Shown here one piece after another: positions 1 to 64,000 of a DNA stretch of 64,000 nucleotides (positions are counted from its first letter, which is position 1; each line of letters opens with the position of its first letter). A program made the position numbers and the translations under genes. Under the pieces are notes generated by a model. It did no database searches, had not been told where the DNA came from, and saw only the letters and a program-made list of their open reading frames with translations. This DNA is from a virus. The DNA is taken from IMG/VR virus record IMGVR_UViG_3300005529_000001, positions 208,882 through 272,881 of that record; one strand, given 5' to 3'.

Positions 1-789
1 GTCAGCGAACTCAGCCGCTGTCATGCCCACCCACTCGTGAACCGAGACGTTCTGGTCAGCCCCAACACGATGTCGCCAATCATGCAGGTCATCTAGAATC
101 TCTCCGGGTTCAGCACAACCCGAAGCGTAACGAAGCATGAAGGGACCCTCGCAGATGTTGTCTTTGCGGTTCTGAAACAACATGTCAATCCTCTCTTTGC
201 GGATCTTCGCTTCATATTCAGCTGCCCGCATGAGGTTATGACTGTTCTCTTGACCCTTCTTGTGTGAACGTAGTCCGCGCCATAGGAACTTGCGAGTTTG
301 GCTGTCAAGTTGCAGTGCCAGCTTGACAAAAATGAACCAACTGTCAATGTCGAGGGGCGTCAACACTCTGATGCTGAAACGGATCAGGTTGGTCGTGATC
401 CAGAGGGGGCATGTCATGATAATCATGGGCAGACCGAAGATGGCGATGCCGATCCCGGCTGAACCCATGTACTCGTCACCCATCATGTCGCCCCATTCAG
501 CGACACCAACGGTGCCCTCTTCAGCATCAATGGCGATGCTCCAACTCTGGCCTTTGCCATTGACACCCCTGATGATGACCATCGCGGGGGTCTCCAACAT
601 CTCAGGTTCCTGAAGGTCGTGACCATGCCAGTACTTGCCCCACTCATCGGGGTGTTTCCCTCGAGCCCTATAAGTGACATCAGTGACCCGGAGACTGCCA
701 AAGTAAGGCAGGTTCAACGCCTTGATGGGAGCAATGACGTTGCTCATCAAGAGAGCACCAACCCACGTGTCCAGCAATGAACTAAGCAT
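1..789 (-). CDS. hypothetical protein, partial (C-terminus beyond the left edge)
   Basis: Hand translation from ATG at 789..787 (MLSSLLDTWVGALLMSNV...) runs open to position 1; ATGA overlap with the stop of the upstream gene; not in the ORF track because there is no in-window stop. Confidence 0.45.
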   Translation of the reverse strand, partial: MLSSLLDTWVGALLMSNVIAPIKALNLPYFGSLRVTDVTYRARGKHPDEWGKYWHGHDLQEPEMLETPAMVIIRGVNGKGQSWSIAIDAEEGTVGVAEWGDMMGDEYMGSAGIGIAIFGLPMIIMTCPLWITTNLIRFSIRVLTPLDIDSWFIFVKLALQLDSQTRKFLWRGLRSHKKGQENSHNLMRAAEYEAKIRKERIDMLFQNRKDNICEGPFMLRYASGCAEPGEILDDLHDWRHRVGADQNVSVHEWVGMTAAEFAD

Positions 790-1100
790 CACTCCACCTC
801 CGTCTCGACGTCGACCTTGACCGTCGCTTTACCCAAGCTATTGACATGATAGAAGACGAAGTTGGCACCAAATCGTGCAGCATCATCGACAAACATCTCA
901 AGATCGCTCTTCTTGGTGAAAACAAAGACCCTGACTTCGTCAACGGCATAGGAAGTGCCGCTATCGTGACGGTCGTAAGGGGGTGAGTACTCGTTACGTT
1001 GAGTGAAGAGCAGCACTTGGAAGTGAGGTCCCACGGGCATCTTGTCACGCTTTTTCAGCTCGAAGCTGAGCCAACGATACGTACTGAATTCTTTGTTCAC
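789..1100 (-). CDS. hypothetical protein (103 aa)
   Basis: ORF in the minus-strand gene series; stop overlaps the downstream start. Confidence 0.55.
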   Translation of the reverse strand: MNKEFSTYRWLSFELKKRDKMPVGPHFQVLLFTQRNEYSPPYDRHDSGTSYAVDEVRVFVFTKKSDLEMFVDDAARFGANFVFYHVNSLGKATVKVDVETEVE

Positions 1101-1444
1101 CGATCTCTCCTCCCCTTCTGGCTGTTACGAAGCTGCTTCGCCTTTCGAAGCTGGATCGATTCCTGCTTGTTTGGAATGTGCTCTCGCGTTGCGAGCTCGT
1201 TTTTCAGCTCAGCGATGGTGACCTGCACGTCGACGTAATCGTCATAACCGAACGCTCGTGGCTGCACGTAAGCTTGCTCGTAGTACTTCTCTTTCGACGT
1301 GTAGGCATCGATGGGAGGCAACATGAACATGGCTCGGTCAAAGTTGATCTTGATGAGTTGTTGGTCAAACGCACACGAATACCGCAGGGCCTTCAACAGG
1401 ACCCGGGTGTGCATGCGCTTCAGATCTTTGGCGGTGATGCTCAC
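1097..1444 (-). CDS. hypothetical protein (115 aa)
   Basis: ORF with 4-nt overlap coupling to neighbours. Confidence 0.55.
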   Translation of the reverse strand: MSITAKDLKRMHTRVLLKALRYSCAFDQQLIKINFDRAMFMLPPIDAYTSKEKYYEQAYVQPRAFGYDDYVDVQVTIAELKNELATREHIPNKQESIQLRKAKQLRNSQKGRRDR

Positions 1445-1737
1445 TTACACTCGCAGATGGCGGGCTTGGAGCCCCAGACCGAAGTGTCGCTGTATGCGCA
1501 CTCCTTGACTCCTGCATCAGCACACTTCTCAGCGCAAGTGATGCAGAAGCACTCTGACTCAAACTTACAACGTCCAGGTTCCTCCGGAGGCGTCTTGACA
1601 CGACACGAGTGCATCCAATTGTCGCACTCGAGGTTCGGGCTGTTGCAGGTGCCATCCTTGTTGCAAGCGCCACCGAAGTCACCGGGATGGTTTTGACAAC
1701 CAACCAGGAATGCTAACAAGAACAAGATCTTTTTCAT
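1441..1737 (-). CDS. cysteine-rich secreted lipoprotein (98 aa)
   Basis: N-terminal MKKILFLLAFLVGC lipobox-type signal peptide; 16 Cys in the mature part. Confidence 0.6.
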   Translation of the reverse strand: MKKILFLLAFLVGCQNHPGDFGGACNKDGTCNSPNLECDNWMHSCRVKTPPEEPGRCKFESECFCITCAEKCADAGVKECAYSDTSVWGSKPAICECK

Positions 1738-2729
1738 CAGAAGTTCCCTGGGGCGACTTGGAACGTGTGAAAGCCCATCTCACGCCAGTTGTCAACGACC
1801 TGGTTCCGGTCGTCCAAGATGAAGAGGATGTTCCACTTCCCCTTGATCTCGTTGTCGTACATCTCACGCTTGATGACGGCGTCCTTGCGCTGGTCACCCG
1901 TCTTGCGCATGTGCAGCTCGTACGGGATTCCAGGCAGGTGCTCCGCCAGGAACCGCTCGGTCGGCTCGCGGTACTTCTCCTGGCGACCCGACGTGAACAG
2001 AATCTTGATCGTCTTGGGATCCCGGTTTTCCTTGACTGCACGGGCGCACAGGTACACGTACATCCCCTTGATGCACTCGATGACAGGCGTGTTGGGCGGG
2101 TCCTGGTCGCAGTTGGTCGCGTCGTACGGGTCACGGCCGTTCAGCAACGAGGCAGTACCGTCCAGGTCGCTGTCGATGGTCGTCGGCAACGCCGGGTCGA
2201 ACTCGTAAGCCATCCCGTTGTCGCCGCCCTGGCCGGGAGCCCAACGGGGCGGGTAGTACGCTTCCTTGTCGGACAGCTTGCGGCCCTTGTCCAGGCCAGC
2301 ACCACGGGCCATGTCCTTGATGACCTTCTCACCAACGTGGGCAAAGCCCTCTCGCTTCGAGTCACGCTCGATGCAAGTGGCGACGCTCTCGTTGATGCCG
2401 ACCTCGATGACCTTGATGTCACCGATCGACTTGGCGAGGTCATGCATGCTCCTGACGGTCTTGGGAACCAGGTGGGTGTCATCCAAGATGACATCAAAGC
2501 CCTCCCGGATCGCCTGGCGAACCAGCTCAGCCTTGAAATTGCGGACCAGGTCTTCCCGCTCGTTGCGGTTGCCGCTGTACGGGTTGTTGCCCGGTCCCAC
2601 GCACATGCCCCGCAGGTCGTCACGGTTGATCCGGACCCAACGGGTCGGCTCCTTCTTGATGACCTCGGCAGCCTTGCGTGACTTGCCGCTTCCCGGCAAG
2701 CCCTTCATGATCATGATCGTTCGCATCAA
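1737..2729 (-). CDS. polynucleotide 5'-kinase/3'-phosphatase (T4 Pnk-like)
   Basis: N-terminal P-loop GLPGSGKS kinase; DSDLDGT (DxDGT) HAD phosphatase motif. Confidence 0.8.
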   Translation of the reverse strand: MMRTIMIMKGLPGSGKSRKAAEVIKKEPTRWVRINRDDLRGMCVGPGNNPYSGNRNEREDLVRNFKAELVRQAIREGFDVILDDTHLVPKTVRSMHDLAKSIGDIKVIEVGINESVATCIERDSKREGFAHVGEKVIKDMARGAGLDKGRKLSDKEAYYPPRWAPGQGGDNGMAYEFDPALPTTIDSDLDGTASLLNGRDPYDATNCDQDPPNTPVIECIKGMYVYLCARAVKENRDPKTIKILFTSGRQEKYREPTERFLAEHLPGIPYELHMRKTGDQRKDAVIKREMYDNEIKGKWNILFILDDRNQVVDNWREMGFHTFQVAPGNF

Positions 2730-3148
2730 CCTCTCCTAAGTTTTTCCAACCTTCGTTGCGCCGCAGCTAAGTCAGCCTCGGCTTGCTTCACGCGGTCTGC
2801 TTTGAGAGCAGCCTGACGCTCAGCCTCCTTGCGTTCTTTCGTAGCCTTGGCCTCCGCGACACGAGCTCGCTGGTCAACGACATGAACCTCCGTGACATGG
2901 AACTCGATGAGTTCGGGTACCATGCCCGGCGTTGACAATGCGGTGATCCTACTCTTTGCTGAACCAAGCTTGATCCAGAGCCTGGCATCTTCAAGTTTCT
3001 CTTCCCACCCGGCCCGGACGTTTTTCGAGTAGGTCTTGTAATACTTGTTCGACACCGGGTGGCGAATCGCGTAAAAAGTCGCTAGTGGTTTCGGCGACTC
3101 CGTCTGGTTCCAGAGCCTAGAGTGCACGTTGCCGGGGTCGACGTCCAT
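2726..3148 (-). CDS. hypothetical protein (140 aa), charged coiled-coil C-terminus
   Basis: ORF, translationally coupled to neighbours. Confidence 0.5.
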   Translation of the reverse strand: MDVDPGNVHSRLWNQTESPKPLATFYAIRHPVSNKYYKTYSKNVRAGWEEKLEDARLWIKLGSAKSRITALSTPGMVPELIEFHVTEVHVVDQRARVAEAKATKERKEAERQAALKADRVKQAEADLAAAQRRLEKLRRG

Positions 3149-3185
3149 GCCCGAACCTTAATCCAGACCAGGACGGGTTTTTCAC

Positions 3186-3695
3186 TCACTCGGGCAAAGC
3201 TGCCGACCCAAACACACGGTCCCAGACGAATGAAATGATGCCGTAGTTGACAGTCATGTCATGATGATGCAAGAAATGAAGCCTTCGCAGCCGCTTGTAC
3301 CACTTGAAGTGACCCCACGCGTGTTTCCGGACATGAAAGCTGTCATGGACATAGTCGTTGAAGAGCGCGAAAGCAATGATGCAGATACCAAGCACGCCGA
3401 CCATCCAATGAGGAGCACCAAGCACCCAAAGCAGCCCACCGAACACCGCTAGAATAACCAAGAGGGGCGGGGTGAAGAGCAATGGGCCGCTGTGGTACCA
3501 CTTTGCTGTGCGGTACTTGTCGCTGGTCAGCTTCCCGACGGGATACAGGTCAAGGTGGTGTTCCATGTGACCCTTGTACGCCGGTCCCGCCCATTTCTGG
3601 TGGATGGCCCAATGTACAACATGACCAAAGAAGCTGGCGATGACGAAGGAGGCTAGGATGGTGAGCAGCAAGAGCATGGCGCCCCTCCTGATCAT
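3186..3695 (-). CDS. integral membrane His-box hydroxylase/desaturase-like protein (fatty acid hydroxylase superfamily, CrtZ/ERG3-like)
   Basis: 169 aa with about 4 hydrophobic segments; His boxes HVVHWAIH, HMEHH, HDSFHVRKH, HFLHHH. Confidence 0.55.
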   Translation of the reverse strand: MIRRGAMLLLLTILASFVIASFFGHVVHWAIHQKWAGPAYKGHMEHHLDLYPVGKLTSDKYRTAKWYHSGPLLFTPPLLVILAVFGGLLWVLGAPHWMVGVLGICIIAFALFNDYVHDSFHVRKHAWGHFKWYKRLRRLHFLHHHDMTVNYGIISFVWDRVFGSAALPE

Positions 3696-3720
3696 AGGAT
3701 AGGGGCGCCCACGTCCGTGT

Positions 3721-4782
3721 TCAGCCGCGCAAGCGCAAATATCTTTCAGTCATGTCCACCAGGAACCGGTCGATCGAGACCCGGTCAGCTTCCCGGCGAA
3801 GCGTTGACGTCTGGTAGAGCTCTTCAGCACGTGTTTCGAGCTTCTCGGCGCCCTCGACCAGGTCATCGTACGAGAGCGACCCACGGCGGATGCCCATCAG
3901 GAAGTCACGCTGCTCATCAAACCACTTGACATGGACCCGGTGCTTCTCGAGGATCTCGATCCCCATCAGCTCCAACCGATACAGGTGCATGCCGTGCTTG
4001 GTGTCATACCCGAATTTGGCTTCGAGCTCGGCCCGCTTGGGGTTACGAGTCTTCAGCCAGTTCTGGTATTGCCCGTAATGGGCCATTGCCGCCTGGTACG
4101 CTTTCTCCCTGGTGAAGAGGGTGACAACGTCCTTTGGCAGCTCGATGCCCAGCTTTTCCTCAGCGGCGAGCTTGATGGCGATGGCTTGTTGCATCGGAGA
4201 CACGTGCGCGCCGTCATCGATGCTGGGCATCCCCAGCAACGAATCGAACGCTCCCAGCTCAGACTTGCTGACCTTGACCTTTTCATTCAGGCCAAACTCC
4301 TCGCGAGTGGGGGCGGTCTTGGGCGGGTCCAGCAACCACTTGCGATGGGTCTTGATCCGGTGCAGCTGCGCATGAGCGTATCCCGAAAAAGTGAACTTCG
4401 CTTTCTTGGACAGGAAGTCATCGCGGCGTGCACGGAGCTCTTCACCAAACGAATCGATCTTGATGATGTCAGAGTCATCGACGTGGAGAACCTCGATGAT
4501 GTTGGGGTTGCAGTCAGCAGCCAGGCTCGCGAACTTCTCGAGCGAGTAGATGACCACGTCAGCGTCCTTGCCCTTGAGGGACTTCAACGCAGCAAGGTTG
4601 CCACCCTCCTTGTTTCCCATCCGCTCGTACTGCTCGAAACGCTGGGTGAAACCAAAGTACGCTTCCTTGGGCTTGATGCACACCCCCTTGAAATCCTCGT
4701 CGGACTCGGGCGTGTTCAGACCGTAAGCGTGGCTGCCGTGCCTCACCAACAGGATCGAGCGTTGGTCAACATCGAAATTCAT
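3721..4782 (-). CDS. predicted nucleotidyltransferase (pol-beta superfamily, PF10127-like)
   Basis: N-terminal RHGSHAYGLNTPESDEDFKGV motif (GS..YG ... SD.D). Confidence 0.6.
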   Translation of the reverse strand: MNFDVDQRSILLVRHGSHAYGLNTPESDEDFKGVCIKPKEAYFGFTQRFEQYERMGNKEGGNLAALKSLKGKDADVVIYSLEKFASLAADCNPNIIEVLHVDDSDIIKIDSFGEELRARRDDFLSKKAKFTFSGYAHAQLHRIKTHRKWLLDPPKTAPTREEFGLNEKVKVSKSELGAFDSLLGMPSIDDGAHVSPMQQAIAIKLAAEEKLGIELPKDVVTLFTREKAYQAAMAHYGQYQNWLKTRNPKRAELEAKFGYDTKHGMHLYRLELMGIEILEKHRVHVKWFDEQRDFLMGIRRGSLSYDDLVEGAEKLETRAEELYQTSTLRREADRVSIDRFLVDMTERYLRLRG

Positions 4783-4818
4783 AGCCTGCGGATCCTACTA
4801 CGACCCAACTATGATGGT

Positions 4819-5508
4819 TCACAACGGGAGATCGTGGACCGTAACCGCAGCGTTGCTGATGACCGTCTCGCCGATCTTGTCCCATCCCGCAGCATGGTGG
4901 ATGTGGCCACAAAGGACGGCTTTCAATGGTTTGATGAAACGTCCGTAGTCCATGGCATTTCTCAACGCCACGGTGCCACAATGTTGTCCCCAGCCATTCA
5001 CATCGAGAGAACCGAACGGCGGCGAGTGCGTGACCAGCACGTCAACAGAGCCCTGGTTGCAGCGATCGACCAACGTATCAACCAACTCGAGCATCCTCGG
5101 AGCTTCGGTGCTGAAAGCCCACTCTGGACCGATCCAGGGCACGTACGGGAATCCCGTCCACCTCAACCCGCCAACCTCGACAACGTTGTCAACGAGGTTA
5201 AACGCGTTGATACCCATCACCTTCAGGTCCGGGACCGGATCGAAGAAGTCATGATTGCCCGGACAGAACAAGAAAGGCAGATCACCGCACAGTTGCTTGA
5301 TGTCAGCTTCAACGCGGTGAAGCCACGTCTGTTGGGTGTAGACAGACGCAGGCCTGACACGTGAACTAGCATCGAGACGGACCTGTTCATCCTTGGTCAA
5401 GTACCCGTCGGGTCCAAAGTCTCCCGAACACACGACGATGTCATATCCCGTAACCGGTGAGAGGGCCGGGATGCGACCGTGGTTGTCGGAAAAATGAAGG
5501 ACACGCAC
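4819..5508 (-). CDS. calcineurin-like metallophosphoesterase
   Basis: Motifs HFSDNHG, GDFGPDG, GNHD, GHIHH. Confidence 0.75.
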   Translation of the reverse strand: MRVLHFSDNHGRIPALSPVTGYDIVVCSGDFGPDGYLTKDEQVRLDASSRVRPASVYTQQTWLHRVEADIKQLCGDLPFLFCPGNHDFFDPVPDLKVMGINAFNLVDNVVEVGGLRWTGFPYVPWIGPEWAFSTEAPRMLELVDTLVDRCNQGSVDVLVTHSPPFGSLDVNGWGQHCGTVALRNAMDYGRFIKPLKAVLCGHIHHAAGWDKIGETVISNAAVTVHDLPL

Positions 5509-5533
5509 CTGACCGATCGTACCGCGAAAACCC

Positions 5534-5944
5534 TTAGACTTTCACTCTCGTCGAGACAATCTCAAATGTTTCTGTCTCGATTTGTAGGTAAGTTGTCAAC
5601 AGGCCTGAGCTGTTGTAATCGAGCTTGTCAAACCACATCTTCTGGGGACGTACCCTAAACTTCCACAGCTCAACGACAGTGCCCACAGGGTCCAAGAACT
5701 TCAGCTCCCCATCTTTCGACAGAGGCGCATCGAGCCAGGCTTTGAGGCGTTCGTTTTGATCGCCACTAGCTACGTTAAAAAGCCCAAGGACCAAAATCTT
5801 AGTCGAACTATTTGATTCGATCACCGGTGGTTCGACCGTCTTGACGAGGTAGGCGTCAACGCCCTCCAACATCATGACCCAGCGATTGACTCGCAAGGGT
5901 TCGAACTTGTTTGGCAACAGCTTATTTTCGTCTACAATCTTCAT
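5534..5944 (-). CDS. tail tube protein paralog (gp19 family-like), second copy
   Basis: N-terminus LPNKFEPLRVNRWVMMLEGVDAYLVKT matches the tube protein at 34721..35209 (LPNKFEPKRKNRWVLMIEGIDAYIMKT). Confidence 0.55.
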   Translation of the reverse strand: MKIVDENKLLPNKFEPLRVNRWVMMLEGVDAYLVKTVEPPVIESNSSTKILVLGLFNVASGDQNERLKAWLDAPLSKDGELKFLDPVGTVVELWKFRVRPQKMWFDKLDYNSSGLLTTYLQIETETFEIVSTRVKV

Positions 5945-5970
5945 GATCCTAGCTAGACGCTAGGTCAGGA

Positions 5971-6378
5971 TCAGTAGCCGTTATTGATCCGGTCAGTGTT
6001 GACGTCGCCCTTATCCAGGTACGCCTTGACTAACTCATCAAGGCTGATGCCGCTAGCAATGACCAGCTCGAAGTACAGGTGAAGAGCATCAACCAACTCC
6101 TCTTTGTATGCTTCGCGATCGACCTCAGGAAGCTCAGTTGCACGGTGAGACTTGGCGTTCTTCAGGTGCAATCCCGCCTCAAACAGCTCTTCAAAGATGT
6201 GGTTCCTGATGTCTTTCAGGAACTTCTGGCCTTTCTTGGACGTGATGTCCGTCGGAAACTCCGGGAAACCACGCTTCTCCTGGAGAAGATGCATGAAAGC
6301 GACCTGCTGGTCCCACATCGCTTTCAACCTGTCAGAATGCTGGTCCCCTGTCGGGGTGAGTTCAATTTCTGCGTTCAT
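5971..6378 (-). CDS. MazG-like nucleotide pyrophosphohydrolase
   Basis: All-alpha protein with EELFEA / EELVDALH acidic motifs typical of MazG/HisE. Confidence 0.6.
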   Translation of the reverse strand: MNAEIELTPTGDQHSDRLKAMWDQQVAFMHLLQEKRGFPEFPTDITSKKGQKFLKDIRNHIFEELFEAGLHLKNAKSHRATELPEVDREAYKEELVDALHLYFELVIASGISLDELVKAYLDKGDVNTDRINNGY

Positions 6379-6386
6379 GGTTTGTT

Positions 6387-6653
6387 TCAGTTGTCGGAAT
6401 CAGGTGGGATGATGAACTTGTTTCCACGCGTCTGGGCCTGGATCTCACGAGCCTGTGCCAACATCTTTTCGTGCATCTCACGGACCTGTTTCTGGTACTC
6501 TGGCGACAACACCAACACGTGAGAGTCTGATTCGTCAGGAATACAGCGGATCTGTCGCAAGTAATCGCTGCAATCTGTCCCGGTCAGCATTGCTTCCTGG
6601 ACGATTTGGACGACACGGTGCCACACGCTGTCAGCAAACTTCAGTTCTTTCAT
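6387..6653 (-). CDS. hypothetical protein (88 aa)
   Basis: ORF. Confidence 0.5.
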   Translation of the reverse strand: MKELKFADSVWHRVVQIVQEAMLTGTDCSDYLRQIRCIPDESDSHVLVLSPEYQKQVREMHEKMLAQAREIQAQTRGNKFIIPPDSDN

Positions 6654-6674
6654 TGATAAGCCTCGAACGTGATC

Positions 6675-7292
6675 CTACATCGACTTGAGCCGGCTGATAC
6701 TGTCCCTGATGTCTTCCCCGAGTGAAGTTGGGCACTCCCTGCCCACGCAGTGCCATCCTGGAGTGGCACGACGGGCGAACAACTCGAGCCTGTTCGCTTC
6801 CGGGAACATGGCCTCAAAGCTTGCGTGAAGGTGTTGGGGTTTAATGGAATGTCCCAGGTTCGGGTAAAAGCAGACGCTCCTTTGTGAGTGATCTTCCAAG
6901 CTCTTGTAGACACTCTTACCCGAAGCGCAGATGTATGCTGTCTCGTGTGTCTGTCGAAACAGCCGGCCCATGCCAAAAGCCAAGCACTCATCGACGTACA
7001 TCATGTGCTTGGGCATCTTCTTCTTGGTCTTGACCCAGACAAAGTTCTGCTTCAATTTGAAGCCCCAACCCTGGTAGACCTGGATTCCCGCCTCCATGAA
7101 CGATCCTGGGACCCACAGGCCCAGGACACAACCATCGGGATCAGCGAGCGACGCTACGTCAAGACCGATGATGTCATTGAGCGTCATCACGCCGTACTGT
7201 GACTCCGCCGAACGACGCGTGTTCGCTTTCATTTTCGCCAGCTTGTCATCGAACGACCAAGGCGGGTCAGCAATGATGACTTGGAATTTCAT
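6675..7292 (-). CDS. N6-adenine DNA methyltransferase (MT-A70/DPPW type)
   Basis: N-terminal IIADPPW motif. Confidence 0.75.
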   Translation of the reverse strand: MKFQVIIADPPWSFDDKLAKMKANTRRSAESQYGVMTLNDIIGLDVASLADPDGCVLGLWVPGSFMEAGIQVYQGWGFKLKQNFVWVKTKKKMPKHMMYVDECLAFGMGRLFRQTHETAYICASGKSVYKSLEDHSQRSVCFYPNLGHSIKPQHLHASFEAMFPEANRLELFARRATPGWHCVGRECPTSLGEDIRDSISRLKSM

Positions 7293-7915
7293 GCGTGTTG
7301 GCTCGTTGAGCTGCGGATGACGTTCGTGTTCTCCAGCAATGCTCGGATGCTGTGATGGACGTCCATGACCGCGTCATGGTTGTCAACCAACGCATGACCG
7401 GGCCAGTTCATGCCGATGCCACGGTAAGCGACCCTCACTTTGGTCTGGAGGTCTGAGTCTTTCTCGTAGGAATCATCCGTGGTCGTTGACCGTTTGTACG
7501 AGGTACCTGACAACACCAACGTGATGTCAGAACGCTTGACAAGGTTGAACATCCACTTGTTCAACGTGGGGTTGATTCCCTCAGCTTCGCCATAAACGAA
7601 GCCAGACAGGGCCCATCGGTCAAGGATGACGATCTCGTGTTCTCTCATCAGCTTGGGCAGCTTAAACAGCTGGAAGTAGACCTTATTGAGGAACTGGACA
7701 AACTGGAACGTGTTGGGGTGACGTTTAGCAGCACCCGAGTCGAGCATCGAGTAGATGAGTTTCTTCATCCTCGGGTGAGCTTCCTTGGAAGGCTCAACGC
7801 GGATGACCCGGAAGCCTTCGGCTTTCAAGACGTTGGCAAGCAACTTCGATTGCGTTTCTTTGCCCACCTTGTCAGGGCCCTCGAACACCACCAGCTTAGC
7901 TCTCATTGTCACCAC
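7289..7915 (-). CDS. tmk: thymidylate (dTMP) kinase
   Basis: P-loop FEGPDKVGKET; LDRW motif. Confidence 0.8.
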   Translation of the reverse strand: MVTMRAKLVVFEGPDKVGKETQSKLLANVLKAEGFRVIRVEPSKEAHPRMKKLIYSMLDSGAAKRHPNTFQFVQFLNKVYFQLFKLPKLMREHEIVILDRWALSGFVYGEAEGINPTLNKWMFNLVKRSDITLVLSGTSYKRSTTTDDSYEKDSDLQTKVRVAYRGIGMNWPGHALVDNHDAVMDVHHSIRALLENTNVIRSSTSQHA

Positions 7916-7940
7916 ATCCTATCCCTTATCTGCGTCCAGT

Positions 7941-8912
7941 TCATTCGGCGGGGCGCGCGAGGAAGTTTGCTTCGTGCGGTAACGTCTTCCGAAGCTGGAC
8001 CCAGCCCCTGAAGTTGCCACAGAAGTTTTTGGCTGGATCGAAGTTGTCGGCGATGAATTGACCAGGAGTCCCGTACTTGTATTCCGCCTCACTGACTGTC
8101 ATCGGACGAGCAACGTGTTCGAACGGTGACATGTGTCCCGCCTTTTGGAGACGAGTCGCTAGATCGATGTCGGCTTTGATGTCACGCTTGCCGGTGTCAT
8201 GCGTCAGGTACGACACCCGAGCACACCGACCAGCGCTGATCCAACACGCTTCCTGCCACCGCATCATCACGCAAGGTCCCGGCACGGGCTCGTTCCACTC
8301 AGGCGAGTCATCAGCAAGGACAAACTCATCGGGCTGCATTAGCGGCAAATGCCACTCATTGGGCATGACCTGTTTCGGCTGGGACGCATCAAACGCACGC
8401 TTCATGTGTTCAGCAGCGGTTCGCATCTCGGGTTGAGCGGCTTTATGACAACGCAAGCCCCAAAAATTGTCCCACTCCGTTGCAGTAACGATGACCGTGT
8501 GCCACAACCATGGCTCAAGGATCCGGTTGGCGATCTGCTTGTGAAGGTCAATGTCTTCTAGCTGCAAACGCTCAACGTGTCGGACAGCGCTGTCTCGAGC
8601 ACGCAACCACTCCGCTTCAGCTTTGACTTTGGGCATAGGTTCCAGTTCAACCTCTGCCTCCATCCCCTTCTGGTTCTTTCCCCAGAAAACAGGAAGGAAC
8701 GGGTCATTTGTCACCCGTTCCAACATCTTCTTGATCGGAATCGCTCGGCTAGAAGCACTGTTCCGAGAGAACATCCGATGCGTGTTAAGCTCCGCCAACA
8801 CGATCCGAGGAAGAGTGACTTCCATCGTCACAAGCCGTGGTCCTAACGTTTGATGGTTGGGCCACTTGATTACCGGAATGCTATCAGCAAGAACTCGAGC
8901 GCTAAAACCCAT
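7941..8912 (-). CDS. thyX: flavin-dependent thymidylate synthase ThyX
   Basis: ThyX signature NTHRMFSRNSASSRA (RHRxxxxxS). Confidence 0.85.
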   Translation of the reverse strand: MGFSARVLADSIPVIKWPNHQTLGPRLVTMEVTLPRIVLAELNTHRMFSRNSASSRAIPIKKMLERVTNDPFLPVFWGKNQKGMEAEVELEPMPKVKAEAEWLRARDSAVRHVERLQLEDIDLHKQIANRILEPWLWHTVIVTATEWDNFWGLRCHKAAQPEMRTAAEHMKRAFDASQPKQVMPNEWHLPLMQPDEFVLADDSPEWNEPVPGPCVMMRWQEACWISAGRCARVSYLTHDTGKRDIKADIDLATRLQKAGHMSPFEHVARPMTVSEAEYKYGTPGQFIADNFDPAKNFCGNFRGWVQLRKTLPHEANFLARPAE

Positions 8913-8920
8913 ACCCCAAC

Positions 8921-9187
8921 TTACACCCGACGGGTGAAGTTGAATAACGCATCTTCTAAGACGTCGTAAAGCTTTTCTTCAAGAGTATCACACACATCAT
9001 TCATCGCAGCAATGGCTTCACGCTGGTCTGATGGGTTCTCGCTCTTGTTCAGCAAGATGAATTGCTTGATCCGATCACGGACCTGATCGACAAAGTCAGT
9101 CGTGTCTTGGCGCAGCGCCCATTCTGGAACGCCGTGAAGGTATTCTTCTCTGATCAGCTTTCTGACGGCGCCAAGTCTGACTTTCAC
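8921..9187 (-). CDS. small protein with N-terminal MKVRLGAVRKLIREE motif (candidate capsid-targeted/internal protein)
   Basis: ORF; shares its N-terminal motif with 9184..9555, 35276..35683, 57690..58244 and 34090..34614. Confidence 0.55.
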   Translation of the reverse strand: MKVRLGAVRKLIREEYLHGVPEWALRQDTTDFVDQVRDRIKQFILLNKSENPSDQREAIAAMNDVCDTLEEKLYDVLEDALFNFTRRV

Positions 9188-9555
9188 GCGACAGCTTTCT
9201 TAGCGACTGGAGCGGGCTGTTCAGCTGAACCCGCTTTGGTTGCCTCGGCCCAAGCAGTTTGGACTGCTTTGTGAACACGAGCCATCATCACCTCGGTTGC
9301 CTTGTTGGACGCTGCTTTGATCTGCTCCCAAGCTTGATCATCGAACTCACGGGTCTCCGCGTTGTATTGGTCCTTTGCCGCGAGCATCATGTTCTGCTGG
9401 ATCGCGCCCCGAAACGGTTGCTCTAGCGATGCAAGCGCTTTTGCGATGTTCGGCTGGTCCATCGGATCCTGGACAGGCTTGTTGTTCGCAAACGCAGACG
9501 GCGAGACCGCGACCTCTCGCAAGATCCGTTTCAAAGTGCCCAACCGAACCCTCAT
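9184..9555 (-). CDS. small protein with N-terminal MRVRLGTLKRILREV motif (paralog of 8921..9187)
   Basis: ORF; tandem, with 4-nt overlap. Confidence 0.55.
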   Translation of the reverse strand: MRVRLGTLKRILREVAVSPSAFANNKPVQDPMDQPNIAKALASLEQPFRGAIQQNMMLAAKDQYNAETREFDDQAWEQIKAASNKATEVMMARVHKAVQTAWAEATKAGSAEQPAPVAKKAVA

Positions 9556-9558
9556 GGC

Positions 9559-10098
9559 TCAGTGCCTCCCGCGGGGATGCATGGGAGGCAGGACAGCGTC
9601 TTCATCACCGCTAGCGTGGTAACCGCGTTGCGGCTCACGGCCCGTCGGGGCGTGCTTCTCTGGACCGCCAACATCGACATGGCCCGTGCCACCTGTAACC
9701 CCGCCAGCTTTCCCAGTATTCCGCGGGTGCATCGGGAGGATGTCATCCTCATCCATCTCGTCAAACTCACCCGACTGGAGCATGTCAGCCGTCTCTCTGA
9801 CGTCGTTCTCGATCAACCGGCACAAGTAATGAGAAGCGAGCTTGGCTGCGCGCCCATCGTCTACTTCTACGCCCTCATAGAGCTGGTTGTCTGAGTGAAA
9901 AGCCTCGATCAGGTCAATGATCGCGTGCTGGAGCGCTGTCGAGAGCTCGACCTTTCTGGGCGTCTCATCGAGCAACTCATCTTCTGCATCGATCCCTTCA
10001 AGGATCCGGTGACGCTCCTGCTGAGAGCTGTGAAACGCTCGTGACTCTTCGATGACGATCTCGTTGATCATCTCCTCTTGACGCTTCGTGAGCCCCAT
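9559..10098 (-). CDS. acidic hypothetical protein
   Basis: ORF; the ATG at 10098 is preferred over the GTG at 10107 because AGGAGTG lies 6 nt upstream. Confidence 0.5.
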   Translation of the reverse strand: MGLTKRQEEMINEIVIEESRAFHSSQQERHRILEGIDAEDELLDETPRKVELSTALQHAIIDLIEAFHSDNQLYEGVEVDDGRAAKLASHYLCRLIENDVRETADMLQSGEFDEMDEDDILPMHPRNTGKAGGVTGGTGHVDVGGPEKHAPTGREPQRGYHASGDEDAVLPPMHPRGRH

Positions 10099-10116
10099 CT
10101 GTGACACTCCTGAGCG

Positions 10117-10124
10117 ATAAGTAT
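10117..10124 (-). promoter_or_regulatory. ATAAGTAT box upstream of the 9559..10098 gene
   Basis: Same motif family; about 19 nt from the ATG. Confidence 0.25.
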
Positions 10125-10131
10125 GGCTCGC

Positions 10132-12642
10132 TCAGCACTTGCTCCAGCCACACATGGTCCCGTCCTGCTTCACCCCTCCGAGGCACGACACGCATCCCTG
10201 CTGGTAAACAAGAGTCTCTCCCCCGCACTCTGGACACCGTTTCTCGCTAGTGTGAGCCTTGGTCCCGTCAACGATGTAGCCCTTCAGGACCCGGGCGACC
10301 ACCGAGCTAAAGCTGGTGATGTCACTGTGCTTGTCTTTTTTTAGCTGCTCAACCAAGAACTGGACAGGTGTCCCATGGCGGAGAGACAAGCTGATCATCC
10401 GGGTGAAAGCCCCGTGAACGGGGTTATCAAACATGCTGACGATGTCTTTCAACACTAGCTCGTCATCATCGCCCAATGGGATCCGCAAGTTGTATGTTGC
10501 GACGCCGTCTTTCTTGCCGTTCTTGACGATGAGAGCTTTCTTTGCTTTCTTTGGGATCTCAACCTGTTCGCTGAGGCCTGCGAAGATCTCGTAAGGCCTG
10601 TCGCCCAGGGTTCCGACCAGCATCAGGTATTGCTCGCCTTTGACGTTGACCCGATGGATGTCAGCCTGCATCTCCTTGGGACGCTTGGGAGCGTGAGTCT
10701 CAACGATGATCAGGGGCTGCCCGTTTTCGGACGTTGCACCCTCGTTGACAATGACAGCATCGCGGCTGCCGATCCGGTAGATGGTGACGCCTTTGCACCC
10801 AGTTTCCCAACCATGCCAGCACAGCTCTTCGACGTCATCATTAGAAACGTCTTTGGGCAAGTTGGTGGTGTTGCTGATGCTGTGACAGATCCATTTTTGT
10901 GCAGTGGCCTGGATGTCGATCTTCTTAATGAAGTCGATCTCTTCAACAGTAGAACCAAAGTAAGGTGACTCTTTGGGATCAGACTTCCCGGTTATCTCCA
11001 TCCATTTCTTGAACCCGGGATGGATGAGATCGTAGTACTGCCACTTGTCTCCCAGGGCATCGACTTCGTCGATCCGTGACGCACGGTCTTCTTCGGTGAT
11101 CTTACGCTTGCGACGTGACTTGACGAACAAAACGGGTTCACAACCGCTGGTCGTTTGGGTCAGGATCGACATGCTGCCTGCCGGAGCCGTCGTTGTCAGA
11201 GCGATGTTACGACGACCGAACTGCTTGTAAGCACGTCGCAAGTCAGGGTCTTCATCCATGATACGCTCGATGAACGGGTGACCCTTCTCTACATCGTGTG
11301 AGAAAATCGGGAACGCACCACGCTCCGCTGCCATGTCAACCGTCGATCGGTATGCCGACAGAGCAAGCTGCCTGTAGATCTTGTCTGCAAGCTGGATGCT
11401 TGCATCGCTACCATATTGCAGGTTGCACATCGCAAATGTGTCGCCCAGAGCAGTTATGCCCAACCCAGTGCGGCGGCCGTTGACTGCAGCGTTCTTGATC
11501 TTTGTCCACAAATCACGTTCAACGCGCTTGACGTCAGTAGGCTCGGGATCAACGTCAATCTTCGCCAGAATCCGGTCAACAGCTTCAAGTTCAAGATCGA
11601 TGAGGTCATCCATCAAGCGTTGAGCTTGATACGTTGATCTGTCAAAACGCTCAAAATCGAACCTAGCATCTTTGGTGAACGGGTTATTAACGAACTTTGA
11701 CAGGTTCATCAACAACAGACGACACGAGTCGTAAGCTGACAGGGTGATCTCGCCACACGGGTTGGTGCTGATGCTGCCATAACCAGACTCGCGGTAAGCG
11801 TCAGCGGGTCCCATCTTCTCGACCTGGTCCCAAAACAGCATGCCTGGTTCGCTGCAATCACGCATCGCAGCGACGATATTCTTCCAGACTTCTTTTGCAT
11901 CAACCCATTGTTCGATGACATACTGGCCTGGCTTGCCATCAACTGGGAAACGTTGTTGGTACTTCTCTCCCTTGTTGACAGCGCGCATGAACTCGTCTGT
12001 CACGCGGATGGAGACGTTCGCACCCGTCACCTTTTTCCGGTCACGTTTGATGTTTGCAAACGTCAACACTTCCGGATGATGGACGCTGATCGTCAGCATC
12101 AGAGCACCTCGGCGACCACCCTGTGCTACTTCTCGGCAGGTGTTGGAGTACCTCTCCATGAAGACGCCGATCCCGTCGGTGGTCCTAGCTGCGTTAGCCG
12201 CCGCCATGCCACGGGGCCTGATCGTCGATAGGTCAAAGCCCACGCCACCACGACGCTTCATGATCTGGACTTCTTCCTGGTCCGTCTTCATGATGCCACC
12301 GTAGCTGTCGAAGGGCGACTGGATCACAAAGCAATTGCTGAGGCTCTGTACTTGGTATGGGTTGCCAATAGCGGAGAGGGGCCCGCCTTGAGGGACAACT
12401 TCCCATGAAGTCAACAGGCGTTTGATCTCTTCAAACGAGATTGCGTTGACGTACTTGCTTTCAGCACGATGAAATTCCCGAGCAATGCGCTCATGCATCT
12501 CATCGGGTGATCGCTCGTAGAGAACACCCTTCAGGTCTTGAAGCGCGTACTTGCCCGCAAAAACGTCTGCAGCAAGCTCATCTCCGTGAAAATATGTGAT
12601 CGAGGCATCACGCACCTCGTTGTAGGTGTATGTCGTCGTCAA
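10132..12642 (-). CDS. nrdJ: class II (adenosylcobalamin-dependent) ribonucleotide reductase, monomeric type
   Basis: 836 aa; C-terminal Cys-rich ribbon CPECGG...CVSCLGG; overall class II RNR appearance; TTG start with a GGAGAGGG SD. Confidence 0.85.
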   Translation of the reverse strand: MTTTYTYNEVRDASITYFHGDELAADVFAGKYALQDLKGVLYERSPDEMHERIAREFHRAESKYVNAISFEEIKRLLTSWEVVPQGGPLSAIGNPYQVQSLSNCFVIQSPFDSYGGIMKTDQEEVQIMKRRGGVGFDLSTIRPRGMAAANAARTTDGIGVFMERYSNTCREVAQGGRRGALMLTISVHHPEVLTFANIKRDRKKVTGANVSIRVTDEFMRAVNKGEKYQQRFPVDGKPGQYVIEQWVDAKEVWKNIVAAMRDCSEPGMLFWDQVEKMGPADAYRESGYGSISTNPCGEITLSAYDSCRLLLMNLSKFVNNPFTKDARFDFERFDRSTYQAQRLMDDLIDLELEAVDRILAKIDVDPEPTDVKRVERDLWTKIKNAAVNGRRTGLGITALGDTFAMCNLQYGSDASIQLADKIYRQLALSAYRSTVDMAAERGAFPIFSHDVEKGHPFIERIMDEDPDLRRAYKQFGRRNIALTTTAPAGSMSILTQTTSGCEPVLFVKSRRKRKITEEDRASRIDEVDALGDKWQYYDLIHPGFKKWMEITGKSDPKESPYFGSTVEEIDFIKKIDIQATAQKWICHSISNTTNLPKDVSNDDVEELCWHGWETGCKGVTIYRIGSRDAVIVNEGATSENGQPLIIVETHAPKRPKEMQADIHRVNVKGEQYLMLVGTLGDRPYEIFAGLSEQVEIPKKAKKALIVKNGKKDGVATYNLRIPLGDDDELVLKDIVSMFDNPVHGAFTRMISLSLRHGTPVQFLVEQLKKDKHSDITSFSSVVARVLKGYIVDGTKAHTSEKRCPECGGETLVYQQGCVSCLGGVKQDGTMCGWSKC

Positions 12643-12725
12643 GTTCGCCCTCTCCTGGGTGACCGATGTGGTGTGTCAGGGGGCGAGCTGGCGCCGAGCC
12701 CGCCGGTACGCTATGCAGCTCATAC

Positions 12726-14168
12726 CTATTCCGCTCCCTGGGCAGGTGCGTTGACGTCAATCAGTTTTGGCGCAACGTTGAGCTGCTCTTTTTTCATCTC
12801 TTCGAGTTTGGCAAGAATCTGCCGCTTGGACGCTTTTTCATCATCTTCGGACGCTTTCTGGAAGCTCATCACGTTGCCTGAAACAGCGAACTTGCTCCGC
12901 GCCGTATCGATGAGCAGGGGATAGACCAGACCATCTCTGCCAAATCGGTTCTTGGCCACGCACAGGCGTCCCTCTCCAGTCGCCTTCTCGTGCGTCCGCC
13001 GGCTAAGGCTGAGAACAGCATCGGCGACAAACGCCTTGCCATAAGCCTCGCTCATGTTGTTGAGGTCAACAACTTCCTGGCTGCTTCCCTCACGGTTGGA
13101 CTGAGATGCCGTCCAACCTGGGATGTGCTTCTCTTGCAAGAACGATCGAAGTTCTTCGTAGATCAGTTTCAGTTCGTGCCGCAATGAGTCGTACTGACGA
13201 CTAGAACGCATGATGTCAGCGTAGTCAATCAGCAACAACCCAGGCCGGAAACCTCGCAAGTCAAGCCTCTCCATGTGAGCACGGATGGTGTAGATGGTCG
13301 CGGTGTTGGCGGGAAACTCTTTGATCATCAAACGTCCCAGCTTCATGCCCTGGTATGCTTGGATGACCTTGTCTTTGTTCTCGATAACGACGTTGCTGTC
13401 GATGTCGCAAAGATTTGAGTCGTATCTCAACCCGACTGCAGCTTCTGATAATTCTAGCGTGTAGTGAAGGACATCAACTCCCTCCCTGAGAGCCTGGCAA
13501 CCCAACGCCACCAAGAAGTGACTCTTGCCCACACCCGTGGGCGCGACCACCACACCCAGCTCTCCAGCACCGAGCCCGCCTTGGAGGACTTCTTTGCGGT
13601 CTAGCTCTTCGATGCCGGTGGGCACACAGTTCCGCTGGAGACGAGTGAACCTTGACTCGTAGTCAGTGAAAAAATCATGTCCCAGTGACGGGGTGGTGCC
13701 CACCTGCACTGCTTTCTTGATGCCATCAACGATCTCTTCGTACTTGCCGTCTTGGATCTTTTCCGCCGCGACCATCAGCTCCTGTTTCAGAGCTTGCTTG
13801 CGGCAGAAATCGAGTGATTTTTCTTTGACGAATTGCAAATCTCCAGAGTCAGGGTTCGCACGCATCCGCATCAAGTATTCGATGATCTGGTCACGCAACA
13901 GGATGTCGCTACCCTGTTTCAGGTCATCTTTGATGATAGTCACCAGCAGCTGGAATGACGGAAAGACCTTGTATTTCTTGGAGTAATCAAAGTACCTCTC
14001 GCCCAAAAACTGAAGGTACTTGAGATCAAAGTAAGAGACGTCAAACACCTCTCCCATCTGTTCTGCCCACTGACGGTCAGTCAGCAGCGCTTGCATGACC
14101 TTCTCTTGGAAGGGTTTTCCATACTGACCGAAGCTGACGTCAGTCCTGACAGATACGTGCTCAGTCAT
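12726..14168 (-). CDS. DnaB-family replicative helicase (gp41-like)
   Basis: Walker A VVAPTGVGKSHF; start reset to ATG 14168 (ATGA coupling to the upstream stop, SD GGAGACAAGGA). Confidence 0.8.
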   Translation of the reverse strand: MTEHVSVRTDVSFGQYGKPFQEKVMQALLTDRQWAEQMGEVFDVSYFDLKYLQFLGERYFDYSKKYKVFPSFQLLVTIIKDDLKQGSDILLRDQIIEYLMRMRANPDSGDLQFVKEKSLDFCRKQALKQELMVAAEKIQDGKYEEIVDGIKKAVQVGTTPSLGHDFFTDYESRFTRLQRNCVPTGIEELDRKEVLQGGLGAGELGVVVAPTGVGKSHFLVALGCQALREGVDVLHYTLELSEAAVGLRYDSNLCDIDSNVVIENKDKVIQAYQGMKLGRLMIKEFPANTATIYTIRAHMERLDLRGFRPGLLLIDYADIMRSSRQYDSLRHELKLIYEELRSFLQEKHIPGWTASQSNREGSSQEVVDLNNMSEAYGKAFVADAVLSLSRRTHEKATGEGRLCVAKNRFGRDGLVYPLLIDTARSKFAVSGNVMSFQKASEDDEKASKRQILAKLEEMKKEQLNVAPKLIDVNAPAQGAE

Positions 14169-15145
14169 TCCTTGTCTCCAGATGTTTTGTGTTCGATATT
14201 CTCGATGCAATGGAAGGCATAGAAGAAGTCTTCTACGTCAAAGTCTCCGATCCCTTCCTTGGCTAGCTGCTTCATCAGACCCATTCTATCCGCCTTGGGC
14301 AGGAAGTTTTGGATGCGGTGATCGATCTGTTGTTGTTGGTTTGCTGATAGCATGCTACCGTCGAGGTAGACCAAACGCCAGTTACGCCTGACGTCATCTT
14401 CCTGTTCCACAATCTGTTGGAATTTGGGAGAGTCATCGGTGTGGGTGTGAGCGTAGTCGATGACCTGTTGCAACACCACGTCATCATCAATTCCCAAAAA
14501 CGGGAACAGCTTGGCGACCGTCTTGAAACCCACGCCCTTGATGCCCGGGACGTTGTCTCCGTTATCACCACACAGAGCCTTTGCCAACGCAAAATGCTTA
14601 GCTTGCACGCGAAATTCCTCCATGACTGTTTCTTTAGTCACGAAAGTTTTCTTGTGCAAGCTGTAGACCTTGGTCTGGTCGTCGAGTAGCTGATAAAGGT
14701 CCTTGTCCGATGAGACGATGATCTTGTCTTCTGCCCGCATCGGTCCGCGGCATAGGTATGCGACTAAGTCGTCTCCTTCGCAATCAGACACATACAGTTG
14801 ACACACTGGTACGCACCTTGTCATGTGCAACAACGCTTCGATCTGGTATTTCTTGTTATCATCTGAGTCAGGGATATCATCCTCGTAAAAGCGATTCAGC
14901 TTTTCGGGCTTCCGGTTCATCTTGTACTCGCTATACAGACGCCGGCGCTTGGTTGATCCCCCTCCCTCCCAACAGATGTAGACTGCCTTGGGTTGTGACT
15001 CAAAGACAATACGTCGCAACGTTTTCAAGAAACCGATGCAACCTCCCATTTGGTAGCCATGCGCTGACATCGTTGGGTAAGCGCTGTAGCTACGAACAAA
15101 GAGGTTCATCGCGTCAACGATCAGAACCGGACGCGTGGTTGACAT
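14165..15145 (-). CDS. 5'-3' exonuclease / flap endonuclease (RNase H-like)
   Basis: PIN-like N-terminus LIVDAMNLFVRSY; H3TH GDNGDNVPGIKGVGFKTVAKL. Confidence 0.85.
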   Translation of the reverse strand: MSTTRPVLIVDAMNLFVRSYSAYPTMSAHGYQMGGCIGFLKTLRRIVFESQPKAVYICWEGGGSTKRRRLYSEYKMNRKPEKLNRFYEDDIPDSDDNKKYQIEALLHMTRCVPVCQLYVSDCEGDDLVAYLCRGPMRAEDKIIVSSDKDLYQLLDDQTKVYSLHKKTFVTKETVMEEFRVQAKHFALAKALCGDNGDNVPGIKGVGFKTVAKLFPFLGIDDDVVLQQVIDYAHTHTDDSPKFQQIVEQEDDVRRNWRLVYLDGSMLSANQQQQIDHRIQNFLPKADRMGLMKQLAKEGIGDFDVEDFFYAFHCIENIEHKTSGDKE

Positions 15146-15178
15146 GGGCTACACTGTAACCCTATCTGTGCCGAGAGT

Positions 15179-15454
15179 TCAGGCAGCAGGTTTGGGCGTC
15201 TCTTTGGGCACCAGAGCAACGATCTCCATCACCAGCTGCGCCACAGGTTTGGCGAGGTCTTCCGCATCAAAGGTGACGCTTTCACACGGAGCAACATGGA
15301 CGAGGTTAAGCTGCAGCTTGCCCTGGTGAAGTGTGATCGAGTGATGGTGACGCCCGAGGGGCGGGAACTTTTTCGTCAGGTGTGTCAGAAGCGTCTGCGC
15401 GCCCGCCAACGTTCCAGGGATGGGTACCAACCGTTTGTCTGTCTCTTCGTTCAT
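15179..15454 (-). CDS. hypothetical protein
   Basis: ORF; start set to the ATG at 15454 (ATGA overlap with the upstream stop). Confidence 0.4.
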   Translation of the reverse strand: MNEETDKRLVPIPGTLAGAQTLLTHLTKKFPPLGRHHHSITLHQGKLQLNLVHVAPCESVTFDAEDLAKPVAQLVMEIVALVPKETPKPAA

Positions 15455-15852
15455 CGCGTCACTAGCGCTACGTTGCCGTAACAGCTCTCCCACTCTTCTT
15501 TGTTGACCTCGAACTCCATCGCGATCCTGACATCATCATCGCCAACGACATTGTCTTCTACGACTTTAAAGAGCTCAAAGTCAGCGACCATCTTCTGCGA
15601 ATGCGGACGTTTGTCATGACGACGGATCTCAAAATCGTCTTTCGTCTCCGAATAGTCACGCCACATCTGGCTTACGCTCAGCAGCTGGCACACTTTGGGA
15701 GAAGCATGGACGTCACAGTAGCGGATCTTGGTGTTGCGGTTGTATGGGTTCCTCGTCTTGACGTGGTTGATCAACTGTTTGCGACAAGCAACGATCGCCT
15801 CGACGAGCGAGTCAACCTTGGATGAGATCTTCCATGTTTCTCTAGCGTCCAC
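15451..15852 (-). CDS. hypothetical protein
   Basis: ORF; GTG start at 15852 preceded by GGAGG with 4-nt spacing; avoids a 158-nt overlap with the upstream gene. Confidence 0.45.
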   Translation of the reverse strand: MDARETWKISSKVDSLVEAIVACRKQLINHVKTRNPYNRNTKIRYCDVHASPKVCQLLSVSQMWRDYSETKDDFEIRRHDKRPHSQKMVADFELFKVVEDNVVGDDDVRIAMEFEVNKEEWESCYGNVALVTR

Positions 15853-16276
15853 TGTTCCTCCATGATTCAACGCTTTTGGCCAAGTCTTCTGCAGTCCGGT
15901 TAGGACGGTGTTCTGTCTCTTCTGCGTGATTGGCACGTAACATGTTCGGGATCTCGCCATTCCAGTCACCCGTGTTTGCTGCCTGAAACGGTTCGACACC
16001 GGGACCCTTAATGCCGTAACCGATCAGATCGCACATCAACCACAACAGGTTTGCACGTTGGTACTCGTTCAGCGTGATGTGCCAAGCGATCGGCTTGCCA
16101 TCTTTGTCGAGAGTGACCCGGGGCGCCTCAGCGGTCGTCCAGTGATCGTACAGCGGCTTGCCTTGCAGCTTGCCCTCGAGCATCGCAATCTGGAACCTAG
16201 CCATCGCCAGATCACCCTTGGTCTCATGCAATTCTCTTCTGAGACGTTGCAGTTCAGTGTCAGGTCCCTCGCCCAT
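15842..16276 (-). CDS. hypothetical protein (144 aa)
   Basis: ORF. Confidence 0.5.
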   Translation of the reverse strand: MGEGPDTELQRLRRELHETKGDLAMARFQIAMLEGKLQGKPLYDHWTTAEAPRVTLDKDGKPIAWHITLNEYQRANLLWLMCDLIGYGIKGPGVEPFQAANTGDWNGEIPNMLRANHAEETEHRPNRTAEDLAKSVESWRNSGR

Positions 16277-16281
16277 GGGAC

Positions 16282-16713
16282 CTATCGTACACCGGTCGAG
16301 CCAAAACCTCCAGCCCCTCGCGTCGTCTCCGAAAGCTCATCAACCACGTCGAACTCAGCTTGGACGACAGGAGAGAAGACGAACTGCGCGATGCGCATGC
16401 CCTTCTCGACCTTGAAATCGTTGTCGCTGTGGTTGATCAGCAGGACCTTGTTTTCGCCGCGATAATCGCTATCGATCGTGCCCGGTGAGTTGAGGACAGT
16501 TATCCCAAACTTCGCCGCCAAGCCCGACCGCGGCCTGCACTGGCACTCGTACCCTTCGGGCACCTCAAGAAAAAGTCCCGTCCCAACCATGCAGGTTCCC
16601 CTGGCTGGGACAATGGCTTCTTCTGCCGAACACACGTCGCACCCCGCCGACCCCGGCGTCTGGTAGACTGGGATCGGCACTTCGGGGTGCTTCTGCTTGA
16701 CGCGAACTCTCAC
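16282..16713 (-). CDS. dut: dUTP pyrophosphatase (trimeric dUTPase)
   Basis: Motifs [26 protein letters not shown]. Confidence 0.85.
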
Positions 16714-17999
16714 TCTTCGCCCTCGTCGGTGTCAGGGCTCTCGCCCTCGCCAGATTCCGCTTTCTCACCCGCTTTCGTGGTGTAAGCAGCTTCGATCAGA
16801 CGATCGACGAAAGGTTGGTACTGTGGGCTCGCCATGATCTCGTCGAAGCCACTCTTGGTGAACTTCTTCTCGAGCAAGACCTCTCCCGAGGTCGCGTCTG
16901 AGACCTGGAGCTGCCTCCAAGCTGAAGTGCCGCTGATGCTGCACTCGACCTTGTCGCCCTCTTTTGCTTTTGACTTGGGATCTTCAGCGATGAGAGCGGC
17001 GGCAGCGGCCATCGTCAGGTCCATCGAGACCTTGTTGTTCTCGCAGTACGACCTGACCTCGTCAAAGATGTACTCGTGCTCGACGATCCCCTTGCCGAAG
17101 ATGATGTCGAACTCGTACTTCCTGAACGGTGGGGCAACCTTGTTCTTCTTCACCGTCATGATGACGTGGATGCCGATGATGTTGCCCGCCTTGTCCTTAA
17201 CCTGCGTGCCGCTGGTGAGGCGGATACGGACCGAGGCGTGGTACGGGATGGCTTTGCCTCCCGGTGTTGTCAGCGGGTCACCGTGAGTCACGCCGATGGC
17301 GTCACGGAGCTGGTTGATGCACAGCAACGTGGCGTGGGTCTGGCCAATGACCCCCGTCACCTTCCGCATGGCGCGGCTGATGATGCGGGCCTGGAGACCG
17401 ACAGTGTTGTCGTCATACTCGCCCTCGAGCTCAGCTTTGGGTGAGGATGCTGCAACGCTGTCCCAGATGACGAAGATGGGCCTGTCCTTCGAAGCCGCGA
17501 TTGACTTGGCTTTCAGGACAACGTCTTCGATGATCTTGAAGACCTCTTCAGTGCAGTGGGTGTCGCAGTAGATGAACCGACGGCCGATGTCGACACCCAT
17601 CGATGCCAGCTTGTCAACTGGCGTCGCGTTCTCGGTGTCGATGTAAACGACCAGCCCACCCATCTTCTGGACGATCGCCGCACACGCATATGCGATGTGT
17701 GACTTGCCGATGGATGGCGTTCCTGCAACCTCGATGATGCGTCCTTCTGGGAACCCACCACCCGCCGCGTTTCGGATCGCATAGTCCATCTGGATGCTGC
17801 TGGTTGGTAACCAGCGCTTCACAACCGTGGGAGCTTCGTCTTCGCCCAGGTTGTACGCCACCCTCATGCCGAATTCTTTGTTGATATCCTTGATTAAGGA
17901 CGTGCAGAGCTCATCGAGCTCGTCACGTTCCTTCTTCTTGGATTTCACCTCGGATTCGGCAGCTCTCGTCGCTGCTTTCGCCATGGTGTTTCCTTTCAC
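16710..17999 (-). CDS. uvsX: RecA/UvsX-family recombinase
   Basis: Walker [11 protein letters not shown]; RecA-like core; acidic C-terminal tail. Confidence 0.8.
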
Positions 18000-18946
18000 T
18001 CGTCGCGCGTCAACTCGTCAAACGCTTCTTCAAGCGACGTCTTCTTGCCCGCGGGCGCTTCTGCGTCAACGTCTGCATCACCGCGCTTGCCACGCTTGCT
18101 CTTGGGAGCTTCAGCCTTGGGAGACTCCGCCTTCGCAGAGGGCTTCACCTCAGCCTTGACCTCATTCACCAGCTTGTCAAGCTCGTCCTGCGGCTTGTCA
18201 CCGCGGCTCTCACCGTCGCTGGAGACATCATCAGCGCCACCACCCTGTAGCCAGTCGTTCAGGACCTTCTCGATCTCGGCCGCTGACTTCTGCGGGTACA
18301 TGTCATCGATGTTGGGCACCGAATCCATCCACTTCTTCGCCTGCTCGGCGTCTCTCGAGAGAGCTGACGGAGCGCGGGCAGCGTCAATGACAGTGTCCAT
18401 CACTTCCTTGTTATTGAACTTCTTGCCCGAGGGCTTGACGGTCACCTTCAGGTCGAACCCACCCTGCGGGTCAAGGATGTCACCAACCTCAGCGTCGGTG
18501 AAGAACCCAAGCAAACGCTGGTAAATGAACTTGTTGAAGCTCCACACCAGGACGCCCTTGGACTCCTGGTTGTCGACGATGTTCCAGTCAGCATCACACT
18601 TGCCACGGACGATGACCGCGGCATACGCCGTCATCTTGGGTTGCAGCTTCTTGGCCAGAGCGCGGTCTTCTGCCTTGCCCGAGCTGTAGAGCTTTCGGAG
18701 CAGGTCATTGATCGGATCGGGCTTCTTGAACTGGGAGGGCGCCAGGATGCGCGGGTTGTCTCCGATGTAGTAGAAGCGACGCTCGACGAACGGCGTGCCG
18801 TCGTCCTGAAGGACCGCTGACGGCCAGGGGACGCAACGCACCTTGTACTGGCCCGCTTCGGGCTTCCACAGCTGGACATTCGAGTTCTTGCGCTGTCCGT
18901 TGAGTTCCTGGACGCGCTTACGAATTGCCTCTAGATTGACTGACAT
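17996..18946 (-). CDS. gp32-like single-stranded DNA-binding protein
   Basis: N-terminal LWKPEAGQYKVRCVPWP and PNIDD segments align to T4 gp32; long acidic/Lys-rich C-terminus. Confidence 0.7.
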   Translation of the reverse strand: MSVNLEAIRKRVQELNGQRKNSNVQLWKPEAGQYKVRCVPWPSAVLQDDGTPFVERRFYYIGDNPRILAPSQFKKPDPINDLLRKLYSSGKAEDRALAKKLQPKMTAYAAVIVRGKCDADWNIVDNQESKGVLVWSFNKFIYQRLLGFFTDAEVGDILDPQGGFDLKVTVKPSGKKFNNKEVMDTVIDAARAPSALSRDAEQAKKWMDSVPNIDDMYPQKSAAEIEKVLNDWLQGGGADDVSSDGESRGDKPQDELDKLVNEVKAEVKPSAKAESPKAEAPKSKRGKRGDADVDAEAPAGKKTSLEEAFDELTRDE

Positions 18947-19076
18947 GTTCTTCTCCGATTTCCTTTTTCCTACGTTCGATCAACGTAACCTGCAGGATTG
19001 CAGGTGAAGCTGATCTTACATTCTCTAAGCCGCTTAAGTTCAAGCGGCAGCGCAGAAAGATCCGCGCTGCCGAAGT
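18947..19076 (-). promoter_or_regulatory. structured 130-nt leader upstream of the SSB gene (candidate translational operator)
   Basis: Overlapping hairpins GGCAGCGC..GCGCTGCC, GCCGCTT..AAGCGGC, CCTGCA..TGCAGG, then an A-rich unstructured stretch before SD GGAGAAG. Confidence 0.35.
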
Positions 19077-19307
19077 TCATTTCCTACGAGGCTTGTTCTT
19101 TTTCCTACCGAGACGATCTGGGTCCATGCCGAGAGGTGCCGTGTATCCTGCGATACCGCCGCCAACCGCTGCGAACTCGTCCATCTCCTCAGTTGCCTCT
19201 TCCGTTTCGCCTTCGTGACTTCCGTCCGACACGAGCTGGTTTGGAACCCTTGCCAGGTGACCTTCGACCACTTGCCTAATATAACGCATGAGCAGTTTAG
19301 AGCTCAT
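19077..19307 (-). CDS. hypothetical protein (76 aa)
   Basis: ORF; CCTATTTAG motif 4 nt upstream of the ATG. Confidence 0.5.
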   Translation of the reverse strand: MSSKLLMRYIRQVVEGHLARVPNQLVSDGSHEGETEEATEEMDEFAAVGGGIAGYTAPLGMDPDRLGRKKNKPRRK

Positions 19308-19338
19308 GATCTAAATAGGCGGTCCGGATGGTCTTGCC

Positions 19339-19554
19339 TCAGGTTTTTGCCTTCGCGCAGCTGCTGTGGTGGGCCAACATGCGGCCGTACCCGTGGGGCA
19401 ATTTTCGGTTCTGCTCACGGCGGTCAGGCGGGAACCAGTAGTCGGGACACGTACACTTGACGTTCGCCTGAGCTTTGCACGCCAAGCAGTTGTTACGCGA
19501 GGCCAGGCCTTCGATGGTGTTCCAGGGCTGGCAAGTGTGCCCAGCGAAGTTCAT
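19339..19554 (-). CDS. small Cys-rich protein (71 aa)
   Basis: ORF with 8 Cys; coupled to the HD gene (ATGA). Confidence 0.4.
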   Translation of the reverse strand: MNFAGHTCQPWNTIEGLASRNNCLACKAQANVKCTCPDYWFPPDRREQNRKLPHGYGRMLAHHSSCAKAKT

Positions 19555-20168
19555 TCCACGGGCCAGATGATTCCCGGTTTCTCTTCCATCGTCGAGATGT
19601 AGTCAGCAGTCTGAACACCGTAGACAAGGGGCCTGATCTTCAGACAATATTTTTTGTTTTCTTCGGGCTTGAACCCGTCGTTGAGCTTGATGGCCAGGAA
19701 CTCATCAACAGTCAGTTGGATGCCGTAGTGCTGCATCAGGAACAACGAGCGATCGGGAGTCGAGAAGTAAGGGAGCTCATCGTTGTACTTGTACTCTTCA
19801 CCCAGCTTTTCAGCGCGCCAAGCGTCTGTCTGCGGGATGTAGAAATCGTTCTCACTGCCCTTTCCCGGCATGCCAACCTTGCCGATGTCATGGAAGAGCG
19901 CCGCGATGATCATCGCTTCTTTGTTCAGTTTCCAGCCGTACCCGTTATTGAGAACAACGAGGTTGTTGAGCACCCGGAGGCTGTGATCGACCAGCCCACC
20001 CGGGAATGCTCCGTGATAATCGACCTTTGCCGAAGCTGGAGCTAGGCACAATCGTTCGTCGAGATCATCGAGCATCTCGGACAACGCTTGCCCACGGGTT
20101 GGGCATTTGTCACACAACCCACGAAACTTTTTCCAGTTCTGCTCGATCTCTTCAGGTGTCAACGACAT
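19551..20168 (-). CDS. HD-domain phosphohydrolase
   Basis: HSLRV ... LFHDIGK (H...HD) motifs. Confidence 0.75.
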   Translation of the reverse strand: MSLTPEEIEQNWKKFRGLCDKCPTRGQALSEMLDDLDERLCLAPASAKVDYHGAFPGGLVDHSLRVLNNLVVLNNGYGWKLNKEAMIIAALFHDIGKVGMPGKGSENDFYIPQTDAWRAEKLGEEYKYNDELPYFSTPDRSLFLMQHYGIQLTVDEFLAIKLNDGFKPEENKKYCLKIRPLVYGVQTADYISTMEEKPGIIWPVE

Positions 20169-20200
20169 GCTGTAATCTTACAAGCACAATCTTAGCTTGT

Positions 20201-21430
20201 TCAACACACGGGTTCGAGTCTCAGAGGGAACTTCTGCACGTAACCCGTGACCTTAACGTCTGTGATCTTTCTGACCTCGGGCTCTTCATCCAAGTGTACG
20301 TCAAGGAACAGAGCATCGTGCAATGTCCCAATCGCACATGTCTGGGGCGCAGCGTGTTCCAGCTGTTCGATCACTTGAGCAAACCCCAACAGGGTGACAT
20401 CAACTCCCGTCGATTGAGCGTAGTAATTTATCAGAATGTTGTCCAGCGGTTCGTCAACGAGCACCCGGCGTCCGTATCGGTTCTCTAGGTAACCCGTCGA
20501 TACGAACTGGGCCTTGATCCTCTTCAGGAGATCGTTGGTACGAAAGTACAGCTTCACCTGTTTGAGGAATGCCTTGAGTTCCTTTCCCTCCATTCCCAAG
20601 TGCTTTCCCAAGACATAGTCGGTCATCCCATATAACATCGCGATGACGGCGCCCTTGACGACCTTGCGTTCACGGTTCAGTTCACGTGCCATCATCCCGT
20701 ACAGGTCAACTTCTTCACACCTGCGGCCGAACTCATACAACAGGACACGGACCTCAAGCGCCGCAAAATCCAGAGCAAAAATCCGGCCCCTGTCACCGTG
20801 TCGAGACTTGATCAGATTACGATGCTCTTTCTTGATCGTCAAGATCTGCGGACCGCTGTCAACGATCAGGCGTCCTGTTAGGGTGCCAAACCTGTTGTAA
20901 CAGATGGGTTGAGCAAAACCATTGGCGTCAGGCTGGAACGATTTGATCGCGGGCACGTTTCCCTCGCCTGCCAAAACGAGGTCACGCCAACGCTCTCCGT
21001 CGATGGCCATGGGCCTGAGGCTGCGGAAGACACGGTTTCCCGGCCCCCACACTGTCCTGTAATAATTCGTGGGAGCCGAAGCCATGGCAACCATCGCGGC
21101 ATCGACCAGCCCTTTCACGAAGGCACGGTGTTCAGCAACAGGCATCACCTTTTGCCAGGGTACCGGCGTGTTTGCCAGTGAACCAGACAGCTGCGACATC
21201 ACGTTGACAAATCGCTTGGGAGGCGAGACATCGAGCTTGTTCCCACCCAGTTTTAGCACCGTGTCAAAGCACCAGTCGCTCTCGTCTTTGATGTGACCGT
21301 TCAACCACCACATCTCGGGTGGGATCGTGTTCGACCACTCAAACGTCCCGTCGCCAACAACCAAGTGATTGTCAGTTCCGAGGAGACAGCTGTCAATGCA
21401 CAGACGAGACACGAGATCATTGTATTGCAA
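20201..21430 (-). CDS. family A DNA polymerase, polymerase domain only (409 aa)
   Basis: Motif A LDFAALEVRV; motif B RKVVKGAVIAMLYGMTDYVLGKHLG; motif C LHDALFLDV. No 3'-5' exonuclease motifs in the short N-terminus. Confidence 0.8.
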   Translation of the reverse strand: MQYNDLVSRLCIDSCLLGTDNHLVVGDGTFEWSNTIPPEMWWLNGHIKDESDWCFDTVLKLGGNKLDVSPPKRFVNVMSQLSGSLANTPVPWQKVMPVAEHRAFVKGLVDAAMVAMASAPTNYYRTVWGPGNRVFRSLRPMAIDGERWRDLVLAGEGNVPAIKSFQPDANGFAQPICYNRFGTLTGRLIVDSGPQILTIKKEHRNLIKSRHGDRGRIFALDFAALEVRVLLYEFGRRCEEVDLYGMMARELNRERKVVKGAVIAMLYGMTDYVLGKHLGMEGKELKAFLKQVKLYFRTNDLLKRIKAQFVSTGYLENRYGRRVLVDEPLDNILINYYAQSTGVDVTLLGFAQVIEQLEHAAPQTCAIGTLHDALFLDVHLDEEPEVRKITDVKVTGYVQKFPLRLEPVC

Positions 21431-21447
21431 TGACCCCGGAGTCTACA

Positions 21448-24426
21448 TCATCCCTTCTGGCCGGGAACTTTGGCTGACAAGCTAGCGACCCACTGGTCGA
21501 TCTGCTGGGCACCCTCCCAGACACCGTACGCGTCAGCGTAACCGAACTGCCACGTTGTCTCGTACTTACCCGGCCCGATCGTGTGCGACAGGCCCGTGAC
21601 GATGTAGATGTTGTCAAGCGTCGTGCCCGTCTGAAAATCAATGAAGTACATCTGGGCCATGGTCGCGAGCGGGTTTCCGATCGTTGTCATGTTGAGCATC
21701 GCTGGGATAACGCGGACTGGAAAGCCACGTTCGCCACCGCCAGCGGGATGAGCATCGTTCCTGATGTTCATCGTCCGTTGCATCTGGACAGAAGACACCC
21801 GGGGGTCCGCTTTGGATGCTAGGGCGGCGGAGACGATGGTCGTTCCGTTCGCACCGAACCTGATGGTCGGCACCATCTTTGAGACCAGGTCTTTTGCTTG
21901 CTGGTAGCTCGCGGGTTGGGCGATGATGCTGGCGTTCGTTTTGGGATCCTGTGTCACCTGGCTACCCGGCGCTGCTTGCGCATACGCTTGCGCAAACTTC
22001 TGGATCTGCTGGCCGTCAGACGGTGACAGCTGCTTGTTTGCCGCGGGGGAGGCCACCTGGATGAAGTCCCGGTTGGCGCTGTCACGTAACAGCGTCGCCG
22101 CGCCCTTGTATGGGTTCAGCTGCTTGTCATAGATGTGAATGCGCATGATGCGCTTGACACCCGCAGCGTTCGGCCCCTTGTTGGCTTCGATCGCAGTGTT
22201 CTTGGCCGAGTAACCGATCAACTGCAAGATGTCGTTTTGGGTGCCCGTGTTATCACCCGGTCGCTGGTGTGCACACTCGATGTACATCTCGATCATCGGT
22301 TGCTTGAACGTCCCGTATTTCAGCTGCCACTTGTCCAGCTCAGACGGGCTGTCACCCTGTCTGTCCTTGACTCTAGCTTCAGGGTTGTTAGAGTCGTAGG
22401 GCTGGTAAGCACCCTTCATGCCATACCCGAGGTTGCGGGGGTCGAGGAACTGAGCGTTGATGACCAAACCCAAGAAATCTTCCAGGGTCATGTTCTGTCC
22501 GCCAGTCCTGATCACATTCTCTCGGTATTGGTCAGCAAACATGCCCATGTCAATTGGGAACGAAGCAATCGATGTGCTAGAAACAGGCCCACACTGTTCA
22601 TTCATTTGGTAAAAGAAGATCTGGAGCTCGTCATGGCTCCCGAGCTGTGCTGCGCTTGTCAAGTTACGACCCGCAAACACCGAAAACAGCTTTCCAAATG
22701 AAACAACGCCCTTCCTGAGTGTCTGGTTGGAATTCTTGGGCGCAGTAACCCACGCATCTAGAGCTTTTTTCAAGTCGCTTGATCCATCAATCGTCGATTG
22801 CTTTTTCAGGGTGGGCAAGAACGGATCGGGTCCCGTGTAGACCTCCTCAAACATCTTGTTGACCGTGTTATCGACGTTCGTGGGGTTGTAAGCAAACTTT
22901 GTTGATGGGTCAACTGACGCATAGTTCTTCGCATACTGTTGCATCGTCGTGATCAGCTGCGTAGCTTTACCCTGGTCAACACCAGGTGTCTTCGATAGGA
23001 TCGTAGCTAGCTGTATGATCGCTGCGTCCAAAGCGTTCTTTGACAGGTTGGGACGTTGGCCCTGTTCCATCGCATCAAGGACCATGTAAGCACGGCTGTC
23101 ATGGTTAAGGCCCGCTCCCACGCCACCGTTGCCTGACGGGTCTAATCCCGTTGCAACGAACAGCTCTGCGATCTGCTCGCCAACCTGTCTCGCTGACTTG
23201 AGCAAAAACGTTTGGTCGTTATTGTTGTCAGCGATCTTTGATTGACGCATCTCGTTGACACCTTTGGTGAACAGCTCCAACGTCAGAGTGACCTGGCCCA
23301 CGTTGTCAAACGAAAAATTGCTGTTGACGATCCCATAGGCTTCTCGCATCAACATGTTGTTGTTGATGTACTCAAAGTATGGGTTATCTTTGGGATCGCT
23401 CCTCACCGGAGCTCGCCACCCATATGTCAGCCAGACAGTAACACCAGTGTAAACCCTGGGTCTGATCAGGTCGCTGATCTCACTCAGACGTGACCGATCA
23501 TGGATCTTGATCTGCAATGTTGCCTTCTTGTAGGTGTAGAAACCTGCACCAGCTGGAACGATGTTGATTGTCGCGTGTTCTAGCGTAGCAAACGGCCGAG
23601 TCGGATCGAGCACATCAGCGTAACGAGCACCCCCAGTAGCTTTCCCAACAGTATTGGGTGATGGGTTGTAGAGCGTCTGGGGAGATGTGAACATCTCCAT
23701 CCCAGCAAAATCGACTTCAGGTGAACCGGGTTGGTTTCCGGACGGGTTTGTCGCACCAAGAAGGTGAGCACCTATCATAGCATCGTTCGCCGTCTTGGGG
23801 TTAGCCGCGTTGCTGGTATCAACAGCTCCGATCAGGAACTTCAACAGTCCAGCAGTCTGGAGCTGGTTGGTGACCCGAGCAGGACGTGATATCATGAACT
23901 CAGCTTGTAGGAACGGGACTAGCTGTGCCAAGACAGTGTTTGGCATGTTGTTGAGGAACGGTTCAGCACGATGGCAGTTCCTCGTTTGTGGGCTAAAGAA
24001 CGGCGTGCGGCTGCAGATCAGTGCAACGTCAAGCGACACGGACCCACCCGTGGGTAATGGGAAATCAGCGCCGATGATCTGTTGCAATGCATTGCCCAGC
24101 TTTGCCGTCGCGCCCTGCGAGTCAACGTAGCTGTCTTGGTCCGAGCTGGTTCCCAGGTTGGGGATGGGTCCTTGCGTAGAATAAAACGACAGGTAATCAG
24201 ACAAGACTTCCGCGCTTGATTTTGTTCCCAAAGCACCGATCTGCGCGATGATGTCAGCAGTGCTGTACACGCCACGACCGCTGTTCTCAAGGACTTGTAA
24301 CAGTTGCTTGAACACGTCTTGGTTTTGGGTGTTGGGATCTTGCCCGAGGCTCGGCGTCACCGTCCCAAGCATGTCGCTGGGCGTAAATGAGTTTAAGATC
24401 CCTTCGATGGTGGTGAAGTCAGCCAT
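21448..24426 (-). CDS. large virion/baseplate-hub candidate protein (992 aa)
   Basis: Long ORF adjacent to the X-like gene; no motif recognised. Confidence 0.5.
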   Translation of the reverse strand: MADFTTIEGILNSFTPSDMLGTVTPSLGQDPNTQNQDVFKQLLQVLENSGRGVYSTADIIAQIGALGTKSSAEVLSDYLSFYSTQGPIPNLGTSSDQDSYVDSQGATAKLGNALQQIIGADFPLPTGGSVSLDVALICSRTPFFSPQTRNCHRAEPFLNNMPNTVLAQLVPFLQAEFMISRPARVTNQLQTAGLLKFLIGAVDTSNAANPKTANDAMIGAHLLGATNPSGNQPGSPEVDFAGMEMFTSPQTLYNPSPNTVGKATGGARYADVLDPTRPFATLEHATINIVPAGAGFYTYKKATLQIKIHDRSRLSEISDLIRPRVYTGVTVWLTYGWRAPVRSDPKDNPYFEYINNNMLMREAYGIVNSNFSFDNVGQVTLTLELFTKGVNEMRQSKIADNNNDQTFLLKSARQVGEQIAELFVATGLDPSGNGGVGAGLNHDSRAYMVLDAMEQGQRPNLSKNALDAAIIQLATILSKTPGVDQGKATQLITTMQQYAKNYASVDPSTKFAYNPTNVDNTVNKMFEEVYTGPDPFLPTLKKQSTIDGSSDLKKALDAWVTAPKNSNQTLRKGVVSFGKLFSVFAGRNLTSAAQLGSHDELQIFFYQMNEQCGPVSSTSIASFPIDMGMFADQYRENVIRTGGQNMTLEDFLGLVINAQFLDPRNLGYGMKGAYQPYDSNNPEARVKDRQGDSPSELDKWQLKYGTFKQPMIEMYIECAHQRPGDNTGTQNDILQLIGYSAKNTAIEANKGPNAAGVKRIMRIHIYDKQLNPYKGAATLLRDSANRDFIQVASPAANKQLSPSDGQQIQKFAQAYAQAAPGSQVTQDPKTNASIIAQPASYQQAKDLVSKMVPTIRFGANGTTIVSAALASKADPRVSSVQMQRTMNIRNDAHPAGGGERGFPVRVIPAMLNMTTIGNPLATMAQMYFIDFQTGTTLDNIYIVTGLSHTIGPGKYETTWQFGYADAYGVWEGAQQIDQWVASLSAKVPGQKG

Positions 24427-24719
24427 CAGGTCACCAATGCAGCGACCTGTACCAGGTTAGGTACCGTCAGAAGCGTTCCTGGGGGCACTTGAAGCCCCCA
24501 ACCGATGTTACTCGCTGCCGCCAAGACCCACCAGTACCGTGCGTCACCGTAGATCACACCTGCCATGGTGTCTAGGCGTTCACGACCACGAAGAACGATC
24601 TGGTTTGACTGGATCAAACCGCTCTTGATCCCAGCGCGGATAGCTTCTGCAGCACGGCCTGTCCCATATTGCTGTCCGTAGGCGAGGATGGGCGTTCGAG
24701 TGTATCTGCTAGACGGCAT
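24426..24719 (-). CDS. tail protein X-like (LysM-type) baseplate protein
   Basis: LRGRERLDTMAGVIYGDARYWWVLAAASNIG...PPGTLLTVP resembles P2 gpX/LysM. Confidence 0.55.
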   Translation of the reverse strand: MPSSRYTRTPILAYGQQYGTGRAAEAIRAGIKSGLIQSNQIVLRGRERLDTMAGVIYGDARYWWVLAAASNIGWGLQVPPGTLLTVPNLVQVAALVT

Positions 24720-24727
24720 CGATCACC

Positions 24728-27700
24728 TCATTGGTTCGTCGGAGGGATAAAACCAGGAGCCATTGGACCAACCGGGTAGACTGGTGCGCGGTTGTAACCA
24801 AAGTGATCAAGACCCGGGCTGATGTCATGAACGGGTGAAAAGTTCAAAGTGACTTTGCACAGTTTTGGTGCAACGCGACCCGTGTGAAGCTCCCACGTCA
24901 CCTTGTCATACCAGTCAAAACTCATCGTCTCGATGAAACCAGCTAGACCCTTTCCACCAGTATCAGCAAACGACTTAGCAATCGCATTACTGGCGGGAGA
25001 CAGGAAGTTTGTCAGGTCATCGGCGCCTGTCTGTGATCCAGGAGCTTGTTTTGCGATGATGTTCTGTCGCGTCTTGGACGTTGGAGTCAAAGCATTGGGT
25101 GGGATGATGTATTGCCCACCGATGACATTGCGAATCAGTTTGTCAGTGTTTGCGTACTCTCCTTGAGCGGCTTGGATTGCCTTAGCATACGCCAGCTGGA
25201 ACTGTGGGTCATCATTCACCTTGACTTGGCAGACTAACGGTGCTGGATAACCAGGTGGGTTGATTCCCTGCGCTGCTGCGGTTGATTTCATCGCTGTCAC
25301 TGTGAACAAGTGAGGGATGTGAGCTTTTTGGGGTTCAAACGTGGGTGCAAACTGCGGAGCGTTGCTTGACCCGCCCAGAGCGCCACCCAGAGCGCCGGCA
25401 CCAAGGCTGATCCCACCATTGTTGGAAGCAAGAGCATATGTGCCAGGCGCAATGTAATAATCGTTGGTCCCGTCAGGGTTTGCAAGAGCCGTTGCGATGA
25501 GAGTCGGTAGCTTGTCAATGATACCCTGGTCAATTGTTGCAGTGCTCTGGTAGCTGTTCACCTTGAAGTTGTTGTTTCCCATCCCAAACAGACGAGCAAG
25601 AGCGAACTGGCTGTAATTTCCATGAAGCAGGTTACCCAACCTGATCCGGATCAGCGGTGAGGCGCCAATCAACTGGCTGAACGGCTGCGTGAAAACGTAA
25701 TTCCCGTCGGGAGAAGACAGCTGCACGCCCTGGGTGTACTGCGGGTAAACCAGGGTGATGAGCTTGTTGATCTTTACCCACATGTCATCAAAATCGGGCT
25801 CGCTGGTCGCTGCGATGAAGAAAGACAAGCCTATCCTTCTCTCCGTTGACTTGTAGACCCGGACGGGCTCAACGCGTCCATAACCCTCTGTCTTTTCATA
25901 CGCCGCTGAGAAATCATCGGTCAGTGACGCAAGGAATGCATGGAATGCCACCATTTCATTCGTCCGCAAGTCGTGGAAATAGAACGGCACGTACTCGGAG
26001 TCCAACGTGGCTTCGAACGCTTGCGCCGTTGCAGAATCGATCCGAGCCAGGCCTTGTGAGCTGTCAACGACCTTAGCGGTCACATTTGACAGAGGATCAT
26101 GTTTGATGCCAATGATCGGATCAAACTGACCCAGACCAGTGATCCCGGCACTGGCGGCGATGATGGTGCTGGGTAACAGGACCTGTGCAGGTGCTCGGTT
26201 GGATGCCCAAGCCAGCTTGAGGCTGTTCTGCAACCTAGACTTGCCTGCCGCGTGGGTCAGGTTATCGTCTAGCTGGTCCATGGTGCTGATCTTGGTCCCG
26301 CCCACCGCTGTGGAGTCTGTGTCGCTAGATGGCAACGTCAAGATCTGATCGCCCAGCGTTGCCCACACGTTGATCGCGGCAACAACTTTTGAACCGCGGA
26401 TGGTGTCGATCATCGACAAGACCGAGTTGATGACATTCATCGGGTTGCCGCCGATCTTTGACAGAGACTTGCTGATGACGACAAACCCCCTGATGATCGA
26501 ACGAGAAACGTTGACCAAAAAACCTGGAGAGTCGGTCGCGGTGCTCAGGCTCAAACTGAGGCTGATCCCGCCGGAAGGTTGTGGCAAGCCATAGAATGCA
26601 GCCAAGCCCGAGTTCATCGCTTGTGACAGCGGAAATACGGTCGGGTTTATGCCCAACAGGGCGCCGAAGTTCAAAGACGCCAACGCGCTGATCGCCCCCA
26701 ACGGCCCACCACCGGACACTGCATTGGGTGGCTTGCTAGCTGGGAAATACTGACCCACAGCATAGCGACCGACGCTGTCACGTTGGGCTACTTTCGTTTG
26801 CGGGGTCACCAAGCCCATCAAGATGCCCAAAGCACCGATGACGACCTGAACTCCAGCAACCAATGCTAATGTCAGCGTCACCATGCCCAAAGCGTTCGTG
26901 CCATCATATGGATCGTTTGTGTCATTGAGCTGGCCCCATGATTGCGATCCCGGGCTGATGACGTTGGAGCTTGGCACTTCGTCATTTGTCAACGAATTGA
27001 GGATGTCTTTGGCTTGCAAGACATGTTGGTCGATCGTTGCCGTCCCGAGCTGAGCCAATCCCGGCAACAACGCAGCTGCCTCCATGCCGCCCGAGTTCGG
27101 ATCAGCACCCGCTGATGTCGCGCCCAATGTCGTGGTCGCACGGAGCCCCAATAGCGGACCGATCGTCGCTAGACGCCCGGTCGTATACGACTTTGCACTA
27201 GGATCCCACTCGCCCAGCTTGCTCTGCACTGACAAGGCAGGATCGTAACCGTTACCCGGATCAGTAACGTCAGCAACCTGAGCAAACGCTGCATGCGCGC
27301 TCGTGAAACGGTTGTTAGACAGCACTGCTGACGTGTATGGGTTGATGATCTTGGCGCTTGTGTCGGTGCGGCCCGGGATCGATGTCTGCTTTAGCTGCGG
27401 AGCATCACCCACCAAGCTTGTCGGGTCAGTCGCAACGTAAGTGCTCGTCCCTGTCACACCAGGCAACAGATCATTGCCATCAGTAGCGTTAGCGCTAGAC
27501 AGTCCCTTCTTGACTAGCTGTTGGATCGACGTAAACTGCTGGGTTGGGTAATCGACCTGCTTCTCTGCACCGCCCGCAAAGGTGGCTGGGTTCTGGGGAG
27601 GTAGCTCTAGTGGGGCAGGAAAGCCCTTGGAGTCTGTGGTTGACACCGTGTTCAACGTCGCGGTCCCGTCGCCCACTGGGTACTTGTTACCTACGGGCGG

Positions 27701-27973
27701 TGCGTTGGTCGGGTCAGCCCCCTCCTGGCCCATCGTCAGCTTGCTGAGGTACTGGGCTAGCGTTGTCTTTGTCGGGGTTGAGAGGTCCTTCGGCTTCCCA
27801 GACGAATCCTGGTAACCATCGCTGACATCGACGCCCTTGGTGTAAGAACCGTAGCCCGGCTGCCCGTTGATCTGTGCCTTTGCATCGGGCACGCCAACGT
27901 CATACGTTTGTTTTCTCCCGTTGAGGGGGAAACCATTGTCGCCAGTGTTGAGATTCTTTCCAGGGTCGGCCAT
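24728..27973 (-). CDS. large tail/baseplate protein (1081 aa)
   Basis: Long ORF between the tape measure and the X-like gene. Confidence 0.5.
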   Translation of the reverse strand: MADPGKNLNTGDNGFPLNGRKQTYDVGVPDAKAQINGQPGYGSYTKGVDVSDGYQDSSGKPKDLSTPTKTTLAQYLSKLTMGQEGADPTNAPPVGNKYPVGDGTATLNTVSTTDSKGFPAPLELPPQNPATFAGGAEKQVDYPTQQFTSIQQLVKKGLSSANATDGNDLLPGVTGTSTYVATDPTSLVGDAPQLKQTSIPGRTDTSAKIINPYTSAVLSNNRFTSAHAAFAQVADVTDPGNGYDPALSVQSKLGEWDPSAKSYTTGRLATIGPLLGLRATTTLGATSAGADPNSGGMEAAALLPGLAQLGTATIDQHVLQAKDILNSLTNDEVPSSNVISPGSQSWGQLNDTNDPYDGTNALGMVTLTLALVAGVQVVIGALGILMGLVTPQTKVAQRDSVGRYAVGQYFPASKPPNAVSGGGPLGAISALASLNFGALLGINPTVFPLSQAMNSGLAAFYGLPQPSGGISLSLSLSTATDSPGFLVNVSRSIIRGFVVISKSLSKIGGNPMNVINSVLSMIDTIRGSKVVAAINVWATLGDQILTLPSSDTDSTAVGGTKISTMDQLDDNLTHAAGKSRLQNSLKLAWASNRAPAQVLLPSTIIAASAGITGLGQFDPIIGIKHDPLSNVTAKVVDSSQGLARIDSATAQAFEATLDSEYVPFYFHDLRTNEMVAFHAFLASLTDDFSAAYEKTEGYGRVEPVRVYKSTERRIGLSFFIAATSEPDFDDMWVKINKLITLVYPQYTQGVQLSSPDGNYVFTQPFSQLIGASPLIRIRLGNLLHGNYSQFALARLFGMGNNNFKVNSYQSTATIDQGIIDKLPTLIATALANPDGTNDYYIAPGTYALASNNGGISLGAGALGGALGGSSNAPQFAPTFEPQKAHIPHLFTVTAMKSTAAAQGINPPGYPAPLVCQVKVNDDPQFQLAYAKAIQAAQGEYANTDKLIRNVIGGQYIIPPNALTPTSKTRQNIIAKQAPGSQTGADDLTNFLSPASNAIAKSFADTGGKGLAGFIETMSFDWYDKVTWELHTGRVAPKLCKVTLNFSPVHDISPGLDHFGYNRAPVYPVGPMAPGFIPPTNQ

Positions 27974-27978
27974 GGGCT

Positions 27979-28248
27979 TCAGGCAATAGAACCAGAGGTC
28001 GGTGTCTGGCTCTGGTTGCTAAGTACGCTCTGCTTCTCAACCAATGCCTGGCCAAGTTTAGCAGCGAACTCGGGGTCGTTTTCTGCCCGTTCGATGGCGG
28101 GACCCAAGATGTCAGCAAACGGGGCCACAAAGCCCTCCACGAGCTTTTGGATGGTTTTTCGTTCGCCAGCGTTCTGGGCACGGCCCAAGGCTTCGCGGTA
28201 TGCCGGGTCTTCTCTCAAGCGCTTGAGAAACTCGTCCCTCGTTTTCAT
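27979..28248 (-). CDS. small hypothetical protein (89 aa)
   Basis: ORF; N-terminal FLKRLRED resembles the shared propeptide motif. Confidence 0.5.
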   Translation of the reverse strand: MKTRDEFLKRLREDPAYREALGRAQNAGERKTIQKLVEGFVAPFADILGPAIERAENDPEFAAKLGQALVEKQSVLSNQSQTPTSGSIA

Positions 28249-28260
28249 GTCACGATCCTA

Positions 28261-31200
28261 TCAACCGGCGCCTACTGGGTTCGGGCCCGGAACGTTGTCA
28301 GACGGGGTGTAACCGCTCAACGGGTTGGATGCTTTCTGGTCTGGATGTGACGTTGCAAAGTCAATACGATCTCGAACGATCGATCCAGCACGGAGGATCA
28401 TGACCTTTTCCACCTTGTCGACGTCCATCGTCACCTCCAGGTTGATGTTGAGCTGGACGTTTCTGCTTGGGTTGACTTGGTAGTTGACCTTGCCTCCCAG
28501 ACCGACTGTCTTAGCGACCTGGTCCAGCTTGGCTTTGACGTCAAAGTCCTTGTTGAGACCCTGTAGCGCTGTGTCAAGATCATTGCTCGCCTTGACCATC
28601 TCGCTGATGGCGACAAGCGCGCCTGTCACGCCACCCTTGCCATCACCCCTCAACGTTGAACCGAGCGCGCTCATGTTCTGTTCGAAACCTTGCAGCGTAT
28701 CGCTGATCAACTTGGAGTTGCCGGTTAGCTTGGTGAGTGAAGCGATCTGGTCATCATTGATGACATTGAAATCGACTTTTGATAGCTTGTCCTTGATCGT
28801 CTGAAGCGTCCCAGCGATGTCAAAGTTCTTGTCATCAAGCTGCTTCTGGACATCTTTCACTGCGCTGATGTTTTCAGACACTTGTGAGATGACGCTGGTC
28901 GTGCTTGCGGCAGCGTCTCGTGCGGCATCGGCGGTAGCATCGGTCGTTGTCTTGGTCATCGCTGCGGCTTTACGAGCTGCTTCTGACGCTTTGTCTTTCT
29001 CCGACCTAAGGTACTTGTCTTGGATCTCATCAGACGCTTGTGAGAATGCCGCTGACACGTCAGACATGCCCTTCGTCATCTGGTCAGACTTCTGATCGAT
29101 GGTCTTCTTGATGCTGTCAGTGAACCCATCGATCTTCTTAGCAAAGTCCGTACCAAAGACCTTGTCCAGACCCGAAGCCATTGAGCTGGCTAGCGATCCC
29201 ACCAATCCCAGGACAACGTTTTCGATCATCGTGAACAGCTGGATGCCTAGTTTGCCCAACACGATGGGCAACTGGATGAAAACGAGGTTCACCGCACCGA
29301 CCAACAACCTCAACACCGACAACCCTAGGTCTTTCATCGATTGGTTGATCGAAGCTTGGTCGCCCGTGAACAGGTTTGTCAAGACCGTCCACACAGAACC
29401 AAAGACCTCAAAAGCTCCCGCAAGAGCTTTCTTGAGAGAGTTACCGAACCCAGTCCCAAATGCTGAGTTGATGCTCTTGAAGAGCGTATCAACGACCTTG
29501 GCTAGCACGTTTGCGATCGTCGTCTGCAGGTCATCGGGCAACAAGCCCAATGTCAGAGCATCGATCAACCCCGTGGTGCCCGCCGCGATGACGGCCGAGG
29601 ACCGATCAAGAGTTGACGTCACGTCTTTGGTGTACTTGGCAACGCCACTGCCCACCGCAGCGGCAGCTGCAACGAACGCAGCAGGACCAGCAAACTTGGA
29701 GACGCCCTTCATCAACCCTTCGCCGGCTGTTGACTTAGCAAGCGATGCTCCAGCCTTCTGGATGACAGTCTTTGTCAAGCTTGGGATCACGTTTTTCAGT
29801 ATCGTTGTTCCCAATGCGCCCAGGATGCCACGACCAAACGCAGGACCAAACAGCATCGCTGCGAGAGCACCAAGCACGGGTTTCGCTATCGTAGCGATCT
29901 CCTTTTGGTGCTTTTTCATGAACTGGACAAACAACCGTCCCATTGTCTTGACAAGCGATTCCAAAGCGGGAGCGAGCACTGTCCATGCATGCTTCAAAGC
30001 ATCGACCAACGGGGTGATGACCTCCTGAAGGAAGCCCAAGCCTCCCTTTGCCGTCGCACCGGCTCCCTGGGCATAAGCCGACAAGCCTCCCGGTGTCGTC
30101 AGCATCTTGACGATCTCTCGGGCCCCCGTTGCAATCTCATCAGCGAGGTACTTGATGCCAGCTGCAGCGGTGGTGCTGAGGAACTTGAAGAACGTCTTGA
30201 AACCGCTAACCAGCTTCTTGGCACCGGGCTTTTCAATGTCAAAGAAGTTTTGGAACGTTTTCTTCAGGTTCATCACCAAGTCAGGGATGGAACCCTTTGA
30301 TGGGTTCTTTGGATCCATGCCAGGCTTGCCCAAGAACTTTTCGATAGCCTCGCTCACGCCCTTGAAGAGCGACGTGATCTTCTTTGGGTCAAACATCTCA
30401 TTAAGAGCTTTGCCAACCTCTTGGAAACCCGGGACTATCTTCACCAATGCACGTCCCAGGTCAACACCGATGTACATGACCTGACGCAAAGCGATGCGAA
30501 TCTTGTACATCAAGCCCACAAATTCCTGGCTTGACATGATGCCACGTCCGATGCCCGCGACGAACATCTTCCAGAAGCCGCCCTCCATGCCACCGCCCGA
30601 GAAGACCATGCGCTCGATGGCGTCGGCAAGCTTGCTCATCGCTTCAGCCTGGGTCAACGTCTTCTTCTCAGCCATGACGCTCTTCTTCTGGACTTGGTCC
30701 ATCGAGAGCCCCTGATTCTTGAGAGAAAGAGCTGATTGCACCGTTGCTTCATCAAGGCCCGTTGTTGACGCCACCAGCTTCAACTGCGCGCGGTTGAACT
30801 GGCTGGCATCCACCCCCGCCTTAGCAAAGCTCTTGCGCAACATGTCGAGCTGTTCAGCTGGCGACTGCGCCGACATCATCTCAAAAGCATCGACCTGGAC
30901 ACCCATCGCTTGTGACAGCTTGGCGGCATTCTCTGCGGCGGTGTCAAAGGTGTCAAAAGCGTCAAGCGTTCCCGTGATGTCTTTCAGCTCAAACCCTAGC
31001 TTGCGAGCGTACGTTGACGCTTCAGCGATCTGCTTGACGGTTGCACCACCAAAGTGAGCAACATCGCCCAACGCTTTGCCCATGTCCCTTGAGATCAGCT
31101 TAGCATCCAAGCTAAACGCATCGCCAAGCTCATAAGAGTACTTCGTCATGTCACGGAGGTTCTTCTCCGTCTTGGTCCCCATCGCAGTGCTGCGCATGGT

Positions 31201-32010
31201 GACGGCCTTCATCTCCTCGCCGGCCAGGCCCAAGCCCTTCTGGTAACCGAGGATCGCGCCACCGTTGTTCTCCATCTCGGCACGCAGCTTGGAGAAGGAG
31301 CCTCCCATGTCTTTGGCTAGCTCACCGATGTACTTCAAGCGGTCTGCCATGTTACCAAAGACGCGCCAGGTTGACAGCCCGGTATCTTTGAACCCAGTCA
31401 TCGACTTTGACGTGTCAATGATCGCTTTGTTGGTCGGTCCGTAGAAAGCTCCGAACTCCTTACGCAAGTCTTCAAGGGCTTGCATCAGCTCGTTGCTACC
31501 CCCAGCGCTCTGGGCTGCCATATCAATGAGCCCGCTAAAGATCTTGATTGGGATCGCCAAGATCGATGCGGTAATGTTCCCAAGCCCTGATATGAAGCTG
31601 GTCACAAAGCCGCCGACACCCTTGCCCACCGCGATGATGTTGCTCAAGCCCTGCGACAAGCCCGAGATTGCGCCAGTCGCTATGCCAACCGACTTGGGAA
31701 ACTTGTCGTGGAACTGCTTGCTAGACTCCTCAACTTTCTTGCCCAGCTTCTTGAAAACTGACTCACCCGTACGGCTGGTATCATCAAGCCCGCCCTTCAC
31801 TTTTTTCAGCGCATCAGCTAGCGCCTGTACTCCCTGAACGCTTCCCTGGACGTTGAGCTGTGACAGGGCTTGAGCCAGCTGTCCGAGCGTTGCTGATTGA
31901 GCGGTGTACGATCCCTCGAGCTTCTCCGCAGCGGCAGCCATGCGCTCGACCTGGGCGGCCAGCTTGGTCGTCAGCGCTAACTGTTCTGAGAGCTCGTCTT
32001 TTGAAGGCAC
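28261..32010 (-). CDS. tail tape measure protein (1249 aa)
   Basis: Very long Ala/Gly/Lys-rich helical ORF downstream of the tube/chaperone genes; GTG start. Confidence 0.8.
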   Translation of the reverse strand: MPSKDELSEQLALTTKLAAQVERMAAAAEKLEGSYTAQSATLGQLAQALSQLNVQGSVQGVQALADALKKVKGGLDDTSRTGESVFKKLGKKVEESSKQFHDKFPKSVGIATGAISGLSQGLSNIIAVGKGVGGFVTSFISGLGNITASILAIPIKIFSGLIDMAAQSAGGSNELMQALEDLRKEFGAFYGPTNKAIIDTSKSMTGFKDTGLSTWRVFGNMADRLKYIGELAKDMGGSFSKLRAEMENNGGAILGYQKGLGLAGEEMKAVTMRSTAMGTKTEKNLRDMTKYSYELGDAFSLDAKLISRDMGKALGDVAHFGGATVKQIAEASTYARKLGFELKDITGTLDAFDTFDTAAENAAKLSQAMGVQVDAFEMMSAQSPAEQLDMLRKSFAKAGVDASQFNRAQLKLVASTTGLDEATVQSALSLKNQGLSMDQVQKKSVMAEKKTLTQAEAMSKLADAIERMVFSGGGMEGGFWKMFVAGIGRGIMSSQEFVGLMYKIRIALRQVMYIGVDLGRALVKIVPGFQEVGKALNEMFDPKKITSLFKGVSEAIEKFLGKPGMDPKNPSKGSIPDLVMNLKKTFQNFFDIEKPGAKKLVSGFKTFFKFLSTTAAAGIKYLADEIATGAREIVKMLTTPGGLSAYAQGAGATAKGGLGFLQEVITPLVDALKHAWTVLAPALESLVKTMGRLFVQFMKKHQKEIATIAKPVLGALAAMLFGPAFGRGILGALGTTILKNVIPSLTKTVIQKAGASLAKSTAGEGLMKGVSKFAGPAAFVAAAAAVGSGVAKYTKDVTSTLDRSSAVIAAGTTGLIDALTLGLLPDDLQTTIANVLAKVVDTLFKSINSAFGTGFGNSLKKALAGAFEVFGSVWTVLTNLFTGDQASINQSMKDLGLSVLRLLVGAVNLVFIQLPIVLGKLGIQLFTMIENVVLGLVGSLASSMASGLDKVFGTDFAKKIDGFTDSIKKTIDQKSDQMTKGMSDVSAAFSQASDEIQDKYLRSEKDKASEAARKAAAMTKTTTDATADAARDAAASTTSVISQVSENISAVKDVQKQLDDKNFDIAGTLQTIKDKLSKVDFNVINDDQIASLTKLTGNSKLISDTLQGFEQNMSALGSTLRGDGKGGVTGALVAISEMVKASNDLDTALQGLNKDFDVKAKLDQVAKTVGLGGKVNYQVNPSRNVQLNINLEVTMDVDKVEKVMILRAGSIVRDRIDFATSHPDQKASNPLSGYTPSDNVPGPNPVGAG

Positions 32011-32037
32011 GCGTCACCCACCCTGCAGAAACTTATC

Positions 32038-32331
32038 TCACAGGGGCCACGGGACGCCCAAGATCCGCTCGAACTCCCGGGCGCTCGCGTGTTTCAGGTT
32101 GAGCTTTTGCATCACTGTCTCAACTGTCGCACCAGACCTGTTGAGTTCCTGCTGGAAACGTCGAGATGCCATCAATGCGCTACTGACGGCTTGCACTTCC
32201 GCGGGAGTTCCCCTGATCTTCAGGTTTATGGCCCTGCCGACCAACCAAGCCGCTGCTGCAGTGAAAAAGATCTTCCCGAGCAAGTTGAGCTTTAGCTCGT
32301 TTATCGAAACCTTGGTGTCAACGCCGTCCAT
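32038..32331 (-). CDS. hypothetical protein (97 aa), tail assembly chaperone-position gene
   Basis: ORF; CCTATTTAG motif 5 nt upstream of the ATG. Confidence 0.45.
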   Translation of the reverse strand: MDGVDTKVSINELKLNLLGKIFFTAAAAWLVGRAINLKIRGTPAEVQAVSSALMASRRFQQELNRSGATVETVMQKLNLKHASAREFERILGVPWPL

Positions 32332-32346
32332 GACCCTAAATAGGCC

Positions 32347-32682
32347 TCACTGGAACCGCCTGAGGCGACTCGGGGACTGGCTTCGCATCCTGCCCTGCAT
32401 TGTCCTGACATCAGGAGCGTTCTGGTGAAGTGCTCGTGACTGTGATGAGCTCCCATTCGGATCGTTCGGGTTGCTCTTGTTCAGTTCGGTGACGATCCTC
32501 TCGATCCACCACCGTTTGATGGGCACGGGGAGGTTGTACGCCTCCCCCGCTGTCATCCCACCGTAGTAGACCAACAGGAAGCACGGCTCCCAGATCAGCT
32601 GTTCTTTATCGCTGGGCTGCAGGCCAAAGAAAGTTGACCCCGATTGGCATCGAGACCTCCTCTTCGTGACCACAAGACGCAC
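32347..32682 (-). CDS. ORF in the +1 frame, overlapping the end of 32606..33493 (independent GTG-start gene or frameshift extension)
   Basis: No ATG; 77-nt overlap with the upstream gene. Confidence 0.3.
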   Translation of the reverse strand: MRLVVTKRRSRCQSGSTFFGLQPSDKEQLIWEPCFLLVYYGGMTAGEAYNLPVPIKRWWIERIVTELNKSNPNDPNGSSSQSRALHQNAPDVRTMQGRMRSQSPSRLRRFQ

Positions 32683-33493
32683 ACGTCACTTCCTGGCGCA
32701 TGATCATTCCTGGCTCATTGTCACGAATGTAGTTTCGCAAAGCCAGAGAGTCACGAGCGGGCATCATGCGGACGAACGCCGCGATCTTGGCTCGGTCTTC
32801 GATGTTATCGACAGACTGGATGCAGTGAAGCAGGTTTGATGTCACTGACGTCTCGTTCTGAGACAGCGCCAGCTTCTTCTGCTTCTCCTGCAAGGCAGTG
32901 ATCTGCTCTTCGTCACGGCCCGTCAAGAACTTGAAGCGGACGGTCTTCTTGCTCATGGGCAGCTGGAACTCAAACAGGTTCATCCCCTCTTGCACGGGGG
33001 CGATGCTCAGTCGCTTGATCGGCAGCTGGGCGAGGTTGAACGCTCTGGGTCCCTTCGTCTCGCACTCACCGCACTCGAGCTCCGCGTCATAATCAGCGCC
33101 GTACATGGTGATGCGGATCGCGACCATCAACGCATAGCGATCGCCGATGACCATGTCAATCGGATCGATCGCTTTGTTGACAAGGCACGACTTGATCAGC
33201 TCGGTGATGACCGTCCCCTTCTTCAGGAGGGCTCGGCTCGTCAAGATGTCTTCTTCACGAGCGGTACCAGCCCGGATCTCAACGAGCTCAACGCCGTGTA
33301 GCGGGTGGTTGGGCGGGTAGACGCGGCCTGCAGACGGCAACGGGACCGTCTCAACCGGGATCTCGATGCCGAAGTCCGCCTTGAACTTCTCAGCCTGCGA
33401 GAGAGCCTGGACGCCCGCTTGGACTGCGCCCGGGGGCGGTGCTTGTGTTGATGCAGAAAAGACTTGGTTACGCTGCTCGCGTTCCTCAGACAT
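32606..33493 (-). CDS. zinc-ribbon protein (295 aa)
   Basis: CGECE...CASCGH Cys pairs; SD GGAGCG. Confidence 0.55.
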   Translation of the reverse strand: MSEEREQRNQVFSASTQAPPPGAVQAGVQALSQAEKFKADFGIEIPVETVPLPSAGRVYPPNHPLHGVELVEIRAGTAREEDILTSRALLKKGTVITELIKSCLVNKAIDPIDMVIGDRYALMVAIRITMYGADYDAELECGECETKGPRAFNLAQLPIKRLSIAPVQEGMNLFEFQLPMSKKTVRFKFLTGRDEEQITALQEKQKKLALSQNETSVTSNLLHCIQSVDNIEDRAKIAAFVRMMPARDSLALRNYIRDNEPGMIMRQEVTCASCGHEEEVSMPIGVNFLWPAAQR

Positions 33494-33571
33494 GTTCGCT
33501 CCTAGTGTTCAGAAATTACTCCTGCCACCTCGAGCGTAAATGTAAGGGTTGCTACGATTCCCGAGCCGTTT

Positions 33572-33778
33572 TCAGCACTTGAACAGCGGGCTCTCAGCTC
33601 TCTTCTGCGGCGTCCATCGCTTCTCAACCTCGGTCGCGAACTCTTCCCAAGTCCACCCAGCGAACTCGATCAGCTCGTTCCACTCGTTGACATACTCAGA
33701 ATCGTCAATTCGATGATGCAAAAAGTCGTCAGTGAGCTTCTCAAGCATCGCCTCGAGCTGGTCCCACCCGAGCTTCAT
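33572..33778 (-). CDS. small acidic protein (68 aa)
   Basis: ORF. Confidence 0.45.
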   Translation of the reverse strand: MKLGWDQLEAMLEKLTDDFLHHRIDDSEYVNEWNELIEFAGWTWEEFATEVEKRWTPQKRAESPLFKC

Positions 33779-33794
33779 GCTCTGACTGTATCAC

Positions 33795-34073
33795 TCACCA
33801 GTGCGCTTTTGCAGGAGTTGGCTTCGCAACGAGATGCCATACGATATCTTCGTCACGAAAGCCGTGTGCTTTCAGCCCGTTTGCATCCAGTGGGACGACG
33901 AGCCCACGTTCCTGCATTGTCTCGAGCATCTCCTGCGTCCGAGCCAACGACCACCCAACGTACAGCGAGATGGCTCCCAAGTACATAGGGCGGGCAACCC
34001 TATGGAGGTAACGCTCGATTATTTCGAGGACAACCTGTGGGGGCTGCTTGCCATCACGGAGCCACGAGGCCAT
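33795..34073 (-). CDS. winged-helix DNA-binding-like protein (92 aa)
   Basis: ISLYVGWSLARTQEMLETMQERGLVVP resembles a wHTH recognition unit. Confidence 0.45.
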   Translation of the reverse strand: MASWLRDGKQPPQVVLEIIERYLHRVARPMYLGAISLYVGWSLARTQEMLETMQERGLVVPLDANGLKAHGFRDEDIVWHLVAKPTPAKAHW

Positions 34074-34089
34074 CGGTCTACACCCTACA

Positions 34090-34614
34090 TCAGTCAGCTG
34101 CGGGTGGAAACAGGTCAGGACGAGATTTCATCCATTCATCAGCTTCTTTAGCGAACTGTTCGACTTTCTCGGTCACCGTGTAGAGCAGCGAGTTCCCCCG
34201 TTTGCCTACGTCCTTGACCAAGCCTCGAACCAGGACGCCCTGGGCCAACGGTCCCGTCACATCGTTTGGGACTTCTTCATAGTTCCCAAGGAAACGACCC
34301 GGGGTCTCCGGGTCTTGGACGAGTTGGCCGTGTTCGTTACGTTGCCACTGCATCTTCATTCTCGTTGCAGGGGCCCAGTACGAAACGTTGCTCGTTGGCT
34401 TGAAGCTAACGGGATCCTTGCCTTCAAGGCTATGAACTTGCTGCATCACCTCGGGACGGGTCAGCGGACGCCCAGCATGCCACAGAACATAACAGATCAT
34501 GTGGACCTTGTCTCCGGGATAGCCCCTGTCACCGACAGCTTCCCGGATCACGGACTTCAGCTCTGCGAGGGTCAGCTGCATGCTCATATGTATCGCGTGT
34601 GTCAGAAACGACAA
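34090..34614 (-). CDS. hypothetical protein with internal start candidate MQLTLAELKSVIREAV (shared propeptide-like motif)
   Basis: ORF; a likely true start about 11 codons in would place the motif at the N-terminus. Confidence 0.45.
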   Translation of the reverse strand: MSFLTHAIHMSMQLTLAELKSVIREAVGDRGYPGDKVHMICYVLWHAGRPLTRPEVMQQVHSLEGKDPVSFKPTSNVSYWAPATRMKMQWQRNEHGQLVQDPETPGRFLGNYEEVPNDVTGPLAQGVLVRGLVKDVGKRGNSLLYTVTEKVEQFAKEADEWMKSRPDLFPPAAD

Positions 34615-34720
34615 GCCCCGGGCATCGTTTCAGACGAGCCGGGACTTGGAGGCAGGACCGCCGCTGTCTACCGGTGACAGGAGAACCAGCGGCGCCCGCA
34701 CCTGGCCGGAGTGCCAGGAA

Positions 34721-35209
34721 TCAGAACTGCAGAACGGCGTTGTCGAAGCGCAGCGTCAGGCTGATCTCAGCCAGGGTACCGTCTTCATAGGTGAGCTCGC
34801 CGAAGTTAGCTTCGGTTATCCAGGCGCCCTTGATGTCCCAGAGCTCGACAACGGTGCCGACCGGGTCAAGCAGCTTCAGCTGGATGTCACGCTTGTAGAA
34901 GTCAGCGTAGCCAGCGCGGCCCGAGACAGTCTCCAGGGTCAGGCGGATCCACTCCATGACCTGCTGCGCGCCCGAGGGAGCGATCGGGTCATAGAGCGTC
35001 ACAGCCAGGGTATTGAACTTCGTCAATCCCGCAAGGTAACGACGGAAGTTGATGAACGGCACCTCGACCTCTTCCGTGGTCACGGTCGGGCGTGCAGTGG
35101 TCTTCATGATGTAGGCGTCGATTCCCTCGATCATGAGCACCCAACGGTTCTTCCGCTTGGGTTCAAACTTGTTTGGAAGCATCGACGTTACGTCGAGTGT
35201 CTCAGCCAT
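34721..35209 (-). CDS. tail tube protein (gp19 family)
   Basis: LPNKFEPKRKNRW ... TLRFDNAVLQF resembles T4 gp19 (RPNLFQVEI ... TLALDYWE); adjacent to the sheath genes; SD AGGAGAG. Confidence 0.8.
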   Translation of the reverse strand: MAETLDVTSMLPNKFEPKRKNRWVLMIEGIDAYIMKTTARPTVTTEEVEVPFINFRRYLAGLTKFNTLAVTLYDPIAPSGAQQVMEWIRLTLETVSGRAGYADFYKRDIQLKLLDPVGTVVELWDIKGAWITEANFGELTYEDGTLAEISLTLRFDNAVLQF

Positions 35210-35238
35210 TTTTCTCTCCTGTCACCGGGTTCGATCGT

Positions 35239-35245
35239 AACTATC
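35239..35245 (-). promoter_or_regulatory. TAACTAT box upstream of the tube gene
   Basis: Same motif family; about 24 nt from the ATG. Confidence 0.25.
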
Positions 35246-35275
35246 GGCCTTGCGAGTTCGCTGCCCCTTGCGGGA

Positions 35276-35683
35276 TCAGTTCTGTCCGTACATCGCCGCC
35301 TCGGCGGTCTGGACAAATTGCTTGATTCGTTTCAAATAGTTGGCAGCACTGTCTTCGTCGCCGATGCTGACGGCGTTCTCGAGACGTTCGACAGAAGCCT
35401 TCAGCATCCCGACCGTCTTGCCGACCTTTTCTAGGCGAGGGTTACCCTTGCTGATCTTCTTCTCGCTGCCGGAGTAGTTGAACAGGTCCTCATTCATGAC
35501 GCTGTGCTCAATGAGCGCATCATCATATTCTTCATCAACGATCTGTTGCAACTGTTCTAGCGTTACGATGGGCCCGCTGATCTGCACGGGCTCACGGTAA
35601 ACGGGCACGTCTTCGCCAAGGTCCAGCTTACGCCGGACAGCTTCGCGGATGATGCTTCGGAGCTGGTTCTTTGTCACCTTCAT
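35276..35683 (-). CDS. small protein with N-terminal MKVTKNQLRSIIREAV motif
   Basis: ORF between the tube and sheath genes. Confidence 0.55.
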   Translation of the reverse strand: MKVTKNQLRSIIREAVRRKLDLGEDVPVYREPVQISGPIVTLEQLQQIVDEEYDDALIEHSVMNEDLFNYSGSEKKISKGNPRLEKVGKTVGMLKASVERLENAVSIGDEDSAANYLKRIKQFVQTAEAAMYGQN

Positions 35684-35697
35684 GAAGCTACCCTAAA

Positions 35698-38600
35698 TCA
35701 CCCCTGTTGCGAGATGTTGTTCGTCACAACGAAGTCCAACGAGACGTACTCGAGCGACTTGGTGGGCTGGACGAAGATCTTCCCGCGGATGGTGTTGTTC
35801 TCGATGTCGAGCTGCGTCGTTGTCGAGGAGTCGATGACGACCTTGAAACGCTGCAGGCCAGCCTGGGCCTGGATCTTCTGCAAGACGGGGGTGACCGCCG
35901 CAGAGAACCGAGCCAGGGTTGCGTCACGGTTCTGCTCGAACAGGATGGTGTTGGCAATGTCACGGACCTGGCGACGGATCTCGATCAGGAGGCGCCGCAC
36001 GTTGACACGGTCAAGGGCCGAAGCAGCTTGCTGGAGCGTCTTCTGTCCCCAGACCACCACGCCACCCTTCGGGTTGGTGCCGCCCGAAGCGTTGCCCGGG
36101 AAGGCGACCAACGGGTTGACGTTGGCGTCGTAAAGGGCGTCCATGTTGGTCTTCGACAGCTTGACACGAGCCTCGAGGGTCGTCTGCAACGCACCACGAG
36201 TGAAGCCTGCGGGAGCGAACCATGGGTGACCGACCGCGTCGTTGAGAGCGAGAGCGCCCAGGACGGCGACAGACGGGGGAGCAACGACGTTGTTGCCCGT
36301 GTTCGGATCGGGCATCACGACGTCTGGGAAGTACGCTGCACCGAAGCTGCTGTTCACTGACCGCAGCAGGAAGTTCTGCAGCGTGTATGTCACGCTGGGC
36401 AGCTGCGTGTCGGTGGTGACCAGCTGGTCGTTGTTATCATACTGGTCGATGTCCATCAAGAACATGCAATCAAAGCGCTGTTCACAAGCCGCCAATGCTG
36501 CGTCAGTGACGACCGGGTGCCTGATGCCGGGAACGGCGAGCAACATGATGTCCACGTTCGTGGTGTCGCTCATGATGTTGAGGCCAGCGTTGTAAGCTGA
36601 CACTGTCGATCCGAGGTTGAAACCACGGTTCGATGCATTCATGTCATCTTCAACGGCGGTGTTCGTCAGCTGGCGCTGGTCGGGATCAAACAGGTTGGTC
36701 CCATCGAAACCTCCCTGGACCATGAACGTCCACTTGAGGAAGCGCCTGTTGGCCTGGACGAAGTCGCTCGGCAACAGCGCACGGGTTGCAGCGGAGTTGT
36801 TCGTTGCAATGTTCCCGTTGCGGACATAGACTGCGTTCACCCACTGTGTCGGGTCGGCGATGCCAGCCGAGCTGGTGACGACCTGGATGTTCAGCAAGCT
36901 GAAGGCGTTGAAGTTGAACCTGTCGGCGTCCATGATGGCGCCGTTGACGGTGGGTGCTCCGGGCTTGCCACCGTTCTCATACCCAATGCGGACGTTCTGC
37001 GCATCGGTGCGGAACTCGGGCAAGAACTTTGCAAAAGCATGCATTGACTGGTTTGCCAGCGTGCTCAAGTTCGGGGTTGACACACTAGCAACGTGCTCAA
37101 ACTGCATGCCCCAGTACAGCAAGGGGTTGACCTGCAGCTTGGCGCCAGAGCCCTGCGTGATGTTCTGCCGCAGCGGGACCGGCGGCTCGATGACTTGGCT
37201 TGCCCAGGTGGTGCTGTTCAGCGCGATCTCGCTAGAGCTACCGCTGATCAACGAGTTTGCAGGCTGTGCCAGGCAACCGCCAGCTGTCACCAAGTGATGG
37301 ATGCCACGAAGACCGACAGGCAACACCGTCGGATCGACCTGGCCGAGGTCAGTTGACGTATCCATCTCGATGCGGATGTAGTTCGAAGCGTTCGGGTACT
37401 GGCCATCAACGACCAGCTTCTGTGCGGTCGGTCCACGGTCAAAGTCAAAGAACGCGTGGGCGTCACCGATGACAGCAGCGATGTACCGTGAGTCGCTTGG
37501 GTTCAGCGTCAGGCCGCGGAACTGCTCGAGGTAGACGGGTGCTCCGTCGGTGTCACCCCACTGGCGGACGACCAGGTCAAAGGTGCCGTACTGGTTCAAC
37601 GGATCGGTCGAGAGCGCGATGTTCTCGATGCTGATCTTGTAAAGCCTGCTAACGTTGAAGCCGTCATCAAGGGCGTGGACGCGGAACAGGTTGTGGGGCT
37701 TGCCGCCGAACGGTTGTGAGACAACCCACGGTGACGTTGCGTGCTCAAACCGGTCACGGAAGTCCTCATAGTCGGGGACGGTCGATGAACCGTTGTCATA
37801 CTGCAACGAGCTGGTCAAGATGAACGCTGCAAACTCAGCGCCCGGAACGTTTGCAGACGCTGCGCCGGCGCCGAACGAGGAGCTGACGAGACCCGATCCG
37901 GTGACCACTGCCTGCGCAGGGTGGATATCATAGTGGCTGTAGAGGTAGTGACCTGCCTGTTGCAGGTTGTCAGGGTTGGTGTTCAGGACGTTCGCAAAGT
38001 AGTTTGGCGACGTCATGTCGAACGACGCGGTGATCACGTTCGGGAACAGTGGGTTCGTTCCCATGAGACCGTTAAGGAAGAGGACGAAGTCTTGCTTGGC
38101 GATCGACCCAGCGAACAACGTCACGTCACCGATGCTTGCACCGTTGTTGTCAGTCGCTACTGCAGTTGCAGGCGGAGCAACGTTGGTCTGCGCTCCCGTG
38201 AGCGGGAACGAAGCTGACAGCGTCAGGATGACGCCTGAGGCGGCCATGATCATGCCGCGGACGATCGGGACACACGAACCGGACGTTGACGTTGTCTGGA
38301 TGCCCGCAGACGAGAAGAACGTTGAGCCGGCCGACTCGGACATGAAAGCGCCCAAGAAGTACGTACGACCCGACAGGTAGCTGGTCCGGCCTGGTTGGAC
38401 GGGAGTTGCTCCCGTCGATGACGTCGGGTTAGCATAAGGGTTTGGGCTCAGCTGACCATTGTTGTTGGGATCAGGTTCCTTTTCGCCGACTGTCCAGCCT
38501 GCGCCTGTCACGCCACCTGTTGCACTGTTGGGACCCGAGGGTTGGCTAGCGAGACCCTGCCGTGCTTGTCCCTGGCCAACGCCGAGCACCCTGACGTAGG

Positions 38601-38844
38601 TCAGCGCTTGCGCGTTGCGGAGCCACTCTGTCACCGCAAGCGGGCCAAACTTCCGGCCATCAGTCTGACCAAACTTTCCATAGAAGTCGTTGACCAGACC
38701 AACAGTGACAGGAACGAATGCTGGGCCCTTCAAAGAAGTGCCAACAACGCCTGCTGGGGTGCCTGTCGGGGTGATCGCTAGCGGTTGAGAGAGATCGATC
38801 TCTGTCGTCGATACTCCTGGCGCGCCGAACTTGAGCTGTGACAT
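35698..38844 (-). CDS. tail sheath protein, copy 1 (1048 aa)
   Basis: N-terminus GVSTTEIDLSQP...GTSLKGPAFVPVTVG sheath-like; paralog of 38954..42142; C-terminus FVQPTKSLEYVSLDFVVTNN. Confidence 0.8.
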   Translation of the reverse strand: MSQLKFGAPGVSTTEIDLSQPLAITPTGTPAGVVGTSLKGPAFVPVTVGLVNDFYGKFGQTDGRKFGPLAVTEWLRNAQALTYVRVLGVGQGQARQGLASQPSGPNSATGGVTGAGWTVGEKEPDPNNNGQLSPNPYANPTSSTGATPVQPGRTSYLSGRTYFLGAFMSESAGSTFFSSAGIQTTSTSGSCVPIVRGMIMAASGVILTLSASFPLTGAQTNVAPPATAVATDNNGASIGDVTLFAGSIAKQDFVLFLNGLMGTNPLFPNVITASFDMTSPNYFANVLNTNPDNLQQAGHYLYSHYDIHPAQAVVTGSGLVSSSFGAGAASANVPGAEFAAFILTSSLQYDNGSSTVPDYEDFRDRFEHATSPWVVSQPFGGKPHNLFRVHALDDGFNVSRLYKISIENIALSTDPLNQYGTFDLVVRQWGDTDGAPVYLEQFRGLTLNPSDSRYIAAVIGDAHAFFDFDRGPTAQKLVVDGQYPNASNYIRIEMDTSTDLGQVDPTVLPVGLRGIHHLVTAGGCLAQPANSLISGSSSEIALNSTTWASQVIEPPVPLRQNITQGSGAKLQVNPLLYWGMQFEHVASVSTPNLSTLANQSMHAFAKFLPEFRTDAQNVRIGYENGGKPGAPTVNGAIMDADRFNFNAFSLLNIQVVTSSAGIADPTQWVNAVYVRNGNIATNNSAATRALLPSDFVQANRRFLKWTFMVQGGFDGTNLFDPDQRQLTNTAVEDDMNASNRGFNLGSTVSAYNAGLNIMSDTTNVDIMLLAVPGIRHPVVTDAALAACEQRFDCMFLMDIDQYDNNDQLVTTDTQLPSVTYTLQNFLLRSVNSSFGAAYFPDVVMPDPNTGNNVVAPPSVAVLGALALNDAVGHPWFAPAGFTRGALQTTLEARVKLSKTNMDALYDANVNPLVAFPGNASGGTNPKGGVVVWGQKTLQQAASALDRVNVRRLLIEIRRQVRDIANTILFEQNRDATLARFSAAVTPVLQKIQAQAGLQRFKVVIDSSTTTQLDIENNTIRGKIFVQPTKSLEYVSLDFVVTNNISQQG

Positions 38845-38862
38845 CTAGTGCCTCTGCGCTCT

Positions 38863-38869
38863 AAGTATC
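38863..38869 (-). promoter_or_regulatory. TAAGTAT box upstream of sheath gene 1
   Basis: Same motif family; about 19 nt from the ATG. Confidence 0.3.
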
Positions 38870-38953
38870 GGATCGTCACGTTTATGGACCCACGAAAGAA
38901 AACGGCCCGAGAAACTCAACGAGCCCCTATGTAAAGGGCCCGTTGTGAGTGAC

Positions 38954-41900
38954 TCACACGAACTGGACGCCGCTGTTCGTGATGATGAAGTCAACTGCGA
39001 TGAACTCAACCACGCGGGTCGGGACCACGACGATCCGACCGTTCATCTTGTACTGGTCAACGTCAGCTTGCGAGTTGTTGGTCGAGTTGCAGATGACCTG
39101 GAAGGCTTCGATGCCTGCCTGGGTCTGGATCAGTCCCAGTTGCAACACTGCCTGTGCAGTGAACTTGTTCTGGGTGTCGGGCGTGTTCTGCTCGAACTCC
39201 AGTTGCAGAGCGATGTTGCTGATGATGCGCTTGACCTCCAGCAACAGACGCCTAACGTTGACCCGGTCAAGAGCCGAGGGCTTGGCTTGCAGTGTCTTCT
39301 GGCCGAAGATGACGAATCCCTGTCGTGGGAACGTTGCGATCGGGTTGATGCGGCTAGAGTACAGCGTGTCCCGGTCGCTCGAGTTGAGACGCACGCCCAC
39401 GTTGACAACGAAGTCGAGCGCTGCGCGGTTGAAGCCCGCAGGAGCGAACCATGGGTAACCGATCTTGTCGTTGAAGCCCAGGGCTCCCAACGCTGCGATC
39501 GAAGCGGGCACCTTGACACGACGGTTGTTGACCACGTCCTGGATGAAGACATCCGGGAAGTAGGTTCCCATGTAGTTGTTGTCGATAGCACGGGTGTTGA
39601 GACCGACGCTGGTCTGACCCACGTCTGCACGGACCGCGCTACCGTTTGCCCCGATGGTGGTCGAGTACAATCTGTTCTGTAGCTCGTCATAGTTTACCAG
39701 GTCCATGACGTAGAAGGCCAAGCCGTAGTCACGGACATGGCTTCCCGCGTAATCCGTCAGGAAGGGCTCTCGGATGCCCGGCATCGCCAGGATGTTGTGG
39801 TTGACCTGCATCGGGTCAGTCATGATGGTGAGGGCCGTGACGTACGAGGAGACGTTGGAGTTGCTCTGGCCCGTTCCGTTCATGTTGGCAGCAAACCCAG
39901 GCGGGATGAAGCCCGGGAACGCACCGCCAGTATCACCCAACAGGTTCGAATCGAACGACGTTGACTTGTCGTTCATGCGGCTAGCGTCAGGATCCAAGAA
40001 GTTGACACCGTCCCAGCCGCCGGCCAAGAAGGTCGAGAACTTCAGGTAAGGAGCAAAGCGGTTGAACTGCTGTGCTGTTCCCTTGGCGAGCAAGGTTGCC
40101 AGGGTGACACGCCGGCTTGCCGTCTTCTGGTTGTTGAGCTCGACCGGATCGATGTAAACGTACGTCGCGCCATCCAGCACGCCGTTTCTGATGTAAGCTG
40201 CTTCACGCATGTGACCGTCGATCGACGCCGTCAAGCCGCTGAGGCTCGTCCCATCAAAGACGTCGGTGAAGTCGTTCGAAAGAGCAACCTTGGCCAGCGT
40301 GAACTTGTTGTCACAGAACTGGTCTGCGCCTGCCCCGGTGACGAACGTGTCCAAGCCAGAGCAACCCAGGAACTGGGTGTAAGAGCTGATGCAGTTGTTT
40401 GCCACCGTCTCAACGTTCGGGTTGAGTGGGATGTCGAGACGCTCGAACTGGACGCCCCAGTACAACGGCGGGTAAGAGATCTCGGTGGGAGCGGGGTTGC
40501 CGAACCAGGACGTTGACGTCGGGCGGTTTCCCTTGGTCACCTTGGTGCGGAACGGAACTGGGGGCAAGACCGAACCAGTCAACGCGTTTGCGCTGCCCGA
40601 GGTCACGCCATACAGACGAGTGAAAGCTGCCTGGAGAGCGTTGCTTGCACCTGCCGACAGGACGCCGTTTGACGCACCATCAGTCAAGCTATCGTTGGTC
40701 TTCAACAGTGCCGCGCCGCGGAAACCGAAGGGCAAGCACTGCGGCGGCACTCGAGCCTGGTCAACTGCGTCAGTTGGGATGACGCGGATGTAAGCAGACT
40801 GGTTCTGGTACTTGCCACGTGACACGACACGTTGCTCGGTGCTGATCGTTGCATCAAAGTTGTAGTAGACCTTGCGATCGCCGATCACGTTAGCGATGTA
40901 GTTTGCAGCCGTCGGGTCAAGGCTCAGGTTGTTGAACTGCTCCAGGACGTTCGGGTTGATGTCGGTGTCATCCCAGCTGCGGACCTGCAACGCAAAGGTT
41001 CCGTACTTGTAGCTGTCAACGGTCGATGCTTGCAGGTTGACGATGCTGATCTTGAAGAGGTTGTTGGCGTACTGGCCGTCATCGAGCGCTTCGACACGGA
41101 ACAGGTCGTACTCCACCTTGCCAAAGGGCTGGCTGATGAACTTCGTCGTCGTTGGGGTCTGGTAACGGGCGTCAAACGCTCCGTACGAGGCCCGGTACGT
41201 CGTGTTGTCGTTATAGGGGGCACCCGTGAACGAGAGGTCCGCGTTGTTCTGGCTGCTGTTTGTCGAGCCGATCAGGACACCCGCGATGTTTGCCGTAGCG
41301 ATCTGATCATCAACGGCGAAATCAGCGTAAAGAACGTGTTGCGATGCAACGAGGCTGTCCGGGTTGCTGTTCAGCAGCTTGGCAAAGTAGTTCTTGTCAT
41401 CGGGATCGAAAGATGCAGTCAGGATCTTGCAACCCGGGTTGCCATCATCGTTTGCAAACGAAGTGCCCAACGTTGAGCTGATGATCAGCTTGAAGAAGCC
41501 GCTTGGGCTGGTTGGCGATGTCCCCTGCATGACACCGAAGTCCTGCAGTGAGTCGATCTTGCCTTTGACCGAGAAGTCGTTGTTTCCGTCTGCGACGCAC
41601 AGGCGAGCGCCCGAGGCCATCAGGACCATGCCCCTGATCAGGTGCGCGGTGCCACCCGAGAAGCTGTCGTTGTCGGTGAAGATCGCGGGACCCAGGATCT
41701 CGTTGCCCTGGACCAGGTGTTGGGCGACCAAGAACTGCACTGCGCCCGTGAAACGGCTGCCTGAGACGTCAGAGATTGAGACTGCTGTCCCGTTCAGGTG
41801 GAACCCGGCGTTGACAGTGCGACCCGTTGCCGTGGTTCGTGAGATGTCAGTGCCCGTTGCATTGGCACCCGCGCCCAAGACCCTAAGGTAAGTCAGGGCT

Positions 41901-42142
41901 TGGCGGTTTGCCAAGAAGTAGTAGGCGGCGTAAGGGCCGAAGCGGTTGGGGTCCAGGGTGCCGAAGACGGCATTGAACTGGTCGAAGTTGCCGACAGTGA
42001 CAGGCACGAAGGCCGGGCCACGGTTCGACGTCCCGATCACACCGGCGGGGACTCCGACCGGCCCCTGTGGGGCGGGAGCGGAGAGATCGATCTCTCGCTG
42101 GTAGAAATTGGGGGACAGAAAAGTCTGCAGCTGCTGCGGCAT
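38954..42142 (-). CDS. tail sheath protein, copy 2 (1062 aa)
   Basis: N-terminus REIDLSAPAPQGPVGVPAGVIGTSNRGPAFVPVTVG; C-terminus RIVVVPTRVVEFIAVDFIITNSG; SD AGGAG. Confidence 0.8.
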   Translation of the reverse strand: MPQQLQTFLSPNFYQREIDLSAPAPQGPVGVPAGVIGTSNRGPAFVPVTVGNFDQFNAVFGTLDPNRFGPYAAYYFLANRQALTYLRVLGAGANATGTDISRTTATGRTVNAGFHLNGTAVSISDVSGSRFTGAVQFLVAQHLVQGNEILGPAIFTDNDSFSGGTAHLIRGMVLMASGARLCVADGNNDFSVKGKIDSLQDFGVMQGTSPTSPSGFFKLIISSTLGTSFANDDGNPGCKILTASFDPDDKNYFAKLLNSNPDSLVASQHVLYADFAVDDQIATANIAGVLIGSTNSSQNNADLSFTGAPYNDNTTYRASYGAFDARYQTPTTTKFISQPFGKVEYDLFRVEALDDGQYANNLFKISIVNLQASTVDSYKYGTFALQVRSWDDTDINPNVLEQFNNLSLDPTAANYIANVIGDRKVYYNFDATISTEQRVVSRGKYQNQSAYIRVIPTDAVDQARVPPQCLPFGFRGAALLKTNDSLTDGASNGVLSAGASNALQAAFTRLYGVTSGSANALTGSVLPPVPFRTKVTKGNRPTSTSWFGNPAPTEISYPPLYWGVQFERLDIPLNPNVETVANNCISSYTQFLGCSGLDTFVTGAGADQFCDNKFTLAKVALSNDFTDVFDGTSLSGLTASIDGHMREAAYIRNGVLDGATYVYIDPVELNNQKTASRRVTLATLLAKGTAQQFNRFAPYLKFSTFLAGGWDGVNFLDPDASRMNDKSTSFDSNLLGDTGGAFPGFIPPGFAANMNGTGQSNSNVSSYVTALTIMTDPMQVNHNILAMPGIREPFLTDYAGSHVRDYGLAFYVMDLVNYDELQNRLYSTTIGANGSAVRADVGQTSVGLNTRAIDNNYMGTYFPDVFIQDVVNNRRVKVPASIAALGALGFNDKIGYPWFAPAGFNRAALDFVVNVGVRLNSSDRDTLYSSRINPIATFPRQGFVIFGQKTLQAKPSALDRVNVRRLLLEVKRIISNIALQLEFEQNTPDTQNKFTAQAVLQLGLIQTQAGIEAFQVICNSTNNSQADVDQYKMNGRIVVVPTRVVEFIAVDFIITNSGVQFV

Positions 42143-42177
42143 TACCGTGCTCCTATAGCGCGCTGTGAATCGCTATA

Positions 42178-42186
42178 GTAAGTACC
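42178..42186 (-). promoter_or_regulatory. TAAGTAC box upstream of sheath gene 2, inside CTATAGCG...CGCTATAG inverted repeat
   Basis: Same motif family. Confidence 0.25.
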
Positions 42187-42214
42187 ACCCGCACGGGTGA
42201 AAGACCACTAACGG

Positions 42215-43645
42215 TCAGTCTTCAACGGTGACGATGGTCAAGCCGCCAAGCGTAGCATCTGCGGGCGATAGCACCGTTTCGCCAGTGAACTTGTTGATGC
42301 TCTTGACACGAAACAGCTTCGTCACCAGGTTCCCGTTCTTGTCATAACCCGTGACTTTCTTGAAACGTCCCGGACGGGTGCCTCGCGGCAGGACTCCGAC
42401 TGCTGGATCGTCAGGGTTGACAGAAACGTCTTCGTTTGGGTACAAACGGGTCCCGCGAGTGTTCCTCTGGTCACGCTGTCGGTTAGCCCAGTTTGGTTGC
42501 TGGTCAGAATCGCTTCCCAAGGGAAGTGTCGGGTCATCTGCACCCAAGAACGGGTTGATGGATGAGTCACCCTCGTCAAGCTCAGCCGTGTTCGTACCGA
42601 TCGAAAACTCGATCGTTGGAGAAGACAGGTAGCGTTTCAACGGGACGGGAGCACCGGGAACGCCTGTCGCCAAGATGTACCCAGGCACCTTAACAACGAA
42701 TTTGTACTTTATCAGCCGTTCGACTTGCGAGTAATCATCTGCGTTGTTATCAGCTGTATAAGTGTTGGCATCAACGTTGGCCAAGAACCAGTAACCCTTC
42801 GGGGTGTTCAGCTGCCATTGGTTTCCCTGTGGGAGGAACGATGCAATCAGCATCTCGATCAGCTGGTTCATGTGCTTGGTGTACTGCGTCCAAAACGTGA
42901 CGTCGTATTGCGCGGTGAAAAACTGCGGTGCTGGCACCACGACTGTCTCCCAGACATTGTTCGCGCGGTTGGGGATCAGCAACCCTCCCTGTTGGATAGC
43001 GGGATCCTGTTCCAGATTGCCAACTGAACGTAACGTTGTCAGCTGTGGTGTGAAGTTCTGCACATCAGTCTCTTCACCGAATGGTGCGTCAGCTCCGAAC
43101 AGGTCATCACCAAACTCACCCGGTACGATGGTGCTAACGCTTGATGGGTACGCGTTCTGTGGGTTCACCGCCAGGTTCTGTTGGTTCGGAACGAGCAGAC
43201 GGTTGACAAGCTGCTGGTAATCACGGTCAGTGCGGTCAAGCTTACGACGGATGACGATCTCTCCCGTCTGTTGGTTGATGCCCCGACCCGTGATGTCTTC
43301 GTTCGGAGTCTGGAAGATATTGGTCCTGATGATCGTGATTATGGGCAAGATCAGGGCGCCGTTCCTGTCTTTCAGGCCTCTCTGTCGTTTGTTGAGAGCC
43401 CACTTCTCACCAGCGGTCATCAACACGGGCACTTTGCGAAGACCGTCTGGATCATCAGCGCCGCCCACGACAGTGAACGGAATCTCCTTGTCAAACAAGT
43501 TGAACAACGCTCGGTCCACGTCGTCAATGCCAACGGGTGGGATGACCAAGTCACGTGACGTAGACTTCCCCTGGTATCCCGACTGTAGTGGCGGGATACC
43601 GAGGCGAACCTGAGAAGAGCTCTGCGAATTAAAGCGAGTGGGCAT
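42215..43645 (-). CDS. hypothetical neck/tail-completion candidate (476 aa)
   Basis: ORF upstream of the sheath genes. Confidence 0.5.
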   Translation of the reverse strand: MPTRFNSQSSSQVRLGIPPLQSGYQGKSTSRDLVIPPVGIDDVDRALFNLFDKEIPFTVVGGADDPDGLRKVPVLMTAGEKWALNKRQRGLKDRNGALILPIITIIRTNIFQTPNEDITGRGINQQTGEIVIRRKLDRTDRDYQQLVNRLLVPNQQNLAVNPQNAYPSSVSTIVPGEFGDDLFGADAPFGEETDVQNFTPQLTTLRSVGNLEQDPAIQQGGLLIPNRANNVWETVVVPAPQFFTAQYDVTFWTQYTKHMNQLIEMLIASFLPQGNQWQLNTPKGYWFLANVDANTYTADNNADDYSQVERLIKYKFVVKVPGYILATGVPGAPVPLKRYLSSPTIEFSIGTNTAELDEGDSSINPFLGADDPTLPLGSDSDQQPNWANRQRDQRNTRGTRLYPNEDVSVNPDDPAVGVLPRGTRPGRFKKVTGYDKNGNLVTKLFRVKSINKFTGETVLSPADATLGGLTIVTVED

Positions 43646-44328
43646 CAGCTATTCTCCGGGTCTTCATCATCATAGAATGCGCTGTCACCTGAAAACTCTC
43701 CGCCCTTCTTTGACACTTCCTTGGCACCCGTGATGGGCTTGTCAAGGACATCGGGCGTCTGCAAGTCTCGAACGTCACCAGTGACGCCTTCCTTGTTGTG
43801 AGCTTGCCCTCGTTGTTGGTAAAACTCTCTCTGTACCGCGTCTTTGTCAGGACGGCTGACGTCTGTCGGGCCGATCGTGAGAGCCTTGAATTGCGTTTCA
43901 CGGGCCTTGGTTCCGATCAACTTGACACCGTCCTTGTGTTCGGGCATGCCGTAGATGTTTCGCATGAACAGCTTCTCAGTGACTTCGTAAAAAACATCTG
44001 AGAAAGAAAAGAAGTCTCCGATGGATGGGCTGATCCCCTTGTCAACCAGGTCACGCCACTGGATGTATACCTCAACCTTGAACTGAGCGTCTACGCCAAA
44101 AGCGGTGATCTTGGTGTCAGCTTGGAAGTGAGTGTCTACCAAGCAATCCAACGCAATAGGAGCGTCAAAGACCTTTTGTACTGCTTCGTTGTAGACAGTG
44201 TCAGTCTTCGTCTTGTCTTCGTTGATGGCATAGTAGTAGACTTTCTGGCCCACCACGTCCTTGATGAGTTCCTTCGTGATGTCCGAGATGAAGTTGAACT
44301 CACGTTGTGTCAGGTACAAGCGTCCCAT
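43645..44328 (-). CDS. hypothetical structural-module protein (227 aa)
   Basis: ORF, ATGA-coupled. Confidence 0.5.
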   Translation of the reverse strand: MGRLYLTQREFNFISDITKELIKDVVGQKVYYYAINEDKTKTDTVYNEAVQKVFDAPIALDCLVDTHFQADTKITAFGVDAQFKVEVYIQWRDLVDKGISPSIGDFFSFSDVFYEVTEKLFMRNIYGMPEHKDGVKLIGTKARETQFKALTIGPTDVSRPDKDAVQREFYQQRGQAHNKEGVTGDVRDLQTPDVLDKPITGAKEVSKKGGEFSGDSAFYDDEDPENS

Positions 44329-44336
44329 GTGTCACC

Positions 44337-45569
44337 TCATCCAAAGATGATCGCCTTGCCACCCGGGACAGCGGTGTACTTGAGCATCTTCTGCATCTGT
44401 TCACCGATGTTTGCTTGTGACTCAAGGAGCTTCTCATACGTCAGCTTTTCAAGGAACTCTTTCAAGTTCGTCATCAGCTTCTCTTTGTCCTCACGGCCCT
44501 GGGTGATCAGCGCTTCACCGTTAAGCTGGAGGTCTGCGTTCGGGATCGGGATGACCTGGAACTTGCTGCGGTTGATGCCCAACAGCTCACGGCACAACGC
44601 CAGTGCATACTGCCGGATCCATTGCCTTCCAGGCGTGGTGATGGTGCTGTAGGGCAGGATGCTGAAGGGAACGTTCTCGGGACCGCTGACGCCGTATGCG
44701 CTAGCGTCCTCAAAGTCAGGTTGCATCACTGACTTGGGGGTGAAGACCCTGACATAGAGGTTGCCCATGCCAAACGGGCCCAACCCATCGCTACCAAAGG
44801 ATTGGGGCTGTGGGAAGATCCGGATCTTGGTGCCGATGACCTGGTAGCTGTAGTTGCTGCGCCTGACGCGGAACGCTTCCTTCAACATGCCACGACGGAC
44901 GACGTCCTCAAAGACGGGCAACACGTAGAACACAGTGCTGTTGACATATGACTCGTAGTTGAAGTTCGTGGCAAGAAAGTTGGTGATGTTTGAAGCGTTC
45001 AGCAAGAAAGTCTGCGCTGCTAACGGTTCGAAATGGAAGACTTCCATCACGCGCAGCTTTCCCTTCAAGCCAGCAGGAAGGTTATCAACGACCAGTCCCA
45101 TGTCAGGGCTTGTCATGCCGACAGTTGTCGGATCGTAGTTGATGGTCTGGTGCAGTTCCGTGTAGATGTCGTAGTCTTGCTTGCCGGGAATCAGGTTGAA
45201 GAATCCCAACGTGTAGTTGTAGTTTCCACCCACGTATGAAGCTTGCGCATAAGCATCAGCCAACCTGAACAAGAAGTCGAGGTTCTGCTGCAGGTACCTG
45301 TTGGTCAGGTCCGTTGACCCAGTGGGCTGACCGAGAACGTTCGCCAGTTGGCTAACGATCTTCAGTTCTTGGATCAGGCGGCCATACTCAAGGCACGATT
45401 GCTCGAGACACGACCAGATTTCCTTCTTGGTCAGCTCGACGCTGAGGACATCATCTCCCAACATCCGCTTAGCAAACGTGACCATCGCATCAGCTTCAAC
45501 CTGGAAAGCTGCATCTGTGTCAAAGAAGCCAAACGGGGTGGGGTTGACGGTCTGGTTAAAGTTCGGCAC
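44337..45569 (-). CDS. hypothetical structural-module protein (410 aa)
   Basis: ORF; GTG start. Confidence 0.5.
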   Translation of the reverse strand: MPNFNQTVNPTPFGFFDTDAAFQVEADAMVTFAKRMLGDDVLSVELTKKEIWSCLEQSCLEYGRLIQELKIVSQLANVLGQPTGSTDLTNRYLQQNLDFLFRLADAYAQASYVGGNYNYTLGFFNLIPGKQDYDIYTELHQTINYDPTTVGMTSPDMGLVVDNLPAGLKGKLRVMEVFHFEPLAAQTFLLNASNITNFLATNFNYESYVNSTVFYVLPVFEDVVRRGMLKEAFRVRRSNYSYQVIGTKIRIFPQPQSFGSDGLGPFGMGNLYVRVFTPKSVMQPDFEDASAYGVSGPENVPFSILPYSTITTPGRQWIRQYALALCRELLGINRSKFQVIPIPNADLQLNGEALITQGREDKEKLMTNLKEFLEKLTYEKLLESQANIGEQMQKMLKYTAVPGGKAIIFG

Positions 45570-45646
45570 GAGCTTAACTATGGCGCTGTGAGAGCCCCGA
45601 TCTAGGCTCTAAGCTCCCCAGCGATCACCAGAACGGATAACCGAGA

Positions 45647-46189
45647 CTAGCCCACGAACCGGAACACGTCAAATGTCCCGTAGTTAAGCTGGAAGTTCGC
45701 GCCCGCGTTGTTGCATTTGACCCTGAGATCATGGATAACAGGAACATCGCTGGGACCGTGAAAATCGAGATCGGAAATGGTCACTGAGTCAGGGAAGGGC
45801 TGACCGTTTGCGATCGTCGTTTGGAGCGTGTTTCCTTGTTGCCCGTTGAGAAACAACGCAAAAGTGTAAATTCCCGCCGACCCAGAAAAGCTCAGGGCAA
45901 TGCTGTGAAAATACGTTCCCGGCAAGCTTGCGGTGATGCCGTTGTTGGCCGCAACACACCCTGGTGAGTTTAAAGAAGACGTCAACCACTGCGTCACTTG
46001 GGTCCAAGTGTTGGGAGCTCCCAAGTTCTGCCCGCTCTGGCCGTTGTTTTGAGTCGTCAGCTCGGCAAACGCGCCCACGGAAGAGGTGATCTGTCCGGCG
46101 GACGTCAACGTTCCCACGCTGACAGAACCTGCCACAGTAAGGTTTGAGCTTCCATCATCAACCAAACCCTGTGAGTTTATGTACGCCAT
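45647..46189 (-). CDS. small beta-rich virion protein (180 aa); paralog of 58275..58736
   Basis: N-terminus MAYINSQGLVDDGSSNLTVAGSVSVG vs MATIDSRGFVDDGSGNLSVAGQVTVVG. Confidence 0.5.
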   Translation of the reverse strand: MAYINSQGLVDDGSSNLTVAGSVSVGTLTSAGQITSSVGAFAELTTQNNGQSGQNLGAPNTWTQVTQWLTSSLNSPGCVAANNGITASLPGTYFHSIALSFSGSAGIYTFALFLNGQQGNTLQTTIANGQPFPDSVTISDLDFHGPSDVPVIHDLRVKCNNAGANFQLNYGTFDVFRFVG

Positions 46190-46213
46190 GGCATTTCCGA
46201 CATTAAATATGTC

Positions 46214-46729
46214 ATGGCCACGTCGTTAGTCTTCACCACTTCATCTCACTGGCTATCACGAGTCATCAGGATGGTGACAGAGAGCGAAGTCTCACATGTG
46301 GCGATAGGAACAGAGATCTTTGGCGAACCAGTCCTGATCCATTCTGCACTCGACGGTGACACGGGACGCAGCGGCGTCCAGATCACGCCCAGGAACAAGT
46401 GGCTCAGAGACAACTACGTTGTTGCTGAGTACGACATCGTCCCAGACGTCTCAGAGAACATGGGTTCCCTGATCAAGCTCCTCTGTGAACGTTATGACAA
46501 AATGGGCCTTGTGGGTCACTTGATCGTGATTGCTGCCAAGTACTTGGGCAAGAAGATCATGAACCCGTTGTCACGACCAAACTACTGGGTCTGTTCACGA
46601 TACGTGCTGAAGCTCGACCCATCGGGCCAGACCATCCCAGAGTGGGCTGGGTTGGACCCAGAAAAAACCACTCCGCATGACCTGTTGATGCTGTGTCGGA
46701 CAGGCGCTAGTTTTCGTGAACTGACCTAG
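46214..46729 (+). CDS. permuted papain-fold (YiiX/C92-like, His-then-Cys) hydrolase candidate
   Basis: Only plus-strand gene in the window; SHVAIG ... WVCSRYV order suggests a circularly permuted NlpC/P60-like fold (tentative). Confidence 0.5.
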   Translation: MATSLVFTTSSHWLSRVIRMVTESEVSHVAIGTEIFGEPVLIHSALDGDTGRSGVQITPRNKWLRDNYVVAEYDIVPDVSENMGSLIKLLCERYDKMGLVGHLIVIAAKYLGKKIMNPLSRPNYWVCSRYVLKLDPSGQTIPEWAGLDPEKTTPHDLLMLCRTGASFRELT

Positions 46730-46736
46730 GATTGGG

Positions 46737-47492
46737 TCACGGAGCGCCAATTCCATACAGCGACAGGAAGTAAGCGCTCATCTGGGACACCTCGGCCGCG
46801 TTCAGGGGCCGGTTGAAGGCGCCCTGTTCAGCGATGTTGCCGTTGAAGAAGTTGCTGCTGTTGGTGTTGAGGCCGATGTTGACGCCAGCAGACGTTGCGA
46901 CCTGGTTCGTGGTCGGGCTAGCCAGCGCCTGGGGTTGGCCGTTGACCCACAGCCTGGTCGTCGTCCCATCGTTGGTCGCGATCCACGCCTCCCAGTTGGT
47001 GGTGTTGGTGCCGTCAGTGTGGTCGATCACGCCGATGGCCGACACGTCGCGGCTGGTGCCGTTGTTGGCGAGGGCGATGCCGTTGGTCGCTGCACCGCCG
47101 AAGCTGATGACGGCTTGGTTTGTTATCGATGCGAACTGGTGGATTGAGAAGATCGTCCAGTTCGTCGACGTGATGACCTGCGCAGAGTTCGTGAGACACT
47201 GCGTGTTGGCTGCCAGCAGGGTGAGGCAGGGCTTCCTGAGGTTGGGGTCGGGGGCGACCCACACCGGCCGCTTGCTGGCCGTCGCCTGGCTGACGCCGTT
47301 GCCGTTGCCCGACAGGTCGCCCCACGACGTGACCAGGCCGCTGGCATCGAAGTTGAGGCCCTGGTCTGCCCTGAGCCACAGCACGCAACCCCCGAGCTGG
47401 GTTGGCTGGAACAGCATCTGTCTCCCGACGACTGGCATCTTCAGCTCCACGCTCCTGGGTTGTACTTCGATGACAGGTACTGGAAGACCCAC
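46737..47492 (-). CDS. LamG/jellyroll-like fiber protein, paralog 1
   Basis: Shared core C.LWLRADQGV...W.D.SGNGN ... Y..S.Y with the next three genes. Confidence 0.55.
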   Translation of the reverse strand: MGLPVPVIEVQPRSVELKMPVVGRQMLFQPTQLGGCVLWLRADQGLNFDASGLVTSWGDLSGNGNGVSQATASKRPVWVAPDPNLRKPCLTLLAANTQCLTNSAQVITSTNWTIFSIHQFASITNQAVISFGGAATNGIALANNGTSRDVSAIGVIDHTDGTNTTNWEAWIATNDGTTTRLWVNGQPQALASPTTNQVATSAGVNIGLNTNSSNFFNGNIAEQGAFNRPLNAAEVSQMSAYFLSLYGIGAP

Positions 47493-48190
47493 GACACCTG
47501 TTGGGGCGTGTGTGCGCCCTGGTAGATGATCACCTCGGCGATCGACCCAGATGTGAAGTTGATCCCGGCAAAGCCGAACAGCTCGGCCTGGACAAGGGAA
47601 TTGGCGCCAGCCGCAAAGGCTGACAGGCCCACGACGGCGGCTTGGCTGGTTCCCGGTTGGCTGGTCCCCAGGTAGACGTTCGAGTTGCTGCCGTTGAAGA
47701 CGCCCGCTGCACAGAAGGGCTGCCCTACCGTCAGGACGTTGTTGGTCGAGTTCTTGACCGACCCAGCGAATGCCCCGATGCCCGTTGTCGGGCCCGACCC
47801 GATGACAGCGTACAGCGTCTGCCGGGTGCCCGGGCTGTCGAACAGCGTCAGGTTGATGTTGGGGTTGAACGTGCTGATGTAGCTGACCACGTACGCTGTG
47901 TTCGGCTGCGGGACGTTGAGCGAGGTGTTGGTCAGTATCTGGGCCGAGCTGCTGACGAAGGTGATGCTGGGTTGGCCGTTCAGCAGCGGGTCGGTCGCTA
48001 TCAGGCTGGGCCTCGTGGTTACAGCTCCCGTCGAGGTGAAGTGGTTTCCTGCTCCCGAGGAGTCAGCCCACGTGACGACGTTGCTGCCCGACAGCTGGAC
48101 GCCGCGGTCTGCAGACAGCCACAGCACGCAGCCATTCATCTGCGTCGGGACGAAGCCCACTCCCCTCAGTCCAAACGGCATCAGAAGCAC
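47441..48190 (-). CDS. LamG/jellyroll-like fiber protein, paralog 2
   Basis: GCVLWLSADRGVQLSGSNVVTWADSSGAGNHF ... QYLSSKYNPGAWS. Confidence 0.55.
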   Translation of the reverse strand: MLLMPFGLRGVGFVPTQMNGCVLWLSADRGVQLSGSNVVTWADSSGAGNHFTSTGAVTTRPSLIATDPLLNGQPSITFVSSSAQILTNTSLNVPQPNTAYVVSYISTFNPNINLTLFDSPGTRQTLYAVIGSGPTTGIGAFAGSVKNSTNNVLTVGQPFCAAGVFNGSNSNVYLGTSQPGTSQAAVVGLSAFAAGANSLVQAELFGFAGINFTSGSIAEVIIYQGAHTPQQVSWVFQYLSSKYNPGAWS

Positions 48191-48966
48191 CTGTAGCGGC
48201 TACGGACGTACTGCCTCAGCAGGTCCTGGTTGGTCTTTGAAGCAACGTTGAAGGCACCGATCTCGTAGATCTTGCCCGGGAAGGCGCGGTTGCTGACAGC
48301 GCCGATGAGGCCCACGTAGAGGGTGTTGGTCTGCGTTGCGCTGGTGTACGTGGAGATCGACTGCTGGAAGATGGTCTGTCCGTTCATCGATATCGTCAGC
48401 ACCCCGCCGTCCCACACTGACTCGATCATGTACGTCGAGTTGTTGACCATCGTCGCTGTGGGGATGTTCTGTGCCTGCAGCAGGCCCGGGTAGAGGAATG
48501 ACCACGTCCCCTGGCCGCTGATGACGTTGATGCCCAGGCCGACGCCGTCGCCCGTGTTGGGACCCGTCCATGCGCTTGTCGAGTTCTTGTCGAAGATCGG
48601 ACCGTGGATGGTGTGGGTGCCCGGCCACGTCGCTGGGGTGCCGATGACAGCCCACAGGTGGATGGGGCCCGTCCCAGTGTTCCAGCCCGCCGGGTTGGCA
48701 ACGTTGAAGGCGCCGATGATGGCATCGGTGGTGTCGCACAGCATCTGGTGACTGGGCTGCGGCGAGTCGCTGGGCAGCCACAGCGGGTTGGTGCTGCCAC
48801 CGATGTTGAGGCCGAGGAGGTGGTTGCCATACGGAGACATGTCTGCCCACCGCACCACCGAGGTGTTGGAGTTGGCAGTGACGCCCATGTCGGCACGGCA
48901 CCACAAGATGCAAGCGTTGCCTGGCACCGACGGGTTCCAGTTGGGGGCGCGGCCGATGACTGTCAC
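48181..48966 (-). CDS. LamG/jellyroll-like fiber protein, paralog 3
   Basis: ACILWCRADMGVTANSNTSVVRWADMSPYGNH ... QYVRSRYRCF. Confidence 0.55.
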   Translation of the reverse strand: MTVIGRAPNWNPSVPGNACILWCRADMGVTANSNTSVVRWADMSPYGNHLLGLNIGGSTNPLWLPSDSPQPSHQMLCDTTDAIIGAFNVANPAGWNTGTGPIHLWAVIGTPATWPGTHTIHGPIFDKNSTSAWTGPNTGDGVGLGINVISGQGTWSFLYPGLLQAQNIPTATMVNNSTYMIESVWDGGVLTISMNGQTIFQQSISTYTSATQTNTLYVGLIGAVSNRAFPGKIYEIGAFNVASKTNQDLLRQYVRSRYRCF

Positions 48967-50405
48967 GACCAGTTCCCCGGGTTGTAGCGGCTCGCCAGGT
49001 ACTGGAAGAGCCAGGAGAGCTCGACCTGCGACAGCGGCCTGTTGAAGAACATGATCTCAGCGATCTTTCCATTGAGGGTGATGGTGCCTGTTCCCGTGCC
49101 TCCCAGCGACTCGACGCCCGACGGGCTCGTTGCGCCCGCGGAACCCGCCCCGACTGAACCGCTGCTGTTGTTGATGTAGAGGGCTGAGCTGGCGACGTTG
49201 AAGACCGCTGCCATGCACAGGCTACGGCCGTTGGCGTTTGCGTAGGGTCCCAAGGCGCTGACGTTGCTGCCGGCGAACATCGCCCAAGTGGCGCCAGTCC
49301 AGTAGGGCCCAGTGACGTTGTTGACCGAGTCGCCAAAGAATTGCTGCTGTGTCGCTCCGCTGGTTGACTCACCGACGACAACGCAGGTCATCGGTTGCGA
49401 CGGCATGATTTTCTGCAGCGCCAGCGATTGGGTGCTGGCTTTGGTGAACTGGACGGTGGGCTGGCCGTTGTAGCCCGGGTCGCTCGGGACCAGGACGGGC
49501 CTGTTGGCCAGGGTGCCCTGGCTGGCGTTGTTGCCGTTGCCGCTGATGTCCGACCACGATTGGACGTTGCCTGCGTTGTCGAGCGAGACACCTTGGTCAG
49601 CACGCCACCAGCCGACCAGCCCATTCATCTGCGTCGGTTGGAAGCCCACACCTCGTGATCCACCCCCCACATTGTAGCGGGTCATCAGGTAACGGGTGAC
49701 CAGGGCAGCTTGGGCATCGCTGAGCACGTTGGTATAAGAAATGGCCTCGAACATGTCGCCTGCAAAGAACAACGAACCCCCGTTACGGCTGCCGATGACA
49801 GTGCCTCCGTTGCCGTTGTTGGGCGGGAAGTTATTGTAGGGAGCTTGGTGCTGTTGGCCGTTGACCAGCAGGTTCCATGTTCCACCTGGTGTTTCGGTGA
49901 CTTGCCAGATCTCGGTATTGGTGCTGATGTCGTCGAAGATGGGAAAGCTGCTGACGCTGGCGATGTTGACATTGCGCTTGCCACCCGTGATCGGATTGAA
50001 ACCGATCTCGAGGCCGCCTGACCCGCCCGATGGGTTGTCACGGGTCGACAGGAAGAAAGAGAAGTTTCCAGGCGTTAGCGTCGAGTACCTGATAGCGAAG
50101 AAGTAGGTGCAGTTGGTGGTCGTCAGGTTGACTGATGATGTTAGGTTTTGTGTAGATCCATTGAATGACAGTTTGGGGATGTTGGGTAACCCGTTGACGC
50201 CGCTTGAACCGGTGTACTGCGGTGGTGACAGGGCATTTGATGGGGTGAAGATCGATCCGTTGGGCGACTGGTCGACCCACTGGGAGACGAAGCTGCCGCT
50301 GAGGGTCACGCCCAGGTCAGAGCGCAACCACAGCTGGCAGCCCGCGATGCTAAGCGGGTTGAAAGCAGCGGCCGAGAACCTCAGACCTGTTCCGGGACCG
50401 GGCAC
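48963..50405 (-). CDS. double LamG/jellyroll-like fiber protein (two repeats of the paralog domain)
   Basis: Two internal copies: CQLWLRSDLGV...SQWVDQSPNG and GWWRADQGVSLDNAGNVQSWSDISGNGNN; ends QYLASRYNPGNWS. Confidence 0.55.
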   Translation of the reverse strand: MPGPGTGLRFSAAAFNPLSIAGCQLWLRSDLGVTLSGSFVSQWVDQSPNGSIFTPSNALSPPQYTGSSGVNGLPNIPKLSFNGSTQNLTSSVNLTTTNCTYFFAIRYSTLTPGNFSFFLSTRDNPSGGSGGLEIGFNPITGGKRNVNIASVSSFPIFDDISTNTEIWQVTETPGGTWNLLVNGQQHQAPYNNFPPNNGNGGTVIGSRNGGSLFFAGDMFEAISYTNVLSDAQAALVTRYLMTRYNVGGGSRGVGFQPTQMNGLVGWWRADQGVSLDNAGNVQSWSDISGNGNNASQGTLANRPVLVPSDPGYNGQPTVQFTKASTQSLALQKIMPSQPMTCVVVGESTSGATQQQFFGDSVNNVTGPYWTGATWAMFAGSNVSALGPYANANGRSLCMAAVFNVASSALYINNSSGSVGAGSAGATSPSGVESLGGTGTGTITLNGKIAEIMFFNRPLSQVELSWLFQYLASRYNPGNWS

Positions 50406-50414
50406 TGGGTCACC

Positions 50415-51410
50415 TCACTTCCACATGAACGCGGAGTCGAATGGAGCCGTCGCTGCGACGCCATAGTTGGCTGCCGCGGTGTAAGTGCCCGGGGTCGATG
50501 AGAAGCTGGCGGCAATGCCCGTCGAGAAGAACGCTCCCCAGGGAGCAAAGTCGACGATGGGTTCTGAAGCGCAGGTCTGAGTGCCCGATACGCTGGTCGG
50601 CACCACGATCCACGAGAACAGCGGGACAGCGCCTGCTGCTGGTGTCGTCGTGCTGTTGAAGAGTTGCAGGTAGACGCTGCCGCTGCTGCGGTTGGTCGCC
50701 CAAACCCTGTACATGACGCCGGGAGAGCCCTTGATCACTGTCGGGGTGCCACCGCCCGGCATGATGTTGAGGCTGCCCGAGAACGTCGGCGTGTAGATCG
50801 ATGCGGTGGTGGGCAGCAACGCAGTTGCAAAGACACCGTTGAAGTTGTCCTCAGCAACGGGAGCAAACTGCTCTCTCATCGCCACGTTACCCTGGAAGTC
50901 TGACTTGAGGGGAGTGATCTGACCGTTAGAAGCCGAGAGAGAGCCGGTCAGAGACACCGACCAACCGATGGTGTCCTGGATGTTTGCGGGCGCCGTGAGC
51001 GGAGCCAGCGGGCTCGGGAGCCCGGTATAGAGGTTGGTGACACCCACAGAACCAGTGACGAACACCGGGATCGCTGCAGACGAAGAGACACCCACCGGGC
51101 CAGTCGAGAACACCGGGAGCTGGACAGACGCGCTCACTCCAACGTTGCCCTCAGACCAGATCTGGATCGGAACACCGCCCACGACACCCTGCACGGGAAG
51201 GGTCGCCGATGCGGTGACACCCAAAGGATTGGACGTGGTGACCAGCATCGCGCCGCCGCTCGATGACAGGTACTCGACAAGGCCCGTGCGAGCGTTGTAA
51301 GCAGCTTGCAGCTGGCCGATCGCCCCAGTGGGCAAAGCCATGCTGCCTGAAACGCCAACGACGTTTCCGTTGATGTCGAACAATATTGTCGTCGGGTTGT
51401 TGATGATCAT
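50415..51410 (-). CDS. tail fiber-like protein with short internal repeats
   Basis: Repeats LPVQGVVGGVPIQI / LPVFSTGPVGVSSS / IPVFVTGSVGV. Confidence 0.5.
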   Translation of the reverse strand: MIINNPTTILFDINGNVVGVSGSMALPTGAIGQLQAAYNARTGLVEYLSSSGGAMLVTTSNPLGVTASATLPVQGVVGGVPIQIWSEGNVGVSASVQLPVFSTGPVGVSSSAAIPVFVTGSVGVTNLYTGLPSPLAPLTAPANIQDTIGWSVSLTGSLSASNGQITPLKSDFQGNVAMREQFAPVAEDNFNGVFATALLPTTASIYTPTFSGSLNIMPGGGTPTVIKGSPGVMYRVWATNRSSGSVYLQLFNSTTTPAAGAVPLFSWIVVPTSVSGTQTCASEPIVDFAPWGAFFSTGIAASFSSTPGTYTAAANYGVAATAPFDSAFMWK

Positions 51411-52258
51411 GGCGTCGTCCTTGTCCTCGACGTCTCAAAGACGCCGTTGTAGACAAAACTATCTGTGAATGAATCAGCCACGGTCACCCCGTCAGACTGG
51501 TAGACTGTCCAGCTGCTGGAGATTATAAGCTGCTTCGAATTCCGTGTGACTATGTTTGTTAGGAACTTCTTGGCCCGCGTGGAGTCTGTCCACCAGATGC
51601 TCGCCGTCGGGAAAGGCCAGGGTCCCGTGTCACGGACAGCGCCCGACGTCCAGAGCTGGCCCCTGGGCCCGTCCTCGTTGGCTAGGTGAACGAGCTGCAG
51701 CAACAGTTCATGTTGCGTGGGAGTCATCGATCCCGTTGGAACGCTGAGAGCGACGCTGATCGTGGTGCCCGGGCCGTTGTCGGTAACGGTGATGCCGTTG
51801 GTCCCCGACAGCACCCGGAAGTTCGGGTTTTCGGCGTCGGGTTGTGCGAGGACGTATGACGCAAACTTGTCGTCTCCCGCGCTGGAGCTGATGGTCACTT
51901 GGCCTGACGAGTTTGTCGAGACCAGGATGCCACCTATGCCTATGAACGCAGCGAGCGGGATCGACGAGCCCTTGGGAGTGAACTGTGTCAACGATCCCGA
52001 GAGGGCCGCGGCAGAGATCGTTCCCGAGGCTGTGATGAACGACATGTCATAGATGCCGTGGCCGCCCCAGTCGATGTCTGAAGTGATCGTGAGTGAACCG
52101 CTGCTCATGTTCAGCGGAGCGCCCTTGCCCGGGCTGTGATCGTGAGCATCGACAACCGCCAGGGCACCCGTCAGCAGCGGGCCCCAGGCCGAGCCGGCGT
52201 TACCGCCTGGGGTCACCCCCACGACGGGGAGCGACATCGACATAAAGGGGGTGGACAT
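51407..52258 (-). CDS. hypothetical fiber/baseplate-module protein (283 aa)
   Basis: ORF; CCTATTTAG motif 7 nt upstream of the ATG. Confidence 0.5.
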   Translation of the reverse strand: MSTPFMSMSLPVVGVTPGGNAGSAWGPLLTGALAVVDAHDHSPGKGAPLNMSSGSLTITSDIDWGGHGIYDMSFITASGTISAAALSGSLTQFTPKGSSIPLAAFIGIGGILVSTNSSGQVTISSSAGDDKFASYVLAQPDAENPNFRVLSGTNGITVTDNGPGTTISVALSVPTGSMTPTQHELLLQLVHLANEDGPRGQLWTSGAVRDTGPWPFPTASIWWTDSTRAKKFLTNIVTRNSKQLIISSSWTVYQSDGVTVADSFTDSFVYNGVFETSRTRTTP

Positions 52259-52315
52259 CGTGTGGCTAAATAGGCGGCTGGAGATCGATGAACCACCCTC
52301 AGCGGTTCTCTCTCA

Positions 52316-52585
52316 TCACCGCGCCAACAACGTGCCGATCAGCTTCTTCAGCTCACGAACGGACATTGACACCATGCGCTCGTCACGGCCATCATCAACG
52401 ATGGGGCCCTTCAGTGTCGTCGGGTCATCGTCTGTGATGAGTTGCTGGCCCTGGCGATCGGGATCGTCATCTGACGCGCCTGCCACTTTCATCATCCCGC
52501 TCCTCGCAGCGGGCGGCTGGAATGCACCGCCAGAAAACCTATCAGCTTCCGCTGTCAGGGCTCTCTGGGTTTTTCTGGTGGCCAT
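52316..52585 (-). CDS. hypothetical protein (89 aa)
   Basis: ORF. Confidence 0.4.
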   Translation of the reverse strand: MATRKTQRALTAEADRFSGGAFQPPAARSGMMKVAGASDDDPDRQGQQLITDDDPTTLKGPIVDDGRDERMVSMSVRELKKLIGTLLAR

Positions 52586-52862
52586 CTAGCACCTCCGAGA
52601 TGGGCTGGGGGACCCGCTCTCGGCAGTAACTAGGCACGTGGCCCTTGACGATGCTCAGGATGTCTCGAGAAGAGACGAGGGTGCACCGTCCGGTGATCTC
52701 GGCGATCCTTCGCTTTGGGATGTCATAGTGAGGAAACGCTGACGAAGCGTGGAACCAGCAGCGCTTGATGCCCAGGTCACGAGCCATCTCGTGAAGGTTC
52801 TCTACCGAATACGGAAGACAGACCAGGTGCCTGGCGTTGTCGCAGACGTACCTGAGGTCCAT
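52542..52862 (-). CDS. hypothetical protein (106 aa)
   Basis: ORF. Confidence 0.4.
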   Translation of the reverse strand: MDLRYVCDNARHLVCLPYSVENLHEMARDLGIKRCWFHASSAFPHYDIPKRRIAEITGRCTLVSSRDILSIVKGHVPSYCRERVPQPISEVLDGHQKNPESPDSGS

Positions 52863-52881
52863 GTCATAATTCGTTGTTGTT

Positions 52882-53427
52882 TTACTCGGGCTTGTGTGTG
52901 GTAGGGAGCAGGTCCTTGCCCAACGAAGCCACGGCCTCAGCTAGCTCCCGGTTGGCAGCTTCGACATCGATGTAAGCCTTGATGACCCGTTGCAGCGGTG
53001 CGGGCATCGTGTCAAAAGAGATGAACTTCTCGTCGTACTTTAGCGGTTCACGCATCCGATTGATCATCTGCAAAACGATATCACGAGACTTGTCAAGGTC
53101 CTCGCGGAGCTCCGCGTTCTCTTTGGCACGGCGTTGGAGGTCTCGTTCGCGAGCCGCTTCTAACACTTCCGCAGTTGGATGTAACGGGTTCGTCGTCATC
53201 CTGACTGCTTCGTCGATCAAGCGTTGGGACACCATGATGCCAGGCACCATCTCAACCTGCTCATCAAGCAGCTTGCGTGAGGTCACTGGGATCGTCATGC
53301 CAGGACCTGGTTCCACCGCGTTAAGGTCATCAACTGTCGCGACGCCAGTCAAGATCTCGTTTAAAGCCTTTCGGTCATGGATGATCGGGTTTCCCTCAGG
53401 ACCCGTCTCGATCTGGTCATCGTTCAT
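52882..53427 (-). CDS. hypothetical protein (181 aa)
   Basis: ORF, ATGA-coupled. Confidence 0.5.
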   Translation of the reverse strand: MNDDQIETGPEGNPIIHDRKALNEILTGVATVDDLNAVEPGPGMTIPVTSRKLLDEQVEMVPGIMVSQRLIDEAVRMTTNPLHPTAEVLEAARERDLQRRAKENAELREDLDKSRDIVLQMINRMREPLKYDEKFISFDTMPAPLQRVIKAYIDVEAANRELAEAVASLGKDLLPTTHKPE

Positions 53428-54116
53428 GGAGTTGCCTCTTCATACTTGGGCGGGATCGTTGCCCACAACAACCGGAGCCATTTTACTGCACCCGCACGAC
53501 CTGGGTGTACCCCGTCTTCCAACGGGATGCCAGCAGCTTCGGTGTCAAAATACAAGCACTGTTGGGTGACAGCATCGCGAAGCAGCTCGTTGACGTCCCA
53601 GCTCTTGCCTGACACCGAAGTGTTGCCGACCCAGACACAGTTCGTGTTTTTCAACAGGTCGGTCACGGCCTTGACATCAGACAACGTCAACTGTCCCGGT
53701 TTGGTCGCTTTCTTTGGGATCTCTCTCACCCAGTAATGGTTGGTGCCCAGAAAGACCAGCACGTCATCGGGATTGGGATGACGAGATAAGGCCAGTTTGA
53801 GGTTGCCGCCTATTCCCCAGTATTGGACGGTCGTGGAACCCATGCAATCGACGTCAACGACGTCACGTGGTTGGCCGCTCTCGTCGTTAAGCTCTCGGAC
53901 CGTCTCCTTGACGTAGTAGCCAACCCTGCATGCCTCGCTGTCACCGACGATCAGGACGTGCCTCGACAGCGGCCTCCGAGAGATGACCGGGACTGAGACC
54001 ATGGTCTCCTCAGCATCATCCTTCACGCCAGCATCAGCTCGGACAGAGCTCACGGTCAGGCTTGCATTGATGTTGCACGACAGCAAGCACGCGATGAAGG
54101 GAAGGGCGAATCGCAC
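53424..54116 (-). CDS. secreted SGNH/GDSL-family hydrolase
   Basis: Signal peptide MRFALPFIACLLSCNINA; block I LIVGDSEA; block V DGVHP. Confidence 0.7.
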   Translation of the reverse strand: MRFALPFIACLLSCNINASLTVSSVRADAGVKDDAEETMVSVPVISRRPLSRHVLIVGDSEACRVGYYVKETVRELNDESGQPRDVVDVDCMGSTTVQYWGIGGNLKLALSRHPNPDDVLVFLGTNHYWVREIPKKATKPGQLTLSDVKAVTDLLKNTNCVWVGNTSVSGKSWDVNELLRDAVTQQCLYFDTEAAGIPLEDGVHPGRAGAVKWLRLLWATIPPKYEEATP

Positions 54117-54117
54117 G

Positions 54118-54726
54118 TCAGCTCGTCTTGCGCATCAGCAGCACGGGCTCTCCCGTGATGGGTTGGGCCTTCTGCCACTCTGGGTGCTCAGCCAGCCATT
54201 CATCGATGGCAGGCTTGACGCCGTGCTTGTCAGTGTCCACGGGCTTGGTCGCGTGAGCGTTGCCCTCGTAGCCCTCGCGTTGGGCATACCAGAGGTCACG
54301 GTCGCTCCACCTGCCATCATAGTCGTCACAGATGACGATGCCATTGGGCTTGATCAGCTTGCCCACGAGCTCCATCTCTTGCTTGACGGTATGATAGTTG
54401 TGATCGCCATCGAGCAACAAGACATCGAACTGCAGGCCTTGTTCAACCATGACGGGCAACACTTCGAGAGAGTTCTTCTCAAGCAAGTAAGCGTTCTGGC
54501 TCGGCTGGCGGTCGATGTTCTGCAACATCAGTTGCACCTGTTCCTGGACCAGGATGTCAACGCCGATAGCGGTGAAAGCGGGGCGGGTACGGGCCAAGAA
54601 GACGACCAACGACAGGAACGTCACGCCCCTGTCAACGCCGATCTCCAAGAGAGCGGGTGACACGCTGGGGGCGACCTGCTGGTGCAAGTACTGTTTGACG
54701 AGCGGGATGTAGCCATGGTATGACAT
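54118..54726 (-). CDS. class I SAM-dependent methyltransferase (O-MT-like)
   Basis: Motif I LEIGVDRGVTF; LLLDGDHNYH acidic motif. Confidence 0.65.
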   Translation of the reverse strand: MSYHGYIPLVKQYLHQQVAPSVSPALLEIGVDRGVTFLSLVVFLARTRPAFTAIGVDILVQEQVQLMLQNIDRQPSQNAYLLEKNSLEVLPVMVEQGLQFDVLLLDGDHNYHTVKQEMELVGKLIKPNGIVICDDYDGRWSDRDLWYAQREGYEGNAHATKPVDTDKHGVKPAIDEWLAEHPEWQKAQPITGEPVLLMRKTS

Positions 54727-54968
54727 CAGTCCCTCTTACCCCTGTTCAAGAGCAAATTGAGGAAACCCTTGACGTTGGCTGCCAACGAGGTCCCTGCCGT
54801 TGCCGTTGTGTCGAGCTTGCCCAGCGAAGCACCGCACAGCTCGATGGGCGCGACGGTCGAGATCGAGACCGTCCCATCAGCACGGATTGTTATCGTCCCG
54901 TCTTCGTTCGTCAACGTGAGGTCGCCGTTCGGGTCGGCGGCGAGCTGGACTGAGGTCCTGTGGTTCAT
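54726..54968 (-). CDS. hypothetical protein (80 aa)
   Basis: ORF. Confidence 0.4.
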   Translation of the reverse strand: MNHRTSVQLAADPNGDLTLTNEDGTITIRADGTVSISTVAPIELCGASLGKLDTTATAGTSLAANVKGFLNLLLNRGKRD

Positions 54969-55201
54969 CCAGCAGTTATTAAGGCCTGGACTGCTAGTTC
55001 TACACGGCGACGGAGCTCGTCGGGGAGCGCGCTGAGCAACACGTATGTCTCAACCTTCATGTTGCCGACGGGCACGCCGTCAGCGATCGAGTTCTGGTTG
55101 ACGACCCCGACTCGCATCGCGAGAGGCGCGGGGCCCCTGCTGGCGATCATCGGCTGGTACAGGTCAACTCTTTGGGCGGGGGTCGGTCGGGGGTTTTCCA
55201 C
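54965..55201 (-). CDS. hypothetical protein (78 aa)
   Basis: ORF. Confidence 0.4.
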   Translation of the reverse strand: MENPRPTPAQRVDLYQPMIASRGPAPLAMRVGVVNQNSIADGVPVGNMKVETYVLLSALPDELRRRVELAVQALITAG

Positions 55202-55385
55202 GGTTTTTCTCCAGTTCCTCCCGCTTTCCGGGGGGTGCTATCTTTATCAGCTCGTCAAGCTCAGCTTGCAACGGCTTGGGGTCATTGCCGATCGCAGCGT
55301 GTGCCATCACCCGTTCTAGGAACTTGGCGAACACGATGTTCCATTCAGCATCGGACAACGTCTTAGGCTGCTGCTTTGCCATCAT
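55164..55385 (-). CDS. hypothetical protein (73 aa)
   Basis: ORF. Confidence 0.4.
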   Translation of the reverse strand: MMAKQQPKTLSDAEWNIVFAKFLERVMAHAAIGNDPKPLQAELDELIKIAPPGKREELEKNRGKPPTDPRPKS

Positions 55386-55560
55386 CCCTTGAGAATTTGC
55401 CTGCCCTCGGTCAGGGCTTCGTTGGCTTGCGTGAGCTCCTTGCGGCGAGCGACAAGCTGCTCGCGGAGCGTGACAACGTTGCGAGACCCAGACGGCTCAG
55501 AAGCGATCTTGGTCTCGAGCTCACTGATCTCGGTGAGCAGCTGTTCAGTACGTGCTGACA
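55381..55560 (-). CDS. small coiled-coil protein (59 aa; below the ORF-track cutoff)
   Basis: Hand translation MSARTEQLLTEISELETKIASEPSG...; TGATG coupling to the downstream gene; SD AAGGTAGG. Confidence 0.3.
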
Positions 55561-55627
55561 TGAGAGAATCCTACCTTATCGTGAGGTAGGTATCCACCCA
55601 CGCACAAAAACATCACACGTGGGCCCC

Positions 55628-55951
55628 TCAGGGCAGGAAAACCACCACCGAGACTGAGTCGGTGAGGTTGTGCAGCTGGCTCATCAGCCTGTTGTGCTCC
55701 CAAGCGTGCGGCTCTTCGCTCATGCAACCAAAATAGAGGAGGTTCCTGGCGGGAGTGTCGTGCTTGTCGTTAAAGCTGTCAGCGAAGTTGGCCAACACCA
55801 AGCACGTCATGTCATCGTCGATGCCGAAGCGGACGACCATCCCAGGCTCGACCTCGCCCACTGGGATGCGAGGCTCGCCAACGCCGTTGGCCCCGACGAC
55901 GTGGAACCTACTCGGCAGCCCAGCTCTTCCGGACAAAGCCGCTGACGACAT
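55628..55951 (-). CDS. hypothetical protein (107 aa)
   Basis: ORF. Confidence 0.4.
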   Translation of the reverse strand: MSSAALSGRAGLPSRFHVVGANGVGEPRIPVGEVEPGMVVRFGIDDDMTCLVLANFADSFNDKHDTPARNLLYFGCMSEEPHAWEHNRLMSQLHNLTDSVSVVVFLP

Positions 55952-56198
55952 CGACCATCACCTTGGGACCCGTGTTGAGCACCACGCCCGTCCTGGGAAC
56001 CCCATCATGCTTGTTGACTTGCAACGAGAAACCCGCGGACTTTGTCACCACAAAGGCCTGCGCCAGCAACATCCCGTTCACTTCTTGTGCAACCCGCATC
56101 GCAAGCGCACGTCCGTCGAGGCGGCTGCCGTTTGGGCGCCTGCGCTCTGTCCTATCGTTCTTCATGTGTCCATCTCCGTGCGATGCATCTGATCGCAA
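55908..56198 (-). CDS. hypothetical protein (96 aa)
   Basis: ORF; overlaps the next gene by 44 nt. Confidence 0.35.
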   Translation of the reverse strand: MRSDASHGDGHMKNDRTERRRPNGSRLDGRALAMRVAQEVNGMLLAQAFVVTKSAGFSLQVNKHDGVPRTGVVLNTGPKVMVDVVSGFVRKSWAAE

Positions 56199-56204
56199 CT
56201 GGGA

Positions 56205-56576
56205 TCGGTGGAAGCGCCGGGAATCGAACCCGGGTCCGCAACTGCTAACCGTCTACGTCTACATGCTTGTCCCTTCTGGGTGTTCATCCTCGGGCGGGAC
56301 TATCCGGTGGAACTTTTACGACCAACACCGTCACGGTCGGCACTACGTTTTACGCCCAGCGCTTTGGCGTTTTTGCATCCAGGTAGCTGGGTGCGCCCCC
56401 ACGCATTCTGTTGCTAGGCCGCGTGGTGCCCCAGACGATCAGGCCGCGAGGCGGACGTCGTCAGCGAAGCCGTTGTCGTTGGCGTTCATTCGTCACTGAG
56501 GTTTTTAGACCGGACCTTGGTGCCACCGGTGCATGCAGCAAACAGTCTCACGATCACGTCGAAACCTGTCGCCCCC
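56205..56576 (-). ncRNA. ssrA: tmRNA (ssrA), one-piece, tag peptide ANDNGFADDVRLAA
   Basis: 5' GGGGGCGACAGGTTTCGAC; 3' CCGGGTTCGATTCCCGG-CGCTTCC-ACC (T-arm, acceptor, discriminator); GCATGC and TAAAAA conserved elements; in-frame tag GCC AAC GAC AAC GGC TTC GCT GAC GAC GTC CGC CTC GCG GCC TGA. Confidence 0.85.
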
Positions 56577-56670
56577 AAATCATTGGGTGTGCTTGCTAGT
56601 GCTGGGTTGTCAATGAACAACGGTTGTTACAACCGTCAAGACTGTATCTACCCCACCCAGGGACCGTTTT

Positions 56671-57083
56671 TCACCGCTTGTTGCCGCGGAACTTCCGGCT
56701 TGATGGTGCCGGGCCCTTTCGGGGATAGTTGTCGGGCAACATGTCAGTGTCTTCGGCAGACATGATGACAGGAATCGTTTCACGGTTGTCTTCGACAACT
56801 TGATCACCCGGTCCCTTGAGCTTGGCCGAGGTCTCAACATCGTGTTGGCCAAGCTTGCGTCGCTGGCCCTCAAGCCAGGAGTCAAGCGGGTCAACCATCT
56901 TGTTTCCCAAGCTAGCGACAACGATCGACTTGACCCGGTTGTAGATCTGGCGAAGCTGCTCGTCAGTCGTCGCCCGCGGGTCACCCTCTATGTACTCTTT
57001 CTCAAATGGATGCTGGATCTCATACCTCTCGTAGAGGACGTTGTAGAGAGCCAACAGCTCCTTGGCATTGATGTTCAGCTTCA
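56671..57083 (-). CDS. hypothetical protein (137 aa from the internal ATG)
   Basis: MKLNINAKELLALYNV...; ATGA coupling with the upstream 61-aa ORF. Confidence 0.45.
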
Positions 57084-57266
57084 TGTCTCTTCTGCTTCTT
57101 GTTTCGCCTTGATGGCAGCCTCGAGCTTGGCTTGTTTCTCCGCTGCGAGTGCAGCCGGGAGCCGACGACGCCAGGTCGCAGCCTTCTCCTTGGACCGTGC
57201 GTTGAACCGCGTACGTTTTGCCTGCAACCGTCGGCGCTGGACAGACGTTGTTGTGGGTTTTCTCAT
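57081..57266 (-). CDS. small basic protein (61 aa)
   Basis: ORF. Confidence 0.35.
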   Translation of the reverse strand: MRKPTTTSVQRRRLQAKRTRFNARSKEKAATWRRRLPAALAAEKQAKLEAAIKAKQEAEET

Positions 57267-57285
57267 GTCGGCTCCCGGACACTCT

Positions 57286-57600
57286 TCAGAACGCAGGTGA
57301 CAGCGAGGGCGTCTCGGTGTTCTGGAAGTGCCGGCTCAGGGCGATGAACAGCGTCCTGGCTTCACGCCCGCTGAGGCGCAGCGTCTCGCCCTTGCGGAAC
57401 CCACGCTCGCGGCCGTCACGGTCAAAGAAGACCTGCGTCTTCCCCGTGACAGGGTTCGTTGAGACTGCGATGTCAAACTCGCCATCGTCCCGGCGAGCCG
57501 TCTCGGTCCGGATCTTCCCGGTGCGGTCAACGCGGGTGATGATGTGAGCGTTCTTGTTGGTGTCAGGATTCCTCTTCTTGCCCATGATCTGTGTCTCCAA
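57286..57600 (-). CDS. hypothetical protein (104 aa)
   Basis: ORF. Confidence 0.45.
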   Translation of the reverse strand: METQIMGKKRNPDTNKNAHIITRVDRTGKIRTETARRDDGEFDIAVSTNPVTGKTQVFFDRDGRERGFRKGETLRLSGREARTLFIALSRHFQNTETPSLSPAF

Positions 57601-57689
57601 GTCAGCGACGGCCGTCTCAGGCCGCCAACCAGCTCAATCTAACACAGATGCGCAGAATGTGTACAACCGTTCGGTCGCTTACCGTGGCA

Positions 57690-58244
57690 TCACTTAAACG
57701 AGCCGCGGATCGCGCCGATGTCTTGCGTCACTCCCTCGAGAGATGACAGCCCATCCTGGACTTTGCGGAGGGCGTCCTGCAACGCTTTCTTCATCTCGGG
57801 GGTCCTTGCTGAGCGCAGGGCATTTGCAAAAGCATCGGGCAGCTTGAAAAGACCTGCGTCAACCACGTGAGCCCAGATGGTGACTGCGTTGACAGCGGGT
57901 TGAGTCTGGCCTTCGTTGATCTTCCCCTCGCCCACCGCTCTGGGAAGGTTGGTCCGCATGCCCGTGGGTTCTTCTGGTTCTTCTGGGAGATCGTCGCTAA
58001 TATCATCGCCAGCCATGTCAACGTGACCGCGGCGGTGGCGATAGAGAGCCTTGACTTTCTCGCCCGGATCGAAATCGGGAACCTGGCTGCGACGTAAGAA
58101 ACGGCGTCCGCCCTTTTCGGGCTCGACCATCGGGTCATCTGGTAGCTGTCGCTTTCCCCAGTGACGAGCGTCGCCTTCTGAACCGGTGATCCCCAGCTTC
58201 GCTTCTCGGATCTCACGCTTGAGTTGCCCGATTGTCATCCGCAT
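57690..58244 (-). CDS. protein with N-terminal MRMTIGQLKREIREAK motif (candidate capsid-targeted protein)
   Basis: ORF; shared propeptide-like motif. Confidence 0.5.
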   Translation of the reverse strand: MRMTIGQLKREIREAKLGITGSEGDARHWGKRQLPDDPMVEPEKGGRRFLRRSQVPDFDPGEKVKALYRHRRGHVDMAGDDISDDLPEEPEEPTGMRTNLPRAVGEGKINEGQTQPAVNAVTIWAHVVDAGLFKLPDAFANALRSARTPEMKKALQDALRKVQDGLSSLEGVTQDIGAIRGSFK

Positions 58245-58274
58245 CTGATCACCCCCGATAAGGGTCGTTATCTG

Positions 58275-58736
58275 TCAGGGAGCCAGCGTCAACGTTCCGG
58301 ACGCTGCGCAAACAAGCCAGCCCTTGCCGTTGGACCAGAGGCCAACGCTGCCGCCCTGGGCGACTGTCAGCTTGGTGCCGTTGACGGTCGTCATTGACGT
58401 GCTTGAGGGTGTCTGAGTGCCAGACATCATGGCCATCGAACCGGTCAGCAAGTAGGGGTAGATGCCCAGAGTGTCAACGACCATCAGATGGCTGCCTGGG
58501 AAAGATGCCGCTGCGGGCAATGACCCAGTGAACTGTCCCTGGCCTGCTGAACCAGTGACGGGGACCTGGTAGTAGCCTGGCGAGCTAAGCGCCACCAAGC
58601 TGCCGCTTCCCGCAGCTGTCGCAACAGAAGCGACTTCATAAGCGCGAGTCGTCGGACCGACAACTGTCACCTGACCGGCGACGCTTAGGTTTCCGCTGCC
58701 ATCGTCTACAAAACCGCGAGAGTCGATCGTTGCCAT
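58275..58736 (-). CDS. small beta-rich virion protein (153 aa); paralog of 45647..46189
   Basis: Shared N-terminus; ATAAGTAG motif about 20 nt upstream; SD AAGGAT. Confidence 0.5.
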   Translation of the reverse strand: MATIDSRGFVDDGSGNLSVAGQVTVVGPTTRAYEVASVATAAGSGSLVALSSPGYYQVPVTGSAGQGQFTGSLPAAASFPGSHLMVVDTLGIYPYLLTGSMAMMSGTQTPSSTSMTTVNGTKLTVAQGGSVGLWSNGKGWLVCAASGTLTLAP

Positions 58737-58804
58737 GTGTTATCCTTGTGATAAGTAGGTCAGCGATCTGCTTAAAACAGACAGCCCCAACAAATCCTTA
58801 AACG

Positions 58805-58845
58805 GCGAAGGCCCGCTATTGCGGGCCCTCAAACCTTTATCTTGT
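58805..58845 (-). terminator. intrinsic terminator-like hairpin after the major capsid gene
   Basis: GGCCCGC-TATT-GCGGGCC (7-bp GC stem) flanked by U-rich tracts on both strands. Confidence 0.4.
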
Positions 58846-58855
58846 TTCCCTCACA

Positions 58856-60778
58856 TCAGATGATGTTGAGGTCCATGACCGTGACGGTTCCGTAGAAGTC
58901 GCTACGAACGACCTTCTTGCCGTACCGGGTCATGACGCCCTTACGAGGTGTGAAATCCTCAGGGGCGAAGATCGTCGGAGTCACGATGAGGGGGACGTAC
59001 GGTGAGTACACGTACCCAGTCTCGAGGTAGCTGCCGCCCTTGTACCCGACGAGGATGCGGTTCCTCGGGAAGTACGGGTCCTTGTAGACCGTGAAGCGGT
59101 TGCTCAGGGTGCCGATCGCCTCTGCACCGATGGTGAAGGGCGAACCGACCTGACCCTCGCCGTCGATCGAGAACTTCGGCTTGTAGAGGACCGAGGCCTC
59201 GAGGATGGTGGCGACATCCGGGCTGGTGACCATGAAGTTGGCCGAGCCGCGGAGCGTCTTGCGGTGGATGGTGTTGGCAACGTCGATGATGGTCTCGACC
59301 AGGGTCTCGTACCACTCACGAACCGTACCAGTGAACTGCGGACCGATGCTGAGCGAGGTGTTCAGCGTGACCGGTTGGCCCGTCAGCTTGTTGACGAACT
59401 TGCCCGGAGCGCGGCTCCAGTACATGTTGGCGCCGTTGGCCTGGGTCACGAGGTCGTTCAGGATCTCGCGGTCAATCTCGAGAGCGATCTGCTCGCTCAG
59501 GATGCTGGTCAGCTCGACCTCTGCGTCCATCGAGTGGTACGCGTTGAGGTCCTGTGCCAGCTCAGGGCTCCACCGGGCGCGCAGCTTGCGCGTGGTGGCG
59601 GTGATTGCGATCGACTCGATCTTGATGTCGATCTCTGGGATCGCCGGGGTCGGGTTGACGTTGAAGTCAGACTCGAACGATGGGATCGTCAGCGTTGCAC
59701 CAGCGGTGCTGTCGACAGTCAGTGAGTCAGCGATTGCCATCGATGCAACGATCTGGCCGGAACCCGAGAGGACCAGCTGAGGACCAGCACCGTTGACAGC
59801 GACTGCGAAGACCAGCTGGACCTGTGTGCCGTTGAGCGGAGCAGGCGTGAAGGTCGTGCCGTTGAAGTTACCGCGCTTGTTCAGGCGGCGCAGGTTGAGG
59901 ACGCCGTTACCTGACTGGTAAGACTGGCCCCAAGCGAACGTGCCACCGAGACCGGCGCCCGTTGACTGGAAGTTGAAGACCGCGAGCTGCTCGATGGCGA
60001 GGAAGTCACCGTTCGGGATCGCCGTCGTGATCGCCGAGACGTCAAGGTGACCGAACTGGATCCACTCGGAACCGTTCTGGAGATCAACCTCGAGCTGGGG
60101 ATCGAAGTTCAGGAAGCGAGCGTTGGTGCCCGAGAAGTCCGTCGAGGACTTGACGAAGTTACCAACAACGAAGGCTCCGTTGGTGCCGTTGAAGGCTCCG
60201 AAGTTCAGCATCGAACCTGAGACAGAACCGGAGGCGTGCACCTTGGTGTAGCCCACGTTGACCAGGTCGTAGAAACCGCCCGTTGCGAGCGATCCCGACT
60301 GGATGCCCTTGCCGGTTGGGTTGTTGTAGATCGACTGGCCGGAACCGTAGGTCGCTGCGCTTGCACCGCCTGGCTGGTTCAGCTGCAGACCTGACTGGCC
60401 ACCGACGTTGCTGCCGTAGGTGTAGTCAAGGTAGAAGATCAGGCCCGAGGGGAGCGACATCGGCTGGATCGAGACGAGCTCGTTGGCGACGAGGCCACCG
60501 AAGACACGACGGACGATCGGGAAGGCGATGTTGGTGAAGCCCTGGATCTGACCCGAGGAAGCAACGTTCGCGCCGCCCGTGGACAGCGAGTTGCCGACTT
60601 CCTTCAGGACCTGAGCTGCCTGGTTCTCCAGGAGCTGGGCCATCGTCTCGCGCTTGTGACCGTCAAGGCCGCGGAGCAAGCCAGTGCGGCTCCACTTCTC
60701 GACCAGGCGGGCACGCTCGGCGCCGACGTGCCGCTCGCGGATGCCAGCGGCTAGTTGTTCCATTGTAAAGAACTTCAT
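58856..60778 (-). CDS. major capsid protein, T4 gp23-like
   Basis: RKLRARWSPELAQDLNAYHSMDAEVELTSILSEQIALEIDREI aligns to T4 gp23 SRQLKAAYSIELAQDLRAVHGMDADAELSGILATEIMLEINREV; C-terminus YVYSPYVPL...TRYG; SD GGAGAG. Confidence 0.9.
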   Translation of the reverse strand: MKFFTMEQLAAGIRERHVGAERARLVEKWSRTGLLRGLDGHKRETMAQLLENQAAQVLKEVGNSLSTGGANVASSGQIQGFTNIAFPIVRRVFGGLVANELVSIQPMSLPSGLIFYLDYTYGSNVGGQSGLQLNQPGGASAATYGSGQSIYNNPTGKGIQSGSLATGGFYDLVNVGYTKVHASGSVSGSMLNFGAFNGTNGAFVVGNFVKSSTDFSGTNARFLNFDPQLEVDLQNGSEWIQFGHLDVSAITTAIPNGDFLAIEQLAVFNFQSTGAGLGGTFAWGQSYQSGNGVLNLRRLNKRGNFNGTTFTPAPLNGTQVQLVFAVAVNGAGPQLVLSGSGQIVASMAIADSLTVDSTAGATLTIPSFESDFNVNPTPAIPEIDIKIESIAITATTRKLRARWSPELAQDLNAYHSMDAEVELTSILSEQIALEIDREILNDLVTQANGANMYWSRAPGKFVNKLTGQPVTLNTSLSIGPQFTGTVREWYETLVETIIDVANTIHRKTLRGSANFMVTSPDVATILEASVLYKPKFSIDGEGQVGSPFTIGAEAIGTLSNRFTVYKDPYFPRNRILVGYKGGSYLETGYVYSPYVPLIVTPTIFAPEDFTPRKGVMTRYGKKVVRSDFYGTVTVMDLNII

Positions 60779-60797
60779 GAATTCTCTCCGTTTACGT

Positions 60798-60804
60798 AAG
60801 TAGT
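60798..60804 (-). promoter_or_regulatory. TAAGTAG box (coding strand CTACTTA) about 20 nt upstream of the MCP start
   Basis: Member of the recurring TAA[A/G/C]TA upstream motif family. Confidence 0.3.
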
Positions 60805-60828
60805 TGGTTCAATCTGCGTTGTTTAGCA

Positions 60829-62949
60829 TCACCGCTTGGAGATGCCCGCGAGCTGTGCCCAGCGCTCCACGTCAGCACCCTCGTTGAGGGACTGCGTAGA
60901 AGCAGGACGCGTTGCCCGAGAAGCGGAGCCGAGGATCCTGCGATCCGCGCCTTCCTTCAGGGACTGTGTCGGTGCTGCCAGGGTCCTGACCAGGCTCTGG
61001 TAGACCAGCTTCGCTTCCCGCACCGTCTGAGCCTCATCCAGCTGCTTGATGACCTGCGCCTTTTGCTTGGCAGTCAGGCCCTCAGTCTGGAGGAGCTTGT
61101 TGGTGAAGAGCAGCTTCGCGTTGAGCAGATTCGTTTCTGCCAACTTCTTGCGGACATCATCGCCGGCCTTGTCCGCGGACCGTTCGGCAACGCTATTCGA
61201 GCGTGCCTCTTGCAGCTTCTTGGCGGCAACCGCCTTGATCTGCTCAAGCTTCTGGGTGCGGGCGAGCGACTCGTTGAAGCGCTTTGCCACCACCGCGTAC
61301 TCCTTCTTGACCTCAGCCAAGCGCTTGCCGTTCTTGGCAGCGCGGGCCTTTGCCGCTTCCTTCTTCAGGGTTGCAGCACGAGCCTTGGCGCGCTCCTGGA
61401 GCGTCTTCTCAAAGCCCAGGCGCTTGACTGCCTCGCCGTGGCGAGCAGCCGGGTTGCTCTTGTCCTTTGACGGGACTGACGTTGCTGAAGCGCCAAAGTC
61501 ATCACGGGTACGCTCGTCGCCGACCTGGTCGAGTGCAGCTTCCTGCATCGCCATGTCCTTCGTCTTCAGGCCAGCGGCAGTGCCCTGGTCCATCTGGTCC
61601 TGGGACTCGTCCATCTGGTCATCGTCGGCTTCGTCCATCTGGTCGTAACCTTGATCCATCTGGTCCTGAGCCTCTTCGAGGTCCTCATCAGCCTCACCGA
61701 GCGGGCGGGCTGCCTTGGCAGGAGAGAGGTCAGTGATCTCTTGGTCATGAGGGTCACCCTCACCCTTGCCGCCACCAAAGTCGTCAAGGATGTTCGCGCC
61801 GCCAGGGCCATCGCCCCAAGCAGCCGGCTTGGTCTCCTCACGAAGCGAGCGCATCCGAGCAATCTCGCGACGGAGCATCTTCTCATCGATCTCGACGATC
61901 GTGTCGTCGCTTAGCTCGCGGCTTTCCATCTGTGACTCCTGGTCTTGTCCACCCATGCCCATGCCGCCCTGACCTGCCTGATCGCCGTCAAAGTCGCCAT
62001 CTGCATCCATCTCTAGGCCCTCGCCACCCTCTTCGTCTTCCTCACCCGTGATGAGGTCCACGCCGACGGCGTCGAGGTTATCCTCAACATCATCCGGCAA
62101 ACCGGTCAGCTTCAGCGTAAGATCCGCTTCGTTCATCTGACCCTTGTTCGTCTTCTGTGACATTGTCGTTGACTCCTGGAGCTTGTTGAGTACCTTGAAG
62201 GTGTTCTCGAGCGTGATCTCGTATGAGCTCTTCAACGCAGGCTCGGCAACCGATTCCTGCACGTAGTCATACATATCCTCCACACGAGAAATCATCAGAG
62301 CGATGTGCTCTCCGTAGGAGGAAGTGGCCTTGACTGCTTCTCCTGCATCACGAAACAGCTTAGCTTGCTTCACTACCTCGCCCAACATGGCCTTAAAGCT
62401 CTTGGTTGGGATGGGCTTAGCGTTCTTCTTGGCAGCGCTCAGGATCGGCTTGAGAGAGTCAAGAGACTCCATGCTGATCTCATACTCAACCTCTTCGGGC
62501 CGGGGCTGCGGCTTGCCAAACATCGGCGGGGGAACAGCGGGACCAGGAGCGTTTGTGGGCATCGCCTCGTGTGCTGCGGGGGTCCCGCTACACAGCGCGT
62601 CCAGGTCGATCGTAATCTTGCCCTCGGCATCGGGCGGGGTAATCCCACTAGCTGGCATGTCACCAACTGGACCAGCTGCGCTCATGCTTCCTGCAGGGGC
62701 TGAAACGGGCTCTACGTCAGTCAACAGCTCGCCTTCGGGCGCAGGTGCTCCAGGCTCAGCAGGGGCTGCGTCGTCTGAAGCCATGTTGCCTTCAGCTTCC
62801 TCGTCAACCTCTTGCAGGATCGCCCTGTCAATGAAATCACGGATGCGTGGCGTCACAGCTTCGGTCAGCGCACGAAGAGCGTTCTCCTCAGCGACCTTCT
62901 TGATCTGCTTGACGTCCGCTAGCGCTTCTTCGAACAGCTGCTTGGGCAT
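60829..62949 (-). CDS. prohead scaffolding protein (gp22-like, acidic)
   Basis: 706 aa, Glu/Asp/Ala-rich, coiled-coil; sits between MCP and core genes; N-terminus ALRALTEAV (LxE site). Confidence 0.65.
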   Translation of the reverse strand: MPKQLFEEALADVKQIKKVAEENALRALTEAVTPRIRDFIDRAILQEVDEEAEGNMASDDAAPAEPGAPAPEGELLTDVEPVSAPAGSMSAAGPVGDMPASGITPPDAEGKITIDLDALCSGTPAAHEAMPTNAPGPAVPPPMFGKPQPRPEEVEYEISMESLDSLKPILSAAKKNAKPIPTKSFKAMLGEVVKQAKLFRDAGEAVKATSSYGEHIALMISRVEDMYDYVQESVAEPALKSSYEITLENTFKVLNKLQESTTMSQKTNKGQMNEADLTLKLTGLPDDVEDNLDAVGVDLITGEEDEEGGEGLEMDADGDFDGDQAGQGGMGMGGQDQESQMESRELSDDTIVEIDEKMLRREIARMRSLREETKPAAWGDGPGGANILDDFGGGKGEGDPHDQEITDLSPAKAARPLGEADEDLEEAQDQMDQGYDQMDEADDDQMDESQDQMDQGTAAGLKTKDMAMQEAALDQVGDERTRDDFGASATSVPSKDKSNPAARHGEAVKRLGFEKTLQERAKARAATLKKEAAKARAAKNGKRLAEVKKEYAVVAKRFNESLARTQKLEQIKAVAAKKLQEARSNSVAERSADKAGDDVRKKLAETNLLNAKLLFTNKLLQTEGLTAKQKAQVIKQLDEAQTVREAKLVYQSLVRTLAAPTQSLKEGADRRILGSASRATRPASTQSLNEGADVERWAQLAGISKR

Positions 62950-62971
62950 GTCGTCTCCGGAAATCCTAAGT

Positions 62972-62978
62972 TAAGTAT
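62972..62978 (-). promoter_or_regulatory. TAAGTAT box upstream of the scaffold gene
   Basis: Same motif family; about 23 nt from the ATG. Confidence 0.3.
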
Positions 62979-63007
62979 CCAGCCCCCACCTAAGGTGAGG
63001 AAGGGCC

Positions 63008-63550
63008 TCACTCAGGAGCGCCAGAATTGCCCTTGATCTGTGGCTGCCCGATGGTGCTGCTCTTGTAGATGGCAGGACCGTTCTTTGAAGGATCGGCCAA
63101 GCCCTGTTCAGACGGGTCTTCGGTCGTTGCTTCAACTTGAATCTGTGGGATCGTTCCCGTTGGATCACCCGTCTTGTCAGTTCCCTGGGTGTGACCCGGA
63201 CCTGCGGTGGGAGAAGTGACGTCAGGGATGTAACCGTTGGCTGGATCGCCTGGCTTTGCCCACTTGACCTTACTGACATCGGGAGCGCCACCATACGTCA
63301 AGTCAACGCCCGATGGGAACATGCCCAAATCACCTGCCTGGATGCCACCCTTAGGTTGCAGGCCGCCACCATTAGGATCCGGTCCCGGATCGGAAGTAGC
63401 GATGCCCTGGATCAGAGCTTGCGCCTTCTTTTCGTCGCCGTTAGACAGCATCGAAGCAAAGGGGCTGTTGGGGTACAGGGTAGCGAGCAACGCATGCGTC
63501 GGGCTAGCACCTCCACCAACATAAGTTGTGTACCTACCAAGCTGTCCCAT
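63008..63550 (-). CDS. hypothetical head-module protein (180 aa)
   Basis: ORF, Gly/Pro-rich. Confidence 0.45.
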   Translation of the reverse strand: MGQLGRYTTYVGGGASPTHALLATLYPNSPFASMLSNGDEKKAQALIQGIATSDPGPDPNGGGLQPKGGIQAGDLGMFPSGVDLTYGGAPDVSKVKWAKPGDPANGYIPDVTSPTAGPGHTQGTDKTGDPTGTIPQIQVEATTEDPSEQGLADPSKNGPAIYKSSTIGQPQIKGNSGAPE

Positions 63551-63566
63551 AGCGCTCCCTCAGCCT

Positions 63567-63848
63567 TCAGATCTTCTCGGCAAGGTACCGAGCTGCGTTC
63601 TTCTTTGACTCCTGGACACGAGCGAGACGAGCCTTCAGGCGCTTCTCCTCGACCTTCAGCGCTTTCATGTAGTCGATGTGCTTGTCCAGGTTGTCGTCTT
63701 TTCCGAACTCATCGGCATCGACTTCCTTGGTATCATCTGCACGCTTCTCGACATCCTCTACGTCGCCGAAACCCTTCTTGACTTCGGCCTCAATGAGGTT
63801 GCGAAGCATCTTGGGGGTCAGCTGAAGTGGCTTCTTGTCAGTCTTCAT
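63567..63848 (-). CDS. prohead core-like small protein (93 aa)
   Basis: Charged protein with LQLTPKMLRNLIEAEV motif; SD GGAGAGGG. Confidence 0.5.
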   Translation of the reverse strand: MKTDKKPLQLTPKMLRNLIEAEVKKGFGDVEDVEKRADDTKEVDADEFGKDDNLDKHIDYMKALKVEEKRLKARLARVQESKKNAARYLAEKI

Positions 63849-63900
63849 CGGTGCACCCTCTCCGTGGTATGCTACCGACTAAATATGCAGACTGCAGAGA

Positions 63901-64000
63901 TTACGCCGTTTTCTTCGTGGCCATGAATGCCAGGTCTGCCCACCTGGATGCGGTTTCTTCCCCAAACACCTGTTCAGGTGTACCGTTAATCTGTTCGACT
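63901..64000 (-). CDS. C-terminal fragment of a gene continuing beyond the right edge
   Basis: Minus-strand frame ...VEQINGTPEQVFGEETASRWADLAFMATKKTA ends at TAA 63903..63901. Confidence 0.35.
   Translation of the reverse strand, partial: VEQINGTPEQVFGEETASRWADLAFMATKKTA

Follow-up and report, generated by a model that had tools for sequence, protein, structure and literature searches.

A translationally coupled array of LamG-type genes, putative virion adhesins, in a T4-like myophage

Four paralogous genes encoding five LamG modules are located on the minus strand of the window (the whole 64-kb stretch of DNA analysed), which derives from a T4-like myophage of about 370 kb with a gp23-type capsid. 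Together with two genes upstream, they form a coupled block of six genes with the transcription order N283 > N331 > D > C > B > A, and the fold of the modules is that of non-catalytic lectin domains that bind carbohydrate. The best explanation as a whole, which we favour with moderate confidence, is a coupled late block whose LamG modules are virion adhesins. Location in the virion and a role in receptor binding are suggested by synteny, by the annotations of relatives and by a fold analogue. The features are as follows.

51407..52258, minus strand: 283-aa gene (N283), first of the six-gene coupled block (ORF and junction)
50415..51410, minus strand: 331-aa gene (N331), adjoining D on its upstream side and coupled with the array
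48963..50405, minus strand: gene D, 480 aa, two LamG modules in one product (ORF and independent gene caller)
49665..50405, minus strand: domain D_N, first LamG module of gene D, about residues 1-247 (MAFFT alignment, BLASTP)
48963..49664, minus strand: domain D_C, second LamG module of gene D, about residues 248-480 (MAFFT alignment, BLASTP)
48181..48966, minus strand: gene C (P0002), 261 aa, LamG paralog (ORF and gene caller)
47441..48181, minus strand: gene B, 246 aa, LamG paralog (sequence and gene caller)
46737..47438, minus strand: gene A (P0001), 233 aa, LamG paralog (sequence and gene caller)
44337..45569, minus strand: gp13-like neck protein, head-tail adaptor (PHROG 211 'head-tail adaptor Ad2', E = 3.9e-9; Pfam PF26809 Phage_T4_gp13)

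The four open reading frames that an earlier note had placed in the array are all present at those positions on the minus strand, and an independent gene caller run on the metagenomic source contig returned the same four genes, with products of 480, 261, 246 and 233 aa. Gene D starts with GTG, preceded by GAGGTG-N5, 9 nt past the stop of the 331-aa gene. The start of gene C, also GTG, overlaps the stop of gene D by 4 nt (GTGA). For gene B, the most likely start is the ATG at 48181 (AGGTG-N6-ATG) and not the GTG at 48190, and the C/B junction is TGATG, with a 1-nt overlap with the stop of gene C. Gene A starts at ATG 47438 (GGAG-N6-ATG), in agreement with the gene caller; a 2-nt spacer after the stop of gene B replaces the overlap of about 50 nt that had been described for these two genes. 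A 251-aa gene A starting at 47492 was rejected as a longest-ORF artefact due to extension to the first GTG. Further upstream, the start of the 331-aa gene overlaps the stop of the 283-aa gene (ATGA). The GTGA, TGATG and 2-nt junctions amount to tight translational coupling of D, C, B and A, and the array is also coupled to the two upstream genes. Scanning for promoters and terminators gave results no better than shuffled sequences. GC3 is 0.77-0.87 in the four array genes, 0.83 in the major capsid protein (MCP) gene and 0.77 in the sheath gene. The 393-aa alternative-frame ORF over the array has a GC3 of only 0.51, a GC1 of 0.76 and a product in which R, P, S and A abound; in line with the earlier note, it is an off-frame artefact.

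The gathering threshold of Pfam Laminin_G_3 (PF13385), 27.6 bits, is exceeded by A (34.9 bits) and D (30.9 bits, E = 3.4e-7); C (22.4 bits, E = 1.5e-4) and B (13.3 bits) fall below it, and BLASTP connects both with A and D (E = 1e-6 to 5e-35). A, B and D match PHROG 10356 'virion structural protein' (E = 2e-20, 2.1e-8 and 7.8e-21, respectively), the match being restricted to profile positions of about 375-625 of 852, that is, to the LamG module common to larger proteins; gene C does not match this PHROG. The AlphaFold2 (AF2) model of A (pLDDT 79.8, pTM 0.81) is a two-sheet curved β-sandwich, the jellyroll of the ConA-like superfamily that had been anticipated for one repeat. The best structural matches in a fold search are all non-catalytic binding domains, and these nearest structural neighbours suggest that the modules bind carbohydrate. 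PDB sequence searches with family profiles gave marginal matches only (PilC, E = 0.02; arabinanase, E = 0.055). A GH16-type glucanase identity was rejected, as A-D contain no catalytic ExDxxE / ExDxE motif. No signal peptide and no transmembrane or hydrophobic segment was found in A-D.

The products are single globular jellyrolls of 24-28 kDa, with gene D as a 50-kDa two-domain version. The modules carry a conserved short N-terminal leader (MPxxGxRG...) of only about 15 residues; they lack the features expected of a tail fibre (a shaft, a coiled coil, an anchor domain that could be recognised) and have no tail-fibre match in PHROG or Pfam. The term 'fiber genes' used previously is thus a misnomer for compact lectin-like modules of this kind. 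Typical PF13385 proteins contain the module as repeats inside giant secreted proteins, whereas here it is found mostly in separate genes of about 235 aa with a conserved leader.

The tandem paralogy recognised earlier is borne out: in BLASTP, the five domain copies match one another far better than expected by chance (E = 1e-5 to 5e-35), and none of the seven neighbouring proteins matches any copy. Their MAFFT alignment has 17 invariant columns, including GC-LWLRAD-G, W-D-S-G-G and a C-terminal Y....Y. The motifs quoted in the earlier note as a conserved core are invariant among the copies, but they are the family-wide Laminin_G_3 signature and not specific to the array. An exhaustive profile search detected the generic signature in at least 100,000 protein clusters and so overturned the impression of a rare family given by 19 matches in a word-indexed protein search. 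Identity between the paralogs is 23-34%. D_C is the closest paralog of B (BLASTP E = 4.9e-35, 34% identity) and A (2.2e-24, 31% identity); D_N matches A at 7.8e-14 and B at 1.3e-10. Gene C is the most divergent (2.2e-8 to A) and has a subtype-specific conserved motif, HxIHGPxFDKN. The family HMM gives two full-length matches in gene D (3.8e-71 and 9.8e-69), and there are no extra copies beyond the five within the 64-kb window. At the DNA level, the paralogs have no common repeat longer than about 30 nt, and a search of 45500-52400 found no repeat longer than 44 nt and no template/variable repeat pair.

The gp23-like MCP gene is located upstream of the array, and the gp13-like gene about 1.2 kb downstream, followed by a 227-aa gene, a 476-aa gene and a pair of giant sheath paralogs. 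The baseplate genes are found beyond the sheath genes; the array is thus closer to the neck than to the baseplate genes, which weakens the classical reading as tail-fibre receptor-binding proteins. Within the 64-kb window, none of the genes adjoining the array could be recognised as coding for a tail fibre or tailspike. N331, immediately upstream of gene D, is repeat-rich in its N-terminal half (VGVSxSxxxPVF-type repeats, with a 48-nt tandem DNA repeat at 51039-51130) and has a conserved β-domain at the C-terminus. It may serve the LamG proteins as a partner or scaffold; it is paired with a LamG array in one other lineage only and at none of 60 IMG/VR LamG loci. N283 has 35 homologs with a common N-terminal half, none of them named, in unannotated contexts that show no consistent linkage to LamG genes. 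N283, N331 and N180 have no match in Pfam, PHROG or NCBIfam and no tblastn match in cultured phages.

A DNA search for near-identical counterparts of 44000-52500 in INPHARED phages gave no match, nor did tblastn of D against phages at 1e-5, so there is no close cultured relative. Comparison with uncultured phages revealed that copy number and order vary, as the earlier note had predicted. Other phage contigs carry such genes in arrays of 2-10, and proteins with 2-6 domains. One contig (L066) carries orthologs of D, B and C (D' 49%, B' 57% and C' 59.5% identical, with many synonymous differences) in the order X-D'-B'-C', with no ortholog of A downstream; further orthologs of gene C are P0003, P0004 and P0006. 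Paralog identities of 23-34%, the lack of DNA-level repeats and the 49-60% identical orthologs of D, B and C elsewhere indicate that the copies are ancient and individually maintained as distinct subtypes. These data speak against a recently duplicated, fast-diversifying receptor-binding cassette (arms-race or DGR-like) specific to the source phage, although the tandem layout, the concentration of variation between paralogs in the central part of the module and the strongly variable central windows of D_C between orthologs would fit it. In paralog C, the centre is the best-conserved part across phages. A DGR target was rejected, as there is no template/variable repeat pair in 45500-52400 and no reverse transcriptase among the annotated neighbours. 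We regard the recent cassette as largely refuted and highly improbable, and with it the proposed expansion by duplication as a recent, lineage-specific event. Of the suggestion that variable loops underlie host-range variation, the difference in loops between paralogs holds, and the conserved centre of paralog C does not fit.

The location of the array can also be read differently. The array is located between the capsid gene and a gp13-like gene, a position taken in T4 by wac and gp12, with the baseplate genes beyond the sheath genes. The LamG proteins could be virion lectins on the neck, collar, whiskers or head (Hoc/fibritin-like) that do not determine host range but mediate weak, non-specific adherence to a polysaccharide matrix or act in environmental sensing. 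PHROG 10356 is filed under 'head and packaging', and the neck fibres of A-1(L), chains of globular proteins from one operon, end in a carbohydrate-binding module that did not bind the host (PMC10966104). In relatives, however, the arrays sit among tail-fibre or tailspike genes: L035 has the order tail-fibre-like (855 aa) > three LamG genes > long-tail-fibre-like (560 aa) > gp14-like > gp15-like, L046 has tail-fibre genes > three LamG genes, and L069 has a pectate-lyase-type tailspike gene flanked by LamG genes. Pan3 gp15, the best precedent among structures, is part of a tailspike, and the conservation of each subtype, with loop regions of its own, suggests that the ligands are specific. We consider the neck or whisker role rather unlikely. 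Location outside the virion, with the LamG proteins acting inside the cell or after release as fibre-assembly chaperones, glycan-modifying or glycan-degrading enzymes or host-takeover factors, seems quite improbable. The top structural matches are non-catalytic throughout, the GH16 motif and a signal peptide for export are lacking, the relatives are annotated as structural, the fold analogue is resolved in a virion, and the array forms a tightly coupled unit in the same orientation as the neck and tail genes.

If the LamG modules are virion adhesins, A-D would be made late and built into the virion as small globular subunits. They may dock on a neck- or tail-associated appendage, possibly via N331, in the manner of gp15 in the Pan3 tailspike; the array proteins would be at most accessory subunits of such an appendage. 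With loop surfaces that differ from one paralog to the next, each would bind a different host-surface glycan, and together the paralogs could broaden or tune reversible adsorption, with the repertoire altered by gain, loss and reshuffling of cassettes between phages. A bolder reading, which we think unlikely, is that 2-10 stand-alone LamG genes and an N331-type partner form portable 'multi-lectin appendage' cassettes exchanged between very different phages, the leader docking interchangeable lectin beads on a common scaffold. Such exchange would span the T4-like myophage of about 370 kb and a phage of about 30-38 kb with a P22-type portal. Several glycan specificities displayed on one virion would be a form of bet-hedging, comparable to the set of lectins on Streptomyces umbrella toxin particles, and cassette shuffling, not point mutation, would drive the evolution of host range.

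The array is a real but fairly ordinary case of a pattern common to many phages. As the domain family, its occurrence in phage structural proteins and its arraying are all already common, the result refines annotation and does not open a new field. If the modules are adhesins, a phage with this five-module operon is probably able to interact with several surface glycans, and such arrays would be a convenient genomic marker of adsorption breadth in uncultured huge phages. The comparison with L066 shows that the repertoire changes by gain, loss and reordering of cassettes. The N331-type protein and the LamG array are a concrete pair for assembly studies.

Among known systems, Flavobacterium phage vB_FspM_immuto (NC_055915) is the isolate with the closest MCP, Microcystis phage Mel-JY01 apart. 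It encodes two 'structural protein' genes of about 225 aa, gp050 and gp051 (family HMM 2e-6 and 1e-5), in the order 'putative tail fiber-like protein' > two 'structural protein' genes > tail fiber > sheath, as compared to four genes and five domains here. S-PM2 p176, annotated 'virion structural protein' (3e-13), and S-SKS1 gp05, gp07 and gp08, annotated as structural (1e-16 to 4e-12), also carry the module; in both phages it is the C-terminal domain of proteins of 470-1058 aa, whereas here the genes are stand-alone. All three are T4-like aquatic myophages in which the modules lie among tail-fibre-like genes upstream of the neck/sheath genes, or by baseplate genes, and the identity of these modules to the array proteins is too low for tblastn. 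In the cyanopodophage Pan3, the 270-aa LamG protein gp15 is chain q of the solved tailspike (PDB 9vyh), and its gene directly follows the tailspike gene gp14. Pan3, a podophage of 38 kb, has a single copy of gp15 in place of an array; gp15 is an analogue at the level of fold only (HMM E = 6, not significant), and for the array neither sequence homology to gp15 nor adjacency to a tailspike gene was found. The neck fibres of the Anabaena myophage A-1(L) are bead chains of small globular proteins from one operon (gp82/gp81/gp80) with a distal carbohydrate-binding module (PMC10966104). This module failed to bind the host, so a virion appendage can carry a lectin fold without that fold being the primary receptor binder. 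The subunits of A-1(L) belong to a different family and form trimers, and homology is not claimed. The likeness lies in an operon near the neck that encodes several small globular proteins, which offers an analogy for a possible serial assembly of the array products.

The source of the window is a 369,506-bp metagenomic contig, for which no near-identical cultured phage was found. Its genes are given here in the direction of transcription.

58856-60778, minus strand: major capsid gene, gp23-type (Pfam Gp23, 5.9e-78)
between the capsid gene and the LamG block: small genes, including those for a non-structural Methyltransf_24 protein (54118-54726, minus strand, 202 aa) and a non-structural DUF4031 protein (52542-52862, minus strand, 106 aa)
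51407-52258, minus strand: N283, 283 aa
50415-51410, minus strand: N331, 331 aa, its ATG overlapping the stop of N283
48963-50405, minus strand: LamG gene D
48181-48966, minus strand: LamG gene C
47441-48190, minus strand: LamG gene B, open reading frame
46737-47492, minus strand: LamG gene A, open reading frame
46214-46729, plus strand: single opposite-strand ORF
45647-46189, minus strand: N180, 180 aa
next, minus strand: gp13-like neck protein (PHROG 211; PF26809)
past the neck gene: a 227-aa and a 476-aa gene
38954-42142 and 35698-38844, minus strand: two sheath paralogs of ~1,050 aa (1,062 and 1,048 aa)
past the sheath paralogs: T4_baseplate-family gene
10132-21430, minus strand: replication and nucleotide module, forming the left part of the window and comprising the next four entries
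20201-21430, minus strand: family-A DNA polymerase, a fragment-sized ORF of 409 aa
16710-17999, minus strand: RecA/UvsX-like protein
12726-14210, minus strand: DnaB-like helicase
10132-12642, minus strand: class I RNR large subunit with TSCPD domain

The order capsid, neck, sheath places the array among the late structural genes, just upstream of those for the neck; in T4, gp12 and wac occupy this place. The four array ORFs claimed in the earlier note are all present, and an independent gene caller run on the source contig gives 480, 261, 246 and 233 aa for D, C, B and A. The overlap of about 50 nt described for the first two genes arises from extending A to the first in-frame GTG and is not retained. 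A starts at ATG 47438 (GGAG-N6-ATG), 2 nt past the stop of B, and the 233-aa database protein P0001 begins at the same ATG. For B, the likeliest start is ATG 48181 (AGGTG-N6-ATG), with a 1-base overlap with the stop of C; the GTG of C overlaps the stop of D (GTGA), and the GTG of D, preceded by GAGGTG-N5, lies 9 nt past the stop of N331. With SD-spaced starts and overlapping or near-touching junctions, N283, N331, D, C, B and A thus form a translationally coupled six-gene block, in which consensus promoter and terminator scans did no better than on shuffles. The array reading frames are coding; GC3 is 0.77–0.87 (capsid gene 0.83, sheath 0.77). The 393-aa alternative-frame ORF, rightly dismissed before as an artefact, is off-frame (GC3 0.51, GC1 0.76, Arg/Pro-rich).

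The sole opposite-strand ORF within the structural block (171 aa; 152 aa by the gene caller) is convergent with A, 7 nt separating the stops. By eye, its SHVAIG ... CSRY motifs resemble permuted papain-like (NlpC/P60-type) hydrolases; it has no Pfam or NCBIfam match and a weak one to PHROG 1128 (E 0.005). N180 lies just upstream of the neck gene, where T4 has wac. By eye, the C-terminal half of the protein (PGTYFHSIALSF...ALFLNG) resembles a C1q/TNF-type jellyroll knob with a short Gly/Ser-rich stalk before it; no match was found in Pfam, PHROG or NCBIfam, nor by tblastn among cultured phages. The sheath paralogs are adjacent and very large, and both match sheath PHROGs and Phage_sheath_1C solely over the C-terminal ~200–300 residues; such paired giant genes are unusual and might make a heteromeric or decorated sheath. 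In the 640-aa major capsid protein, the gp23 domain covers residues ~361–631 alone, following an N-terminal extension of ~360 aa without annotation. Its closest cultured match is Microcystis phage Mel-JY01 (34% identity), with partial matches of 38–50% to 'uncultured phage' records of 484–595 kb. A DUF4031 gene is also found near an N283 homolog on L074, which suggests that this contig is from a related phage.

Division of D at residue ~247 into D_N and D_C yields five units of ~235 aa in all, which are mutually related by BLASTP (B/D_C 4.9e-35, A/D_C 2.2e-24, A/B 2.9e-17, A/D_N 7.8e-14, A/C 2.2e-8, C/D_N 3.6e-5). Seven neighbouring proteins compared in the same way match none of them, and the family profile found no extra copy in the 64-kb window. 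The five-way alignment contains 17 invariant columns and recovers the motifs quoted in the earlier note. Paralog identity is 23–34%; conservation is highest over the first ~60 and last ~40 alignment columns, the centre being variable and containing indels. A and D score above the gathering threshold of Laminin_G_3 (PF13385; 34.9 and 30.9 bits), C and B below it (22.4 and 13.3 bits). The AlphaFold2 model of A (16-sequence alignment, mean pLDDT 79.8, pTM 0.81) is all-beta plus one C-terminal helix, in agreement with the concanavalin-like jellyroll expected beforehand. A GH16 ExDxxE motif, a transmembrane segment and a signal peptide were sought in the array proteins and none is present. With the Pfam scores and the model, this confirms the jellyroll, which resembles binding, not catalytic, members of the ConA-like superfamily. 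The proteins have no fibre architecture, and the label "fiber genes" is unjustified.

A word-indexed protein search returned just 19 relatives. The rarity this implied was a sensitivity limit, overturned when HMMER was run exhaustively over 1.84 billion representatives: it gave at least 100,000 matches at E ≤ 1e-3 (47,981 at 1e-10; 4,942 at 1e-30), the best being proteins of 1,000–6,700 aa with 5–21 whole module copies. The "conserved core", previously taken as a trait of the array, is therefore the Laminin_G_3 signature of the whole family. In BFVD, the fold is common to 413 viral proteins at E ≤ 1e-3; many are stand-alone phage proteins of 230–270 aa, and a few carry the names "minor tail protein" or "tail fiber protein". 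The array is a further case of a known, very common kind, Laminin_G_3 modules in phage structural regions.

LamG arrays are widespread in phages, usually among tail-appendage genes. A degenerate-pattern scan of IMG/VR gave 60 loci with full-length relatives (23–30% identity), and a profile scan showed two recurring arrangements, multi-gene arrays and multi-domain fusions.

L012, L035, L046: arrays of three genes each
L037: array of four genes
L061: array of two genes
L025, L027: array of ten consecutive, mutually related genes
L032: fusion of ~6 domains in 1,280 aa
L002, L005, L006: further fusions

Copy number, which the earlier note wished to see compared with related phages, thus varies from two to ten genes in arrays and reaches about six domains in fusions. 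The ten-gene array of L025 (7815-14937 of the 64.5-kb contig IMGVR_UViG_3300014720_000033; genes of ~225–246 aa; same array in L027) is the largest seen here, and an unrelated 226-aa gene comes next. Wherever annotatable, the neighbours of LamG loci are tail genes. In L035, a tail-fibre-like gene (855 aa) is followed by three LamG genes, a long-tail-fibre-distal-like gene (560 aa), a gp14-like (head closure) and a gp15-like (sheath stabiliser) gene, so that, with respect to the neck genes, this array is placed like that of the window. Tail-fibre genes precede the three LamG genes of L046, and in L069 a pectate-lyase-type tailspike gene has LamG genes on both sides. The latter 60-kb phage-like contig also carries an IS605 OrfB/TnpB (Cas12f1-like_TNB) gene (17202-18470) and, among large structural genes, a GIY-YIG/NUMOD3 homing endonuclease.

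A dozen homologs of N331 all combine N-terminal repeats, variable and differing greatly in number, with a conserved C-terminal part of ~190 aa. The internal peptide repeats of N331 itself (VGVSxSxxxPVF) are underlain by a 44-nt tandem DNA repeat at 48-nt spacing (51039-51130). In L072/L073 (~30–38-kb contig, P22-type portal), the N331 homolog (L072 10001-10975) adjoins five genes of ~220–248 aa, four of which match the LamG profile (7.6e-31 to 4.9e-9), with a collagen-like tail-fibre gene nearby. N331 and LamG genes are therefore paired in an unrelated lineage too; at the IMG/VR LamG loci, an N331-family ORF was found in 0 of 60.

The paralogs have no DNA repeat above ~30 nt in common, and the single longer repeat of the region is the 44-nt pair within N331. 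This and the low identity of the paralogs rule out both a recent duplication, as the proposed tandem expansion had been understood, and a mechanism of DGR type; the reading as a recent or DGR-type diversifying cassette is essentially refuted. L066, a 5.5-kb forest-soil contig, encodes orthologs D', B' and C' (49%, 57% and 59.5% identity, with many synonymous differences) in the order another LamG gene, D', B', C', peptide deformylase; an ortholog of A is absent downstream. These identities and the altered order mean that the subtypes predate the split of the two phages, each being maintained on its own, and that array composition and order change between phages while subtypes persist. The deformylase gene (PF01327, 3072-3563), directly after the array, is an auxiliary metabolic gene within an otherwise structural block. 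Variable loops, as described in the earlier note, hold for the centre among paralogs and, between orthologs, for the centre of the second domain of D (15–40%), but not for C, whose centre is its best-conserved part (70–75%). There, C and every one of its orthologs (P0002, P0003, P0004, P0006, P0007) share the motif HxIHGPxFDKN (residues ~118–128 of C), which A, B and D lack and which could be a subtype-specific site for a metal or ligand.

The coupled late-region block encodes five ancient, individually conserved LamG jellyroll modules of non-catalytic type. On balance, we lean towards A–D being virion-displayed adhesins: they would be incorporated as lectin-like subunits attached, possibly through N331, to an appendage associated with the neck or tail. 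The glycan bound would differ from paralog to paralog, and the repertoire would shift as cassettes turn over. The adsorption or receptor-binding function first proposed is, accordingly worded, plausible but unproven. A decoration of neck, whisker or head with a non-receptor role is a less probable reading, favoured by the neck-proximal position of the array and by the precedent of Anabaena myophage A-1(L), with its bead-chain neck fibres (PMC10966104). Still less probable is a non-virion enzyme or chaperone. The most interesting further possibility is a portable "multi-lectin appendage" cassette system of N331 plus LamG genes, common to unrelated phage lineages.

Among cultured phages, gp15 of cyanopodophage Pan3 is a fold-level analogue only of the array proteins (HMM E = 6); this 270-aa protein is a chain of the solved tailspike (PDB 9vyh), and its gene directly follows the tailspike gene gp14. 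The module is C-terminal in S-PM2 p176 ("virion structural protein") and in S-SKS1 gp05, gp07 and gp08. Flavobacterium phage immuto, one of the nearest to the window by capsid protein, has a "putative tail fiber-like protein" gene followed by two ~225-aa "structural protein" genes and, further on, "tail fiber protein" and sheath genes; both ~225-aa genes match the family HMM.

Follow-up and report, generated by a model that had tools for sequence, protein, structure and literature searches.

About 2.3% of phage genomes are known to carry tmRNA (ssrA) genes, as are huge phages, and phage tmRNAs have been documented before (PMC7162821, PMC9004378, PMC4131195). The precedents include huge phages, mycobacteriophages, Bacillus phage G, pelagiphage-like phages and Bradyrhizobium phages (PMC7162821, PMC4131195, PMC9004378, PMC12656738). 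Among the named carriers are the mycobacteriophage Bxz1 group, Bacillus phage G with the tag AKLNITNNELQVA, the huge phages of Al-Shayeb et al. 2020, the OM43 phage Melnitz and Bradyrhizobium elkanii phages. Such tmRNAs are complete ssrA genes in lytic, often large genomes, and a role in sustaining or manipulating host translation has been proposed for them (PMC4131195, PMC7162821, PMC9004378, PMC12656738, PMC12484599). A decoy role has been proposed for the TLD-only RNA of mycobacteriophage DS6A (PMC4131195). In the bacterium Caulobacter crescentus, the tag is AANDNFAEEFAVAA (PMC1233412), and the gene is circularly permuted and gives two RNA pieces (Keiler et al. 2000, as cited in PMC9004378).

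Here we describe a tmRNA gene in a 64-kb stretch of viral DNA (the window), which belongs to the 369,506-bp metagenome contig k141_1055159 of ENA ERZ27279688. Like the earlier phage tmRNAs, it is a complete ssrA gene in a large phage genome; unlike the Melnitz-type tmRNAs, which are two-piece and have a glutamine riboswitch, it is one-piece. It differs from the earlier examples in being conserved and syntenic within a large uncultivated clade and in having an upstream box of its own.

Identification of a complete one-piece tmRNA gene

ARAGORN found a single tmRNA in the window (56207-56576, minus strand) with the tag ANDNGFADDVRLAA*. Rfam cmscan assigned positions 56206-56576 of the same strand to the tmRNA family RF00023 with 87 bits (E 2.1e-32), against a gathering score of 47 bits. 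The match spans model positions 1-374 of 374 and is not truncated. RF00023 is the best clan member for this RNA, and ARAGORN flags no permutation. The initial annotation, which had put a complete ssrA-like RNA on the minus strand at 56205-56576, was thus right about the gene, for which both tools agree on a full-length tmRNA, but its 3' end lay 1-2 nt beyond the tool calls. The landmarks that it had named can be read directly from the sequence: the 5' end GGGGGCG-ACAGG-TTTCGAC, the T-arm CCGGG-TTCGATT-CCCGG, a 7-bp acceptor whose 3' strand CGCTTCC pairs with the 5' end through two G-U pairs among others (G3:U and G4:U), and a discriminator A with an encoded CC, followed by G. The gene and its parts are as follows.

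56206..56576, minus strand: tmRNA (ssrA) gene, one-piece, about 370 nt (ARAGORN and Rfam RF00023)
56570..56576, minus strand: 5' strand of the acceptor stem, GGGGGCG, RNA positions 1-7, including G3 of G3:U70 (from the sequence)
56558..56566, minus strand: D-loop analogue GGUUUCGAC, RNA positions 11-19 (near-invariant alignment columns, matching the Rfam consensus)
56531..56558, minus strand: 5' strand of helix P2, RNA positions 19-46 (covariation)
56499..56530, minus strand: pseudoknot PK1, RNA positions 47-78, with stem a 47-51/64-68 and stem b 60-62/76-78 (covariation)
56439..56483, minus strand: tag frame GCC...GCC TGA encoding ANDNGFADDVRLAA* (ARAGORN; open in all 22 homologs)
56434..56462, minus strand: candidate helix 5 across the tag end and stop codon, RNA positions 115-143 (GACGA/UCGUC and CCGC/GCGG pairs in the window)
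56399..56433, minus strand: pseudoknot PK2, RNA positions 144-178 (covariation)
56340..56370, minus strand: pseudoknot PK3, RNA positions 207-237 (covariation)
56271..56339, minus strand: two pseudoknot-like elements in the place of PK4, RNA positions 238-272 and 277-306 (covariation)
56237..56266, minus strand: 3' strand of helix P2, RNA positions 311-340 (partner of 56531-56558)
56207..56233, minus strand: T-arm CCGGG-UUCGAUU-CCCGG, 3' acceptor strand CGCUUCC, discriminator A and CC (from the sequence)

The order of 5' acceptor, tag, and then T-arm and 3' acceptor, seen by both tools and in the sequence, bears out the earlier view that the gene is not permuted; the circular permutation of the two-piece type RF01849 is not found in it. 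Nor is it a TLD-only mini-tmRNA of the DS6A type, since the tag frame and pseudoknots are present and conserved, or an attP-type ssrA fragment, since the gene is full length and has its own 5' half. The gene is a complete, non-permuted tmRNA gene of a bacteriophage. The Rfam E-value, together with conservation and covariation in 21 other phage loci, places this feature far beyond chance.

The RNA shares with E. coli SsrA and RF00023 a 7-bp acceptor with G3:U70, A73, the GGUUCGAUUCC T-arm, the UUCGAC D-analogue, a long P2, PK1, an alanine resume codon, a tag of the ANDxxxxxLAA type and further pseudoknots. On the other hand, the window gene is phage-encoded, its tag has 14 codons instead of 10, with a charged DDVR insert, only CC of the CCA is encoded, and UGA replaces UAG upstream of the resume codon. 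The two RNAs are about 46% identical, and an HMM of the phage family aligns E. coli ssrA at its ends only.

Genomic context and inheritance

The gene for a gp23-type major head protein (MCP) lies 2.3 kb upstream of the tmRNA. Besides this gp23-type gene, the window has two paralogous tail-sheath genes and one for a T4 baseplate protein; genes of DNA metabolism are present too, and RNR, DnaB, RecA, dUTPase, ThyX and PNKP are encoded. On either side of the tmRNA, virion and phage replication genes run on the same strand throughout the 64 kb. The complete ssrA gene is thus located inside a phage genome and not at a prophage-host junction, and the claim that it is phage-encoded holds in view of these flanks, the 369.5-kb source contig and the syntenic RNA in related viral contigs. 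The description of the locus as lying between accessory genes does not hold: the flanks are small conserved ORFs inside the structural-gene region and not obvious accessory genes. Pfam and PHROGs searches with the immediate neighbours g203, g104, g96 and g107 returned nothing. Neither SmpB, among about 50 ORFs of at least 140 aa scanned in the window, nor an integrase domain, in the window ORFs scanned, was found. An RNA-repair enzyme, a polynucleotide kinase-phosphatase of the T4 type, is also encoded in this genome.

We found more than 599 relatives of the MCP in IMG/VR. In IMG/VR, 22 related loci carry homologous tmRNAs in the same position, with the capsid gene 1.5-5.4 kb upstream of the RNA, and the gene order g706-MCP-g104-(g203)-tmRNA-(g96)-methyltransferase recurs in these 22 loci. 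A motif scan added further loci with the same arrangement, on contigs of 200-340 kb, and the capsid-to-tmRNA arrangement is seen in dozens of IMG/VR viral contigs. There are about 36 distinct related tmRNA sequences in all, some of them on the 200-340 kb contigs, and relatives of the source contig measure 340-361 kb. The pairwise identity of the tmRNAs follows that of the MCPs (Spearman 0.71, 231 pairs) across tmRNA-bearing loci spanning 39-63% G+C, indicating vertical inheritance of the tmRNA in a large clade of giant phages.

Some related g104-containing loci have no tmRNA. For six of them without a tmRNA call, Rfam found no RNA family, so that they do seem to lack a tmRNA within the examined DNA. 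The tmRNA is thus dispensable in part of the wider group. A blastn search (distant mode) with the tmRNA against 50,697 INPHARED phage records gave zero matches, suggesting that no cultured relative carries a similar RNA.

Conservation of the tRNA-like domain and the tag

All 7 bp of the acceptor stem are paired in 21 of the 22 homologs. Twenty of them retain the alanine identity pair G3:U70 even though pairs 2, 4, 5 and 6 show compensatory changes, and the discriminator A73 is an A in 21. The T-stem is 95.5% paired, and all five of its pairs have changed on both sides. Within the window, the tRNA-like domain is fully canonical, with a T-loop of the GTTCRANYC type, and has both alanine identity elements (G3:U70 and A73). 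G3:U70, A73 and the acceptor pairing point to selection on alanine charging. A subclade of the phage tmRNAs has a non-canonical GGCAGUA T-loop and is missed by ARAGORN. The window RNA ends in ACC followed by G, so the last A of the CCA is not encoded, a point that we counted against a functional reading; the full CCA is encoded in 9 of the 22 homologs. In bacteria, tRNA and tmRNA genes without an encoded CCA are common.

The tag frame opens at RNA position 94 with the resume codon GCC and closes, after CUC GCG GCC, with the stop codon TGA at positions 136-138. ARAGORN's tag ANDNGFADDVRLAA* agrees with the internal ORF noted initially, with its canonical AA ending followed by TGA. Every one of the 22 homologous tag frames is open, has 13-15 codons and begins with ANDN; the C-terminus is AA in 20 and VA in the other two. 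In the ANDN codons, the first and second positions are invariant and variation is confined to the third. Between the retained ANDN and terminal AA, the tag sequence differs widely within the clade. These patterns show purifying selection on the tag reading frame in these phages. Upstream of the resume codon, at -5 to -3, the window has UGA in place of the usual UAG, which we also counted against a functional reading: a G therefore replaces the A that is the counterpart of E. coli A86, an important residue.

Covariation in the helices and pseudoknots

We scored covariation on a MAFFT alignment of the 22 phage tmRNA sequences. Standard pairs make up 80.5% of the pair cells, compared with 32-44% in slid-partner controls; compensatory (both-side) changes occur in 63 of 82 pairs, and none of 500 shuffles reached the observed values. 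P2a is 98.5% paired, with both-side changes in 5 of 6 pairs, and P2d is 95.5% paired; the middle part, P2b/c, is just 66% paired on this alignment. PK1 (stem a 97.2% and stem b 95.5% paired, both-side changes in 7 of 8 pairs) sits between P2 and the resume codon, as a one-piece tmRNA requires, and the long P2 closes the ring of downstream pseudoknots, as is also expected of a one-piece molecule. In PK2, stem b (151-157/172-178) is 80% paired with all seven pairs changed on both sides, and stem a (GGG/CCU) is beyond the covariation test because it is nearly invariant. PK3 is paired to 86-91% in stem a and 76% in stem b, with compensatory changes in 9 of 10 pairs. The helices of the PK4 region are 69-90% paired, most pairs being altered on both sides; their details are provisional because the Rfam posterior probabilities are low there.

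Compared with a standard one-piece tmRNA, the phage PK2-PK4 region has an extra hairpin and two pseudoknot-like units instead of PK4. The exact topology of PK2-PK4 is provisional and only partly resolved, which again we counted against a functional reading. Helix 5, which may span the tag end and stop codon, is only 53-63% paired on the MAFFT alignment because the tag length varies, and is thus weakly supported. As a whole, the covariation shows purifying selection on the fold among these phages. Because of the pairing, the compensatory changes, the kept G3:U70 and the third-position-only variation in ANDN, the RNA is evidently selected and probably a functional tmRNA.

Flanking signals and the neighbouring gene

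Three further elements adjoin the tmRNA.

56601..56616, minus strand: TCATTGACAACCCAGC, a conserved box upstream of the gene, whose TTGACA lies at -37 to -32 relative to the mature 5' end (candidate dedicated promoter element)
56179..56197, minus strand: hairpin UGCGAU-N7-AUCGCA, 9 nt past the 3' end (from the sequence)
55908..56165, minus strand: neighbour gene g96, 85 aa, Arg-rich at its N-terminus; the gene begins 40 nt beyond the tmRNA (context)

The motif TC(C/T/A)TTGA(C/A)A, whose end lies 20-40 nt before the 5' end of the tmRNA, occurs in 17 of the 36 distinct loci and in 1.8% of random windows. The only occurrence of the combined upstream-box motif in the window is at the tmRNA. The box is thus a candidate expression signal of the tmRNA itself. 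A scan of 55500-57400 for sigma-70 promoters and intrinsic terminators found nothing beside the gene on the tmRNA strand, and a canonical -10 element is absent near the box; both the missing -10 element and the missing terminator were counted against a functional reading. We considered a sigma-32-like reading of the box (CTTGAAA ... CCCCAT) and dropped it because the distance between TTGACA and a CCCAA-like element ranges from 10 to 19 nt across the loci. Another motif, GGTGGTA(C/G)(T/A)TA, was weighed as a promoter of the phage and set aside: the window contains only two copies, both intergenic, which is below the chance expectation overall. On the downstream side, about 8 of 22 loci have a stable hairpin after the tmRNA, with a mean z of -1.36 and a z of -1.2 in the window; it might conceivably be a processing or termination signal.

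A small protein of the g96 type is encoded directly after the tmRNA in about 16 loci. Its predicted fold is CI-2/eglin-like, resembling protease inhibitors, and a PDB sequence search with the g96 profile returned nothing.

Relationship to bacterial tmRNAs and the host

The initial annotation had taken the tag as a hint of an alphaproteobacterial host. The resemblance itself is real: the phage tag and the Caulobacter tag share the pattern ANDN-(G)-F-A-acidic-acidic-hydrophobic-x-hydrophobic-AA, although the phage gene is not permuted. As a pointer to the host lineage, however, it is not established. We scanned 185,579 species genomes for TTCGAC-N60-90-ANDNG[FILV]A and found real tmRNAs with this pattern in six Myxococcota MAGs only (Polyangiales, Sandaracinaceae and Kofleriaceae). 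All six are one-piece with tags ANDNG[IL]ALAA. These tmRNAs resemble the phage RNA in the tag start ANDNG[I/L]A and in the acceptor stem (GGGGGCG/CGCCUCC in Myxococcota), and they align full length to the phage HMM with 56-72 bits. Overall, they are about 50% identical to the phage RNA, and their tags have 10 residues, without the insert of 3-5 residues. A specific Myxococcota origin is not established by this identity of about 50% against about 46% for E. coli, the only ones compared; with no other bacterial phyla in the comparison, the relationship is a lead and not a result. A search for RecA homologs returned only metagenome proteins and gave no pointer to the host. The phage clade spans 39-63% G+C, so its hosts are probably diverse.

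Proposed function and alternative explanations

We consider it likely that this gene of a jumbo myovirus with a genome of about 370 kb encodes a functional one-piece tmRNA and has been passed down vertically in the large clade to which the phage belongs. By what is established about trans-translation, the RNA would be transcribed during infection from its own TTGACA-containing box or by read-through from the capsid-region genes. Host RNase P would cut the 5' end; the 3' end would be trimmed and then completed by the host CCA-adding enzyme, which would be needed because only CC is encoded. Once charged with alanine by the host AlaRS, the tmRNA would be brought by host SmpB and EF-Tu to ribosomes stalled on truncated or non-stop mRNAs. 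Translation would resume at GCC and append (A)ANDNGFADDVRLAA; through its C-terminal LAA, this tag would target the product to degradation of the ClpXP type. The phage would thus rely on host AlaRS, SmpB, RNase P and CCA-adding enzyme, the dependence on SmpB being our assumption. By supplementing or replacing the host tmRNA, the phage RNA would probably benefit the phage by keeping ribosomes available while host and phage mRNAs are cut, which could happen towards the end of a drawn-out jumbo-phage infection or once RNA-cleaving defences are triggered.

The variable tag middle between the retained ANDN and terminal AA also fits the idea that the phage tmRNA competes with that of the host to attach a longer, charged, phage-specific tag, with DDVR before LAA. 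Such a tag might alter what becomes of tagged proteins, for instance by letting them escape host adaptors and proteases or by redirecting these, perhaps together with g96. The length of the phage tags (13-15 residues, against 10 in the Myxococcota genes sharing the ANDNG[IL]A start) and the protease-inhibitor-like predicted fold of g96, directly after the tmRNA in about 16 loci, are in its favour, and we regard it as unlikely. A bolder version, in our view quite improbable, would make the dedicated promoter box, the tmRNA and the adjacent 85-aa CI-2/eglin-like predicted protein a conserved phage module that takes over host rescue and proteolysis. Stalled products would then receive the phage's longer tag, and the neighbour protein may modulate a host protease or bind the tmRNA or ribosome; the module could be a counter-measure to RNA-cleaving abortive-infection defences.

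Alternatively, the RNA might mainly titrate host SmpB, AlaRS or EF-Tu and so inhibit host trans-translation. A TLD-only molecule strongly inhibits tmRNA (Hudson et al. 2014, PMC4131195), and one phage subclade does have a non-canonical T-loop. However, a decoy has no need of the tag frame, PK1 and downstream pseudoknots, which are conserved with compensatory changes, and the tRNA-like domain of the window copy is fully canonical; this role is very unlikely. It is likewise known that ssrA is a common integration site and that ssrA fragments occur in prophages (PMC9004378, PMC12656738), which could make the gene an attP-type copy or a newly captured host ssrA with no role in the phage. We give this explanation hardly any credence: the gene is full length and not a 3' fragment, the window ORFs scanned contain no integrase, and a near-identical cellular tmRNA was not found in the species-genome tag scan and the comparisons. 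In addition, its fixed position, its co-divergence with the capsid gene across loci of 39-63% G+C and the strong covariation do not fit passenger DNA. Beyond that general fact of prophage integration at ssrA, nothing favours a bacterial chromosome in which the tmRNA would be the host's own gene beside a prophage. Virion and replication genes on both sides and on the same strand over the whole 64 kb, a 369.5-kb source contig similar in size to its 340-361 kb relatives and the repetition of the capsid-to-tmRNA arrangement in dozens of IMG/VR viral contigs make this extremely improbable.

Thus, we retain the reading of a functional, vertically inherited phage tmRNA. It leaves the current understanding unchanged, since phage tmRNA genes, including those of huge phages, were already on record. 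The family of about 36 sequences, with strong covariation, a fixed position and an upstream box, is a good study system. One question for it is whether the phage RNA tops up rescue capacity, alters the fate of tagged proteins or counters RNA-targeting defences. Another is how the tRNA-like domain drifts, as in the subclade with the GGCAGUA T-loop, while presumably still working with host AlaRS and SmpB. A third is the worth of tag sequences for host prediction, which is in question because the Caulobacter resemblance and the Myxococcota scan point to different lineages. More generally, a tmRNA carried by a phage would suggest that ribosome stalling limits large phages in infection and that trans-translation is a point of conflict between virus and host.

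A complete tmRNA gene among phage structural genes

The only RNA gene called by ARAGORN in the window (64 kb) is a minus-strand tmRNA, at 56207-56576, whose tag is ANDNGFADDVRLAA*. Rfam places RF00023 at 56206-56576 (minus strand) with 87 bits against a gathering score of 47 (E 2.1e-32), covering all 374 model positions; no other Rfam family reaches its gathering score in the 64-kb window. Both programs show the standard, non-permuted gene order. The initial annotation had read a complete, non-permuted tmRNA with an internal ORF ending in TGA from the sequence alone, and these results bear it out. The parts it had named (5' end, T-arm, 7-bp acceptor with two G-U pairs, discriminator A and encoded CC) are all present, and the tmRNA anatomy is complete.

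Parts of the window tmRNA, read from the sequence (minus strand)
5' end: GGGGGCG-ACAGG-UUUCGAC
T-arm: CCGGG-UUCGAUU-CCCGG
3' acceptor strand: CGCUUCC, seven pairs with the 5' end including G3:U and G4:U
3' terminus: discriminator A, CC, next nucleotide G
Tag frame: GCC AAC GAC AAC GGC UUC GCU GAC GAC GUC CGC CUC GCG GCC UGA

Nearly all long ORFs of the window lie on the minus strand and are closely packed.

Phage genes of the window
1737-2729, minus strand: polynucleotide kinase-phosphatase (PNKP), T4 Pnk type (PF25109 HAD_PNKP, E 4.5e-40, plus a P-loop kinase domain)
6675-7292: MT-A70 methyltransferase
7289-7915: thymidylate kinase
7941-8912: ThyX
10132-12642: ribonucleotide reductase
12726-14210: DnaB-like helicase
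14165-15145: 5'-3' exonuclease
16282-16713: dUTPase
16710-17999, minus strand: RecA, a bacterial-type and not a UvsX-like recombinase (PF00154, E 7e-61)
32606-33493: T4 baseplate protein
35698-38844 and 38954-42142, minus strand: two adjacent tail-sheath paralogs, about 1050 aa each (phrog_23, E 3e-56 and 7e-48)
58856-60778: major head (capsid) protein (phrog_138; Pfam Gp23 in public gene calls)

Both tail-sheath paralogs are far longer than typical sheath proteins, and no RNA ligase gene was noted beside that of PNKP. Against deposited phages, the capsid protein reaches no more than 30-50% identity; it matches best Microcystis phage Mel-JY01, Flavobacterium 'immuto' phages and two huge phages, both uncultured (484 and 595 kb). 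The protein encoded 40 nt past the tmRNA recurs, 100% identical, on a single metagenome contig in ENA that is 369,506 bp long. Gene content, capsid matches and this contig thus place the tmRNA among the structural genes of an uncultivated jumbo myovirus rather than where a prophage meets host DNA. Close relatives of RecA number in the thousands (62-85% identity among the 120 listed) and occur on metagenome contigs as long as 361 kb, which shows the clade of this phage to be very large.

Conserved position and co-divergence with the capsid gene

IMG/VR holds at least 599 capsid relatives, and 80 loci at 68-90% identity were taken for comparison. Using ARAGORN and an nhmmer profile made from its hits, we found a homologous tmRNA in 22 loci, invariably on the same strand as the capsid gene (MCP) and 1.5-5.4 kb downstream of it. 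The conserved order of neighbour genes is g706, MCP, (g153), g104, (g203), tmRNA, (g96), ..., methyltransferase. The tmRNA is present in every locus whose capsid identity is 75% or more and whose downstream sequence is long enough; it occurs in some of the more distant loci, and about 20 are without it within 10 kb of downstream DNA. Rfam detected no RNA family in six distant tmRNA-free loci. A 278-kb contig (IMGVR_UViG_3300044641_009805, holding the related loci L053 and L119) carries a tmRNA elsewhere than in the 10 kb downstream of its capsid gene; since this contig only looked tmRNA-free near the capsid, the gene simply lies farther away in some genomes. In L050, L051 and L053, a tRNA-Glu(UUC) at 15540-15612 (minus strand) stands in the tmRNA's stead, about 3.6 kb past the capsid gene and on the opposite strand. 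Scanning IMG/VR with the motif GTGACG-N7-ANDNG gave 32 contigs, including ones of 200, 278, 309 and 340 kb, with the same RNA family in all; about 36 distinct tmRNA sequences were gathered overall.

Over 231 pairs of loci, spanning 39-63% G+C, tmRNA identity correlates with capsid identity (Spearman 0.71). Such co-divergence is predicted by vertical inheritance in the phage lineage, and repeated capture from hosts would not yield it. Directly past the tmRNA, GIY-YIG-like ORFs (240-251 aa; N-terminus …YIGQ..NP..R…H…) replace g96 in L015 and L020, which suggests insertion of a homing endonuclease at this place; in L058, a different 249-aa ORF follows directly.

Selection on fold and tag

A structure drawn from the window sequence, with P2a-d, PK1, helix 5, PK2, PK3, two pseudoknot-like units (the PK4 region) and the T-arm, was scored for covariation on a plain MAFFT alignment of the 22 sequences. 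Standard pairs fill 80.5% of pair cells, a share that falls to 32-44% once the 3' partners are shifted 1-3 columns, and 63 of the 82 pairs show two-sided changes; none of 500 column shuffles matched the observed values on any measure. Support is highest for P2a (98.5% paired), PK1a (97%), and PK1b, P2d and the T-stem (95.5% each). Pairing in PK2b, PK3 and the helices of the PK4 region lies at 69-91%, and compensatory changes there are numerous; helix 5 and mid-P2 find poor support on this alignment, in part from length variation. The acceptor stem, scored apart owing to a register shift, pairs completely in 21/22. G3:U70 is retained in 20/22 while positions 2, 4, 5 and 6 vary compensatorily, and the discriminator is A in 21/22.

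At the aligned resume codon (GCC in the window), the frame is open for 13-15 codons in 22/22 homologs. Every tag starts with ANDN; 20 end in AA and two in VA, and the stops are UGA (18), UAA (2) and UAG (2). Within the ANDN codons, the columns of all eight first and second positions are invariant and those of all four third positions vary, indicating selection on the encoded peptide. Within the phage lineage, purifying selection acts on the fold, the alanine identity and the tag. A stop triplet (UAG, UAA or UGA) also occupies -5 to -3 ahead of the resume codon in 15/22 phage tmRNAs: the window has UGA there (56484-56490, minus strand), most homologs UAG, and five CAG.

A sub-clade of 13 related tmRNAs carries AAAUAG as its D-loop linker in place of A(C/A)AGG (L015:15610-15976, L018:15234-15604, L078:12032-12407, L119, L126, L128, L140-L144, L146 and L147). 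In all 13 the T-loop is of a non-canonical GGCAG type (GGCAGUA in 12, GGCAGCG in L144) versus UUCGAUU, and ARAGORN leaves these tmRNAs uncalled. The linked change looks like co-variation of the tertiary contact between D-loop and T-loop. Other odd T-loops occur in L038 (UGCAAU), L014 (AUCAUUC) and L004 (8-nt loop).

Possible expression and processing signals

The tmRNA gene is flanked by neither a canonical sigma-70 promoter nor an intrinsic terminator. A box, TC(C/T/A)TTGA(C/A)A, mostly followed by CCTAGC, ends 20-40 nt before the mature 5' end in 17/36 distinct loci, versus 1.8% of random windows. The window copy is TCATTGACAACCCAGC (56601-56616), and the window has no further copies of the combined motif. 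The distance suits a -35 element from which transcription would begin at G1 or close to it; no recognisable -10 element is present. In AT-rich relatives, the tmRNA begins 4-10 nt past the stop codon of the upstream ORF, a gap that suggests co-transcription and processing by RNase P. A 3' hairpin is found in about one-third of loci and is only modest in the window, and only 9/22 genes encode the full CCA. Another motif, GGTGGTA(C/G)(T/A)TA, has two window copies, each intergenic and on the strand of the genes: the first lies some 70 nt 5' of the tmRNA (56644-56652, minus strand), the second 5' of a tail sheath gene (42178-42186, minus strand). Similar motifs lie 5' of the tmRNA in L011, L014, L020, L026, L027, L035 and L132, and this may be a phage-specific promoter.

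The tag and the host

The likeness to alphaproteobacterial tags, which the initial annotation took as a hint at the host, is real in that the tag resembles that of Caulobacter, AANDNFAEEFAVAA (PMC1233412), but the tag does not identify the host lineage. Alphaproteobacterial tmRNAs are two-piece, whereas ARAGORN and Rfam show that the phage tmRNA is not. Scanning one genome for each of 185,579 species with TTCGAC-N60-90-ANDNG[FILV]A returned 35 matches, six of them real tmRNAs and all six from Myxococcota MAGs. These are one-piece, with an acceptor stem identical to the phage's and their own tags, ANDNG[IL]ALAA. They align to the phage profile at full length (56-72 bits), whereas E. coli ssrA aligns by its ends only (33 bits). 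Overall identity to the phage tmRNA, compared for these two groups alone, is only ~50% for Myxococcota against ~46% for E. coli, and the tag therefore does not single out a host. That the clade spans so wide a G+C range also suggests several host groups.

Proposed function and alternatives

Save for the host hint, the reading as a phage tmRNA is supported. Phage tmRNA genes are already established, and the window RNA is a new example. They are known from eight mycobacteriophages, Bacillus phage G and DS6A (PMC4131195), from huge phages, together with SmpB (PMC7162821), and from Bradyrhizobium elkanii phages (PMC12656738); that of phage G has been re-annotated (PMC12484599). One survey counted tmRNAs in 402 of 18,146 phage genomes (2.3%), 133 of them unique and 53 of these two-piece (PMC9004378). 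No INPHARED phage record shows DNA-level likeness to the window tmRNA. What it adds is family-level evidence of selection, a conserved genomic position and the upstream box.

The phage gene context excludes a host chromosomal gene. The full-length gene and its co-divergence with the capsid speak against an attP remnant or a passenger gene, as does the absence of an integrase from the scanned ORFs. A decoy RNA titrating SmpB, the role suggested for the TLD-only (tRNA-like domain) RNA of phage DS6A (PMC4131195), would need neither the conserved tag frame nor the pseudoknots. Reprogramming of tags by the phage tmRNA may occur and is better seen as a variant of the tmRNA function proposed below than as a separate alternative.

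Following the established trans-translation pathway, host RNase P and CCA-adding enzyme would process the phage tmRNA, AlaRS would charge it, and SmpB and EF-Tu would bring it to stalled ribosomes; no SmpB was found among the ~50 ORFs of at least 140 aa scanned in the 64-kb window. Translation would restart at GCC and append (A)ANDNGFADDVRLAA, whose C-terminal LAA would send the product to degradation. The phage would likely benefit by keeping ribosomes available through a prolonged infection that destroys RNA, or under defences that cleave RNA. T4-type PNKP is an RNA-repair enzyme that in T4 counters tRNA-cleaving defence, and its presence in the same window is consistent with such a benefit to the phage.
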